Assembly (NCBI GenBank): GCA_001244265.2
Contig: LN717261.1
Span: forward strand, 2,867,591 to 2,931,590
From: Microbotryum violaceum
Lineage: Eukaryota
Direction of reading: 5' to 3'
Length of the DNA stretch: 64,000 nucleotides
Position numbers and translations under genes: made by a program
Shown: piece after piece, positions 1 through 64,000 of the stretch
How positions within the stretch are numbered: position 1 is the first letter of the stretch
Layout of the letters: each line of letters opens with the position of its first letter
Notes under the pieces: model-generated
Told to the model about the DNA's origin: nothing
Seen by the model: the letters and a program-made list of their open reading frames with translations, nothing else
Database searches by the model: none

Positions 1-1449
1 GGGATAGTCCTGGATCCCAGGATGATCCCGAGATGGTGCCAGGATAGTTGTGGGATCAATTAGTAAACAAGTTAATCTTTACTTATCATACTCGTAATGC
101 TTGATTCATTTGTAATCACTTTCGCGGCGGTTCTCTCGCTGTAATCGGGTGCGATTTTCACATGCAATACAGTACAAGGCTAAACAAAAAACCTAATATG
201 ACATCTGCTACTCAGAACTGCTCTAGACGCGCATACAAGGCACCTATCGGATGTGGTGGCTGTGCCCGATGATGGCCAATGCTTCATTCTGTCTGGGGCC
301 AATAGAGCGTGTCAACGACCTGCTCTATGTTTGAGACTTTAGTACTAATAGCTAGCAAGCAGCCGAGAGAGAGCGATTGACCCAGACCTGCTGCTATGGT
401 AAGCTGTCGGGGACATTGTCAGTAAACCGCGAGCGAGTCAGCTGAGCCCCTGACTCCAAGGCTCTGATGCCGAAAAGCGACCGAGCGGCTCGAAGATGAA
501 CCGGCGGTGACTCACGCTGGGCTATGAAATGCATTTTGTATGATTGGTGTTCTGTACGAAACTAGTTGATGGCCAGTGTATGGCCTTGAGCCGTCAACAG
601 CCTGGCGGAGGCGTAGGAGGCTCACTATGGTGTCCAAACAAATCTAACTACGACAGAGATGGAGAATTGACAAACCTCAGCACGAACATCAGCAAAGCTA
701 AGCGACAAAAGGAGTGAAGAAGAGCTTCAATCGAGGTCGAAGGTGTGGGACGAGAGGGAGAGACTAACCCAAATCGGCACAGGGGCTAGCCAGTCGGCCC
801 ATCTGGGGAAGGAACATAAAGCCCACCAGAGAGCAAGTCAGCCAGGCAAAGTATTGCGGTCATGGATCGAAGATTCGATAAGTGCAGAGTGAAGCACATC
901 ACACACTGTACAGTCAAGAGTCGAATGGCAACGGGCGGGAGTGCGTAGACAGGAGAAGTCCCGCCCGTTGAGACAGGAGAACCGTGCACAACAAGGGTGA
1001 CGACGCTCCGGACGGTGGGTCGGGGAGCCCGTAAGGACCTTGTCGTTTGTTGCTCACCTGATGACTCGGTTGTTCAACCCGTCCCGGTGGGTTTGACGAG
1101 TGGTGGATAACCAAGTGAGGGTAGTAGTAGCATGCAGGCGAGGTCAAGTCGAGTCAGGTCGACCATGAACATGGCCCGTCGGTCGCACCATCAAATCGCC
1201 CGTACCAAACATGCCCATGGGCAATAGAGTACGAAGGCAAGAACAGTCCTTCATCATGAGTCGAGGCTAACCGGTGAGTAAGGGTCAGCGGACGTTGCCT
1301 CGCCGATGATGACTGGGGACCCTGCGAGCGCGTGAGTGGAGCAGAGGCAAGGACTGTTAAGACCGACTTGCGTCAGCCGTCTTGTCGTGTCTCGGCCTTT
1401 CTCCTCCTTTCTCGGCTTGTCCCTGCTCATGCTGGAGCTCGGCTTGTAT

Positions 1450-1690
1450 ACATGTAAGAAAATATCCTTACACATGAGTTAAGGTCAATACACAATCATC
1501 TTGGTATTGTAACATCAACATATAACTATTTCTGAATGGTGTCTGCAAGGACTACATGATAGCATGTGTATTGCAAGACTTGTAGTGATTCAAAATTTCT
1601 GTGTCCTTACCGCACCTCCCGTATCCTTACTGCACCCTCGTATCCTTACATGTGTCGACATGTGTAAGGATACGCCCGCGCGCGCACGTG
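1450..1690 (+). repeat. Left TIR of MULE copy 1
   Basis: ACATGTAAGAAAATATCCTTACACATGAG...CGCGCGCGCACGTG is the reverse complement of 13209-13460 apart from a few substitutions and a short indel. Confidence 0.9.
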
Positions 1691-2009
1691 ACATGCGTAA
1701 GGATACGCTCGCGCGCAAAGAGCACTGGCTGCTGCTGGTGAATAATTGACTCTTTCCGCACACCAGTGGTTGTCAAAGTATCGCCATGCCCATTTTTGCA
1801 CTAAGCTTAGTTATACATACTATTGCTGACCGCTATCATAGCCCCTACTGTACACTACATTAGTGATTGACAAGGCCAAAACTTCACTGGACCACTGGGG
1901 CACAACTTTGTGAGTCAAACTTGCCATCAACATGAATGTTCCCCACTGTGATTTCCTCCAGGAGCACTGCACCGCTGGAAAAAATTGTAAGAGGAGAGCA
2001 TCGTCAGCT

Positions 2010-3372
2010 CTATTGATCTGCTTTTTTGGCGTTCCCGACACTCACTATCTCGCATTCATGAAAAAAAGCCGGCGCATCTTCCATCTTCCAGACACCTTGT
2101 CCTTCTTCAAGAGTCCCTTCGGGTGGTAGACTTGACACTTTAATGCCGATATCGGTAGGATCGGAGGGCTCATGGTATAGACTCCACATTTCGTGCCACT
2201 GCCGCGTTAGCATTAGGTTGAAGGCTTGCAAGAAGTTCAATGACTCCTCTTCTAGCTCGTAGAAAAGAACGGAAACTAATCCGCCAGCGTTCCTGTCCCC
2301 TATCGGCCTAGCGAGAGAGCCTTTGATGGCGTCGAAATGATAGCATGCGGCCTCTTGCCCGTATCCAACCGTCGCGTTCGTAACGAAATGTGAATTGTTG
2401 ATGTTGTACACTCCTGACCGAAGGCGCCAGACCATCTCTGGCATTTGGTCCGAAACACCGAAGCGTAGCTCAGTTGGGGCCAGTGGATGTTCCGGGTAAA
2501 TATTGTTGATGTTGATCACAATCACACGGGGAAGCGAGGTGATTGAAACGAATTGCACGTAAGAGCCTCCGGTGCAATTGCGCTTGTGATGCCGACGGCC
2601 TGAGTTCTTTGCCTCTGTGTACAATTTCAACGGTTGCCCAACGATTGAGGCGAGGACGTCCGACAACGTTTCCAGCGAATGCGAAGGCAGGTGGAGACTT
2701 GAGATGAGAAGGGGCCAGTCAACCACAAATTGTCGTCTTTGGGACACCTCAATCTGAATGCAGTTGCAGGCAGTGCAATACCCGGCTCGTTGAAGATGTA
2801 ATTCGACGAGAGTTCGGTCGGGATCATTCAACGTGACAGCGCTTGGCAGAACCGGATGATCGACGGTGAACGAGTGAAGTGTCTCGAGCCAGGTCTGCCA
2901 AAAAAGTGATGATTAGCGTCCAGTTTTAATCGTCTTGGGAGGGCGGGGTTCGCTAAGTGATTGACTGACTACTGGGCTGCCTATAACTCCCCCGCTTAAA
3001 TGGAGTTGTAAAATGGCTTCCGCGCTCTTTCGACATCCCAACCACAGTGGAAATCATCCGTTCTCGTAATTGTGTGTATGCTTCAATTGCGTTCGCCGCC
3101 GGTTTCATATCAAACTTTCGAGCCAATGCTGTGTATTTGCGAATCACATCCCATAGCTCGAGTGCCAAATATCGAGGGCGGAGCCTCAACACCATCTCAT
3201 CGCCAAGTGGAGGAATTACATAGGCCGTATGGGTGTGGAGGATATCCAGACACTGCAGCCTTGGTTCCAATCCGTTGGCGACCGAGAGCAATGCCATAAG
3301 CGTTGAGTCAATCCAGCAAGAATTATCGCTCCACGGGCCTTGGATAATGACAACTGGCCCGTCTTCACCTGA
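2010..3372 (-). CDS. USP (peptidase C19-fold)-like cysteine protease region of the MULE, spliced
   Basis: Cys box WSDNSCWIDSTLMAL (Cys codon 3318-3316), CTAC zinc pair, LPRVIVINI, His box GVYNINNSHFVT (His 2390-2388), YHFD (Asp 2333-2331); intron about 2895-2970. Confidence 0.7.
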
Positions 3373-4024
3373 TCAAAGCCAGAAGTCTGCGTGGAGCTGC
3401 ACAATCGTGCTACCAAGCAATGTCGACGTCGATGTCTTGGGCGGAGCGAATTTTACCCTTGGTGCAGATCTAGAGTCCTCTGGGAGCTTGTCACTGGTGC
3501 GCTCGAGTGACGTCGACGTCGAAGCAGGTTTTGGCGTGGCGATTTCTACCTTTCTTGCAGATTTCGATGGCGCCAACTCCGACTTGGATGCAACCAGGGA
3601 CAGGGGAATGTCGAATACGGACGTACATGTCCTCTTTGCCTCCGATTGTGATTCAGGTTCCGACAAGAGGAAGGCCAATCGTTTTCGAGGTATCCGGTAT
3701 TTTCGACCACTGGGGGCTTCCAAATTTCGTGCATTGTGCTGCGCAAGAACTGTGAGACGGAGGATAAATCAGAGCAAGGATTCCGTCAGCCAGGTCTCAG
3801 CGCCTCTGCACTCAGTCAACAGTCTGGGGCGGAGGCGTACGTATTTGGGACAACTCCGTTTCTTCATTGAGCGCCCTCACAGCCATAGGGACAACGGGGA
3901 CTTGTCGCGGCCGCTGAAATCTGAGCGGGGAGGACTAGCTTTCGATTTGCAAGTGGACGTTTGATGGAGCTTGATGGAGCAATCCGTCGGGGAATGGCCT
4001 CGGATGAATTGCAATGAATTGAGT

Positions 4025-7000
4025 TGTTGCAACAAGGACTAAGAGGACTCCACGACTCAGCTCCGAGATACACGAGTGAGATGATGAGAATAGCGTGGAG
4101 AAGGAACCCAGAAGGAAAAAAGACGCAAAGACAAAGATAGGTGCGCGCGCAGAATAAAGTATTAACCAAGACTAATAGCAATTAGTTAGGCTCTGAGACC
4201 CCACTTCTAACACTCCCACCGGTCAAAGAGACTAACGAGACCATTCCAAGTAGCGCACGAAGTTGATCAAAGCGTTCCCAAAGGCTTCGTCATAATATCC
4301 GCGGCATTGACGTGGGTAGGGCAGTATTCAAGTTCGACCTCGCCAGAAGCAACCCGTTCTCGAACGAACAAATGAGCAATGTCAAAGTGCTTGGTTCGCA
4401 TGTGATCGACCGGATCCTTGGCGATCTGGATGCATGCGGCGTTGTCCTCTTGAATGATAGTAGGCTGTGCTTGTGGAATGCCGACATCACCAGCCAAACG
4501 ACGGAGCCAGATTGCTTCACGAGTGGCTGAGGAGGCTGAGGATGCAGAGAGGATTTCGGCTTCGGTAGTGGATGTAGCAATCATAGATTGTTGCTTCGAC
4601 CGCCAGGAGATAACGCCGCCAGCGAGCATTGATGCATAGGCTCCCACCGATCTGCGAGATTCCGGGTCATCCGCAAACGAGGCATCGGAGTAGACCATCA
4701 ATCGAGTTGTGGAACTGTTTCGATAAAGAATCCCCAAATCGATGGTGCTGTTGAGGTAGCAAAATATACGCTTGACCGCAGCCCAATCGTCGACAGTTGG
4801 ACAGAAGTTCTTTTGAGCAACGGCACGAACAGCAATTGCGATATCGGGTCGACATTGATTGGACGCGTACTGCAGGGAACCCACAGCCAATTGGTACAAT
4901 GACACATCGGCAAACGGAGTAGCATCGATTCGAACCGAGGGGCAATCGTCCATGGGCGTGACTGCACGGCGCTTGGATGGAGAAGCGAAATCGAACTTCT
5001 CGAGCATAGTGCGGACATACTTGCTTTGGTGAACGAGGATGTAATCTTTGGTGCGATGAATTTCGAAGCCCAGGAAGTAGGAGACGGGTCCGAGACGCTT
5101 GAGCTGGAAGGCCTTGTGAAGCGATCCGAGCTCGGAGTCCAAGAAGGACTGATTGTTGGACGCGATGAGACCGTCGTCAACATAGAGTGATGATAGCAGA
5201 CGAAGTGCCCAAATGTTTGATGTAGAGGCAACCATCGGCAGTTGCCCTCATGTAGCCTCGAGACACCATGAGATTGTTGACGGCTCGATACCATTCACGG
5301 GGCGCCTGTTTGGTGCCATACATGGAACCCACAAGCTTGAGGCACTTGCCAGGGGATTGAGGACGATTCCATCCTTTTGGGTATCGAACATAGACATCCT
5401 TGGTCATCTTGCCGTTGAGAAAGGCGCAGTCGAAATCAAACTGTTCGGGATACAGGCCCTGAGCAGCAGCCAGAGCAATCAAGAACAAAATCGTCGAAGA
5501 ACGAGCGACAGGAGCGTAGGTGTCATGGTAGTCGATGCCTGGGCGTTGAGCAAATCCTTGAGCAACGAGACGAGCTTTGAAACGAATGATTTTGCCGTTT
5601 GCATTGCACTGATACTGTAGACCCAGATCATGCCGAGTACCCAAATTCCTTCGTGCCACTTGACTTCCTGAAAGACTCCATGATGATCGAATTGTAGAAG
5701 TTCTGAGACCATTGCCGCACTCCAATGGTTGCGATAGGGTGACTTCATGGCTTCCTCGAATGTCTTGGGGTATCTCGATGTCTTCTTTGGCGAACACGGC
5801 AGCACAGTAGGCATCGTAGGAAAGCTTGTTGTGGAACATGGGTGGAGTATCCAAGACATCAACCATGATAGCCGAAATGATGGGAAGTATATTTTCCGGA
5901 GGTTGAGGTCGACGACGAGAACCAGCAGGAAGGATGTTGGAAGGATCAACATTCTCAAATTGGCCAGGATTTGGACCAGTGCGAACGATGGCGTAACCTT
6001 CACGAGGAGCGAGAGCGACTTCCGCCTCACCGTCGAGTGCTTCTTGAGGAACAACTGCAAGATACCCCCCCTGTTGACCAACTCCAATTGGAACCACCGG
6101 AGGAGGCTGTGGATCCGGCAAAGTTGGATCCACAACAGGTGAAGTTGGTGTAGACGGCAACACATCTGGCGGAGGATGAGGAGGATGAGGAGGTTGAGAA
6201 TGATGAACGGGATCAGAAGCGTCCGCACGATCTTGAGACGAAGTGACAACGGAAGGAGTCTCAAGGAATGTGACGTGACGCAAAACGTAGACCTGTTTCG
6301 AAGATTGGACCCAGAAACGGTAGTTGTATTCACCGGAGTACCCAATGAAAACTCCCTGAATGGAGCGAGGTGCAAGCTTGGAGCGACGCTCCTTGGGAAC
6401 GTGGACAAACGCCGTAGATCCGAATGGCTGAAGATGAGCAAGACTAGGCTTCTTGCCGAGAAGAACTTCGATTGCCGTTTTTCCTTGGATACGAGGATGT
6501 GGTTGACGATTGAGAACAAATGTCGCGACGGCCAGAGCATCTGACCAGAATCGCATGGGAAGACCGGAGTCGAGAAGCATTGATCGATCGAGACCCATGA
6601 GAGATCCATTGAGTCGCTCTACTTGACCATTTTGCTCCGGAGTATAGGGGGCCGTGAATTCCACGATGATGCCCTGCTTTTCAAGAAGAGCCCGGAACAA
6701 TGAATTGTCAAACTCACGACCATTGTCCGATCTGACCCTCTTGATTTTCTGACCCGTTTGACGCTCGGACTCGGCTTGAAATTTCGACCATGCTTCGATA
6801 ATCGTCTCAGCCCTCTTGTCCTTTAGCACGATCGTCCATTTAGCCGTCGAATACTGATCCACGATAGCGAGATAGATAGTATCGCCATGGTGATTGGGAT
6901 GTTCGACAAACCCGAGATCGATGAAGACGCGGTAGAGTGCATGAGGCGCTTCGGTACTCTTGTTGGAGAAGGGTGATCGCTTTGACTTGGCCTGGATGCA

Positions 7001-8753
7001 CGAGAAGCAAGGAGTAACCCTTTCGTCCTTCAGAGTGATGCCAGTGATAGTCCCGGATTTGACGGCCAAAACGATCGCCGCAGGAGATTGATGGCCCAAC
7101 TTCCGATGTGCTTCCATCAACGTACAGGTTCCAGTGAGACGATTGGCTCCGACCATTGAAGGCGGTGAGGATGACATGATAGGCTGAACGGGAGCTGCAT
7201 CCATGACAAACCCCCGACCAGGAAGCGAGCGCAGAATCGACTTGCCGCGGATGCTAAAAATGAGATTGCTTTGGGGACCAACAGCGTACGTCATCGATTC
7301 CAACAGACGGTCGATGGAGATAAAACCGCATTGAGCACCGGGCGTGTAGTAGACCCTCTTAATAGTGATACGAGCGCCATATGAGGTAAGAAACGTCACT
7401 GAGCCATGACCGGGAGATTCGATTTGAGATTGATCGGCGACAGAAATTTTGAGAGGCTCAGAGACAATGTCCGATAGGACCAACTTGTGTCCAACGCAAT
7501 GGGCCTTAGCACCCGAGTCAATGATCCATGGAAAACGTGGCATCGTTCGCGAATAGGGGAAAGTGTAGGTCATCAATGCAGATTCATCTACACCAATGGC
7601 AGCTACGTTTGAATTTGAGTCCGAGGAAGCGGGAGCGCTCGCATCCGTGTTCCTGCTTGGACAGAGACGCCAACCACGTTCGTGTCCCAGTGCTTTGCAG
7701 CGCGAACAATACGACTTGGAGTAGTCCTTTTGCGCCGTGGTGGAAATACGGGCAACGAGGCTAGTATTGTCAACGATCCGAGCGGATAACGATTCCTTTT
7801 GTTTGTTTCGGGAATCAGCCATTTCGACGTTCATCAGGAGTTTCGGATAGAACGTGTTCCAATCCATGTGGATGTCAATGTCGGAGGCAAGATTCCCAAC
7901 GATCGAGTCATACTGGGCTGGGAGCGACCGAACGAGCATGCCTGCAAACAGCCAATGCGGAAGCGGAGCTCCGAGGTTCTGAAAATCGGTCATGGCGATC
8001 TTGACCTTGTTGACGAATTCCTTAAAAGGAATATCCCCAGAGTAAGGTTGCGCTAGAGTGTTGAGGAGGTCCATAGTGCGACTCGGGCGACCGTGAGAGT
8101 GGAGACCACGGAGGGTGTCCCACATCTCGTACGCCGAGGTAAGATGAATCAAGTGAGACATCTGTTCCTCAGAGATCGAATTGGCGATGTACTTGCATGC
8201 CAAATCGTTGCGGCGGATGGCCCGTTCGCGATATTCCGCGACCTTGTCCGCAACTTGAACGCTGGTGAGCCTGGGCGAGGCGTCCGAGTGCGCAGAACCA
8301 GAGCCCCCCCCCCCAAGCCCGCTAAAGCCGGAGGAGGCTGGTTCAACTGGCGCGACGGACGCAGTTGCATGTGAGATAACGAGCGTGGACCGATAGTCCG
8401 CGACAAGGGAGTCGATGGATTGATTGACGACATCCCATAGTTTGTTGGCTCGAAGATTGATAAACGCACGTTGTGACCAGCTCTTGTACCCTTGTGTGTC
8501 CTTGAGATACAAGCGATTGCCCGACCCGTTGGGCAAGTCGGATTCGCCCGTTGAGCTCATAACCTGTTGCAACAAGGACTAAGAGGTACTCCACGACTCA
8601 GCTCCGAGATACACGAGTGAGATGATGAGAATAGCGTGGAGAAGGAACCCAGAAGGAAAAATGACGCAAAGACAAAGATAGGCGCGCGCGCAGAATAAAG
8701 TATTAACCAAGACTAATAGCAATGAGTTAGGCTCTCAGACCCCACTTCTAACA
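4025..8753 (-). mobile_element. Ty1/Copia LTR retrotransposon Copia-1 (frameshifted)
   Basis: LTRs 4025-4212 and 8565-8753 (TG..CA), PBS-like GGTTATGAGCTC next to the 5' LTR, purine tract GGTGGGAG next to the 3' LTR, order gag-PR-INT-RT-RH. Confidence 0.95.
4267..8575 (-). pseudogene. Copia-1 gag-pol polyprotein, broken by frameshifts in RT
   Basis: CSRCKALGH knuckle, WIIDSGAKAH protease, RSDNGREF/EQNGQVER integrase, KARLVAQG and YVDD RT, YSDASFA/ADIMTK RNase H spread over ORFs 5177-8575, 5479-6609, 4267-5235. Confidence 0.92.
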
Positions 8754-9314
8754 GGCGTCAATCCAACGTCGTCTGATGATTCGCTCGAACTATGCTCGTC
8801 AGACGGCGGGTCAGGAATCTTGCGCTTGTGGGGGTAATCAACACGTCTTGAGCCCTTTTTGGAGGCCATCAACTGCGCAGTGGGCCCATTGCCCTGCCTT
8901 GACCGGTTCTTTGGTTGCTGCCGGGAACGATATGACGTGGAAGGAGGTAATTTGGTTGATTCGCTCAGTGGTGGTGTTGCAGGACCCTTTGACAGGTCTG
9001 AAGGTCCTTGTGGTGACTCAGAAAACCCGATGCCAGCTAGACGAGCAGGTGCAGCGAACGAGATCGAAGGCTCAGGCATGTTGGCGTCACTGATGTAGGA
9101 TGAAGGTACCCGATTGCGTGACTTGATCTCTTTGATATTAGCGCGGACGTTGCCTTGCTCGTGATAAGTGCAACTCCTGACATAGCCGTCTGTTTTCAAA
9201 GCAAAGGCGAGAATGGTTTTAGATGAGGATAATGGGCTGGTGGTAACGCTATGCCAGGGCCTTACCGGTCGCATGACTTTCAATTCGGTCTGTCATTTTC
9301 GCGAAGTCGATAAG

Positions 9315-11369
9315 TCACATCACCCCTTCCACCGGTCCAAAGCGTTCGCCACCACATGAATGGATTAGGAGCCAGTGGGAAGATTCCACCGCATTTGTTG
9401 TGGTAGCCACGCATCTTTCTGCGGATCCATTGAGTTCCTTGAATACCACATTTCGAATCGCCGGTCGTGTCCACCATTTGATCCAATTCTCTGACACAGG
9501 AAACTCGTCGATTGTGCGCTTTGCTATGGACTCAATCGATGCATGGGACTTCGCGTTGCGCATGGTGTTGACCAGCATTGCAAATCGTTCGCGCTCCGTT
9601 TGCGTACTGAGATGTCGGACCCCGAACCTCCTGACCTGCTCAATGAAGTGAAAGGCGCACCCGCTTGCCGCCTTCTCGCCAATCTGAATAGCCTCTGCAG
9701 TCCACTGTGACACCTGATTGGGTGTGACGTTCAAGCGTCCCACATCTGCGGTCTTGCGTGCCACGTATCAATCCGAAATGGCTTGGCGAAGACCCGAAAT
9801 CTGCGCGCTTGAATAATCGACAACAAATGTGACTCCGTTGACGATGTCCTCCACGCTATAATTGGCATCGTCAAGAATCTGGAATAGGTGCGCAAAATGT
9901 CGGCGGTAGAAGCCCGATCGCTCGTGGTTGCCGACGGAGTACAGAATCGGAAACCAGCGACGAGCGCTTGGCGAATAGCAGACCGTGGCGAGCAACACCC
10001 AAATGTCGCGAAAGTAGGTGTTGTGAGCGTCGGTAGGCCATCCCAAATTGCCTTCGACTAGCCGGTCTTCAATCGTTTCCGAGAGCCTCGCTTTCATCTG
10101 AGGAGTCTGGATGCCAAATGACGTCTCAGAGTCGGTTAGCGAATTGGAGGTGATCTTCGACTTCGACCGCGACCCATCGTTCCTGGGTTGCTTCCGAGGG
10201 TCGGGATCGTGTATTAGCTCGGCAAGTGGCTGCCCTTGGCGCTGTCTCGGTATTTCGATGTACGCGAGGCAACCGGCATTGGCAACAGCTTCAATAGCTG
10301 ACATCAACGTGTCGGGTAGGGCTCCATTACGCTTACTGTGGCCCACTCTTGGTGCGTATCTCGAGATTGATCGAGTGCTGTCGAATACAGGGCAAATTTC
10401 AGAGGCGGACGGCCGATGACGAGGGTCCTGCGGAAATGCGGTCATTTGTCCCATGCGCAGCTCGGCGGCCGATGCTTGTGGAGCGCCTTTACGCAATTGT
10501 TGCAGCTCTTCCAGATGTTGCGGGGACGGACGCGACACCGGAGGCGGAGGATGCAAATGGTACCCTGAATGCCAGATATATATTTCCCCCGGGCATTCCT
10601 CACGCTGCCCTCGGGCAATCGTAGCGGAGCACAGGATGTGCCTCATCGGTCCGTTACAGCTTGTGATTGGACATGGCGGTAACTCGTCTGAAGGCCTCTC
10701 AACGTTTGGAGCGAGGTGCTTGCGGGTTGCAGCCTTCTTGGGGCGTCCTGTGACGAGCTGTGGAGTCTCCTCCTGAAACAACTTCGACCTACTCGCTGTC
10801 GACAGCGATGTGTGAGGTCGACGCTTGCCAGGGCATGATTGATCACAACAGACGAACACGCCCATGCAACGTCTTTTGATGTACTTGCTGTATTCGACGT
10901 TTGCATCCAAACGCGGCCTTTTCCATCGCCCTTTCGAATCGGTTCGAGATGATGACGCCAAGAAAGCCCACATGTGTGACAAGCCACCGCTCGAGCCTGG
11001 ATCCATACGAACAATGAGGACGCCGCCCCAAGTCCCGTTGGGCCGCCAAGGATCAAGAACAATCTCTTGTGGGTATGCTTCGAGCATCAAGTCCGTCATC
11101 GTTGTCCTTCCTTCACTATATGTTGGTAAATTCGCATGATCTTCACTGTTGACGAGCTTGTCATCCGTTGAATATGGTTCGGTGTTCGGACGTAGATTGC
11201 CGGAGATCCTGTCGCTTGGAGATGCTTCACGCTTTTCCCTGACAAGCAAGTTGTGCTTGGAAGCAGAAGGTGCGCCACTTGGAACAGGGGCATATACCCG
11301 GCCTTGAGGTCTTGTAGTGATATTTACGAATGGGAGTCGAGCCTTGATGTGCTCGTAGACCTGTGACAT
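9315..11369 (-). pseudogene. MULE-type DDE transposase with N-terminal GCM-like zinc finger; one in-frame stop
   Basis: RCMGVFVC...C...RRP...CPITSCNGPMRHILC...HSGYHLHPPP (GCM-like); TDAHN (D1), VVDYSSAQ (D2), CAFH (CxxH), TTNAVESSH (E); TGA at 9770-9768 is in frame with ORF 9315-9764. Confidence 0.85.
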
Positions 11370-11998
11370 TTGCAATCAAGAGTCAGCTCAGCGACTAAAG
11401 CTCAACGACGTAGAATCCGTCAACTCATGAAGCTATACGCACTCTCAAGGTAATGGTTGCTTCTGCTGGCGATGAGTCGATGTCGAGTACGAAGCCGGTT
11501 AACCCGAGAACCTTGTCCGAAGAGTCGGTCGCAGCAGTAAATGCTGCGAGTTGGTCGTACCGGCAGGAGGCAAGACATGGAGTCGAGTGAGTAGATGACG
11601 TAGCCGCGTTGTTGACCACCCAGTAGTCGAAGCAGGAGTCCTCTGTACAAAGGCACAGATAAGTCGCCGAATTAAACGGTTAGTAACTGGCTGAGTGGCC
11701 TGTCAACATTGCTTGGGAACCAATCTAATCTTGTCTTGCATACCTTGGAGAGCCAGGCCAGTTAGCTCAGCAACCTCTTCCAAAATATCTCGTAGATAGA
11801 CGAAACAATGTCCTGTCTCCGTGAAGTTGATGGACACCAACAGCGTAAATATCATCGGCACGTTAGTCGCCAAGAGAGGTTTCAAGGAAACCTCAGAGTT
11901 GACCATCAACACTAAGAAAGGCAAGCGGACAATATCAATTTCCAGTGAAGCCTTTTGTTAAGCAGGCTGGGAGAGCGCATGTTGATGTAAAAGTGCAC

Positions 11999-12160
11999 CA
12001 CCTATAGAGGTGGCAGCGGTAGTATGTTACGCAGCGCAGTGTCAGAACCGATAGTTGAGGAACACGTGATTGAAGTATTGCAACTAACCTATATAGGTGG
12101 CAGCGGTAGGATGATGCGCAGCGCAGTGTCAGAACCGATAGTCGAGGAACAAGTGATTAA
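11999..12160 (+). repeat. ~75-bp imperfect direct repeat (2 copies) inside the MULE
   Basis: CCTATA..GGTGGCAGCGGTAG...GCAGCGCAGTGTCAGAACCGATAGT.GAGGAAC..GTGATT occurs twice. Confidence 0.8.
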
Positions 12161-13208
12161 AGAAAAGATAAACAAGGGAGTCTGCTTTGCGAAGGCATAG
12201 GCCCACGCGCAAGACTATAATCCACTCAGACACTAAGTCTAATCCACTGCCTTAAAACTAATCGAGCCTCCGGGCGCGCGCCTCGCCTCGTTACCGATGG
12301 CCTACCATCTAGACAACACATGTGGCGTACCTTCAAGCTTAAGAGTCGTATGTTGATGCTTGGGGAGAATGGAGCTGTCCTTGGGAATAGCCTTGGGTTG
12401 TGAAACCCTTAGACGGGAGAGGTTCGGAGCTAAGGCTGGTGAAAGGGAGCCGACTTGGAGGCTAGAAGCGGAATTCACACTCTCAACACTGCTTTGACTG
12501 CGCAGCGACGGCCAACCAGGATCGCTGTTCTGGGAGCACAGGAGAGGCATCATTGACTTCTCTTGCTTGATAGTGTGGTGGAAGGGAGTGTCGTGGGCGA
12601 GCCAAGTGGAACAAGGTGAGTCATTGTCACGTCGTCCTTGTGATCGTTGTGCTTATCGTCCACATAATTGTCACAGTTCTCCTCGCAGTCCTCTGCGGAC
12701 TTGATGCGATTAGGCAAGTCGCTTGTACGATCGGTGATAGGAAATTCTCCTGTTGAAGTCGGGGATTTCGATAGCCGCGGTGCGGACACCGTGCAGGTCA
12801 ATGCTTTAGCTTGAAGGTCGCCAGAATCGTCCTGAGGATGCGCTGAGTTTGCCGACTCGGGGACCGACTGGCCGTTTCCTTTCCTGATTCGACGATTGGT
12901 TCCTACCGTTGATTGGCGTTTGATGCTTGGGACTTTGAATCTCGACTTGGGAGTCCGCCATCGGGGCCGGTCTCCAGCTCCAGAACGAGTCCGAGCCCAG
13001 GGCCCGGCGTCACGGTCGGGAAGTTGGCGGTTCCGCAATCTCATTGATGAAAGATTTGAGTCCGTGCCTGCTGGCACAAAGCTGGAGGTCGCAATTGGCT
13101 GGTTCGCAAAAGTGAAACAGTGCCACGGTGTTGACGTCGATGGGCGGTGTGGGGACAATCAGGTGAACAAAGGCTTTGAGCTGAGTGCGCCTCCTGTCGT
13201 TCCACATG

Positions 13209-13460
13209 GCACGTGCGCGCGCGGGCGTATCCTTACACATGTCAACACATGTAAGGATACGAGGATGCGGTAAGGATACGGGAGGTGCGGTAAGGACACA
13301 GAAGTTTTGAATCACTACAAGTCTTGCAATACACATGCTATCATGTAGTCCTTGCAGGCGCCATTCAGAAATAGTTATATGTTGATGTTACAGTATCAAG
13401 ATGAACAGATTTGGTTGTGTATTGACCTTAACTCATGTGTAAGGATATATCCTTACATGT
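13209..13460 (-). repeat. Right TIR of MULE copy 1
   Basis: Reverse complement of 1450-1690; ends in the palindrome TGTAAGGATATATCCTTACA. Confidence 0.9.
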
Positions 13461-14336
13461 GTCGTGGCCGGACCCAACCCCGCCTCAACTGCGGCTGTCG
13501 TACGTAATTCACGGCAATTCCAATACATATCTTTCATCTGTACTGCGCAAGCATACCGAGCCGTCCTTTGGACCCGAGGGGTAAAATTTCTGCACATGCT
13601 GTACAAGCCCTACATCATGCCTCGGAAGCCTATGTATCCTGGTACACTGTCAGCACCATCCCGGAATTACTTCCTACTCCCAGTACCATGGGCGATTACA
13701 CCAGAGTTCCAGAACCATACCCGGACTGGCAACCTAGCGGCGCCGGGACCGTCCCGAGATCATTTCAGCATCCGACTTTCGATTCTGAGACCGTCCTGAA
13801 ATTCCTTCCCGATCCTGGGATGGTCCCAAGAGGGCGAGCGCGTGCCGGGATCGTCCTAGAATTGAGCACCGAGTGCCGGGATGGTGCTGGGATGGCGCCG
13901 GGATCGTCTCGGCAGAGCGCGCACTCCCAAAGCCATACCCGAAATACCGCCGTTTTTGCTATGTGTAGGCAAAGGGAAAACAGACCTCGGACGCTGGCAC
14001 GTCGAGGGTGGGTCTGTGTAGCAGGGTAGCCAAGTCAGTCAACGTGTCCAACAAGGACAGTCGAGAGTAGGAGTACCCTAAGGTAGAGCCTGAAGGTGGG
14101 TGATGTACCTCGGCTCTTTGAGCGAGACGCAGTCGAACCCGAAAGAGGCGCAGCACTGGCAGGTGCAGGCGGACGGCTGCATACAAAGTATGGAGCGTCA
14201 TTCAACCATCCAACAAGGAGTGTTGAAAAAGAGAGGCGTACACAGTGGCAGCTGTTTGTCGTCAACTGGTAAGGCAGAAGACTGGAAGGCGGAAGCTGTA
14301 TGGTATCGCTGGGGGGGTCCTGTGAGAAGCTCGGAA

Positions 14337-14944
14337 CAAGGGTTCTCATAGGATCAGATCCGATCTTTTTTTTTTCCCAATCCGCATTGATCTATCTTTT
14401 CTTGATCCTATCCAGAAGGATCAATTTGATCTGAGACATTCAAGTGCCTTATATGGCAACAGATGACTACATCTCACTAGTTGTCGCTATCGATGTTGAG
14501 CGCATCATTCTCACTACTACCACCAATATTGTGGCCATCATAACTATGTTCCTCATCCTTGTCGGCACCATTATCAGCATCATCATCCGGAATGATCACC
14601 TCACTGATTCGCCTTTTTTTATGAGCTCCGATTGCGCGCGTTGCCCTCGCCGGTGTAGGTGGGTTTCGCATGACATCTACAAAATGCGAACATAATTTAT
14701 AGTCGGTTTAGACTTGTATAAAGGTCATGTCGGATAGTGGTACATACCCTGTAGCGCGCTCTTGTGAACGGCAGGTATCAGTTAAAGGGCTAGCAATCTA
14801 CCAAGTAACGACGCTACATCGCCTCCCCCCATCATTTTTTTTTTTTTTTTTTTTTTTTTCTCTCCGAGGCTTGATCTATCTTATCTTTGATCCTGCCCAG
14901 CTAGGATCAGGATCGGATCAGATCTGATCCTATGAGAACCCTTG
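14337..14944. mobile_element. Non-autonomous hAT-type MITE (608 bp)
   Basis: TIR CAAGGGTTCTCATAGGATCAGATC / GATCTGATCCTATGAGAACCCTTG; 8-bp TSD GCTCGGAA at 14329-14336 and 14945-14952; GATC-rich subterminal motifs. Confidence 0.9.
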
Positions 14945-15128
14945 GCTCGGAACCTGTCAGCCAATTCGCGGCAGGAAGAGTTCAAGGAAGGCCACTGACC
15001 TTGGCAGGAGGTGGCAGAGGTACACAGCGATACTGGTACGGCAACGGCAAGCAGTGGGAACTGAAAGGTGCGGCAGGAGCTGGCTTGGTAAACTCTTGCG
15101 CAAGTGCGGCTTACAGACCAAGGCTCGA

Positions 15129-15230
15129 GGCAGGCGTGCGGGGCACGGCTTACTGCAGGAAGGGCAGGCGTGCGGGGCACGGCTTATTGCAAGAGGGGCA
15201 GGCGTGCGGGCACGGCTTACTGCAAGGAGG
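15129..15230 (+). repeat. ~33-bp minisatellite x3
   Basis: GGCAGGCGTGCGGG(G)CACGGCTTA(C/T)TGCA... repeated three times. Confidence 0.85.
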
Positions 15231-18200
15231 GTAGAGGTCGCGCGCGCTTGAGTACTTGAGTCCTCGGCGTCGACTCCCTGGACCGCTCGCGCGACGTGTA
15301 GCGGTAAACTGAGTCAAGTTGCAGCGGGATGAGGGACAACTAGTGGTGCAAGCTCAGAGTGATGTCAGTTGGCTGCAACTGGTGAGAATGGGGATAGCTA
15401 CCTTCGTCTCAGCATACCTTTGCAAGAACAACCGGGACTCTGTGATGCCGCGGAGGCTAGCAGAGGCTGCGTTTCGAGCAGGAGGGTTCGGCAGAAGGAC
15501 TGCTGAGAGATGCAGGGGTCGCGAGTCAGTGAAGTGGTCCAACAAGGACTACCGAATAACTGCCGGTACAGGACTGGCAAGATCAATGTAGGAATCAAAG
15601 TGGTAAGTTCACGGTGCAACAAGCTTGGGTGACCAATAACACTTACCCCGAGTTACTCCTGGACAGAGCCACGTCGAGGATTTAGACGAGCTAGGTGCGG
15701 CTAGCCGAGAAACGTCCTGCAAGATGAAACACTCGGTCAGTGACTTCGTCAACTGTGAGGTGATCTTGGGAGTGAGGAACGCACCTGTATCAACGGTGGT
15801 AAACGCAGCGGCAGAGGCTGGTGGAGACGTCGACGGTGCAGTGAAAACCCTGAAGGGGACGTGCAGCGCGAGTGACCGCCTGTGAGCCCGCGTGTGTATG
15901 AGGCACAGCTATAGCTCAGCAGGGGAGAGAGGAGAGGGGAGGTCCGAGCGCGCGAGCTTGATCGGCGGGTCAAATCCTTGCAGCAAAGGCCGAAAAGAAC
16001 ATCAAACTCTTGCAGCAAAAGCAGAAAAGACCAATCGGGTGCGCGGCGTCCCAGACGGGCGGAACGTAGCCGTCGCTGAAAGGATTGACCGTCATAATGA
16101 AGATGGGGTCGAAGCGAAGCGGAGACCTTAAGAAGCTCAAAAATAGGACACTTTGCTTGGAAAGCGTGGATCCTATTAGTACTCAGAAATACTGCAAAGA
16201 CTGGGAGGCTTGGCATACCTTTGCTTGGAAAGCGTGACACACTTGAAAGAAGGAAACCGACCCTGAACGCTGGCACGTTGGGTGGCAAGTGTAGTCTGTA
16301 GCGCAAGGTAGCCAAGTAAGCCAACATGCCCAGCAAGGACAGTTGTGGGCAGGAGTACCAAAAGGTAGAGCCTGATGCGGGGGAGTGATGTACCTTAGCT
16401 CCGGGAGCGTGACTCGATAACACCAACACCAGGCAAAGATGGTATGCCTAAGCTTGAGAAACACGCTTACAGTCCCGCTCGCAGCCGCCTCACTTCAAAG
16501 CCTTTTCAAAGCTCAGACAGCAGTGTAAAGAGCAATGAAACAAACAAGCTACAAACACGTGATTTACAACATATATCCTTTGCTTTACCAGAAATGGCTT
16601 CCACAAAAACTGTGCGAACATCTCACCGTGTTTGGAGTTCCAATGCTTAGAGTAAGGCACCGGTCGATTGAGATCGCGGGTTCGGCGAGGCCAATCCGAG
16701 CTACCAACGAGTCTCGAATCACCGTTCTTGAGAACCGTTTTGTTGCGCTGGTATCCATTGGAGCACATACTGAATGGTGGAATAATTCGTAAATTGAAGG
16801 TCGATGAAATATCAAGATACCGAGGATGCCCATGTGAGAAGCGCAGGGAAGGATGCCGATCGATACCGATGCCGATAAGGATCAAGCCGAGCTCAGAAGA
16901 TCTTGTCATATGGTTCGCCGAGCATGAACTCACGCCAGTCCTTCTTCTTGCGAGCTTCATATAAAGGCTGTTGGTAGCGCGAAGTGATGGCACGCTGGAT
17001 GGCAGGTCGTGGAGCCAATCTGTATCCTCCTTGTGTTCCGATCTTAGTGGTTGCATAGCGTCACGATTTCGTCCCGCCGCAGTTCCAAATCCTCAATCGC
17101 CGAGGGAGCACAAGACCCAACACTCTTACTGTCTGATGCTTGTAAAGTGTGTTCGATTCTTCTTAGTAGTAACTGACTTTGTCCGTTGCTCTGCTCACTT
17201 GAGAGACGGCGTCCGTTCGGATCTTTGACCATACGGACCGGGTGGGCTCGGTAGAACTAAAGTCGAAGCGAAGGGTAGCTCAAAGTGACTATAGATGCGT
17301 TGAACGAGTCGGACTGGGTATCGTAACATGAGAGGATTTCTTTCTAGTCATTCCTCTGGGAACGGGGAACACAGAAACGCCGACTTCAGTACACGAGATG
17401 GAGTGGCAGGGGGAACGGGCTAATGGTCGGGCGAGGACTCACGGTACCTTTTCTCTAACGGCTCTATTTCATGGCAGATGTTGTGACGATGGATGTTAGC
17501 TTAGCAACGGATATCACCGAGACGATCCTTAGTATTCGAGCTGTTAACATTGACCTGCACTTCTTGCGTAGTCCAATGATCGTGGTCGACCAACGTTGGC
17601 TCCGACCTGATCCTTATCAGCGACTCCTGACTTGGCTTATCTGAAGGTATTGCTCAGCGGGTATTCCAAGTTTTGCTACTTGCTTCTTTATCGGTCTAGT
17701 CGTCTTCAAGAATGCTTTGGGACGTTGTAGGCGGTTGACGACGATGGAACGCGGTGAACGGCGGACCTCGGGAGCCTGACGTCGGTGCGCTCGTGATGCT
17801 AAATTAAAGGCGGTCTTGCTCGATCGATGGCTTATGTAGGTTGATGAGCATTGGATTACAGCCCAACTCCGTGTCTTTGTCGACGTAAAGTGTAAAGTGT
17901 GCTAGTTCAGTGTCTCGCCCAGACGTGCTGTTCACGCCAAATCGTTTCGATCGGCTTCGCTGAACGGCATCGGATGAGATCAACAATTGATGGCGAGTCT
18001 TGCGGTGACGTGGCAAAATACGTTGTGTTGGCTCGAAGGCCGAAGAAGTGCGGACGTTGGGCAAAGATCAGGACAGGCAGGGGGCTGAGAAAGAGCTCGA
18101 TGCGATTGTCGCGCCGCGGGGGACACGTGACTTCTGCCAACTTCCCCCGCCTTTCTGCCAACTTCCCCCACGCCCCTGCTAACTTCGCCAACTTCATGCC

Positions 18201-18985
18201 TAATCGGGCCTCAAGCGGGCCTCAAGCGCGCGCGCGCGCCTGAAGTTGGCGAAGTTAGCACTCCCTGGACACCGCCAGCGCCCCACATTTTCGACTCGCG
18301 CCCGACTAAGCGCCGACTCGCGCCCGACTAACCGTTCCTTAAAGGATCTGAATATGAGGAGCAGCGCAGTGAGCAAACGAAGATGCCGAGTAGAAGAGGA
18401 TAGGGAACGTTAAGGGAAAAGAGAGGGAGAGCCGCGCTAGTCGCTGCCTCGGGTAATCTAAGTCAGAATCTAAAGAGGTCCGAGCGCGCCCGAGTTCCCA
18501 TCCCCCAATCTCCGTATGCTGGAGTTGAGAGCGCCCCTGCATTGTAGTGTACATGATGACACTGAAGGCTCTCTTCCCGAGGATGGCGCGGCCAGGACAC
18601 CGAGTCATGCCGGCGCGTGACGAAATCGGTAGACGAGCTCGGTCTGCCGCGCCTGCCTTAGAAGTTTGTCTGATTTGCTACCTAGCCACCGAGGGCTAGC
18701 ATGCTTGGTTTTGGTCCATCCTGGTCGCTACCGTGTATTCTTCTTTGTCCTCGAGCCCTTCGTCGTTAGAAATCGCACTTTCGCCACCGTGGATCCGCCT
18801 TTCTCGAAATTGGAGCCGCGGTTGATCATTTGCAGTGATTGGGTCGCTTTCGCAAGCCCGAGCTACACGTCTGATCCGAAGCGGTGCGCTCCTCGTAATC
18901 ACGTCCATCAAACGCACGTCCATCGCCTCGGTCCCACAGGAAACCGGCTCGGCAATTGGACCACAGGACCTGAAACCGTATCGTC

Positions 18986-21421
18986 ATGACGGGTACCTTC
19001 TTAGAGTGGGCTCGAGGGCCCTTCATGAGTCCAGCGCCGAGTCGCTCGGGCACGACGACCAATCCGACTGGCGCGCGCCCCGGCAGCTCGAGCAGCGACG
19101 TCGACCTCCACGCAGAAGACCTTCATGGCGGACACAACTCGGATGCCTCGATCGATACTACGGCATCTCGTCCTCGTAATGTTAATCATACCAGTCACTT
19201 CGCATGGGTCACTGCGCGCGTCAATGCCGGCTCCAAGGCGTTCGACAAGGCGAGGCGTTTCTCTATCGACGCCGTGCCGGATTTTGTCCACTCGGCACTT
19301 TCCTCCATCACTCCTGGCAGCGCGTCGCATAACAACAACAGCTCTCGCCACGACCTCACTGAAGGGATTGAATCCCCCGCTGCGATGGCGTTCACGATCC
19401 GACCCTTCCATCATCGCGAGAACACGGGATTGCATGCCATCAAGGATACGTTTTCTGTCTACAGGCAAAGTCTGCCCGGCTTGCCTCATCCGCATCTACC
19501 TCATCTCAAGGGTGTCTCGGTCGAATCCCTGCCTGGCTCGGGTCTCGTCAGTCGATTAATGCATTCGAGCTCCAATATGGACGATGAACCTTCGAGTATG
19601 GACGATCAAGGTGCTACTCGGCCTTCCACCCCGACGGCGTTCGGTGGGCTCAAAGGCGATGTGCTCGTCATGGGTGGGTACAGGGGAAGCACGCTCAGGG
19701 ATGCAAAGACTAAGACGGTATTGTGAGTGATGAATGCAAATTTGCGTACGGCTTGTTACTGCGAGGCTTGACTGATCAAGTCGGATTGCTGCACAGATGG
19801 GTAAATCCGAGAATTGGAATGGGGTTCAAAAAGTCGAACTTATTCATGGGACTTGGCGACGAGGTGAGCCGTTGGTTGAGGTGCTGAACCTCCACCTAGC
19901 GTCACTGACCATTTGGGCACGACGAACCGCCATAGGATGAGCTTCGATCGACCGAGACCGTCGTCCCCGGCAAGATGTTGATGCGCATGAGCTTCATCAA
20001 CCTCGGCAAAGGACTCGAGACCAAACTCAAACTGCTTGCAGCAACGACGAGAGGCACCGACTTGGCTTTACGGTATCACAACCATGGCTACGACTGGCGG
20101 CGGAATCTTGACCTGTCGAGTGCGGAGCTACTGACGAAGCTTGAGCACCTGAAGGCGGAGAGTGCAGCGCGAGGCGAGGGTGTCGATGGCAAGGGCGAAG
20201 GGGCCACGATCGTGGCACACTCGATGGGAGGTCTCGTCACATTGCATGCTCTGGCAACGGCAAAGGACCCGACGATGATTAAGCAGATCATCTTTGCCGG
20301 CACACCATTCGGGGGCTGCGCCAATATTCTGGGACCGCTACGACAGGGCGATGGGATTCTCTTTAACAAAGAGATTGGATCCCCGGTCACCGTCTTCTCC
20401 ATGCGATCGAGCTTTTACTTGCTCCCGCGAAATCACCTCTCTTTCGAAACTCCACTCGGAAAACTGCTACCCATCGATTTCTTTGATGCACCTTCGTGGG
20501 CTAAGTACGGCTTGTCGCCATTGATGGCCCAGATATATAACACCGACGATCCAGAACATTGCGATCAGCGCTCGCGAGCTCGCGCGGAGGCGCTCGAGGT
20601 CGACACAATGTCGCTTCATTCGGGATTGGCAATGGTGCCGGGAGAATTCGACGTCATCTCTCTGTCGCGCGAAGAGGTGGCCCACGATGTGCACCTCGAC
20701 TTCGGGGCTTTGGGTACGCATTCGAATTTTTCGACGCCGAACAGCTCGCGGCAAGGAAGTGTCAAGTCGCCACCGACTTCAGCTTCCATGTCACCTAACA
20801 AATCGAGTGATCGGTTCTCACCACCCGCTTCCGCATCCATGACACCGTCATCCGTGCCCATGATCTCGACTAATGGCGATTCGGGCTCCCGAGCTCTTGC
20901 TGCGGGCGTCTCGGGGAAGAAGAAAAGGGCTCGGGCGACCCCCTTTGAGATCGACATGAATCGATTACTTCAGTCTGACGCTGACATCTCTGAATACCTC
21001 GAACGAACGCTCGAACGAGTGAAGAAGGTAAGACCTTGTGCTGTGTGATTGTTTTTCTCTTCTCCGCCGATGACTCGCCCTGACCTCCTGATTTTGGCAG
21101 TTCTACCATGACATTGATACGCTCTTCGATCCCGCCAAAATCGATCTATACCCCAAGATTGCTCTCATCACTTCGCGCAAGACCGCCACGGCGCGTGGGA
21201 TCGTCACAGATTCGTACGACACGATCGCCTCGACGCCGTACACGCGGCTGCTCTTTGGGGAAGGCGATGGCATTGTCACCTACGAAAGCGCTTCGTCGCT
21301 TCCTGGTCCGTGGAACGACTTGGTCAAAGGGGTCGTCGAGAGCAACTTTGGGCATGTCAGTTTGCTCGCGGACATTGATGCGGTTGCTCGTTGCTTTGAA
21401 GCCTTGAGCTCGGACAAATGA
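18986..21421 (+). CDS. LCAT-like alpha/beta hydrolase (resembles the yeast YJR098C family), intact host gene
   Basis: Exons 18986-19722, 19797-19863, 19936-21027, 21101-21421 join in frame with GT-AG introns; motifs GGYRGS, GYDWRR, VAHSMGG (nucleophile), GTPFGG, GDGIV, HVSLL; start codon uncertain. Confidence 0.85.
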
Positions 21422-22244
21422 GTGCGCCGCGTGACAAGTCTAGGAACGGGAATTGCAACAGTCCAAAATTGGATGGGCCGACATTGGCGGGTTTCGACGA
21501 TCGATTGCCAGATTTTTGTCGGACCACAACCATTGCAAAACAACGTTGTCAAGATTGGATTTGCGGGACTGGTTCTATCGCGTTTGACGAGAAGGCAGCA
21601 GCTGTGCGGCGGGGGAGGGGCGGTGTCGAGCGGCGCGGCGACGCCAGAGGCTTTGGGCTCAAGTTGGGCTAGGCTTGTTGGCGTCCGCGTATGAGGCGCC
21701 GGGAGGGACACGAGACTCGCGCGAAAAACGGAATTAGGTTGATCGCGCGAATAGCAGGGCACTTTGGTTCCGAAAAAGGCAACTTTGGTCCCACATCGGA
21801 GGCGACTCTGGTCCCACATCGGACGCGACTTTGGGATCACATCGGAGGTAAGCTCAACTAAGCCCTCCCTCTGGGAGGGGCTTACGAGTTATCGGCGCGC
21901 TTGGCCCAGTTGCCCTCCGAAATTTCAGGGTCATTTTGGGGTGATTCTCTGTATCTTGAGGCGCATTCGTGCAAAAGTGAGGGATACTTTTCTTTTTGTT
22001 CTCTAAAAATGACATACCCCAACTGGCGATATCTTTCATAAGCTGTGGGTGGAGCTACAACGATCCGAAGTTTGGGATTTTGGTCGATCGGGCCTCAAAT
22101 GGTCCGAGCGCATCGTGTAATTGTCGCTCTCATCATCGGCGAGCCTACTCCGTTCGGCTTGATCACCTTGCGTACGCTTCGCTGTTCTCCTCTTTTCGCG
22201 ATCACCGTCGTCCACGTCAAGCGCGACAATATTTAAAACCAAAA

Positions 22245-25148
22245 ATGACCCGAACAAGCAGACACCATACCTCGTCAACTCGCCAGAACACCCGCCGCGA
22301 GGCGGATCTGTTCGCTGAATTTCGTAGCCGCGATCTTTCGCTGTGTCAGTACCTGTCGTGGTACTTCAGCCCTTCCACACGCTTTGAAGGCGTTTAAACA
22401 CACCGACCAAAGCTGTTCAACAGCAACTGCTCCAGCCTCAAGCGTGTGCTTGATCTGATTCTACGACTTGCACGTGAGGATGGCGCCGAGTCAAGCAGCC
22501 GAATCAATGACTGGATCGCCGAGCAGGTGGGCAACACTTCGTACTTCTCGGATTGATTCTCCAAATTCGAAAAAGCTACTGAATACTTGCCTTATCCGCG
22601 TGCAGGCCGACTCGATCATCATTAAAGAGATGAAGCGAACCAAGTCCGCCTTCGTCGCTAGTCATGACTTGACTCCCGAAGTCCTCGCATCCGATTACAT
22701 CGACGCCCGGCTCGATGCAATCGCCGAAGACAACTGTTTTATCAGCGGACGGATTCGTAACTTGCTATCACAATGCGGAGACCCACCACCCGCTGAGCCA
22801 ATCAATTGCGACAAGGACCCAACAGCCTCCACTGATGTCGAGATGGAAGAAGCCACCCCGGAGAATGGTTCCGATCCAGAGCAAGAGCAAGAGCAAGAGC
22901 CTGGTCACGAAAAAAGGCGTATCGAGTTTGTGAGAGTTTCTGACCCTAGCTCGGCTGGGTATCGCAGCGAACTGACACCAAAGATCAACACGCTGGCCGC
23001 AGCTTTACCGCAGTGTCATGGGTCAGATCGCATTCGCTTGTAACCGAAGGAACAACGCCATGCAGCATCGCAACGGTCTCGTGACTTTCGCATGTGGAGC
23101 GAACGACCGATTGACAACATTTCTGTAGGATTGCGGCTTGACGACATCTCGCTGGGCGACTCTCCAGGCAGCTGCGAGCTTGACGAAGGCGAATTCGACG
23201 AAACTGAAGGAGATTGGCTCGAACAAGTACTTCCATGTGACCGTCGACAACATTGGCGTCACACATCACGTTAAAGATCAGCAATTAGATCGACGAACCG
23301 AGCTGCTTCATGGAACTTTTGGTTACGCCCACATTCAGAAGGGAGATATTGCCGGCGCTTACAACCTTCGAGCCTACTCTGCACATCAAGCGTCTTTGCC
23401 GCGAGTCAATCTCCAGCATCTCCTCCCAACTCCCCAATCCGACTCGTCATTTACAACCGGGATCAAAGCTCAGATATATCGAGCGCTTGCTCGATTGGTC
23501 CCTCATCTTGGTCTCAGTCTTCGCGATCCTCGATGCACACCACCCCCTGTGGAACAACTGGACGTCAAAAAGCCCGACATCAATTTGCTTCAAATGATGG
23601 ACGAGTCGGATACCTCCACCGCGGATGTGGCACAAGTTATCAACAGGCTGAGACTACAGCTCGGTCTTTCAGAGACAGAATACGCAGATTCTGTACGGAT
23701 ATTTGAATGCGATGGAGGAACTTCAATGCTCGTCGAGTCACTCCGCAAGAATCGCTACCCTTTTTGGAAACTCTACGATGGGCTGGGCACTGTAATCACA
23801 GTGCCGGGGGTTGCTCATCTTCAGTGGTGCGTTGGCGCGGCAATCTATCGACGATATTTCGGGGACCCAGCGCTGGGATCGAACTACCGAGGGTCACTTT
23901 ATATCACTGCCACCTTACTTGGTCGCAAAAAACTTGACCCCAAGAAAGTCAAGGATTTCAACCAGATGGAACGGCTTCTTCGAGACACAGCACAGCTAGA
24001 GCTGTTGGATTGTCTCCTGTCAGTCACTTCGCTCCAGCTGGTGATTTTCAGCACTCTGCCCCAAGTCTCTGACAGCATTCCCACTTTTTGATACAGACAA
24101 GAACTCAGACTGAAGACGATTGACGAGCTAAGACCACCCCACCTTAACGGACTTGATGCGGTGATTGAAAGGGTCATCCGCAGGTATCTCTCTGTCCATG
24201 CCATTGAACAAGCGAAAGCCAACAAGAGTAAGGCCCCGGTGTTTTACGAGTCACTACTTCGGTTGCGCGACTTGGTCGACTTCGAGGAGGGCTACTTCGC
24301 AACCTTGCAAGGAGACATCGGTCGAGTCATCCACTGGTGGGAGCGGATGTCGCCCTTCCTTCAGGCCGCAGAAGGTGTCTCCCACTACCGCAGCCATCTG
24401 CCACATCTACTTCTACTCCTGAAGTCGGACCTACCAACCCAGCTCACGCGCTTTGTTCGGCGAGGCTTGCTGATATCTCCTAGCGGTCGGCGTGGGAAGT
24501 TTTGCGGGAAGGATTGATATCTGGAGACGCTAAATTACTGGCTCAAGTATTTTTTCTCAGTCAAAGTGAGTCTCAAAAAGTATGGGGCTTTGCTTGTTGC
24601 ATAGAGGATCAGTACTGATACCCTTCGACAGGGTGCTGGTTGTTCCTTTGACAAGATGCGTGATGTCATATCATCCAACATTCTTCTGGTCAGCTGGAGC
24701 CCCTCTTCAGAAGCATTTGTGCGGCACCTTTGACCTGACACCCTGAGAACGGGTTAGTGATCAACAGTTTCGACAACTGATGTGCGATATGAAAACAATC
24801 ACCGGGCGCAAAAGCCTTTCTCGAAACCATATCAGCACCATCAGCCCAGCAAGCGTGCGGGTTGCACTGGACGACATGCGCCGCAACAAGATCCATCGTC
24901 CATGCGACAACACTTCAGGACTCGGGGACCTCAAGCGTAGACCTATCGTGGACAAGAAGGAAGAAGGCACCCAGAAGCTCGTGTGCATGACACAGAGCGA
25001 GTTAGATCTGTTTCGTTATGGACCCAGTCCTCCGCCCCAATTTTCCCATTCTCAGGAGTCGCAGGAAGACGAAGATTGTTTGATTGATTTATCGGAGGAG
25101 TTGGCTCAGGAGCTCAGAGAGACCATGGAGGCGATGGTTTTCGATTGA
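22245..25148 (+). pseudogene. Academ-type (DUF6589-like) transposase, multi-exon, with lesions
   Basis: HVTVDNI, LLHGTFGY, ECDGGT, PGVAHLQW, GDIGRV, HY, ISPSGRRGKFCGKD*YLETLNYWLKYF; premature TGA at 24515-24517 just before the putative catalytic Glu. Confidence 0.75.
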
Positions 25149-25157
25149 GATTAGTGC

Positions 25158-26932
25158 TTAAGCTTTTATTTCACGGAATGTTGATAGACTTGGGGGCCAA
25201 TGCAATCCTTTTGCAAGGAGTGTGAACCTTGTGTCACCAGAGGGAGATGATCGTTTCTGCGAAGGCCCGGCCAGTCCAATCCTCCCTTGCGTCTCAACAC
25301 GCTCCGCTTCTACCTCGCCGCCCTTTCTCCTTGCTTGTTCTTGTCCGGTCTTCTCACTTTCTTGCCCGCGCTGCCTAACTTCCGCATTAACTTTCTTCCA
25401 CTGCGTCATGAATTGCTTCCGCTCTTGCTTCCACTCGCGCCTACGCTTCAGGACTGCCTTGACCAACTTCTTCCACTGCTGCTGAATCCCCTTTTGCTCC
25501 CGAGCTTCCGCCTTTCTGACCTCTTCCGCTTTAAGCGCATTTTGTCGGGGAAGTCGCGCTGCTCGCGGACAACAGGAAAGAGAGCTTTCCACATGTCCGG
25601 AATGGGTTCGGTGAAATCGTTGAGACGAAAGGCATCCTCGGAATCGAGCAGCGCGATCTCCTTGGCAACACGTTGCGCAATGATAGGAGGGAAGCGCCAC
25701 AGGAGGTTCTCAGTCGGTCCATAATTCAGGCCCTGAGTATATTGCCTGTATTTGAGTAGGAGTTTCTTGACAAACTCGTCTCGTTGTTGGGAGTTCATAC
25801 GCCACGGATTGTGCCCTCTCGTCTGTCGATTGACTGACTGCGTTGTGCGTTCATCGGCCGAGTCCTCCAAATCGTCCTCGGCATTTTCGACCTGCGAGTT
25901 TTGTGTGGGTTGGCTCATCTTGTCTGCTTCGAGGGTTGCCCCATCGTAACTTGAAAACTCGTGGTAGCTTTCCTCTGTGGCGTACCTCAGGTGTTTGATG
26001 ATGTACTTGGCACCTTGAGGATCACATCGAGAACACTGGCAAGATCTGCCGGTGATGTTTCCTTGACGCTCCATTTCAGCAACGATAAGAGGATCGTCCG
26101 CCTTCAGCGGAAGCTCGCCTTGGCTGCATGTATCCATAGTACGAGGGATTAGATTATCTATGGCCGTGCGTCCTGACGGGTTCAACTCACGTGTATAGAA
26201 CGATGGCCAGAGCGTGCAAGCACGCCTTCGACTCGTAGAAAAAACGGATTGAGAGTTCATTCCCAGTGAGTAGCTCGAGTCGTAGACGGTCGCCATGAAT
26301 ACTGGAAGTCGAGATCTCGTCTGGAATTGTGTCGTCTTGCTCCGGATTGCTCGCTGCGGACTTTTTACGTGCGTCCTTCCGAGGCTCCCAAAACGTGATC
26401 CCAATTGACCGCTGCCCACTACGCCCTCCGCGACCCTTGCGCTGAATATCGTCCTCAACAGTGGTCCGACCGTATTGAGTCACAGTCCGAACACCAGGCC
26501 AATATATCCCAAGACCCAGGGCAGATGTCGTTGAGAAGAACGGGAAGCTACCTTTCTCAAAGTCCTTGATGTCCTCCGACTTGTCAAGTTCGCCTCGAAC
26601 CGCGTCGAACTTGCGCGCAAGGGGGGAGTCAACGGTGATCGGGAGCCCGAACTGTTCGTGGAGAGCGAGGAGGGCGTTGGCCGTCTCAATTCGGCTGTTA
26701 AAGTACAGGATTGATTGGGGAAAAGTACTGGGATCTGGCCGCTTGTCGAGAAGATCCCTGATACTTCCCATAGCACCTTTCGTTCTTGGTTTCATCTCGA
26801 CTAGGATGTTACGTAGGTTCGGTCGGAAAAGGTCGGCTTTGGCGAAGAACGTTCTGGATCGTGCGAGACTGGAGACCTTCAGAATCCGGTCGATCTTGTG
26901 AGGGGGAGCGCCGGCCGTGAGGAAGAGTGTCT
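25158..26932 (-). pseudogene. RecQ-like helicase of AcademH, C-terminal part
   Basis: LFLTAG (motif III), RPNL, ILYFNSR, STTSALGLGIYWPGVRTVTQYG, QRKGRGGR (motif VI), CQCSRCDP zinc-binding region. Confidence 0.85.
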
Positions 26933-29900
26933 TGTTGAGGTAGATTACTCTTGCCTTAAATCTGCCTAGCGCGCGTCTCTATTTGTATTAGCCGCGCGGT
27001 CCAATCACGTCTTTCCTTCTTCTTCTCCACTTGATTACGAACTCATTGGCTTGCCACTGCCGCCAACTTGTTCAGGTGTGTGAAGAACTCCTTTATTGCA
27101 ATCTCACTTGATTACGAACTCATTGGCTTGCCACTGCCGCCAACTCGTTCAGCACATCGCTGTTCGACTTCTACAGGTTACGAGCCCAACGTAGCGGCCC
27201 AGCCAACTCGAGTCATCAAGTCATCATGCCCGGTGATACGGACACTGTGGTATCAGGGGGAACAACCTCTATCGTCTATGTCAAACCCGCGATATCGACC
27301 CGTCATGCCACCTGCGCAACGCGGGAGGCTGGTCGCAATGGATCAACGACGTCCGTGGAGCTCTCGGGGCGACTATTGGAACTGCACGCTTGCGACGCCC
27401 ATTCAGAAACCCAACGCGCGCACCGACCTGGAGCACGCCAACTTCCAAGCGATCGCGCTCTTGAGGCGCTCGGTCTCCCTCAACATCAAGAAGCAGATCA
27501 AAGATGGATTCGATCACACTCCCACCGACGTCTTGAAGATGATCAAGAAAGCGGTCGCAGCAGGCACAGTCACCGACATCTTCATCAAGCTCCAAGCCCT
27601 GCTCGATGCGGGTCCGCCTCCCTCCGGTGTCGACGCGTTCGAGAAGTACCAAGCCAACACCATTGAGCTGTTTAACACTCTTTCGGGATACAACCTTACC
27701 TTTGACCAGGTCATCTCGATACGCTTGATCCACTTTGGCAAGGACCTCTACAAGGAGTACTATACTCAAGCGCTCCGTCAAGACCTCGACAAGCTCCCTG
27801 ATCCGATTGAAGCGCTTCAAACGCTTCAGACTCAAGCTGAATCCACGCCGGCACACAAGCCCGTGGCGATGGTAGCTAGCTTGACCGCGACGGACAGATC
27901 TTCATCGACTCCGTCAGCTCCGTGCCGACACAGCTCCGTGCCGACACTGTGGAGGTCCTCACTGGAATCGAAAATGCCCCGTCAAGGACAAGAAGTCCAA
28001 GGCCTCCTCCGCGCCGTCCGCATCACTCGCCGCTGCTCCCGACATCTCGACGTTGGTAGACGGCCCGGTCCGCGGATACCTCACCGCAGCGATGTCCACA
28101 TTGGCCAAACCTTCCCTCATCCTCGACAGCGGCGCGACGCATCACATCGTCAACGATCGCGCTTGTTTCACCAACTTCCGCAAGTGCAAGCCTGCTCCGC
28201 TCGAGGGCATCACGGGCGAGGCGGTCAATTCGATCGAAGGCGTCGGTTCCGCTGTCGTTCGCTCCTTCGACGGCAGCATTGGCCAACTCCACCACGCGTT
28301 GTTCGTCCCCAGCGCGCCGGTCAGCCTCTTCTCCGCCAGTCGCGCCAACGCCGCGGGCTACAACATCAACCTTTCCCGAGGCAAAGCAACGGTCTCAGTC
28401 GACGGGTCGATTTGCCACACCGGGGAGATCACAAACGGCTTGTACCACATGCATGCTTCCCTAGTCGACGTCACTACTCTCATCGAGCAACCGGGTGCGT
28501 CCCCACGTGCGTTTGCGGCCGTCCCCGTCTCCATCATGCACGGACGTTTCGCTCACCTTCACCCACGCGCTCTACGACAGCTGATCTCAACTGAGGCTGT
28601 GCTGGGAGTCAACATGGAGGTAGCATTGAACGCAGACTTGAAATGTGATACATGCCAGGCTGGGAAGATCACACATCACCCTTTCCCCACCGTCGCGTCG
28701 AATCGTTCAGCCCAGCCTCTTGATCGAGTCCACATGGACCTTCTTGCGTTCGACAGCGCCGTGTCGTTAGGCGGCGCAAAATACGCCCTCGTCATTGTCG
28801 ATGATTACACCCGATATCTCTGGGCAATTCCGATGTCGCACAAGTCCGATACCTTTGCGGCCTTCAAGTCGTGGCTTGCAAAGGTCGAGCGCTCCTCGTC
28901 GAGAAAACTCCTGGCAGTCCGCTCCGACAACGGTGGTGAATTCTTGTCGAACGAGTTCTCGAGCTTCCTGGAAGAACAAGGCATCACTCGTCAGCTTTCG
29001 ATTCCCGATGCCCCTCAGCAAAACGGGGTTGCCGAACGCGCAAATCGCTCAATCACCGAGGGTGTCCGATCAATGCTCCACCAGTCGGGTCTATCTCACG
29101 CTTTGTGGGCCGAGGCATTGGCAACATATGTCTACGTCAAAAATCGCTCACCACACTCGGCAAATTCAGGCGTCACACCACACACGCGTTGGCACGGATC
29201 AAAGCCGTCAGCCGGCCATCTCCGCGTATTCGGCTGCAGAGCGTGGAAGGCAGCTACCACCGAAGCGCGCAGCAAACTCGATCCGCGGGGCATTCCACTC
29301 GTATTCGTCGGCTACGATCTCGAATCCAAGGGATACCGACTGTTTGACCCCGCTACCAGACAAGTTTTCAAATCGAGCAGCGTCACATTCTTCGAGGACG
29401 AGTTCCCAGCCAGGCGGGAGGGCATCACAGCAGCTCACGCGCCCGTCGCAGGCGACGACGACGACGACGACGACAACGATGACGAAGTCGTTGTACTCCC
29501 TGACCAGCATGCCAATCAGGTACCCCCGACCAAGCGGAGCTTCCGGCTGCTTTACGTTTCGACGCACCGGGGCCCGCGTGGCAGCCACCCGTGGGTTCGC
29601 GCCCGCGCAACCCCCCAGCTCGTTACGGCGCCCTCGCATCTTTGCGCTCGACCCCTTCTGCCTTCGCATTCTCTCTAGGCAAGGAGGTAACCGAACTTGT
29701 TGCTGATCTCGACGCGGCGGGCATTGACACCTCGACGGCGAATCGACCGCTCTCGGAACCAGAGGACCCGTTCTCGCTCCCGAGCAGTGATCCCACCATG
29801 TGGAAAGAGGCCATGCGCCATCCTCACGCCGTGGCATGGAAAGCGGGAGCCATTGAGGAATTCCGCTCGATGAAAGACGATCTCAAGGTGTTCAGCGTCG

Positions 29901-31601
29901 TCGGACTATCCTCCGTGCCCAAAGGAGCTACGATCTTACCAAGTCGTCACGTCTTTTGAACCAAACGCGACAAAGCCGGGAAGATGGTTTCACTGAAGAA
30001 CCGCATTGTTGCACAGGGCTGCGCACAAGGCCCAAACAGCTTCAACAACACCTTCTCACCCACGGCTAAGTACACCTCCATCCGCACGCTCATCGCGCAC
30101 TCGGCCTCAAAGGGCCACCACATCATTCAAGCCGACGTTGACAAGGCCTATCTTCACGGTGTGCTGGAGGAGGAGATCTACATGCGGGTTCCAACTGGCA
30201 TCGAAGGCTACGAAGGCAAATGCCTCCGCCTTCATCGATCGATCTACGGTCTCAAGCAGGCAGGTCGAGTGTGGAACAACACGATCAACACCACGCTCGC
30301 GAGTCTCGGCTATCGTCGCCTCGCCTGCGACGAATGCATCTATCGTCATGAGGACGCTGGGGGTGATCACTACATTGCACTCTACGTCGACGATCTACTC
30401 TTCTTTGGGCCGGATCTCGGGGAAATCGATCGAGTCCTTGACCAACTCGACACCCTCTACGGAGTCAAACGCCTCGGCCCGGCCGAATGGGTACTCGGGG
30501 TTCAGGTCGTACAACACGACGATGGCGGGATCTCCCTTCTCCAGCGTCAATACCTCCTTGACGTCTTGGATCGCTTCAACATGTCCGACTGCAACCCCTG
30601 CAAGTCACCCATGGAAGCCAACCTACAGCTTTCGCCGGAACCCGATACAGACTCCGCCGACAATGCCATCTACCGTTCCATGATCGGCTCACTCATGTAC
30701 GCTGTTGTTGCCACTCGCCCTGATCTAGCCCACTCCGTCGGATATCTGTCACGTTTCGTCGGCAAGGCTGGCGACACTCACCTCGAGGCGGCCAAGCGCG
30801 TCCTTCGTTACATCAAAGGATCGCTCGATCTTGGCATACACTACACGCGCACCAGTGCGCCTCTGCTGGGGTACGAGGGGTACTCTGACTCGGACTGGGG
30901 ATCGGACATACAGACGTCGAGGTCCACTATGGGTTACTTGTTCAAACTGGCGGGTGGGGCCATCTCATGGTCATCTCGTCTCCAACCTCGCGTAGCTTGT
31001 TCATCCACGGAAGCGGAGTACCTGGGCCTCTCGCATGCAGCCAAGGAGGCTGTCTTCCTTCGCTCGCTCCTCACCAAACTCGGTCTCGATACGTCGTCCC
31101 CTTTACGTCTTCTCGGGGATAACCAGGGAGCTATAGCGCTCACCCAGAATCCGGTCTTCCACGCTCGCACCAAACATTTGCGCATGTTGGAGCATTTCGT
31201 TCGGGAGCATGTTCGGAATGGAGAGATCTCGGTCACCTACATCCCAACCCACAATATGGTTGCCGACATTTTCACCAAGCCGCTGCCGCGAGTAGTCTTC
31301 CAGCGTCATTGTGACGCCATCGGTCTGCGCCGCATTTCAGGCCAAGAGCAAGGGGGGGTGTTGAGGTAGATTACTCTTGCCTTAAATCTGCCTAGCGCGC
31401 GTCTCTATTTGTATTAGCCGCGCGGTCCAATCACGTCTTTCCTTCTTCTTCTCCACTTGATTACGAACTCATTGGCTTGCCACTGCCGCCAACTTGTTCA
31501 GGTGTGTGAAGAACTCCTTTATTGCAATCTCACTTGATTACGAACTCATTGGCTTGCCACTGCCGCCAACTCGTTCAGCACATCGCTGTTCGATTTCTAC
31601 A
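26933..31601 (+). mobile_element. Ty1/Copia LTR retrotransposon Copia-2, near full length
   Basis: 243-bp LTRs 26933-27175 and 31359-31601 differing at one site seen; TSD TGTCT; PBS-like GGTTACGAGCCC 27176-27187; purine tract before the 3' LTR. Confidence 0.97.
27226..31369 (+). pseudogene. Copia-2 gag-pol, frameshifted with a premature stop
   Basis: ILDSGATHH, RSDNGGEF, QQNGVAER, DVDKAYL, YVDD, YSDSDW, ADIFTK; 16-bp duplication at ~27915-27946, TGA at 29957-29959. Confidence 0.93.
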
Positions 31602-32547
31602 TGTCTGACAACCAAGGGTCAGACGTCGCTCCGCAACTTGGCCATATACGGGACGAAAGGCCATTGATCCTTCGATGGTATGGCTCATGGATCCAGCGCG
31701 GTCGGCGCCGCCTGCGAGTCCCCACTCGGCGATCTTGATCGCCTCGTCATAGACGAGCAACTTGACGCGCTCTCGAAAGGACTCGTTAGAGATCAACTTT
31801 GCCAATCTGCATTGTTGATATGCATTTCAGGAGACTTGACACGCAGTAAACAGGAAGGAAAATCAACACATGTGCACTTCACTCAAACAGGAGGTCAACC
31901 GGCACATACGATCAGAATGAAGGAGATCGTGTGATTGGGGGCGTCCAACTGCCTGTACAGCTCGCCGTCTCTCCAAGTCTCCTCAGATACCACAACCGCT
32001 TTCTTTCCCTGTCGATTGAGATTGGCAGCCTGAAAGAAGCATATGACTACGGAAATCAGCACGGATGTCGGTCCAGCAAGCCCAGTCGGCAGAAAAACTC
32101 ACCTGATGATTGCTCAGTGCATTCAGTGGACTGAGAACAATGGTGACGGCCCGGCGTCCATAAATGAGATACATTGCTTCGAAAATAACACTTTTGCCTG
32201 AACCTGTTGGCGCTGTGACGAACACAGCGTCATATCGATCCCGGCTCCCAAATTGATCAAGTTCGAAAAGTGCTGCAATGGCTTCGATCTGCACAGGCCG
32301 GGGGGTAGAGTCCTCGTCAAGACTTTCGCCCAGAATAACTTTGATCTTCTTGCGTAGTTCGCTGGAACCTCGTCGGTCCTCGTGAGTCAAACGTGGCCTC
32401 CAGTGACCAAGAACGGTTGTCGGATTGGTTGAATGATTCGGGTCGTAGGACTGGCCCTTGAAGCTGATCGCAAGGGAGACGCCCTGAACTCAATTGATGG
32501 ATGTCGACAGGCGGTCTCCTAACCAGCCTGGGTGTTTGTACCGACAT
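31602..32547 (-). pseudogene. RecQ-like helicase of AcademH, N-terminal part
   Basis: PRPVQIEAI (Q motif), APTGSGKS (Walker A), LSPLNAL (Ia), LLVYDEAIKIAEWG..FRPVY (motif II + aromatic loop); reading frame resumes across the Copia-2 TSD. Confidence 0.85.
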
Positions 32548-33215
32548 GGCTCGTCATGAGGGGAGGTGTGATGTTGAGTGGAGGAGAGAGAGGACGCGTG
32601 AGGCGCGGCCGGGCTCAAGTGACCTGGATCTATGCAGCCTTCGACGCGGACCGGACTACGACTAGTCCGTGCGCCGACCTGCGTCTCGTTCGGAATCACT
32701 TGATTCAAGCTGCTGTAGCGAGATGATCAAGCGTTCCTAGACTTCAAGCTTCGGTGAAGCCTCATCAATAGAGATATAGTAAAGACGTATCCCTCCAGTT
32801 TTCAGATAGCACCAATATATGCCATGCTACAGCAAGGGGGCACTTTTCAGGGCCAGAATTTCGGAAGGCAACTGGGCCAAACGCGCCGATAACTCACAAG
32901 CCCCTCCCAAAGGGAGGGGCGTCCAGCTTACATCGGAGGCGACTTTGGGATCACATCGGAGCGGACTTTGGGATCACATTGATGCGGACTTCGGGATCAC
33001 ATCCGAGGTCATTCTTGTACCACGTTCATGGGGACTTTGGTACCACATAGTATAGACGCCTGTATATCTTGCAATGTGTGATGTATCACTCTGGGAACAG
33101 TAGTTTGATGCATGTATAGGTCTATAGTACTTCTGGCCGGTGAGACGAGGCGGACGAAGCAGTAGCTACTACATCGATGTTCTGCCCCGCTTGGCCTCTC
33201 CGTGCCCGTGGTGTC

Positions 33216-34892
33216 AGCCCCCTTCCCAGCCCAATCTCGAGTATCGGCAGCTTCTTGAAGGCTCGGATAGCGGTCAGTTGCTCCGTCCAACAACATTCGT
33301 CTGCAGTAGACCCACATGCTGAATTGTGCGATGCACCTACACAGACGCTAAAGCATTCCGCGAGAATGCCCGGTCTTACAATAACGCGTTGTCCTTTACT
33401 TCGCTCGCTGACCTCTGGGACCAAACCCAAGTGGGCACGCTAGGACCCCCGTGTTTCGCGTGTTCGGCCGCCTCTATCATCGACTCGGTGCCCTGATCCC
33501 TGCCGTGAATCAACGCCCAGCCTTTGCCCAGACATGGCTGATCGACCCGGCCGAGGCCACCGACACACGACTTCAAGGACCCGACAGCGCAGAGACTCGC
33601 ATTCAAAGATCAACGCTGACCAAGCTCGAGTCCATGTTGCGCACCGGCAATCGCTTTGTGAGGGAGTTCGCATCGGCCAAAGCCCGCGCGGGTTGGGATA
33701 CGGCCAAAGAGTGGGTCCTGCGCCTCTGCCTACCACCAGGCCGAGACCGACGCACCCACAACCTTCCTACGTCGAGCACGGAAATGGCGATGCTTCTCTG
33801 CGATTCCGACACCAACACGGGAGATCGTGGACCTCAAGACCGTATTCTCCAGGTGCACGGTGGTCGATGTCCCGATGGTCGGCCCCAGGTACCAAGTCAT
33901 CAGCTCGCTCCATCCGTCTGCGTTGCCTCTCCGGTAGCCACTACTATTTCCTGCAGGGGAAGATGGCTTCCACCCCAACATTTCTCTTTGCGGGTTTCGC
34001 CAAGCTGGGCTGCCAATCACTAGAAACCGAGAGCAGATCGACAATGGTGTCCAACCGCGCGAGGTACTTGCCGGTCTCGGCCTTGCTGACGAAGGCGAAG
34101 AGGAGGACGAAGACTGTGACGATGAGGATGAAGACGGCGGGGGACGAAAAGAATGGTGATGGTGAACGTACGCGTCTTCGGCTCTTTCTCGGATGCTCCA
34201 TTCTGTTCAAGGCGCAAGCACAGACTGACATTGAACTTTTGAACACCTAGGACGAAGGCCAAGTAAAGGGGTCGAGGTGGTGAGTCTCGCGTTCACAATT
34301 CTTTGCGCACTAATTGCCAAACGCGACGAGTACTTCTCAATCCCGCATTGCACCCAGCATCCCTTCCTGGAGTTTGTGATTTACGGATATACTCCCAAGT
34401 CGAGACCGATTGACTCAACACATCCGGTTGCATCAAGAGAACCTACGTCTCACCACGACCCAAGGCATCAACGGCTTGACCCCAAACCCAATTGGACGTT
34501 TGATGACTTTGGGCTCGACGTTCGAGAATAGACCGTGCGACATCACGCAGCGATACCAGGATGCGATGGCGTGCGTTGTGAAACATGGAAAGCCTCCACT
34601 GCCCATCACGATGACGTACGACCCCGAAGCACCGGAATTCAAGGCTGCACTGGGGCTGAATGACAAAGCATGCACCCGTCCGGATCTCATTGCGCAAGTG
34701 TTTGAAGCCAAATCCGGCAACAAGCGACATGCAGGCTGTTTCGGCGATGAATGTAGGATGAATGGATTTGTTTCTTTGCTGTACTTCGTAGGGTGTTTTC
34801 TTAACCTCTGCGCTGAGATCATGTAGACTGTTCGATTATCCTGCTTTTCTTTTGAATTTGATCCTCCCGTTAATTTAACGGGTTCCCACTGG
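33216..34892 (+). mobile_element. Non-autonomous Helitron derivative, copy 1 (5' truncated)
   Basis: Rep N-terminal motifs GPPVFRVFGRLYHRLG, FAQTWLIDP, YQDAMA..GKP..ITMT, RPDLIAQVF; 3' hairpin CCCGTTAATTTAACGGG then CTGG|T. Confidence 0.85.
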
Positions 34893-36400
34893 TGTAAGGA
34901 TATATCCTTACACATGAGTTAAGGTCAATACACAATCATCTTGGTATTGTAACATCAACATATAACTATTTCTGAATGGTGTCTGCAAGGACTACATGAT
35001 AGCATGTGTATTGCAAGACTTGTAGTGATTCAAAATTTCTGTGTCCTTACCGCACCTCCCGTATCCTTACTGCACCCTCGTATCCTTACATGTGTCGACA
35101 TGTGTAAGGATACGCCCGCGCGCGCACGTGACATGCGTAAGGATACGCTCGCGCGCAAAGAGCACTGGCTGCTGCTGGTGAATAATTGACTCTTTCCGCA
35201 CACCAGTGGTTGTCAAAGTATCGCCATGCCCATTTTTGCACTAAGCTTAGTTATACATACTATTGCTGACCGCTATCATAGCCCCTACTGTACACTACAT
35301 TAGTGATTGACAAGGCCAAAACTTCACTGGACCACTGGGGCACAACTTTGTGAGTCAAACTTGCCATCAACATGAATGTTCCCCACTGTGATTTCCTCCA
35401 GGAGCACTGCACCGCTGGAAAAAATTGTAAGAGGAGAGCATCGTCAGCTCTATTGATCTGCTTTTTTGGCGTTCCCGACACTCACTATCTCGCATTCATG
35501 AAAAAAAGCCGGCGCATCTTCCATCTTCCAGACACCTTGTCCTTCTTCAAGAGTCCCTTCGGGTGGTAGACTTGACACTTTAATGCCGATATCGGTAGGA
35601 TCGGAGGGCTCATGGTATAGACTCCACATTTCGTGCCACTGCCGCGTTAGCATTAGGTTGAAGGCTTGCAAGAAGTTCAATGACTCCTCTTCTAGCTCGT
35701 AGAAAAGAACGGAAACTAATCCGCCAGCGTTCCTGTCCCCTATCGGCCTAGCGAGAGAGCCTTTGATGGCGTCGAAATGATAGCATGCGGCCTCTTGCCC
35801 GTATCCAACCGTCGCGTTCGTAACGAAATGTGAATTGTTGATGTTGTACACTCCTGACCGAAGGCGCCAGACCATCTCTGGCATTTGGTCCGAAACACCG
35901 AAGCGTAGCTCAGTTGGGGCCAGTGGATGTTCCGGGTAAATATTGTTGATGTTGATCACAATCACACGGGGGAGCGAGGTGATTGAAACGAATTGCACGT
36001 AAGAGCCTCCGGTGCAATTGCGCTTGTGATGCCGACGGCCTGAGTTCTTTGCCTCTGTGTACAATTTCAACGGTTGCCCAACGATTGAGGCGAGGACGTC
36101 CGACAACGTTTCCAGCGAATGCGAAGGCAGGTGGAGACTTGAGATGAGAAGGGGCCAGTCAACCACAAATTGTCGTCTTGGGGACACCTCAATCTGAATG
36201 CAGTTGCAGGCAGTGCAATACCCGGCTCGTTGAAGATGTAATTCGACGAGAGTTCGGTCGGGATCATTCAACGTGACAGCGCTTGGCAGAACCGGATGAT
36301 CGACGGTGAACGAGTGAAGTGTCTCGAGCCAGGTCTGCCGAAAAAAGTGATGATTAGCGTCCAGTTTTAATCGTCTTGGGAGGGCGGGGTTTGCTAAGTG

Positions 36401-39400
36401 TTTTTTTATTTTTTATTTGATAGACTTCATTAACAGCATAATTATATTAATACCTAGAAATCTTTGGAAAAGTCGAAGGGAATGCTGTTACGCACACTGG
36501 CAGAAGCCAATAGTGTAGGACTCATTGACCCTGAACCAGGATCAACCACACCCACCAAAACCCCCTTTGGTGTCTTACAGAGACACTAGGCGACCCTTGG
36601 ACTCCTCGATAGAGGCTCGAAGCCCCTCGAACTCCGTTTTGGTGATCGGTTCCAAAAGATCCGACGAGAATCGACGACGGCGACAGAGCTTCCAGATCGA
36701 GTGAAAGAAGAGGACTCGTAGTTCGACAAGTCGATGTTCCGAGCGAGACACGACCGGGCATACAAAGTCCACAAAGACTGGGTGGGGGGTCGGGAACAGA
36801 GCAGACCAGAGGCGCCGGGCAAATGGGCAGCCGACCGCGAGGTAAACCAGGCACTCGGGTGCTTCCGAGAGGCACATCACACAGGAGGTAGATCGATTGT
36901 TGGGATGTGGGTTGGTTGGGGAGGCGACTTGGCTTCCCGGATGGAGGGACCCCAGGGAGAGAAGGTGGCCGGTATCCTCGGCGTCCGAGTGAACCCGGCG
37001 AACCTTGCGCAAAGCCTTCCACCAAGCGTTCCAGCGTTGCTCAGGCAGATCGAATACCTTCTGGTGTCCCTTGGGGAAGATAGGGGGAAGATGAAGACTT
37101 GGTGGCGTTTGGACGCGTTCACAAACGAAGACGGGGTCATCACCTCGCCATCGGGCCCTCGGAAAAGCGTCGGGTTTACCGAGAGTTGTATTCCGTGGCC
37201 CGCTGGGAAATAGAGTACGTGCGTCGCCCATTGCTCGAGGTTCTGGCTCTTGGAGAGTTCCGGGGGATTGAGCGTGGTCACCAACGTCCAGGCTTCGAAG
37301 TATCGGGCCCAACGAGCAGGAAGAAGTTTTGTCGTTTTTCTCACCGCATGGTCCCATTTCGGGGGAGGATGGCAAAAGTATGCCCACCAGATCCAAATCC
37401 AAGGGCAACGATGCTGGTTGGGGGCCGGTATGGACAAGGTGAAAGGGGTTGGTTCGTTTGGTGCCTGGAGGCGGATGCGGATGTCGAAGAGGTGGCGTGT
37501 GAAGCAGCCGTCCGGGGCCCGGAGCTGGAAGACCCACTTCGCGTGATCAATTGCTAGACGCCGAGGCAGATCAATCAAACCGAAGCCGCCGTGATCAAGA
37601 GGGGTGCAGAGGCGCGACCGGGAGACCTTCGGACGTCGCTGAGTACCATCCGAAGCTCGACCGTGAATGGCGAGCATGGCGGCCTCCTCGATCTCCTTGA
37701 CAACGCTCTTGGGGGCGGGAAGGAATCGGCTGTAGTACAAGATCTTTGTGTAGCAGTAGATGTTGATGATCGAACACTTGGCTGCATATGGGAGATCGTA
37801 CATCGGAATCGAGCGTATCCGAGCGATGGTCGAGGCCTTGACATCTTCCCAGCCCGCATCCTCAGCGATCTCCACCCCCACCTGAATACCAAGGTAGCGA
37901 AACTGCGAATCGCTGAGACGCCAGGTCCCGAGATCTGGGGTGATCGACCGATCCCGAAAAGCTCCAAGGGGGTAGAGGAAAGATTTGGCGTTGCTGAGCT
38001 TGCTGGCACTTGCCCGTTCGTAAAGCTCGATCGCCCGATTGAGGTGGTCGAGGTCCGAGAGGTTGTGGAGTGCGCAGCAAACGTCGTCGGCAAAAAGGAG
38101 TTCGCGAACGTTTTGGAGGCCCGCAATATCGATGCCCTTGACTCTCAATCGAATCTGACAGGCAAAACCTTCGATCGTCAGGACGAAGAGAGACGGAGCC
38201 AAAGGATCACCTTGCCGAACGCCCGACAGGATGTCGAAAGTGGCAGAGAGCCAACCGTTGAGGAAGATCGAGGCAGATTGGTTGGTGTAGGTCGCTCGGT
38301 ACCATTGGCGGGCTTTGGGGCCGAGGCCAACGGCGCAGAGGACTGCATCAAGGTACGGGTGGGAAAGACGATCGTAAGCCTTTTCAAAGTCCATCACCGC
38401 TAGCATGCCAGACACGGGTGTTGAGCCCGGAAGTCCAGGGTCCATGAGACACTGGACCTCAGCGATGTTTGTGCCGATCCAATGGTTCGGAACAAAGCCA
38501 CGTTGGGTTGGCCCGATCAGGGACTCGAGCAGGGGAGCGAGGCGCTGGTTGTGGGCTTGCGAGATGATGCGCTTGTCTGCATTGATGAGCGATATGGGGC
38601 GTTTGTTCGAGAGCTGATCCCTCTCGCCGCGTTTGTGGATGAGATGGATGTGGGCGGTGTTGCGGGGAAGAGGTCCAGGCTGACGGGCCTCGGTGGGGAT
38701 CGAGTTGATGACGTCTCGAAGAATCGGGCCAGTGGCCGGCCACGTAGCGCGATAGAACTCAACCGGGAGGCCGTCAGGCCCTGGCGAAGAGTTCGACTTA
38801 CACGCCGCTTGAGCCTTTGTCATCTCCTCCAACGGGTACGCTTCCTCGAGCTTGAGTGAGTCCGCGGGGAGAGGCGAGTTGAAGCGAGGCCGTCGATGAT
38901 CGCCTTCAGGGCCGCGTCATCGATGGGGCGGTCCTCATAGACCCGCTCGAAGTAGTCGCTGGCCGCTCCAAGCATCGAATCAGGGTCGGAATGAACAACA
39001 TCGTTGACCGTGAGCGAAGGGATCAGGTCGGATGCTCGCACTTTGCGCAGGCGGATGAAGATGGAAGAGGGACCCGCCAGAGATGGGTCGAGGCGGGACC
39101 GCAGGGCCGCGCCGTAGCGCGAGTGGTCAGCCCTCTCTTGCTCCGACCCGCCACGACGGAACCGAGCGAAAGTCCGGGCCAGAGCCTGCAGCTCGGGCAG
39201 CAGGCGGTGTTTGGTGGACGTCCAAGCTGCTGGTGGATCGTTGGGCGTCTGGAGGAGGGCTTTGTTGTAAAGGGTGCGGACAATGGAGGTGAGGTACTCG
39301 CAGGTCGCGTCGCCCTCGATCACGTGCAAACCTAGCTTGAATTTGCCCGGACCGATGTCGATTGCGCCCGGCACTTGGAACCGTGCCACAACCATTGAGT

Positions 39401-41594
39401 GCGTCGATTTGAGGACAGGAGCCCAAATTTTGTGTTCATGGAAGAGGTCGACCCAATCAGGCGAGACATAGATGCGATCAAGGCGACGGCACGTGCCGGG
39501 CGCTGAGCGATTCGTCGTGGCACGCCCTTTGGGATGATGGAGCCGATAGGCGTCGAAAAGATTGTTGGCCGTGGCAAGGTCGCGCATCTCCTGACCCCCA
39601 TAATTCGTTCCGTTTTGGTTCTCCGAATCGAGGGGCTGGGACTCAACACAATTCCAGTCCCCCCGACTAGGAGCGCAGGCGGCGAGGGTTCGTCACGTAC
39701 AACTTGTCGGAGGGCGGTGCTGAAGTGTGAGAGGAAGCGTTTTTTGTCTGGCTTGTCGGAGGAAGGCGCGTATATTGATACAACCCGGACTTTTGAATCA
39801 CCCACACAAAAGGTGGCGTCGGTGACTCGGTCCGGGAAAGAGAAAGAGGCACGAAGGGTGTTTGGAGGCGACTCGGGATCAAAAGTAATGACCACGGAGT
39901 CGCTCTTCCAAAGTATGGCAGTGTTGTTGAAAGGAGTGAAGAGAGCGGAGAGCTTTAAGTCTTGACACTCCTGAGTCCACTGGGCCACTCTTTCGGGGGA
40001 AGGTCGGCCAGTTTTGCTCAGGAGAAAGACGTCGGCGTTATGGGAGTGGAGATTGGAGAAAAGAGAGGCACACTTACGGTCTTCATTGATTGACTGCACG
40101 TTGGCAGCAACAAAAGAAATGTTTGAGATCTTAATTGTGCTCATCATCTTGGTCCATAGCATCTTCCACGCCCTTAGGAGGTGCTTCTTGGTCTTCGGCT
40201 TCTTCGTCGGCCTCGTCGTCGGTGTCGGCGTCATCGGGTCGGGCTTTGGGCGCGGCTGAGGGCAAAGGCGTGGGCGAAGACGGCTCGGGGATCGGCTCGG
40301 AGGCTTCGAGGGCAGGCGCAGTGGGAGGGGCTTCACGAGTGGCTGGCTTGGAGAGGGCGGGAATCGACTTGGATCGAGTTATGATCGACTCTGGCGTGGC
40401 CGGAGGAGGGCTTGGGAATGGAGAGGTGGTCTCTGAGCTGGGGGACTCGGAGGATTTTTCAACGAGGGAGTAGGCAATTCCCTGATTGGAGGCAGGCTGG
40501 GGGCAGGAGGAGTGGCAGTTTTGCAAGGAAAATTGAAGGAGAACTCGGGGCGAGCATTCTTCGACAGAGAATCGGGCTGAGCTCTGTTGGACAGATCTTC
40601 AGTCTGGGCAGCCAGATCCTGTTCCACTCGACGGTTTTTGGTCGTGCGGTCGTGGGCGGAGGCCGGGGAGATCGACTTGGACACGGCGGCGGGGGCGGCG
40701 GTGGTAGCGGTGGAGGCTTGCGGGGCACGTGACGTGGGGTTCCCTGGGGCTCGGCGCATGACGGGCCGGGCAGTGCTGGGTGGCGTGCGAGGTGCTCGCG
40801 CAGGACTTGCACGCCGGGGCGACGGGGCAATCCTTACGGACGTGAGCCGCGGAACGGCAGAAGACGCAGTGGCGCATGCCACCGGTGATCCTCAGTGGGA
40901 TTCGCTCAGTGACACCGTCACGAGCAATAGAAAGTGAGACAGGGGGCAAACATCTACATCCTTAAGGGCAAGGACAAAGCCGTACACCCCAGAGATGTGT
41001 TTCGTCTTTCCAATGTATTGGATGCGACGACGGAGGACCGTGCCATAGGCAGCGATCTGCTCATCGAATAGGCAGAGGCCCTCGGGGTCGGAGAAAAAGC
41101 CCGTAAGGGTGCATTGTACAACACCTCCTCTAGTAGAGCTGTACAGCTTCTCGACTTTGCACAGAGTCTTGCCAACAGTGAGGCCGTTGGCCACCAGGGT
41201 GTCGAGATCGGCGGCCTTGGGAAAGCGGAGGCCGCGCTGACCCTTGATGACGCATGGCATTGCGCCGGTAAGGCCAGGGTAGTATTTGTCAAGCGCGAGG
41301 AGGACTTGCTCGACCGAGGTTGGGGGTGGGGTGTTGATGATGACACAATTCTCGATGTTGTGCATCAGTGGATGGGCGGCGACGGCAGTCGAGGCGTTGG
41401 CGGTGGCGTTTCCGTGCTTCGCAGCGGAGCGGGCGCCGACCGCGGCGGAGTATGATTTGGTGGTGGTGGCGGGGGCTTGGCCGGGAGGATTGGGAGGGTC
41501 AGGGCGAAGAGGTGGTATAGCAGCATGGCTGGCGTTGTTGGTGTTGTTGTTGTTGTCCATCCAATAGGAGTTTCTTCGTTACTTCGGTCAATTG
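36401..41594 (-). mobile_element. L1-clade non-LTR retrotransposon (LINE), full length but frameshifted
   Basis: A-rich 3' tail at 36401-36418; ORF1 from 41560 with CVFCRSAAHVRKDC and CKSCASTSHATQHC knuckles; ORF2 with APE (ANVQSI, RLDRIY), RT (SPGPDG, DFEKAYD, GVRQGDP, FADD, YLGI) and C-terminal Cys motif. Confidence 0.93.
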
Positions 41595-42632
41595 GATTGA
41601 CTGACTACTGGGCTACTATAACTCCCCGCTTAAATGGAGTTGTAAAATGGCTTCCGCGCTCTTTCGACATCCCAACCACAGTGGAAATCATCCGTTCTCG
41701 TAATTGTGTGTATGCTTCAATTGCGTTCGCCGCCGGTTTCATATCAAACTTTCGAGCCAATGCTGTGTATTTGCAAATCACATCCCATAGCTCGAGTGCC
41801 AAATATCGAGGGCGGAGCCTCAACACCATCTCATCGCCAAGTGGAGGAATCACGTAGGCCGTATGGGTGTGGAGGATATCCAGACACTGCAGCCTTGGTT
41901 CCAATCCGTTGGCGACCGAGAGCAATGCGATAAGCGTTGAGTCAATCCAACAAGAATTATCGCTCCACGGGCCTTGGATAATGACGACTGGCCCGTCTTC
42001 ACCTGATCAAAGCCAGAAGTCTGCGTGGAGCTGCACAATCGTGCTACCAAGCAATGTCGACGTCGATGTCTTGGGCGGAGCGAATTTTACCCTTGGTGCA
42101 GATCTAGAGTCCTCTGGGAGCTTGTCACTGGTGCGCTCGAGTGACGTTGACGTTGAAGCAGGTTTTGGCGTGGCGATTTCTACCTTTCTTGCAGATTTTG
42201 ATGGCGCCAACTCCGACTTGGATGCAACCAGGGACAGGGGAATGTCGAATACGGACATACGTGTCCTTTTTGCCTCCGATTGTGATTCAGGTTCCGACAA
42301 CAGGAAGGCCAATCGTTCTCGAGGTATCCGGTATTTTCGACCACTGGGGGCTTCCAAATTTCGTGCATTGTGCTGCGCAAGAACTGTGAGACGGAGGATA
42401 AATCAGAGCAGGATTTCCGTCAGCCAGGCCTCAGCGCCTCTGCACTCAGTCAACAGTCTGGAGCGGAGGCGTACGTATTTGGGACAACTCCGTTTCTTCA
42501 TTGAGCGCCCTCACAGCCATAGGGACAACGGGGACTCGTCGCGATGGGCCGCTGAAATCTGAGCGGGGAGGACTACCTTTCGATTTGGAATTGGACGTTT
42601 GATGGAGCTTGATGGAGCAATCCGTCGGGGAA

Positions 42633-45600
42633 ATAATAAGAGACTGACGAACGTGTAATACAACCGTCAGTTAGTTGCATATGATAGTAGCCGTAATGCT
42701 AGATGTACGTACCTGACGAGCGTGTAATCCAACCGTGGGGAGAATACAACGGTTGGTGCGCATCGCCAGGCTTCACTAAACAAACGCGCGCTTCTAATCA
42801 AATAACCGATAGCCGCCTTCCTGCTAATCCTCATTCACAACACGCCAACTCGCCCCTTCACGCGATGAATCTATAAGCCCCATCGCGTGTACAAACTGAT
42901 AGTGCTTCTGTGTCCCGAGCCCCTTGGTGAGGACATCCGCAGCCAGCCATGGTGCCCGTGGGCACCCAGACCATCTCGATTGTGCCTTCCGCGATGTGGT
43001 CCCGGATGAAGGGAAAGTGGATGCCAATATTTTTGGTACGAGCATGGAAAGCCGGGTGCTTGGCCAGAGTGATGGCGGACTGGTTGTCACCCCGCAAACG
43101 AGTCGGAGCGGTCTGCTCGAAGCCCGCAAGCAAACGACGTAACCAAATCCCTCGCGAGCGGCGTATGACATGGCCACATACTCTGCCTCGGTACTGGAGA
43201 GGGTGACGAGAGTCTCTCGCTTGGCGATCCAAGAGATAGCCCCACCAGCGCACATGAACACGTAGCCCAAGACGCTCCGGCGAGTGACCGGGTCGGCGCC
43301 ATGATCAGCATTGACAAATCCCTCCAAGATTGCCGACATAGGCTGGAAGGACTTCTGATAGCGGATGCCAAAATTGCGGGTACCGACAAGGTAGCGCAGG
43401 ATGTGTTTGAGCGCCTCCCAATGCTCCGCCGTGAAGTCGTTGCAGAAACGAGCAGCCTTTGAAACGGCGAACGCGATGTCGGGTCGAGTGGTGCCAGAGA
43501 GGTATAAGAGCTTGCCTACAATGGCGCGATAGGGGATCGAGGCAGGATCAAAACCGGAGTCAGCGCGATTCCTCAGAGTCGACGGAGCCGCGAGAGGCAT
43601 GGGGCAGGAGGAGGCATTGGCCATGTGGTGTTCCTCGAGGATGGCATCAACGAAATGTCCCTGGTTGACGATCGCAGCACCCATCTTGCCCTCACGACGG
43701 ATGCTTTGGCCGAGGAAGAAGGAAGCCTCGTCGGTGCTGCGAGCTTCGAACCGAGCCTTGAGCTGACAGCACGCCGTCAAGATCCCCGTCACCCGTGAGC
43801 AGACCGCCGTCAACATGAATGGAGAGGAAAGACCGTCGATCCCCCTCTTTGTGAACGAAAACAGCATGGTCACTGTCGGTGCGGGTGAAGCCAATGGACA
43901 GAATCCATTCAGTGAAGACCTTGTACCACTTGCGGCCCGCCTGAACGAGGCCGTAGAGAGCGCGCTGCAAGCGCACGATATCGCCTCCGGGTAGTCGCAT
44001 GTAGAGCTCGGTCCCGCCGAGGTTTCCGTTTAGGTACGCAGACGAGACGTCGAACTGGCGGGTCTCCCACTCGTTCTTGACGGCGAGGGCAAGTAACAGT
44101 CGATGGGAGGCGGCTCGATCTGTGGGCGAGAACGAATCAATATGCACCCCCCGACGTCTTTGCATGTCCCCGCGCGCAACAAGTCAAGCTTTGTACTTGA
44201 CAATTTGACCCTCCGCATTGCGCTTGACGAGGAGCACCCACATGCTCCCGATGACAATGGCCCCGGGCGGAGGTCGAACCGGCTTGGAGAACGTGTTCTT
44301 AGCGGCGAGAGCTCCCTCCTCCACCGACATGGCGGCCAGCCAGTAATCACGAAAGGGGCCAGCAAGGGCGGCCTGGACCGAAGGAGTGTCATCGCTGTCG
44401 ATCTTGGCGAGGAGCGCAGAGACTTCCTCAAACGAGTACATCTGCGTGTCAGGGTCACCTTTGTCGAAGTCATCGAACTGGATGGCCGCGTGGTCGGCAA
44501 ACTCCCAATGCTGTGCCGCGTGAGCAAATCCGAGGTAGTCAGGCGGACGACGGGTCCGGGTGGAGCAATCACCATCGGGCGGTGCGTTTGCCGGGCCAGG
44601 GTTCGAAAATGCGAGGGCGGGCGGAACGGGTGGCGGAGCGGCGGCAGCGGGAGCCACGGCCGGCGCTTTGGTGACAGGGGGCGCAGCGGCGGAACCAATG
44701 CCGAGCGGCGCCGGCGGGTAAAACAAACCGACCGCGACAGGGATGGCAGGCATGGCAGGGCTCACCGCAGCGGGAAAGAAACGGTCCTCAAAGAACCTGG
44801 CCTGAGACAACTCGAAGACCTTGTTGCAAACTGGATCGAAGAAGCGCCAGGCCTTGGATCGCGAGGAGTAGCCAACAAAGTAGCAGAGGCGGGATTGGGG
44901 GGCCAGCTTGTTGGGACGTTGCTCGGGGGTGAGCGGCACGTGAGCGGCACAGCCCCAGGTCTTGACACGGTCGAGGCGGGGGCGGCGGGTGTCCGTGACC
45001 GGGTCCGAGGGTTCGTGCAGCACAGAGTCTGGGGTGCGCTGCTGGAGCGGCGACGAGGGGAGCAGATTTATGACGTAGATCGCGGCGTGCGCCGTTCATC
45101 CCAAAGTGCGGGAGGCAGTCCCGAGCGATGGAGCCAGGCGCGAACGGAGTTGAAGATCGTTCGCCAGCTGCGTTCTTGAACGCCCATCTGGCCGTGCTCG
45201 TACTGTGGAGAGCTCGTGGCAAATGCCCTGCGCGGCGAGCCAATCCCGGAGCCTGTGGTTCACAAACTCGCCCCCTCTGTCCGTGCGCAGCGTCGTGACG
45301 CCCTGGCCCCCGTACTGGGTCTTCGACATCGCAACAAAATCCTGAAGGACGGCTGCCGAGTCACTCTTGAGCCGGATGCTGCGAGCCCAGCGGAAGCGCG
45401 AAAACTCGTCCGTGATGCCGCAGAGGTAACGAGCACCCGAAAGTGCGGGCACAGGGGAAGGACCCCACACGTTGGCAAAGACATGGGAGAAAGGTGCGTC
45501 TGCGGGGTGGCTCGTGGGTTCCCGGTTCGGGAAGAGACGGTTTTGCCGGCGCAGCAAGCATTGCACTGATCGAGGAGGCAAATCTGATCCGGAGTTACAG

Positions 45601-46690
45601 CGGCTACATCGAGTGGAATTTGACCCGACCTAACAAGCTCTACCAAACGACCCCAAGAAGGATGACCCAAGCGCTGATGCCAAAGCACTACATCTGTAGG
45701 CAAGGTGGTGGCAGTCAGCGCCAGGTGATCCGCCCAAGGAGGTGGGTGAGAACTTGCCTGAAGCACGTAGTGGTTGCGATCGAAGGCGAAGGAAAGGCGG
45801 GAGGTCGCGCTCGAGATCACGATCCCGGTATGTATCCCAGCCGCGTCGCACTCGTTGGATAGCTCATACCCGTCCTTCATCAGGCCGGCGAGTGAGACGA
45901 GTTCAGCGGACAGACCCGGGACAAGGAGGACGTTGTGGAGCTCGATGGACGCTTCGTCGACACCGAACCGGAGAGTGCCTGTACCGGTCACCACGGCACT
46001 GGAGTTGAAGGCGCCGATGACCCGGACGCGCCCCGTGGTGACGGGCTTGAAGTCGATGAGGAGGTCCCGGCAAGTCGTCATGTCTCGGGTCGCACCCAAA
46101 TCAAGCAAGTAGCGTGGGATGTTGCTCAGGTACAGCGCCATGTTGTTGTCACCAATGGGTACGCCAATGACAAAGTATCCCTCGTAGGCCTCGTCTTCGA
46201 GCTGAGCCTTGGGTGCACGGTCGACGGCGACGAGCGCCATTATGTCGGCCGCGCCAATGGTGATGTTGTGTTTGGCGAGAACAGTGATGCGGCGGCGAGA
46301 GACCTCTGCCGATGGCACCGTACATTCGTCGCCAAGATGTCCCTGCTCGTAGCACCTTCTGGACTGCATCCGACCCAGTTTCAGGCGACCAGCGTGCGAG
46401 ATCCCGTGAGGCCGGGCACCCTCGAGGCCTGAAGGAAGGGGGGCGCCGAGATACCGGAAGGACGGCCCGAGGGTTTCGAGCGAGGACGACCCGAGGCTGG
46501 CTGACTCCGAGACTGCACCCGTGCCGCTAAGGCCTCCGCGATGGGCTCGATCTGCTGGCTCGAGGAAAGTGCGGCCCTACGTATTGCGCCTTCAACTTGC
46601 TCAAGCTATGGGAGGGTGCCGATGGAGTCGATGACCGTCACGAGGTTCCTCAGCATCCTAGCCTTCAAAAGGTCCATGCGAACACCCTTG
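42633..46690 (-). mobile_element. Copia-3, 5'-truncated, heavily degenerate; right boundary approximate
   Basis: 3' LTR about 42633-42842; RH/RT ([25 protein letters not shown]), integrase (LRTDRGGEF), decayed protease (YLLDLGATRDM), knuckle CYEQGHLGDEC; no 5' LTR. Confidence 0.88.
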
Positions 46691-47129
46691 GACAGCGCGG
46701 GCGGTGGTACCCACTTGTCGAAATCGCTCTGGGTAAACGATGTGCCGTCAATCCTGGCGCGTTGATAGGCTTTGTCACGGGAGACGTGGGCGGCGACGAG
46801 GTCCTCAAACAACCAGTTGAAGTTCGCAAGCCATGGGTCAAGCGCTTTGCCGTCGACAAATGGCTCACACAAGAAGAGGGTGTCAATCCAACGTCGTCTG
46901 ATGATTCGCTCAAACTATGCTTGTCAGACGGCGGGTCAGGCATCTTGCGCTTGTGGGGGTAATCAACACGTCTTGAGCCCTTTTTGGAGGCCATTGACTG
47001 CGCAGTGGGCCCATTGCCCTGCCTTGACCGGTTCTTTGGTTGCTGCCAGGAACAATTTGACGTGGAAGGAGGTAATTTGGTTGATTTGCTCAGTGGTGGT
47101 GTTGCAGGGCCCTTTGACAGGTCTGAAGG

Positions 47130-49355
47130 TATTGAAACTGAACAGCAATGTGCTGAACAAGTTGGCGGCAGGGACGAGCCAATGAGTTCATAATCAAGTG
47201 AAGAAGAGGAGACAAAGACGCGAATTGCGCGCGCAACTAATATAAAGTGGAGACGCGCGTAGTGCGGATTTAAGGCAAGAGTAATTTACTTCAACACCCC
47301 CCTTGCTCTTGGCCTGAAATTCGCCGAAGGCCAATAGCGTCACAATGACGCTGGAAAATTGCTCAGGGCAGCGGCTTGGTGAAGATATCGGCCACCATGT
47401 CATGGGTAAGGATGTAGGTGACCGAGATCTCTCCATTTCGAACGTGCTCCCAAACAAAGTGCTCCAACATGCGAAGGTGTTTGGTGCGAGCATGGAAGAC
47501 CGGGTTCTGGGTGAGCGCAATAGCGCCTTGATTGTCTCCAAGCAGACAAAGGGGTGACAATGTGTCAAGGCCAAGCTCGGTGAGGAGCGAGCAAAGGAAG
47601 ACTGCCTCCTTGGCAGCGTGCAAAAGACCCAGATACTCGGCTTCCGTAGACATACACACCACTCGGGGTTGGAGACGGGATGACCACGATATTGCGCCAC
47701 CAGCCAGTTTGAACAAGTAGCCCAAGTCTGTTCTTGAGCTCACCAGTGTGACACACCGTGTCGGCGATGGAGACCGTTGCCTTGGCCCGAGTCAGACGGA
47801 TGTCGTAACCCCCAATGTCGGCACAACTGGCGGAGAACAGGTTGACCAGAGCGGTGGGCACGAACAAGGCGTCGTTGAGTTGGCCGATGCTGCCGTCAAA
47901 GGAACGAATGATTGCGGAGCCGACGCCTTTGATGGAGTTGACAACTTCACCAGTGATGCCTTCGAGCGGAGCTGGCTTGCACTTGCGGAAGGACATGAAA
48001 CATGCGCGATTGTTGACGATGTGGTGCGTCGCCCCGCTGTCCAGGATGATGGAGGGCCTGGCCAAGGTGGACATCGTGGCTGTGAGGTAGCCAAGCACAG
48101 GACCGTCAACCAGCGTCAAGATATCAGGCGCAGTGACGAGCGAGGCGGAAGGCGCTGAAGGAGCCTTCGTCTTCTTCCCCTTGGACCCAGCCTTGTTGTC
48201 CGGGCACTTGCAATTCCAGTGCGGACCTCCGCAGTGGTGGCACGGGGAGAAAGGAGGCGCGGTAGACTTGTCCGCTGTCGCAATTGGGCTTGCCACCATG
48301 GCAACAGGTTTGGGAGCTGGTGTCTGATCCGCCTGCGTGTGGAGCGACTGGAGGACCTCTGTCGGGCTCGCTAGCCTATCCAATCCTTGCCAAAGTGTTT
48401 GCGTGTAGTATTCACGGTACAGATCCTTGCCGAAGTGGACAAGGCGGAACGACACAATCTGCTCGAAAGTAAGCTTGTGTCCCGAGAGCGTGTTAAATAG
48501 CTTAATGGTTGTCGCTTGGTACTTTGCGAAGGCGTCCATGCCGGTGGGAGGGGGTCCCACGTCGAGCAACGCTTGGAGACGGATGAGAATGTCAGCCACC
48601 GTGCCGGTACCAACCGCCTTCTTGATCATCTGTAAGACTTCCGCAGGAGTGTGGTCGTAACCATCCTTTATGTGTTTTCGGATGTCCGGTGAGACAGAAC
48701 GCATCAGCAGCGCGACCGCTTGGAAATTGGCGTGATCGAGATCCGTGCGCGTGTTGGGTGATTGGACGGGCGTCGCGAGGGTGCAGTTCCAATAGTCGCC
48801 GCCAAGGGCGCCTCGCACGTCGTCGAATCACCCAACACGCGCACGGATCTCGATCACGCCAATTTCCAAGCGGTCGCGCTGCTGATGCGTTCTCTCTCAC
48901 CGGACATCCGAAAACACATAAAGGATGGTTACGACCACACTCCTGCGGAAGTCTTACAGATGATCAAGAAGGCGGTCGGTACCGGCACGGTGGCTGACAT
49001 TCCCGCCAAGGGCGCCTCGCACGTCGTCGATCCATTGCGACCAGCCCCCAGCGTTTCGCAGATGGCATGATGGGTCAACATCGCGTGGTTTGACGAGGAC
49101 GATAGGGGTTGTTCCCCCTGTGACCATGAGAGGAGTGCTCATGTCTTGATGACTCGAATTGGCTGGCCGCTCGGTTGGGCTCGTAACCTATTGAAACTGA
49201 ACAGCGATGTGCTGAACGAGTTGGCGGCAGGGACGAGCCAATGAGTTCGTAATCAAGTGAAGAAGAGGAGACAAAGACGCGAATCGCGCGCGCGACTAAT
49301 ATAAAGTGGAGACGCGCGTAGTGCGGATTTAAGGCAAGAGTAATTTACTTCAACA
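47130..49355 (-). mobile_element. Copia-4, internally deleted relative of Copia-2 (gag-PR fused to RNase H)
   Basis: 167-bp LTRs 47130-47296 and 49189-49355, TSD GAAGG, PBS-like GGTTACGAGCCC; gag/PR similar to Copia-2; integrase and RT absent (junction ~47730). Confidence 0.93.
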
Positions 49356-49900
49356 GAAGGTCCTTGTGGTGACTCAGAAAACCCGATGCCAGCTAGACGA
49401 GCAGGTGCAGCGAGCGAGATCGAAGGCTCAGGCATGTTGGCGTCACTGACGTAGGATGAGGGTACCCGATTGCGTGACTTGATCTCTTTGATACTGAACA
49501 ATCAGATGATTGAAGACGACTTCAACATCTCGCCATTGCTCGCCAAAGTCCTCGAGGAGAGTGGCTTCGCCGAACAACGGGCGGCCAAGATGGACGTGGA
49601 TGATTTCCTCAAGTAAGTCCATCGTCGTCCCACGGTTTCCGAGGAAGGCCATGAAGCTGACGTGTCGTTGGTTCACTCTTCGCCTAGGCTGCTGACCATC
49701 TTCCACAAGTATCATCTTCACTTTGCGTGAGAAAGGCGCTGGCCCTCACTTGCTCTCTGCTTTCGTCGTTCTTCTTTCTCAGTTCGTCGGAAACCGGCTG
49801 TTGTACTGCATTATATCCTTTTGGTTTTACTAAGTTTGCGAAACTTCAATAACGAAAGCTGTCTTCACTGTGTGTGACCTCTTGACGTGTGGGTGACCCC

Positions 49901-51281
49901 TCAATTCAAGTCAAACTCTAAAACGAGGTTATCAATCAACCTTGTCCTACCCAACATGACCGCTCCGCTTAGGATCGCTCCATGGCCGCGAGGAACAGCA
50001 TGATCATAACCGAGGCGCGTCAATTCGAGAGGATCGTTGAGCTCGACGTAGATGGGCGAGATGGTCACTCCCGCACCATCGGCCGAGGTAGAAGCTCGTT
50101 CCTGGACCTGGGCGAAATGTTTCTTTGCTTCGTTCAATACGGATCCAACGAGGACCTTACCATCGGGGTTCTCGTTTCGTTGTCGAGTCCATTCATGTTC
50201 GCAAGCTTTCAAGGCGTCGATGAGGACCGTAGCCCAGGGTCGTTCGGCGACGGAGAGGTAGGCGTTCCGACTGCTCAACGCGAGATGGGTCGTAGCGTCG
50301 CGGTGGGTCGGGAAGATGACGAGGTCGGAAGGGAGGGGATGGGGCACGTGAAGGTCCAATAGCATACGTCGGAGGAGGAGGCATTGCTGGATGTCTTTTT
50401 GGCCGAAGAACGCTCGAGTTGGCTGTCGGGAGGTTGGGAGGTGGGGGACAAAGGTGGGGTTCAGGATTCTCAGGTTTCATGTCTTTGAGGATAGTATATG
50501 AGGGTGGAGTGTTCTTCGACTCACCTGGACCAAGTTGAACAGTTTAAGTACAACTGTTGCTACACCCCTGAAGAAGCCTGGTCTGGACACGCCTTCCATG
50601 ACCTCTTGTAGCCCCTTGACCTCGACAAATGTACCTCGCTGTTCCGAGACTTGAGTTGTGATACCCGAGGGATAGAGCGCCGACACGGGAGGGAGGAACA
50701 AGGCCGTAACGTTTCTTGGTGTAGTCCCACTCGAAGGGTGGTACTGGGCTGCTTTGAGACGTTCGAGATCGGCTTCCAAGGTGCACGGGTAGGTCGCGAG
50801 GTCCTCGGTCGGCGCGAATTGTGCGGGGTTGACAAAGATGGACACGATCGTCGAATCGGTACGGGAGAGGGATTCGTTGACTGATTATGTGCAAAATATC
50901 GAGCAGATTAAAAGGTTCCCGGTGCCGTGACATGATTGCAGGTTGAAGAAAGCGCCGCCGTGTCAGCTCTTTCTCGGCCCTCGTCTCGAGCCGCCAAGAA
51001 CTCCCAAGTGGGGGGGGGACGGAGTCACGGCTCGGCTTGAGCCAACGAGTCGGTCCGAGCTCGCTCCCATCCCCACGCCCACGACCTGGCTGACAAGATT
51101 CCTCCAAGTCAGAAAAGAACGGACCCAGACTGATATGCCCATCATGGAGTGCTCCCATGGTCGGAACAAAACCGACGGTGTTGCCCTCCTGCAGCTGTTG
51201 AGCGCGCCATTGCCTCAGCTCTGCGACCGAAGTCAGGATCGGAAACGGGGCCGAGGGGAGTTGCTGTGGTCCGGAAGACAT
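49901..51281 (-). CDS. PAN6: Pantoate-beta-alanine ligase (pantothenate synthetase)
   Basis: Exons 51281-51125, 50880-50525, 50422-49901 join in frame; GFVPTMGALHDGH, SIFVNPAQF, RPGFFRGVATVVLKLFN, FFGQKDIQQ, LALSSRN, TRLIDN. Confidence 0.96.
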
Positions 51282-53149
51282 GATGGTGATGCCGAGAAAT
51301 AAGGAAGGCTTTGAAAGGGAAAGTAAGAGCCGAGGTATGCGTCGCTTGTCTGTGCACCCCGGGACAGAGCTCAAGAGGCGTTCGCGTGTTGTCCGAAATG
51401 ATCGCTTGCGATTTGGCAAAAGAACGCAGAAGAAAGCTAATCAGAGCTAATAGCCAGAGCTAACCAGAGCTAACCCGCCGCTACCCGCCGCCTGCGAAAC
51501 GAAAGCGAGAACGGAACGGCATTACGGCCTCATTCGTGTCTGCTCCCAGCCACACCCTTACGTTGACCCACACCCCAAAGCAGCAGGGATCAACATCATC
51601 ACTCTAAACAGATTCAATCGGTCGTCCAGCTCGACACTTTCGCACATCCTTCTATTCAGCACCGGCACCGGCTTGCGACTCGATTCGAGCTCCGGTCAGC
51701 TCTCTACACTCTTTGACCCGCAACCTCGGTTTCAAAGATAGCTACTCACCTCTGCATCCATAAACTCGTAGCAATGCGTCCGACCGTACTTCTCTGCGTC
51801 CGACCGATCCCGCTGTCGTCGATCCCTCCGCTCCTTCTCCGTCTCCCTCCTCAATCCTCCCCGACCTCCCACCAAGCCGAACGAAGACGACTCAAGCAAG
51901 CGTCACCGACCATGGAAGCCCTGGTCAAGAAGTTGGCGCAACGAGCAGCGCCGCTGGACAACTTGAGGCTGCACGCCTATGTACCCAAGAGGAAGGAATG
52001 GGAGGGAGTCGCTTCGAAACATCGCGTATTGGTCAGTTGGGCCAAGGTCGTGCACGTGGAATTTGTAGACTCAACTGATTTTAGACTTCTTCCTACAAAC
52101 CAGCTGCAACGATTGAGGAAGGAAGCCTGATCAAACATCGGGCCAGGACGATCGGCGTCAGGGACAGAGACTTTTTCGTATCGAGATGATGGGTGTCCAA
52201 CAGCATCAAGAAAATTGACATCAGTATCTTAGGTAGTAGTAGACGATCAGCCATTTGCAACCTCAATTCGCATATTCAGATTCTCTTGACAGCAGTGTCG
52301 TTGTTATTTCTCTTTCTCGGGTGGCTTTGCTCCTATGAGCCATGCAGGCTTCTCCCAGGCAAACAAAATGATGTGCCCATACTACACAGAGCACAGGAAG
52401 AAAAAACTGGATTGCAGCTTCAAAACCTTTGGAGCGCCTACTGCCAAGCCTCAAGCAAGCTCTTCCCAAAGTCATCACTCCAGCTCGGCGTCCCCGTTCT
52501 CGCCTCCAGCCTCTTCCCCATCGCCCTCAAGCGCAGCCCGACAATCTCCCGAATCGTCCGTGCCACACGCGACAAGTGTTTCAAAACCGAGAAAGAAGGC
52601 GCGTGGTGATGCACGAGGTAAGCGGAGAGCGCTTGGGCTTCCGTCGGGTCCGAGAACCAGATGCCGTGAAGTCGAACATAAATCCTCGGCGACGAAACTT
52701 GAAGGAACCTTCGGCGTGGGCAGCCGACGGAATGACAGGTTTTCGAGGAGGCTGAGCGAGACAGTCAATCGAAGTAGATCGAAAGAGCAGTTCGTTAGCT
52801 GTGGACGTCGACCCGGTCCTTGAAGCAGTCTTTTTCGCCGTTGATGACGACGACGAAGCCCTAAGTTTGCCACTCCGAGTCGCCGAACCACGTTTCAAAG
52901 ACCTTGCTGCCGTAGATGGCCCACAGAAGCCTGTAGGCTTGCAGATGGGAACGGTTTTCACCGGGTGTGGGTGGGAAGGCGGGGATGCCAAGTGCTGCAA
53001 CCGCGGTGTTTGAGGTCCCGAGGGTGTATTGATCGGAGCCGGCGCACAGGAGCGCAGGCGCCATGTGTGACGCAAGGTGCGTGCCGTACGTGACACCCTC
53101 ATTCGACGGTGGGCAACGCGTAGGGGGCGCAAGACGGTACAGGTAGTGA

Positions 53150-54700
53150 ATTAACGCCCCGTGGGCCTGCGCGGCCGCTGTGCCGGCAAACTTGAGCCCA
53201 ATCGCAAAGCTTGCACCGACAACGATGCTCCACTTCTCAATCCCGAGGTCCGCATCGCCCTCCCGCGTCGCCGTGTCGCCGCTTTGACAGCATAGGAGAT
53301 GAATATCGGCACGTGGGAGTCAACCCATGTCTTGAAGAGTTGGATGCGGTTCCAGAGGATCATCGCTCTGGCCACTGGTGTGCGCACGACTCGGAGACGG
53401 AAGAACATCCGCGCCAACCTAATCGAGGCGCCGAGGCTGAGTCGTTATCTCGAGCAACCGGAAGCAACGTCGTGGCGCTCGGCGCGGCACATGATTGCGA
53501 GTGCCATTGTTGCTGCTGAGCTGGTCACGTTGATTTCGGTGACGTGTACGCTATGGACATTGACCCAGCAGGCGTGAGGAGTGGTCGATGAGATTTTCCG
53601 GTGACGACTGCCCTCAACGTCTCTGTGCACCTCACCCGGTTTGGCTTCCGCGTTCGTACGGCTGGCTAGTGCGATCAGCCCGAACGAAAAGCCTGCGGAT
53701 AAAGCGTACGCTTCTTGGCATGCCGCAGCGTCCTGCGTATCGTCACGTGGATTTCGCAGTTCCTGAACCACCACGTACGCTTGAATACGTTTCCACGACC
53801 CAAGATGCAACATGCCCAGACCAAGCAGCAAAGTGGCCTCTGCGTCATACCCGAGACGTTCAGTGACGACGAGCTGGGTGGATGGGTGAGGTGGATGCAG
53901 AGCTGCTAAGTGGACCGAGAGAAGGCTCGTGACATTCTGCTCCACTTTATGTCGTGGCCGGTCCCAGCAAGAGAACGATCGAGGCCAATTCGTGCTTCAT
54001 TCGGAGGGTTTCAAACACTTAGTCGAACGCGATCTTCAGGTGCGCCGAAAGACCAATCAAATAAAAGTCTAGCATGCTTCGAATCGAGTCCAGCAGACTG
54101 AGCAGCGGGCTTTTTGAAGCGGATGTGCGAGGCGTCGAAGCCGAAAGTGTTCATAGGACCAACAGAGCTCGCTGTGGAAGCAGCTTGGTACTGCAATGTC
54201 GAAGCCACACCGGTAAGGAAGTCTGCTCACTCGAAACCTCGCCATGACCTGCGCCACCGCTGTCGCGAGGCTCCTTTTCAAGAAGCGAGACGGGCGAAGG
54301 CATCGGCAAGATGCGCGCAGACGTGTTGATGGACGGAACCGTCACGCGTATTTGGGCAGCGAAACTTGTTGCGGTAGGTGAACATCGCATAGCCTATGGA
54401 TAGAGCGAGCGATCGATGCCAGAGGAAGAGCAGGTTCGAATGTTGCGTCTGACTCGGTGTGAGCTGGTCACGGGTCCGGTCAGTCCGGTCTCCGCCAATG
54501 GTGACGGATTCCAAAAATCGCAGCAGACGCATGACAGACGCCGATCCTCGTTGAGCCTGACCGCTTTCGAGGCCGGGCAGCCACGCCCACTTATAATAGG
54601 TCCCGAGCCGATTATCGAAGGGGTCCAAGCTCAAAAGCTGGCGAAGCTCATCATCATCAACGCGCGCGGCTCACGTGCCTCCCTTTTAATCCACGTCTCT
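53150..54700 (-). pseudogene. APC1: Degenerate fragment of anaphase-promoting complex subunit 1 (PC-repeat region)
   Basis: HRSLALSIGYAMFT, LLSVHLAALHPP, LLGLGMLHLGS, EAYALSAGFSFGLIAL, INVTSSAATMALAIM, VARAMILWNRI..WVDSHVP in several frames with stops. Confidence 0.75.
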
Positions 54701-54799
54701 CGGTCTGTGTACGTGACGTCTCGGCCGAATCGACGAGGCGTGCATTCCACAGCATCAAATTGAGCTCACCTTACCTCCCAAATTGGCACTCTTTGGATC

Positions 54800-55712
54800 A
54801 TGTCGGCACACTACTCGGCAACTCAGCGACTCAACTCGGCCACGTACGTACTTGACCCCCCTGTCCTTCTGTCACCGCCTCAGTCTTCGCTCTCCACCGG
54901 ACATTTGCGCTCACCACCGAAACTGATGTATTACTTCAAGCTGAGCAGAGCCCTCACATCGACTGTACTCGTCGTGCTCCTCTCGCTCGTATCCTTATCC
55001 TGTTTGCTCCTCCCGGTGACGGTCACGAACGCCTCGTTGCGCCCGAGCCACGTCAACGTCGTCCTCGGCCGGAGCGGCTATGAGAGATACCCGAGAGCGA
55101 GGGAGTTTGCCTTCGTCAAGTATGATCTTGTAGCAGGTGAGCACAGTCTCTCTTCTGCATTCTCATCAGGGCTATGCACTGACCTTGCCCCCTACCCTTC
55201 CCCCCACACCTCTGATCCATCTCCACGTCACGTATCAGACTTGTCGCCTTTGTTCAACTGGAACACCAAACAAGTGTTCGTCTACCTCGTAGCCGAGTAC
55301 GATACCTACAATTACGCAAGTCAAAAGCAGAACACGGTCGAAGTACAATCAATCCCGTACTGACTCTCCGGGACCCGTCTCATCAGCCGAACAACGCGGT
55401 CGTCCTGTGGGATCGCATCGTGCGCAATAAGAAGTACGCGGCCATCAATCTCAGTAACGGCAAGCAGAAATACGAGTTTAAGGAAATCACCGACACGTTC
55501 AGGTAGTTCACACATCGAGGAATTTCCTCATTCGATTGGAATCGTGGGATCCTCGCTGATTTCCGACCCTCGTTCTTCTCAGGAACGTCTCGGCCACATT
55601 CTCGCTCAGGTATCAGATCCAACCCCATGTCGGAAAATTGATCGATGGCGAGGTGATCAGGACGGAAAAGGCCTTTGATTTCCCGCCTGTGCAAAGACAG
55701 GTCACAGGGTGA
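54800..55712 (+). CDS. SPC3: Signal peptidase complex subunit SPC3/SPC22-23
   Basis: Exons 54800-54843, 54949-55136, 55239-55315, 55387-55502, 55583-55712 join in frame; DLSPLFNWNTKQVFVYLVAEY, VVLWDRI, N-terminal TM segment. Confidence 0.95.
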
Positions 55713-56354
55713 CAGCTTTCGAAGCACAACCAGTTTGGCCCACCCTTTTGCAACCCCTTGGCTCTCCACATCCTTTCATGGCTATGGCGGTCGAACCGAC
55801 ACCTCGATTCAAAGGTGTATATAACAGGACGTAAGAAGAGAGCGAGAGCGAGAGCGAGAGCGATTGGAAGAAAAAGGGTAGTGGGAAAGGCTGCGATTAA
55901 TGTAAACGTATAGAAGGAAGGGGCGAAGGAAAGACGAGCAGGCGACGCCGGTCCACCTTACTGCCTCCTTGAACAAAAATATTACGAGCGTCGTAAGCGG
56001 GCTGCCACAAAGAGAAAGGCTGCCGGCTAAAGAGTCAGCCGAAGCAAGGTCGAGTCGAAACCCAAAGAGGTTCAAGATCAACTCACCCCCCCTCCTTCGC
56101 CCCCCGAAGAAAACGAGAGCGATTTTGTTACATTTTGTGACAACCCTTGAGAACAATGAATCAGGAAATCCACACGAACGGGAAAGCAAGCGAAGAATGA
56201 AAAAATAGCACGCTTTGCACATCGAAGATTGACATTCGCCTTGGGGAAAAGGACGACGACGACGACGATCGTAATTATGGGAAAGAGAACGACCAACGAC
56301 CATGATCGAGTTGATGTCTCCAAGTCGAGTGGGACAGCGAGACCATAACTCCCA

Positions 56355-57395
56355 TCAACTACTGCCTCTCCGAATTGTCGGCAGTCGAGTCGGCGCGGCG
56401 TAAGTACCTCTTCTCCGCCTCTCCCCGCCCAAAGGTGAGATTGTGCCAAGTGTTGTTCCTGCTGTCACGGTTGCTTGTCCAGCAGGTATCGGCTTGTTTG
56501 TAACTGTATCGACGAGCTCACTTGAAGTATACACCGATGACGAGCGCAAGGTATCCGTGATCGTCGTCTCGTTCGGGGCCGAAGACGTATAGCTGCCGCT
56601 GGGGATGACGGTACCGGTCGTTCTACTCTTGGACGTTGTCTTGGATCGCGTCGAGGTATAATTTGCGCCCGTGGCTTCGTACTGCGAGCTATCGGTGTCA
56701 TTGATGCGGCGCCGCGACAATCCGACACCTAGTCCGATGGCCAGAGCGATGGCGATGACGGTCGCGATGAGCAGAACCAGTGCAAGAGGGCGCATGTACC
56801 AAGGTCGGCCATACGATCGCTTCCGTCCGGAACTGCCATCAAGAAGTGACGATCCGGACCCTCCTTGCTCCGCCTTGATGCCCATCGCCATCGTACTTGG
56901 GCCACCAGTTCCTGCTGCAGCACCACTCGCCTTCGAACCGGCCACACCTGCACCTGCACCTGCACTTGCAGAGGCAGCTTCATCAGTCCCAGCACCTACT
57001 GCAGCACCATGGCCATATTCATCGGTGCCCTTGGTTGTATGTGGCGCGAGGTTAGGTTTCTCCGACGTGAGCTCCTTCAACGATGGGCTGGGACTGAGGC
57101 CGGGGCCAAGCGTGCGGTCCGTTGCAGCACCTGCACCTACACCGCCTACCGCACCGGCTGCTAGTCGTGGCGACGAGCCGTCAACCGAACTAGGGGCATG
57201 GCTGTTGGAACCGCGCGGGCGGGCGTTGAGCAGTCCGACGTCGTAGCCCTCTTGGCGATCCCGCTCGGTCAAGGGCAGGCCCCGCGATTGGGCCAGGTAC
57301 GGGTCACGCCCCGATCCACCATAGGCGGCACTAGGCGGGTTCAATGGTGGTGATGGTGGTGGTGTCGAGGACGGAGGCGAGGAGGGGCGGGACAT
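56355..57395 (-). CDS. Single-pass membrane protein of unknown function
   Basis: Long uninterrupted ORF; probable start MSRPSSPP at 57395; RPWYMRP + TM ALVLLIATVIAIALAIGLGVGL followed by a Ser/Thr-rich tail. Confidence 0.7.
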   Translation of the reverse strand: MSRPSSPPSSTPPPSPPLNPPSAAYGGSGRDPYLAQSRGLPLTERDRQEGYDVGLLNARPRGSNSHAPSSVDGSSPRLAAGAVGGVGAGAATDRTLGPGLSPSPSLKELTSEKPNLAPHTTKGTDEYGHGAAVGAGTDEAASASAGAGAGVAGSKASGAAAGTGGPSTMAMGIKAEQGGSGSSLLDGSSGRKRSYGRPWYMRPLALVLLIATVIAIALAIGLGVGLSRRRINDTDSSQYEATGANYTSTRSKTTSKSRTTGTVIPSGSYTSSAPNETTITDTLRSSSVYTSSELVDTVTNKPIPAGQATVTAGTTLGTISPLGGERRRRGTYAAPTRLPTIRRGSS

Positions 57396-57954
57396 GGAGC
57401 GGGACGTAGGCTGAGCCGGATGTTTGACGTTTCGAGGGTGATCTCGCGCCGCGCCGGGGTTGGGATGTCGATCAAGGAAGGGGACGGGGAGGGGCGAGGG
57501 GCTGGGGGGGGGGGGGGGCTGTTGTGCGCAGAGGCGATGCAATCGAGGACCCCACGGACACACGCGCGGACTAGTTGTTGTACAAGAGCCAAGCAGGTGG
57601 GCTTTACAGACCGTATGGAACAGGAACACAGGAGACGCGTGGTGGTAGTGAGATGTTCGAGTGGCTGGCGTGATATGGAGAGGATGTGTGATCGCGGTTT
57701 GTGGTCAAAGCCAAAGGCGTCCAAAAGATCGGGGGTGGGTGGAGGTCGTTCCCGGTGGACTGAATTAGCAGCACAGGCGCAGGGTGTCGCAGGCCTGCTG
57801 GCGCCGGTGGCACTTAGCAGCACCGCATTGTGGCACCTGGGCCCTGCGCGGTCGTGACGCCGTGGGCCCGGCTGGGCGCTTTCGCGGGCGCGGCGCCGCT
57901 CTAGCTTGAGGTTGGAGCTACTAAAAGCAATCTTCGATTTCTTCTTAAGAGCTA

Positions 57955-58715
57955 CCAGTGGGAACCCGTAAAAATTACGGGATGACGAAATTCAAATAGC
58001 AGGAGAACTGGATGGAGCAGAGGTAAAAGAACACAATACCAAGGTCAGCAAAGGAACGATTATCCATTCATCGCCGTAACAGCAGGTAACAGCCGCCCGT
58101 CAACGTTGCTTGTTGCCCAAAACGTCGTCGCAGTGTCGGCCTCACTTGGCTTCAAACACTCGCGCAATGAAACCCGGACGGTTATTCGTGTTTCGTCGTT
58201 CCGCCCCAGTGCAGGGAGGGAAAAGGAAGAAATTAGAGTAGCGCATTATACGCCCCTCGAACCTCATGTTGTTGTTGAGCCCTTGAAACCGGTGTCGCGA
58301 TGAGACAATACGTTACGAGACTGACAGCGCATCGCGCAAGCGCAAGCCACGCCCGCGCGTCAACCACAGCGGGACTACGCCTGGGCTCTGTAGAAGAAGT
58401 GTCATGCAAGCCCACGCGCTTGCTATACATTAAATCATACACAAACTGCTCAATAGTTGCGCACCCTGCCAAAATTCGACAAAAATTGTCTTCGGGCTGT
58501 AGCTCGACTTTTATGGTGCAGAAAATGCGGAAAAGGTCGTACATGACTTCTGGTCGTGACGCCATTGGCACAGGCAGGTGCGGCAGACGCAATACTGTAC
58601 TGGTACCTTCACCGTAGGCGGCCCAGAGGGCCGCAACACAGTGAAAAACAGCGATTTTAGGTACATGGGTCGCGGATCGACGCGATGGACCTTTACCCTT
58701 ACTACCTCTATATAT
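57955..58715 (-). mobile_element. Short (~760 bp) non-coding Helitron derivative
   Basis: Shares 5' region with 61150-61440 and 63240-63750; 3' hairpin CCCGTAATTTTTACGGG then CTGG|T on the minus strand. Confidence 0.75.
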
Positions 58716-58720
58716 AAAAA

Positions 58721-61440
58721 CCAGTGGAAACCCGTTAAATTAACGGAGGATGAAATTCAAAAGATAGCAGGATAATCGAACAGTCTACATGATTTCAGCG
58801 CAGAGGTTAAGAAAACACAATACGAAATACAGCAAAGAAACAAAATCCATTCATCTTACATTCATTGCCGAAACAGCCTGCATGTCGCTTGTTGCCGGAC
58901 TTGGCTTCAAACAATTGTGCAGTGAGATCCGGACGGTTGCACGCTTTGCCATTCGGCCCCAGTGCAGCCATGATTTCCGGTGATTCGGGGTCGTACGTCA
59001 TCGTGATGAGCAGCGGAGGCTTTCCATGTTTGACAGCGCACGCCATCGCATTCTGGTCTCGCTGCGTGATGTCGCAATTTGGTTCGGGGTCAAGCCGTTG
59101 AAGCCTTGGGTCGTGGTAAGGCGTAGGTTCTCTTGATGCAACCGGATGTGTTGAGTCAATCGGTCTTGACTTGGGAGTACATCCGTAAATCACAAACTCC
59201 AGGAAAGGACGTTGGTTGCAATGCGGGATTGAGAAGTAATCGTCGCGTTTGGCAAGTAGTGCGCAAAGAATTGTGAACGCGATACTCACCACCTCGACCC
59301 GTTTGCTTGACCTTCGTCCTAGGTGTTCAAAAGTTCAATGTCAGTCTGTGCTTGTGCCTTAGACAGAATGGAGCCTCAGGGAAAGAGCCGAAGACGCGTA
59401 CGTTCGCCATCACCATCCTCTTCGTCCCCCGCCGTCTTCATCCTCATCGTCACAGTCTTCGTCCTCCTCTTCGCCTTCGTCAGCAAGGCCGAGACCGGCA
59501 AGTACCTCGCGCGGTTGGACACCATTGTCGATCTGCTCTCAGTTTCTGGCGATTGGCGGCCTGGCTTGGTGGAACCCGCAAAGAGGAATGTTGGGGTGGA
59601 AGCCATCTTCCCCTGCAGGAAAAAAAAGTGGGTAACGGAGAGGCATCGCAGACGGATGGAGCGAGCTAACGACTTGGTACTTGGGCCGACCCTCGGGACA
59701 TCGATCACCGTGCACCTGGAGAATAAGGTCTTGACGTCCACGATCTCCCGTGTTGGTGTCGGAATCGCAGATAAGCATCGCCGTTTCCGTGCTCGACGTA
59801 GGAGGGTTGTGGGTGCGTCGGTCCCGGCCTGGCGGGAGGCAGAGGTGCAGGATCCAATCTTTGGCCGTATCCCAACTTGCGCGAGGTTTGGCCGATGCGA
59901 ACTCCCTCACAAAGTGATTCTTAGTACGCAACATGGACTCGAGCTTGGTCAAAGTAGATGGTTGCATGTGACTGTCTGCGCCGTCGGGTTCAAGTCGAGT
60001 GTCGGTGGCCTCGGCCGGGTTGATCAGCCATGTTTGAGCAAAGGCTGGGCATTGATTCACGGCAGGAATCAGGGCGCCGAGTCGATGGTAGAGGCGACCA
60101 AACACGCGAAACACGGGGGGTCCTAGCGTGCCCACTTGAGTTTGGTCCCAGAGGGCAGCGAGCGAAGTGAACGACAACGCGTTGTTGTACGACGGGGCAT
60201 TCTCGCGGAATGCAACCGTCTCTGTGTAGGTGGGTCGAACAGTTCAGCATGTGGGCCTACTACAGACGAATGTCGTTGGACGGAGCAACTGACCGCTATC
60301 CGAGCCTTCAAGAAGCTGCCGATACTCGAGATTGGGCTGGGAGGGGGAGGCAGCTGCACCTTGCCCTGCGAGCAGCACGTGCTGAAGTGTCCGGTCGACT
60401 TGGAGATTTCGCACTCCCAGTGCCGAGCCTTGCAGTGGGTGCACACGGCCGTCTGGGGGCCGAGGTCGTCGCGGATCGAAACGTGGGCTTGAGGGGTTTC
60501 AGCGCGATTCGAGCCCGGCGCACTCGCCTTTGCGGAGGAGGTGGTGGTGGGGCGAGCCCAGCGTCGAGTTGGCCATCGCGCTGACCACGCTGTCCGTTCT
60601 GCACAGCTGCACGGCGGGCTCGTATACGTGTCGCAATGCCAAGATCGGTTGAATTGTTGTCATGACGCGCCGGGGGGCTGATTCTGTTGATCGGAGCGGG
60701 ACGAAGAGGAGGGTCGAGCCGCGGGGCGCCCAGCAGCGGGCGCTCGAGCAGGCCTATGGTAGCCCATGGTACGCCGCTACCCTCGCGCCAAGGCTTGGCG
60801 AGGTTGCGATGGCCCTCCCTGAGTCCCTGGCGATCTTGGGACCGGGACATAGCAGCGAGGGTTTGGTCTTGAATGAGTGTCACTAAAATTGGATGAGAGT
60901 GGGAGGGAGAAAGGAAAGGTTCGAGGGAGTGGCGCAGGATTATTTACGTGGTTTGATTTGTTGTTCAGCCCCTAATGCCGCTGGTCGAATGCCATACGGG
61001 CAAATTGGTTGTTCAGCCCCTGATGCCGCTGGTCAACTGCCGGAATGACACTCCACCGCCGGCGCACCGCATCACGTGACAAACGCCAGCCTTCGCCTCG
61101 CGCGTCAGGCAGAGCTCTGCTGCAGAAGCAATATCATGCAAAGCCACGCGCTTGCGGTTCATTAAATACCATATGAGTGGAAGCATTGTTTTATGTCAGC
61201 GAAAAAAAGATGGAAAATACTGGGAGCGCTGTAGCTTCGTTAGAACGGCGCGGAAAATACAAAAGTCACCACAGGGCTTGTACATGACTTCTGATCGGAA
61301 CCCCGACACCACAGGCAGGTGCGGCAGACACAACAGTATGCTGGTACACCCACCACAGGCGGCCCTCCAGGCCGCAACCTAGTTAAAAACAGCGATTTTA
61401 GGTACATTCCTTAACTCACCTTTTTTAATTACTACCTATA
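58721..61440 (-). mobile_element. Non-autonomous Helitron derivative, copy 2
   Basis: Inverted homologue of 33216-34892; also has CTHCKARHW..TCCSQGKV zinc finger and PLRYPLFFPAGEDGFH; hairpin 58732-58746 and CTGG|T end; 5' end approximate. Confidence 0.85.
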
Positions 61441-61857
61441 CTAGGTTCGGAGCGCGCCACCTCACACTGAAAATCAGCAGTTCTGTTGCACGAAACGCTA
61501 TCGCTCAAGCCTTTCCCGTTGACGACGTCTTTGCTGACCTTGAGGCCTTCGAGAGATCGCAGCGTTCACAGGCGGTGGACCCATTGGATGACGACATCCA
61601 CCGGGACAGAGTGGACGTCGGGCATTGGCTGGGGTGGAGGCGATTGATTGATAGACTCATTTGCTGCCTTTCCCTGAGTCTCCGCAATTGATATGCCTTA
61701 GATCCTCTGGAAGTAGAATGATTCGTCGATGTTGATGTGGTAGAGGCAGGGTTCGGCGAAGAACTGTGTGGGACCGGACCGGACCGGAAGGCTCTCGCTC
61801 AGGCCTTTCCCATTGACAATGTTGTTGCTGGTCTTCAGACCTCCGAGACGTCATGCA

Positions 61858-62455
61858 GCTATCAGTGTTCTTGCTGTTGTCCATCTGTAGCAATGGCAAT
61901 GAAGACTCGCATTTAGTGTTCCCATGACCCGGATTCTGCACCGTACAAAGTCAAGCCGCACCTCAACTTCCCCCAGAAGTCAGCATTCCATGAAGCAAGC
62001 GACTTGGGAATAACGGGAAGGCATTGCTTCGGAACCCCGGTGATGTTACAGTCGAACCGGTTAGTTAGTCATGCTGCCCTGCGCTTTGCTTTTGAAAGAT
62101 TGGCACATGCCTGCCAACACGACGGTCACTCCACCGAACCGAGCCGTGGAATAACAGGAAGGCATTGCTTCGGATCCCCTGTGATGTTACAGTCCAAACG
62201 GTCATTAGTCATGCTGCTCTGCGTTTTGCTATCGAAAGATTGGCACACGCCCGCCAACGCGATGGTCACCCCACCGAACCAAGACGTTGAGGATCTGCCA
62301 AGGGATGGTGAGCCGCAATTCGCGCGACCAGAGCCTGTTTCTTGAGTGATTCGTTACAACTATCAGTATTCTTGCTGTTGTCCATCTGTAGCAATGACAG
62401 TGAAGACTCACATTTGGTGTGCCGATGACCCGGATCCTCAACCGTACGAAGTCAA
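61858..62455 (+). repeat. Nested direct repeats A-B-B-A
   Basis: ~95-bp A at 61858-61953 and 62360-62455; ~135-bp B at 62007-62140 and 62147-62280. Confidence 0.75.
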
Positions 62456-63234
62456 TCCTTCCGCGCTATCACTGACGTTCAATGTCTGTTTCTCGTATCA
62501 GTTTGTCCGTCATATCTAAGACTGCACAGTCATGTCAAGGGATAACTCACGCATGCAGTGTCACCAGCTGACGGTGAAGAAACAACTCGAGAGTTGACAT
62601 TCAAAGAGGACGTGTTGAAGGGAATTTCTGCTTGATAGTTTTCCATTAGCTTCTGAACAATCCCACACCAAGAGCACAGTTCATGAAGTTACTCGAATTC
62701 GTAGCTATGTTGCATGCGGCAGGCATTTCTTGATCTCGTATCCGTTGCAGACCTTCCACGACGACCGCTTCGGATGTCGCGAGCTCGAGGTGGCGATGGG
62801 ATAAGGTGTGAAGAGCAGGAGGGAGAAAGATGGAGAAGCCTGCGCCTCAGTTTAAACCGGACTCATAGAATGTCGCAGAAGGCCGCGGAACGTCGTGGAG
62901 TGAAGCCTGAAGCAGAGGGTCATGTGCCAGGCTGCTTTGATGAGAAATGGAACCTCGACGAACGTTGGGACCTCGGCGAACGTGGACGGAACGGTCTGTC
63001 GCCACGTGGCTTGTCTCCCGTTCTCTGACGTTCTTTGACGTCGACGTTGTAGACACGCAAAACAGCCTGCTTCGGGATACAGAGAGTCACGTGCTATTCA
63101 ATGGAACCTCGGCGAACGTAGGCGAAACGGTCTGAAACAGCGCTAGCTAGCTGGGACGCTGGACCGAGAGCTGCCTATGACGTCACGCCACGTGGTTTGT
63201 GCCACGTGGTTTGTCTTTGTCTCAGGACGTTTGT

Positions 63235-64000
63235 TATTATGTAGTTTTAAGGATGATATGTAGTTTTAAGGATTAAGGACATAAAAAAAAGGTCGATCCG
63301 CGACCATGTACCTAAAATCGCGGTTTTTCACTGTGTTGCGGCCCTCTGGGCCGCCTACAGTGAAGGCACCAGTACAGTATTGCGTCTGCCGCACCTGCCT
63401 GTGCTATTGGCGTCACGACCAGAAGTCATGTACGACCTTTTCCGCATTTTCTGCACCATAAAAGTCGAGCTACAGCCCGAAGACAATTTTTGTCGAATTT
63501 TGGCAGGGTGCGCAACTATTGAGCAGTTTGTGTGGGATTTAATGTATAGCAAGCGCGTGGGTTTGCATGACACTTCTTCTACAGAGCTCAGAGGTTGTCC
63601 CGCTGTCTTTGCGGGCGCGGCTTACGGATGCGCCGTCAATCACGTGATGTGTATTGTTTACAACGCGACACCGGTTTTAGGGGCTGAACAACAACAGGAT
63701 CTTCCAGGGGCTGTAAATAGTCCCGCGATACTCTCTCTAATTCTTTCCTTTCCCTCCCACTCACCGAATTTTTGTGACAACCGCGCCGAGTCTGGCGCGA
63801 GGATAGCGTACCGCCGTGCCATGGGAGACCATGGGCCTGCTCGAGCTTACTCGAGCGCCTGCTGCTTGGCCCGCTGCTCGACTCTCCTCTTTGTCCCGCT
63901 CCGATCAACAGAATCAGCTCCCCGCGCACAATGACAACCACTCGACCGATCTTGGTATTACGACCCGTATAAGCGTCCGCCGTACAGCTTTGTAGAACGG
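63235..64000 (+). mobile_element. 5' part of a further Helitron-family copy running off the window
   Basis: 63290-63700 is the inverted homologue of 58250-58690; 63740-64000 is the inverted homologue of 60594-60920. Confidence 0.8.

Follow-up and report, generated by a model that had tools for sequence, protein, structure and literature searches.

A decayed transposon and its termini

The window analysed here, 64,000 nt of Microbotryum violaceum contig LN717261.1, contains a full-length but dead DNA transposon (copy 1) and part of a second copy (copy 2; Table 1). Copy 1 is bounded, as the sequence-only reading had proposed, by a pair of terminal inverted repeats (TIRs) of ~255 bp (91–94%). 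Their arms at 1496–1703/13197–13404 (208 nt, 94% complementary) and outer arms at 1450–1498/13412–13460 (49 nt, 94%) merge in blastn into a single 264-nt alignment (91%), and their length lies within the long-TIR range of Mutator elements (about 100 bp or more). The 9-mer GTAAGGATA occurs 16 times in the whole window, always within one of three TIR copies, against an expectation of 0.13, and none of 100 shuffles reached this count; the repeat pattern is therefore not due to chance. The 10 bp on both sides of each terminus of copy 1 revealed no target-site duplication; copy 1 is the sole complete copy and has flanks that may have been rearranged.

Copy 1 is dead, owing to a nested 4.7-kb Copia element, three in-frame stops and at least three frameshifts. 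Two of the stops lie in exon 3 (TGA at 9768–9770, Trp in relatives; TGA at 9315–9317, Arg in relatives), and the third, TGA at 3375–3373 in exon 5, is CGA (Arg) in all four public runs compared. Relative to other copies, the second part of exon 4 lacks GATG at ~3908 and G at ~3988, both of which are frameshifts, and one surplus base at 2979/2980 shifts the frame of exon 5. The LTRs of the Copia at 4025–8753 (4025–4212 and 8565–8753) are 97% identical, its Pol is frameshifted and its flanks show no clear target-site duplication. Contigs from three of four runs (X1, X2 and X8) pass directly from 4023 to 8754 sequence, and the reading frame is unbroken over this Copia-free junction when the sequence of copy 1 is compared with the relative P0012.

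Copy 2 persists as pieces at 34893–36403, 41595–42632, 46879–47130 and 49356–49493, separated by a LINE-like insertion (36404–41594), a Copia-like insertion (42633–46878) and a small LTR element (47131–49355). It has neither a transposase nor a right TIR. Its Cys codon is kept through the synonymous change described previously, a G>A at 3316 on the plus strand that turns TGC into TGT. The Copia between transposase and protease, the stops and frameshifts in both parts and the lack of a transposase in copy 2 are all absent from the sequence-only reading.

Table 1. Coordinates of the element, its gene and its second copy (window positions)
Feature	Position	Strand	Evidence
Copy 1, full-length but dead element	1450..13460	gene on minus strand	TIR pair; colinear P0012 map
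Left TIR; terminus is palindrome-like TGTAAGAAAATATCCTTACA	1450..1703	.	5 copies of GTAAGGATA
Right TIR	13197..13460	.	5 copies of GTAAGGATA
Exon 1, ATG at 11906-11904	11744..11906	-	tblastn of P0012/P0013; splice motifs
Intron 1, GTATGC..ACAG	11743-11643	-	splice motifs located
Exon 2	11443..11642	-	tblastn of P0012/P0013; splice motifs
Intron 2, GTGCGT..CACAG	11442-11361	-	splice motifs
Exon 3: N-terminal region, GCM-like zinc finger, DDE core	9266..11360	-	ORFs, relatives, tblastn
GCM-like / WRKY-GCM1-type zinc-finger region, RCMGVFVCCDQSC ... CPITSCNG ... GYHLHPPP	10521..10910	-	sub-threshold Pfam GCM
DDE catalytic core	9384..10031	-	residue positions and spacing, by inspection
Intron 3	9265-9190	-	gene model, splice motifs
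Exon 4, first part: low-complexity linker, broken by Copia	8754..9189	-	tblastn; contig bridging
Nested Copia LTR retrotransposon	4025..8753	-	Pfam RVT_2, rve, gag and SH3_retrovirus matches; LTR pair; flanks
Exon 4, second part	3841..4023	-	tblastn; contigs
Intron 4, predicted	3840-3750	-	gene model only
Exon 5: linker end, YRIPRKR, Cys-box half of protease	2970..3749	-	relatives, contigs
Conserved basic motif YRIPRKR	about 3711-3646	-	in exon 5
Putative catalytic Cys codon, TGC (NSCWIDS)	3316..3318	-	read from sequence
Intron 5, GTCAGT..GGCAG, 75 nt	2895..2969	-	skipped in contigs of X2, X6
Exon 6: CxxC, LPRVIVININN, His box, Asp, LFYELEE	2046..2894	-	ORFs, relatives, alignments
Putative triad His codon	2390-2388	-	read from sequence
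Putative triad Asp codon	2333-2331	-	read from sequence
Intron 6, GTGAGT..TCCAG, 71 nt	1975..2045	-	skipped in contigs of X2, X6
Last short exon, 15 codons + stop in copy 1	1927..1974	-	contigs; other copies 1 nt different at 1941
Copy 2: left TIR, protease, part of linker	34893..49493	-	sequence comparison with copy 1

Transposase and protease in one gene model

Two intact relatives from Microbotryum silenes-dioicae, P0012 (1561 aa) and P0013 (1513 aa), run from transposase through linker to protease in one gene model, and P0012 maps colinearly to 11906–2013 of copy 1 (tblastn). The GCM-like zinc finger and DDE core that the sequence-only reading placed on the minus strand are present there, in ORFs 9768–11375 (535 aa) and 9315–9767 (150 aa), which share a frame and are divided by a stop; the protease motifs sit in minus-strand frames 2953–3372 and 2010–2912. 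Removal of intron 5 gives the joined reading SYSSPV/TWLE (junction after SPV), identical to the P0012 sequence. Contigs of X2 and X6, public runs that are RNA by guess only, skip 2895–2969 and 1975–2045, both of which are GT..AG on the minus strand, and contigs of X1 and X8 retain 2895–2969. Intron 6 is overlooked by public gene models.

All named matches are proteins of M. silenes-dioicae or M. saponariae. With the 300-aa C-terminal frame as query, an exhaustive phmmer search of 1.84 billion representatives returned seven matches, five of which are family members (P0005–P0009); the other two, P0010 and P0011, are repeat proteins that we took to be spurious. Judging from these searches, the transposon family appears so far to be found only in Microbotryum (anther-smut fungi).

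For the zinc-finger region, Pfam GCM (PF03615) is the sole family listed, with an E value of 0.35 for the whole ORF and 0.035 for the 180-aa region 10521–11060. The earlier identification of a GCM zinc finger stands in that no other Pfam family is reported, but the score of the 180-aa region, 14.5 bits over two stretches (the better of which covers profile positions 36–58 of 140), is below the 25-bit cut-off. A PDB sequence search with this region matched no GCM structure, and no GCM-type MULEs of rust fungi, which the same reading had mentioned, turned up in the sequence searches or in the literature found.

The DDE core, identified by inspection and unscored, comprises D (codon 10031–10029), E after strand 3 (9923–9921), D (9818–9816), CxxH (9659–9648), W (9473–9471) and E (9386–9384), with spacings of D-71-D-56-H and D2-144-E and the W lying 29 residues ahead of the E. 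According to the accessible text of PMC5225508, the catalytic residues of Muta1 are D214, D283, H307, W401 and E419, with a D2–E distance of 136. The core of copy 1 also has the Glu after strand 3 and the His after strand 5 that feature in the description of the Mutator core in section 10 of PMC1702500. Scans of Pfam (E up to 10) and NCBIfam returned no MULE, Transposase_mut, IS256 or other transposase family, and a PDB sequence search with the transposase part gave no match. The motifs weakly suggest membership of Mutator: the DDE/CxxH/W spacing and long TIRs agree with the Mutator-like assignment made earlier, but no Pfam transposase match or target-site duplication accompanies them.

A candidate USP-like protease domain

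The NSCWIDS, SHF and YHFD motifs reported at 3318–2331 on the minus strand can be read directly at those codons. In P0012, the putative triad is C1152, H1436 and D1455 (Cys–His–Asp spacing 284/19), and a reference of 46 Pfam-verified USPs has C51, H336 and D353 (285/17). All six aligned proteins have the same His, Phe and Asp, the Cys is kept in the five database proteins that cover the site and in both window copies, and the whole triad is conserved in a second subfamily that is 45–48% identical, the kind of conservation for which the sequence-only reading had asked. Its statement that the protease retains its triad holds at the level of residues, but both window copies are pseudogenes. Between subfamilies the protease aligns at 44–53%, and only two short pieces of the linker (22 and 47 residues) align. 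Nine of the 22 listed protease variants are synonymous, in a weak check on selection that drew on 40 of 130 differences and used a decayed copy for comparison.

In a relaxed hhalign comparison, the family is in register with the 46 USPs over the Cys box, QxD-box region, CxxC, LPxVLxIxLKRF, His box, Asp and LFY. The match to USP structures that had been proposed as a check was not obtained: hhalign against the profile of these USPs was non-significant (probability 0.3; E and P 0.18–0.2), and the protease family profile had no matches among all PDB sequences at E up to 10. In Pfam, also at E up to 10, no UCH, UCH_1 or C98 family was detected in 13 protease-bearing frames and database proteins, nor was any OTU or C48 family listed for the protease-bearing sequences. 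With a USP HMM, family members scored between +2.8 and −3.3 bits (P0008 unscored), and the P0012 domain was equalled or outscored by 38 of 500 shuffled versions. Two AlphaFold2 models of the protease (mean pLDDT 30.8 and 31.5) provided no usable fold, and Foldseek with the first of them found nothing meaningful.

Searches of the ESM Atlas pointed to USPs; by the tool's own warning, ten family matches in agreement also arise for one third of shuffled proteins. For P0008, 8 of 10 rows of the structure search were USP-type families (PF00443, PF13423 and PF15499), with TM scores of 0.40–0.50 by query and up to 0.65 by row over 244–255 aligned residues (pLDDT of the P0008 model, 0.49). One weak row (TM 0.44) was like USPL1 (PF15499), a SUMO-specific USP-fold enzyme, and is what speaks for the USPL1/CYLD resemblance suggested by the sequence-only reading. 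For P0015, 17 of 30 feature matches carry PF00443 and the remaining 13 have no family; the first named match shares 164 features, below the tool's mark of 170. The USP fold assigned by the sequence-only reading is consistent with the collinear boxes, triad spacing and Atlas neighbours, but has no statistical or high-confidence structural support, and we regard it as a lead, not a result, drawn from sequence and models.

Alternatives and a model of the intact element

Several other readings bear on the type of transposase, the unity of the gene and the nature of the C-terminal domain. It is unlikely that the transposase belongs outside Mutator, in another or undescribed DDE superfamily, for example near hAT. 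Such a placement would fit the missing MULE and Transposase_mut matches, the missing 8–11-bp target-site duplication at copy 1 and the occurrence of CxxH and W in hAT as well (accessible text of PMC5225508). It fits poorly with a D2–E distance so near that of Muta1 in the same source, with the long TIRs and with a putative finger of WRKY-GCM1 rather than BED type, and no hAT dimerisation-domain match was reported. The sequence-only reading treated the protease as cargo downstream of the transposase, whereas P0012 and P0013 carry it as a C-terminal domain in one gene model with the transposase. That the element instead has a separate gene for each, joined by annotation artefacts, strikes us as very improbable. 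The gene models are automatic, and the related P0005 and P0007 are plainly chimeric; furthermore, the sole contig over predicted intron 4, from X2, is unspliced. However, no ATG separates the linker from the Cys box, other copies (CGA at 3375) can be read without interruption from linker to protease, the independent models P0012 and P0013 agree, and P0001 and P0003 extend from the transposase far into the linker. As to the fused transcript for which a check had been proposed, the two protease introns are absent from X2 and X6 contigs, but no single record among the public run contigs examined covers both transposase and protease.

The C-terminal domain could instead be lineage-specific and serve another purpose, with Cys, His and Asp motifs that resemble those of USPs by chance. 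The uniformly non-significant profile tests, the low confidence of both AlphaFold2 models and the Atlas caveat are what such a likeness would produce, but we find it improbable: five or more USP boxes align in the correct order, the Cys–His and His–Asp spacings are nearly identical to those of the USP reference, the triad is kept across the two subfamilies, and Atlas queries from both, by feature and by structure, point to USP families. A more serious contender, although still somewhat unlikely, is a real USP-fold protease that acts mainly in cis, processing the ~1,560-residue polyprotein and freeing the transposase, with no deubiquitination of host or transposon proteins. Coronavirus PLpro works by polyprotein processing. 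Both the fusion itself and the long, poorly conserved linker between two conserved domains would suit this role, which Babu et al. proposed for MULE-OTU fusions (PMC1702500, section 10). By eye, no conserved Gly-Gly-type site was noticed in the linker, and the present data fit action in cis or in trans.

We favour the view that 1450–13460 is probably a decayed copy of a Microbotryum DNA transposon, the intact form of which encodes a Mutator-like transposase fused to a USP-like protease. The intact element would have ~255-bp TIRs studded with GTAAGGATA repeats, the presumed transposase binding sites, and one multi-intron gene of ~1,560 codons. The predicted product begins with an N-terminal region, followed by a GCM-like zinc finger of WRKY-GCM1 type and a DDE/RNase-H core that resembles that of Mutator (D, D, CxxH, W, E). 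Next comes a low-complexity linker of ~330 residues that contains a basic, NLS-like motif, YR(I/V)PRKR. The C-terminal ~350 residues form a putative cysteine protease, in which USP-like boxes of the thumb, fingers and palm accompany a Cys...His...Asp triad. The zinc finger would bind the TIR repeats and the DDE core would perform cut-and-paste transposition, and the C-terminal domain may be an active USP-fold isopeptidase that the transposase brings into the nucleus. Most likely, this isopeptidase would take ubiquitin or a ubiquitin-like modifier off the transposase, or off chromatin or silencing factors where the element lies; self-release from the polyprotein may be a further activity.

Transposons and viruses have repeatedly acquired ubiquitin- or SUMO-directed proteases (Ulp1, OTU, VTD and adenain-type), and plant KI-MULEs and CACTA/Zisupton elements carry Ulp1 (C48) SUMO proteases. 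Like the latter, the Microbotryum element is a DNA transposon bearing a putative protease for ubiquitin-like modifiers, but this protease is of another clan and residue order and has no C48 match. It resembles canonical USPs (PF00443) and USPL1 in box order, triad spacing, CxxC finger motif and Atlas neighbours. It has no significant sequence match to any of these, and differs in its Cys box (NSCW(I/L)DS versus GNTCYMNS), in a degenerate QxD box and in a second CxxC reduced to a single Cys. The accessible text of PMC5751038 names C48 and OTU among the accessory domains that fungal DNA transposons carry. A close parallel comes from Medicago truncatula, where MULE transposases end in an OTU papain-like protease (Babu et al. 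2006; accessible text of PMC1702500) and, as predicted for the Microbotryum product, a WRKY-GCM1-type finger, Mutator core and ubiquitin-system protease share one protein. There the host is a plant and not a fungus; the protease here has no OTU signature or Pfam match, and its Cys...His...Asp order, with ~284 residues from Cys to His, is that of USPs. The principle of a Mutator–protease fusion has already been published for OTU, and we found no description of a USP-like version in the literature. Helitrons and Helentrons encode VTD and OTU deubiquitinases, with a proposed role in protecting transposition proteins from degradation (Erven et al. 2022; accessible text of PMC9741609). They likewise place a deubiquitinase-type domain within a transposition protein of a eukaryotic transposon, but these are rolling-circle elements, with a VTD fold, an Asp-x-His site and assayed activity, whereas the present domain is known from sequence alone. 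Compared with the active MULEs Muta1, MuDR and Hop, as presented in the accessible text of PMC5225508, the element shares the DDE/CxxH/W spacing, long TIRs and a putative N-terminal zinc finger, but is about three times longer, has an extra linker and protease, shows no duplication at its one complete copy and is invisible to Pfam.

The transposon family is a caution for annotation: because a multi-copy protein of ~1,560 residues has no Pfam match, such elements are likely to be filed as unclassified in fungal repeat libraries. A USP-type domain joined in frame to a cut-and-paste transposase would extend the range of protease classes taken up by transposons and viruses, and a single protein of this kind would be a compact system for asking whether deubiquitination, deSUMOylation or self-processing serves mobility. 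The strongest form of the proposal, that a divergent but active USP-fold isopeptidase in a fungal Mutator-like transposase is needed for transposition and that the finger is a true GCM finger outside animals, is possible but doubtful. If true, Mutator elements would have recruited a ubiquitin/SUMO protease independently once more, after OTU and Ulp1, and the isopeptidase would stabilise the transposase or reverse silencing of the element that depends on ubiquitin/SUMO. Were the finger truly of GCM type, although outside animals, this would suggest that the GCM transcription factors of animals arose from a transposon.

The element and its Mutator-like features

This stretch of the Microbotryum genome is rich in repeats, and the transposon that a sequence-only reading had described in it is real. 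Its interpretation was only partly right, but what that reading had observed was confirmed, including the frames of the zinc finger and DDE core, the codons of the Cys-His-Asp triad and a synonymous TGC/TGT change at 3316 in the Cys codon of the partial second copy (copy 2). The terminal inverted repeats (TIRs) of the first copy (copy 1) have arms of 208 nt and 49 nt, both with 94% complementarity, and align by blastn as a single 264-nt match (91%). Across the 64-kb window there are 16 occurrences of the 9-mer GTAAGGATA, every one within the three TIR copies, where chance would give 0.13; this count was reached in 0 of 100 shuffles.

Features of the two copies and of the related gene models (window coordinates unless marked as residues)
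Feature	Position	Strand	Remark
Copy 1	1450-13460	minus (all coding parts)	bounded by inverted repeats
Zinc finger and DDE core frames	9768-11375 and 9315-9767	minus	
DDE core residues	D 10031-10029; E after strand 3; D 9818-9816; CxxH; W; E 9386-9384	minus	
Triad codons	Cys 3318-3316; His 2390-2388; Asp 2333-2331		
In-frame TGA	9768-9770	minus	Trp in relatives
In-frame TGA	9315-9317	minus	Arg in relatives
In-frame TGA	3375-3373	minus	Arg in relatives; change in TCG context
Nested Copia retrotransposon	LTRs 4025-4212 and 8565-8753		LTRs 97% identical; between transposase and protease halves of copy 1
Copy 2	34893-49493		left TIR, protease and part of linker only
Gene-model order	zinc finger residues ~285-395; DDE core residues ~560-765		N-terminal exons, zinc finger, DDE core, low-complexity linker, protease
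Gene-model protease residues	Cys 1152; His 1436; Asp 1455		

The DDE core has the spacing D-71-D-56-H, with 144 residues between the second Asp and the Glu; the corresponding residues reported for Muta1 are D214, D283, H307, W401 and E419 (PMC5225508). Its extra Glu and His agree with the MULE/TnpA core as described in PMC1702500, and the long TIRs of copy 1 are also consistent with Mutator. No transposase family was reported by Pfam (E up to 10) or NCBIfam, and a PDB sequence search with P0013, an intact relative from Microbotryum silenes-dioicae, returned nothing relevant. For the zinc finger, GCM was the only Pfam family listed (score 14.5 bits, below the cut-off of 25), and the region did not match a solved GCM structure among PDB sequences. 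No target-site duplication is visible at copy 1, the sole complete copy. On this motif-level evidence, we describe the element as Mutator-like and its finger as GCM-like. An affinity with KDZ/CACTA elements was dropped, as there is no Pfam KDZ or CACTA match and the termini do not start with CACTA.

Upstream of the start codon of the element's gene, at approximately 100-250 bp from this ATG, are two 76-bp direct repeats (12000-12162; 91% identical, 87 bp spacing), which could be promoter or binding-site repeats.

One gene model for transposase and protease

The protease had been read as separate cargo of the transposon; it is instead fused to the transposase. A search with the Cys-box frame, aimed at longer proteins, retrieved P0012 (1,561 amino acids) and P0013 (1,513 amino acids), both full-length and from M. 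silenes-dioicae, in which every part lies in one gene model. P0012 is colinear with copy 1 from 11906 to 2013 (tblastn), and the gene models place five GT..AG introns on copy 1.

Contigs from four public sequencing runs (X1, X2, X6 and X8), aligned to positions 1704-4024, bear independently on this structure. Those of X2 and X6, which we guess to be RNA, exactly lack 2895-2969, and their joint reads SYSSPV|TWLE, as in P0012; those of X1 and X8 retain this segment. The X2 and X6 contigs are also missing 1975-2045, a sixth intron overlooked in the public gene models. They join 2046 to 1974 and continue into a short final exon that contains Cys, as do the tails (RC...SC) of the protease-bearing family proteins P0007 and P0008; the public models P0012 and P0013 read into the intron and terminate in ...VSVGNAKKADQ (window 1927-2045). 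The fourth intron of the models (3840-3750) is unspliced in the X2 contig, the only one that covers it. Among the contigs of the four runs, no single record spans both transposase and protease. In X1, X2 and X8, position 4023 is joined directly to sequence from 8754 onward, which indicates other copies without the Copia insertion.

In two further models, P0005 and P0007, the N-terminal exons are joined directly to the protease part and the transposase is skipped. These could be non-autonomous derivatives that lost the internal region and retained the protease, or else chimeras produced by annotation.

A USP-like C-terminal domain

The sequence-only reading had assigned the protease a USP fold. 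We consider this likely, although every direct test was negative. Pfam searches of all frames and database relatives matched Copia alone, with no USP-type family across 13 protease-bearing frames and database proteins; NCBIfam gave nothing relevant, and a profile of the protease family had no match among PDB sequences. Two AlphaFold2 models each had a pLDDT near 31, and a Foldseek comparison with one of them, the kind of check that the reading had proposed, returned only noise. As a USP reference, we fetched USP genes from giant-virus contigs by a Cys-box pattern and aligned 46 non-redundant ORFs, all 46 of which match PF00443. The family did not align significantly with this reference profile (hhalign probability 0.3, P ~0.2), and its score against a USP HMM (hmmsearch) fell within the shuffle range, being equalled or exceeded by 38 of 500 shuffles. 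USP homology is thus not demonstrated.

The case for the fold comes from the boxes, their spacing, structural and feature neighbours and conservation of the triad. A relaxed hhalign alignment with USPs is collinear over 326 columns and places the Cys box, a degenerate QxD box, CxxC, SLPRVIVININN, the His box, YHFD and LFYELE on their USP counterparts. Cys and His are 284 residues apart and His and Asp 19; the reference values are 285 and 17. Of the 10 structural neighbours that the ESM Atlas gives for its stored P0008 model, 8 are assigned to USP-type families, with TM values of 0.40-0.50 by query that reach 0.65 by row, over approximately 250 residues; PF00443 is present on 17 of the 30 feature neighbours of the family protein P0015, the other 13 having no family.

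The triad is kept in a second subfamily (P0007-P0009), which shares 45-48% identity with P0015 in its two full-length members and 39% in the fragmentary P0009; the linker is barely alignable between subfamilies. Both window copies are dead. That intact copies encode an active enzyme seems probable, if somewhat less so than the fold itself. A selection test on copies, also proposed by the reading, yielded 9 synonymous and 13 non-synonymous changes among the protease variants listed (n = 22; among 40 of 130 differences), too few and too biased a set to be usable.

Decay, distribution and possible function

The nested Copia, the in-frame stops, the frameshifts and the lack of a transposase in copy 2 had been missed by the sequence-only reading. 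The Copia matches Pfam gag, integrase and RT families and has no clear 5-bp target-site duplication. Copy 1 has at least three frameshifts (at ~3988, ~3908 and 2979/2980), and copy 2 is interrupted by three further insertions. The copies differ by 44 substitutions, 32 of them transitions, of which 12 are in T[C/T]G or C[G/A]A context; TCG is described as a known target of a RIP-like process in Microbotryum (PMC10502011, PMC12730594). Identity is 99.5% over the left 1.5 kb (1453-2962 versus 34893-36403) and 95.6-97.8% over the remaining shared pieces, and the TGA at 3375-3373 is common to both copies, with CGA in all four public runs. This uneven identity and the shared stop suggest that a copy which was already dead was duplicated locally or underwent gene conversion.

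The same part of the linker carries a different Copia-type insertion in each copy, the two sites being ~30 bp from one another: 4023/4025 in copy 1 and 42632-42633 (equivalent to 3994) in copy 2. A small element (47131-49355) is inserted in copy 2 with a GAAGG(T) duplication; its direct terminal repeats measure 167 bp (97% identical), and it contains an inverted repeat of 416 bp. Directly adjoining the first T of the terminus of copy 2 is one member of a repeat pair (33219-34892 and 58720-60347; 89% identity) whose coding sequence we take to be Helitron-like; this member ends in a hairpin (CCCGTTAATTTAACGGG) and then ..CACTGG, and the other is followed by TTTTTATATA. A 246-bp direct repeat pair at 26933-31604 (99% identical, 4.4 kb apart) probably marks a young LTR retrotransposon.

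The family has so far been found only in Microbotryum. All named relatives of its proteins are from M. silenes-dioicae or M. saponariae; there were 5 true matches among 1.84 billion representatives, and a protein search restricted to the DDE-core region gave Microbotryum copies only (8 of 1,226 candidates). Among 593 pattern matches in metagenomes, tblastn found no relative. MULEs carrying Ulp1 are known. Fusions of Mutator transposases to an OTU protease have been published (PMC1702500), and OTU and C48 are given as protease accessory domains for screening fungal DNA transposons (PMC5751038). Our search of published papers found no transposon or transposase with a USP/C19 or deubiquitinase domain and no match for 'Mutator-like' with 'ubiquitin carboxyl-terminal hydrolase', and an existing Repbase entry is possible; the words ubiquitin, peptidase and protease are all absent from two Mutator surveys (PMC6446971 and 10.1101/2021.09.26.461848).

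We propose that the finger would bind the GTAAGGATA repeats of the TIRs and that the DDE core would perform cut-and-paste transposition. A basic YR(I/V)PRKR motif in the linker is conserved between subfamilies and may serve nuclear import. Travelling along with the transposase, the protease could strip ubiquitin or a ubiquitin-like modifier from the transposase itself or from chromatin or silencing factors; a protective role has been argued for Helitron-encoded deubiquitinases (Erven et al., PMC9741609). Alternatively, or in addition, it may cleave the polyprotein, a processing role of the kind suggested for MULE-OTU fusions (Babu et al., PMC1702500).
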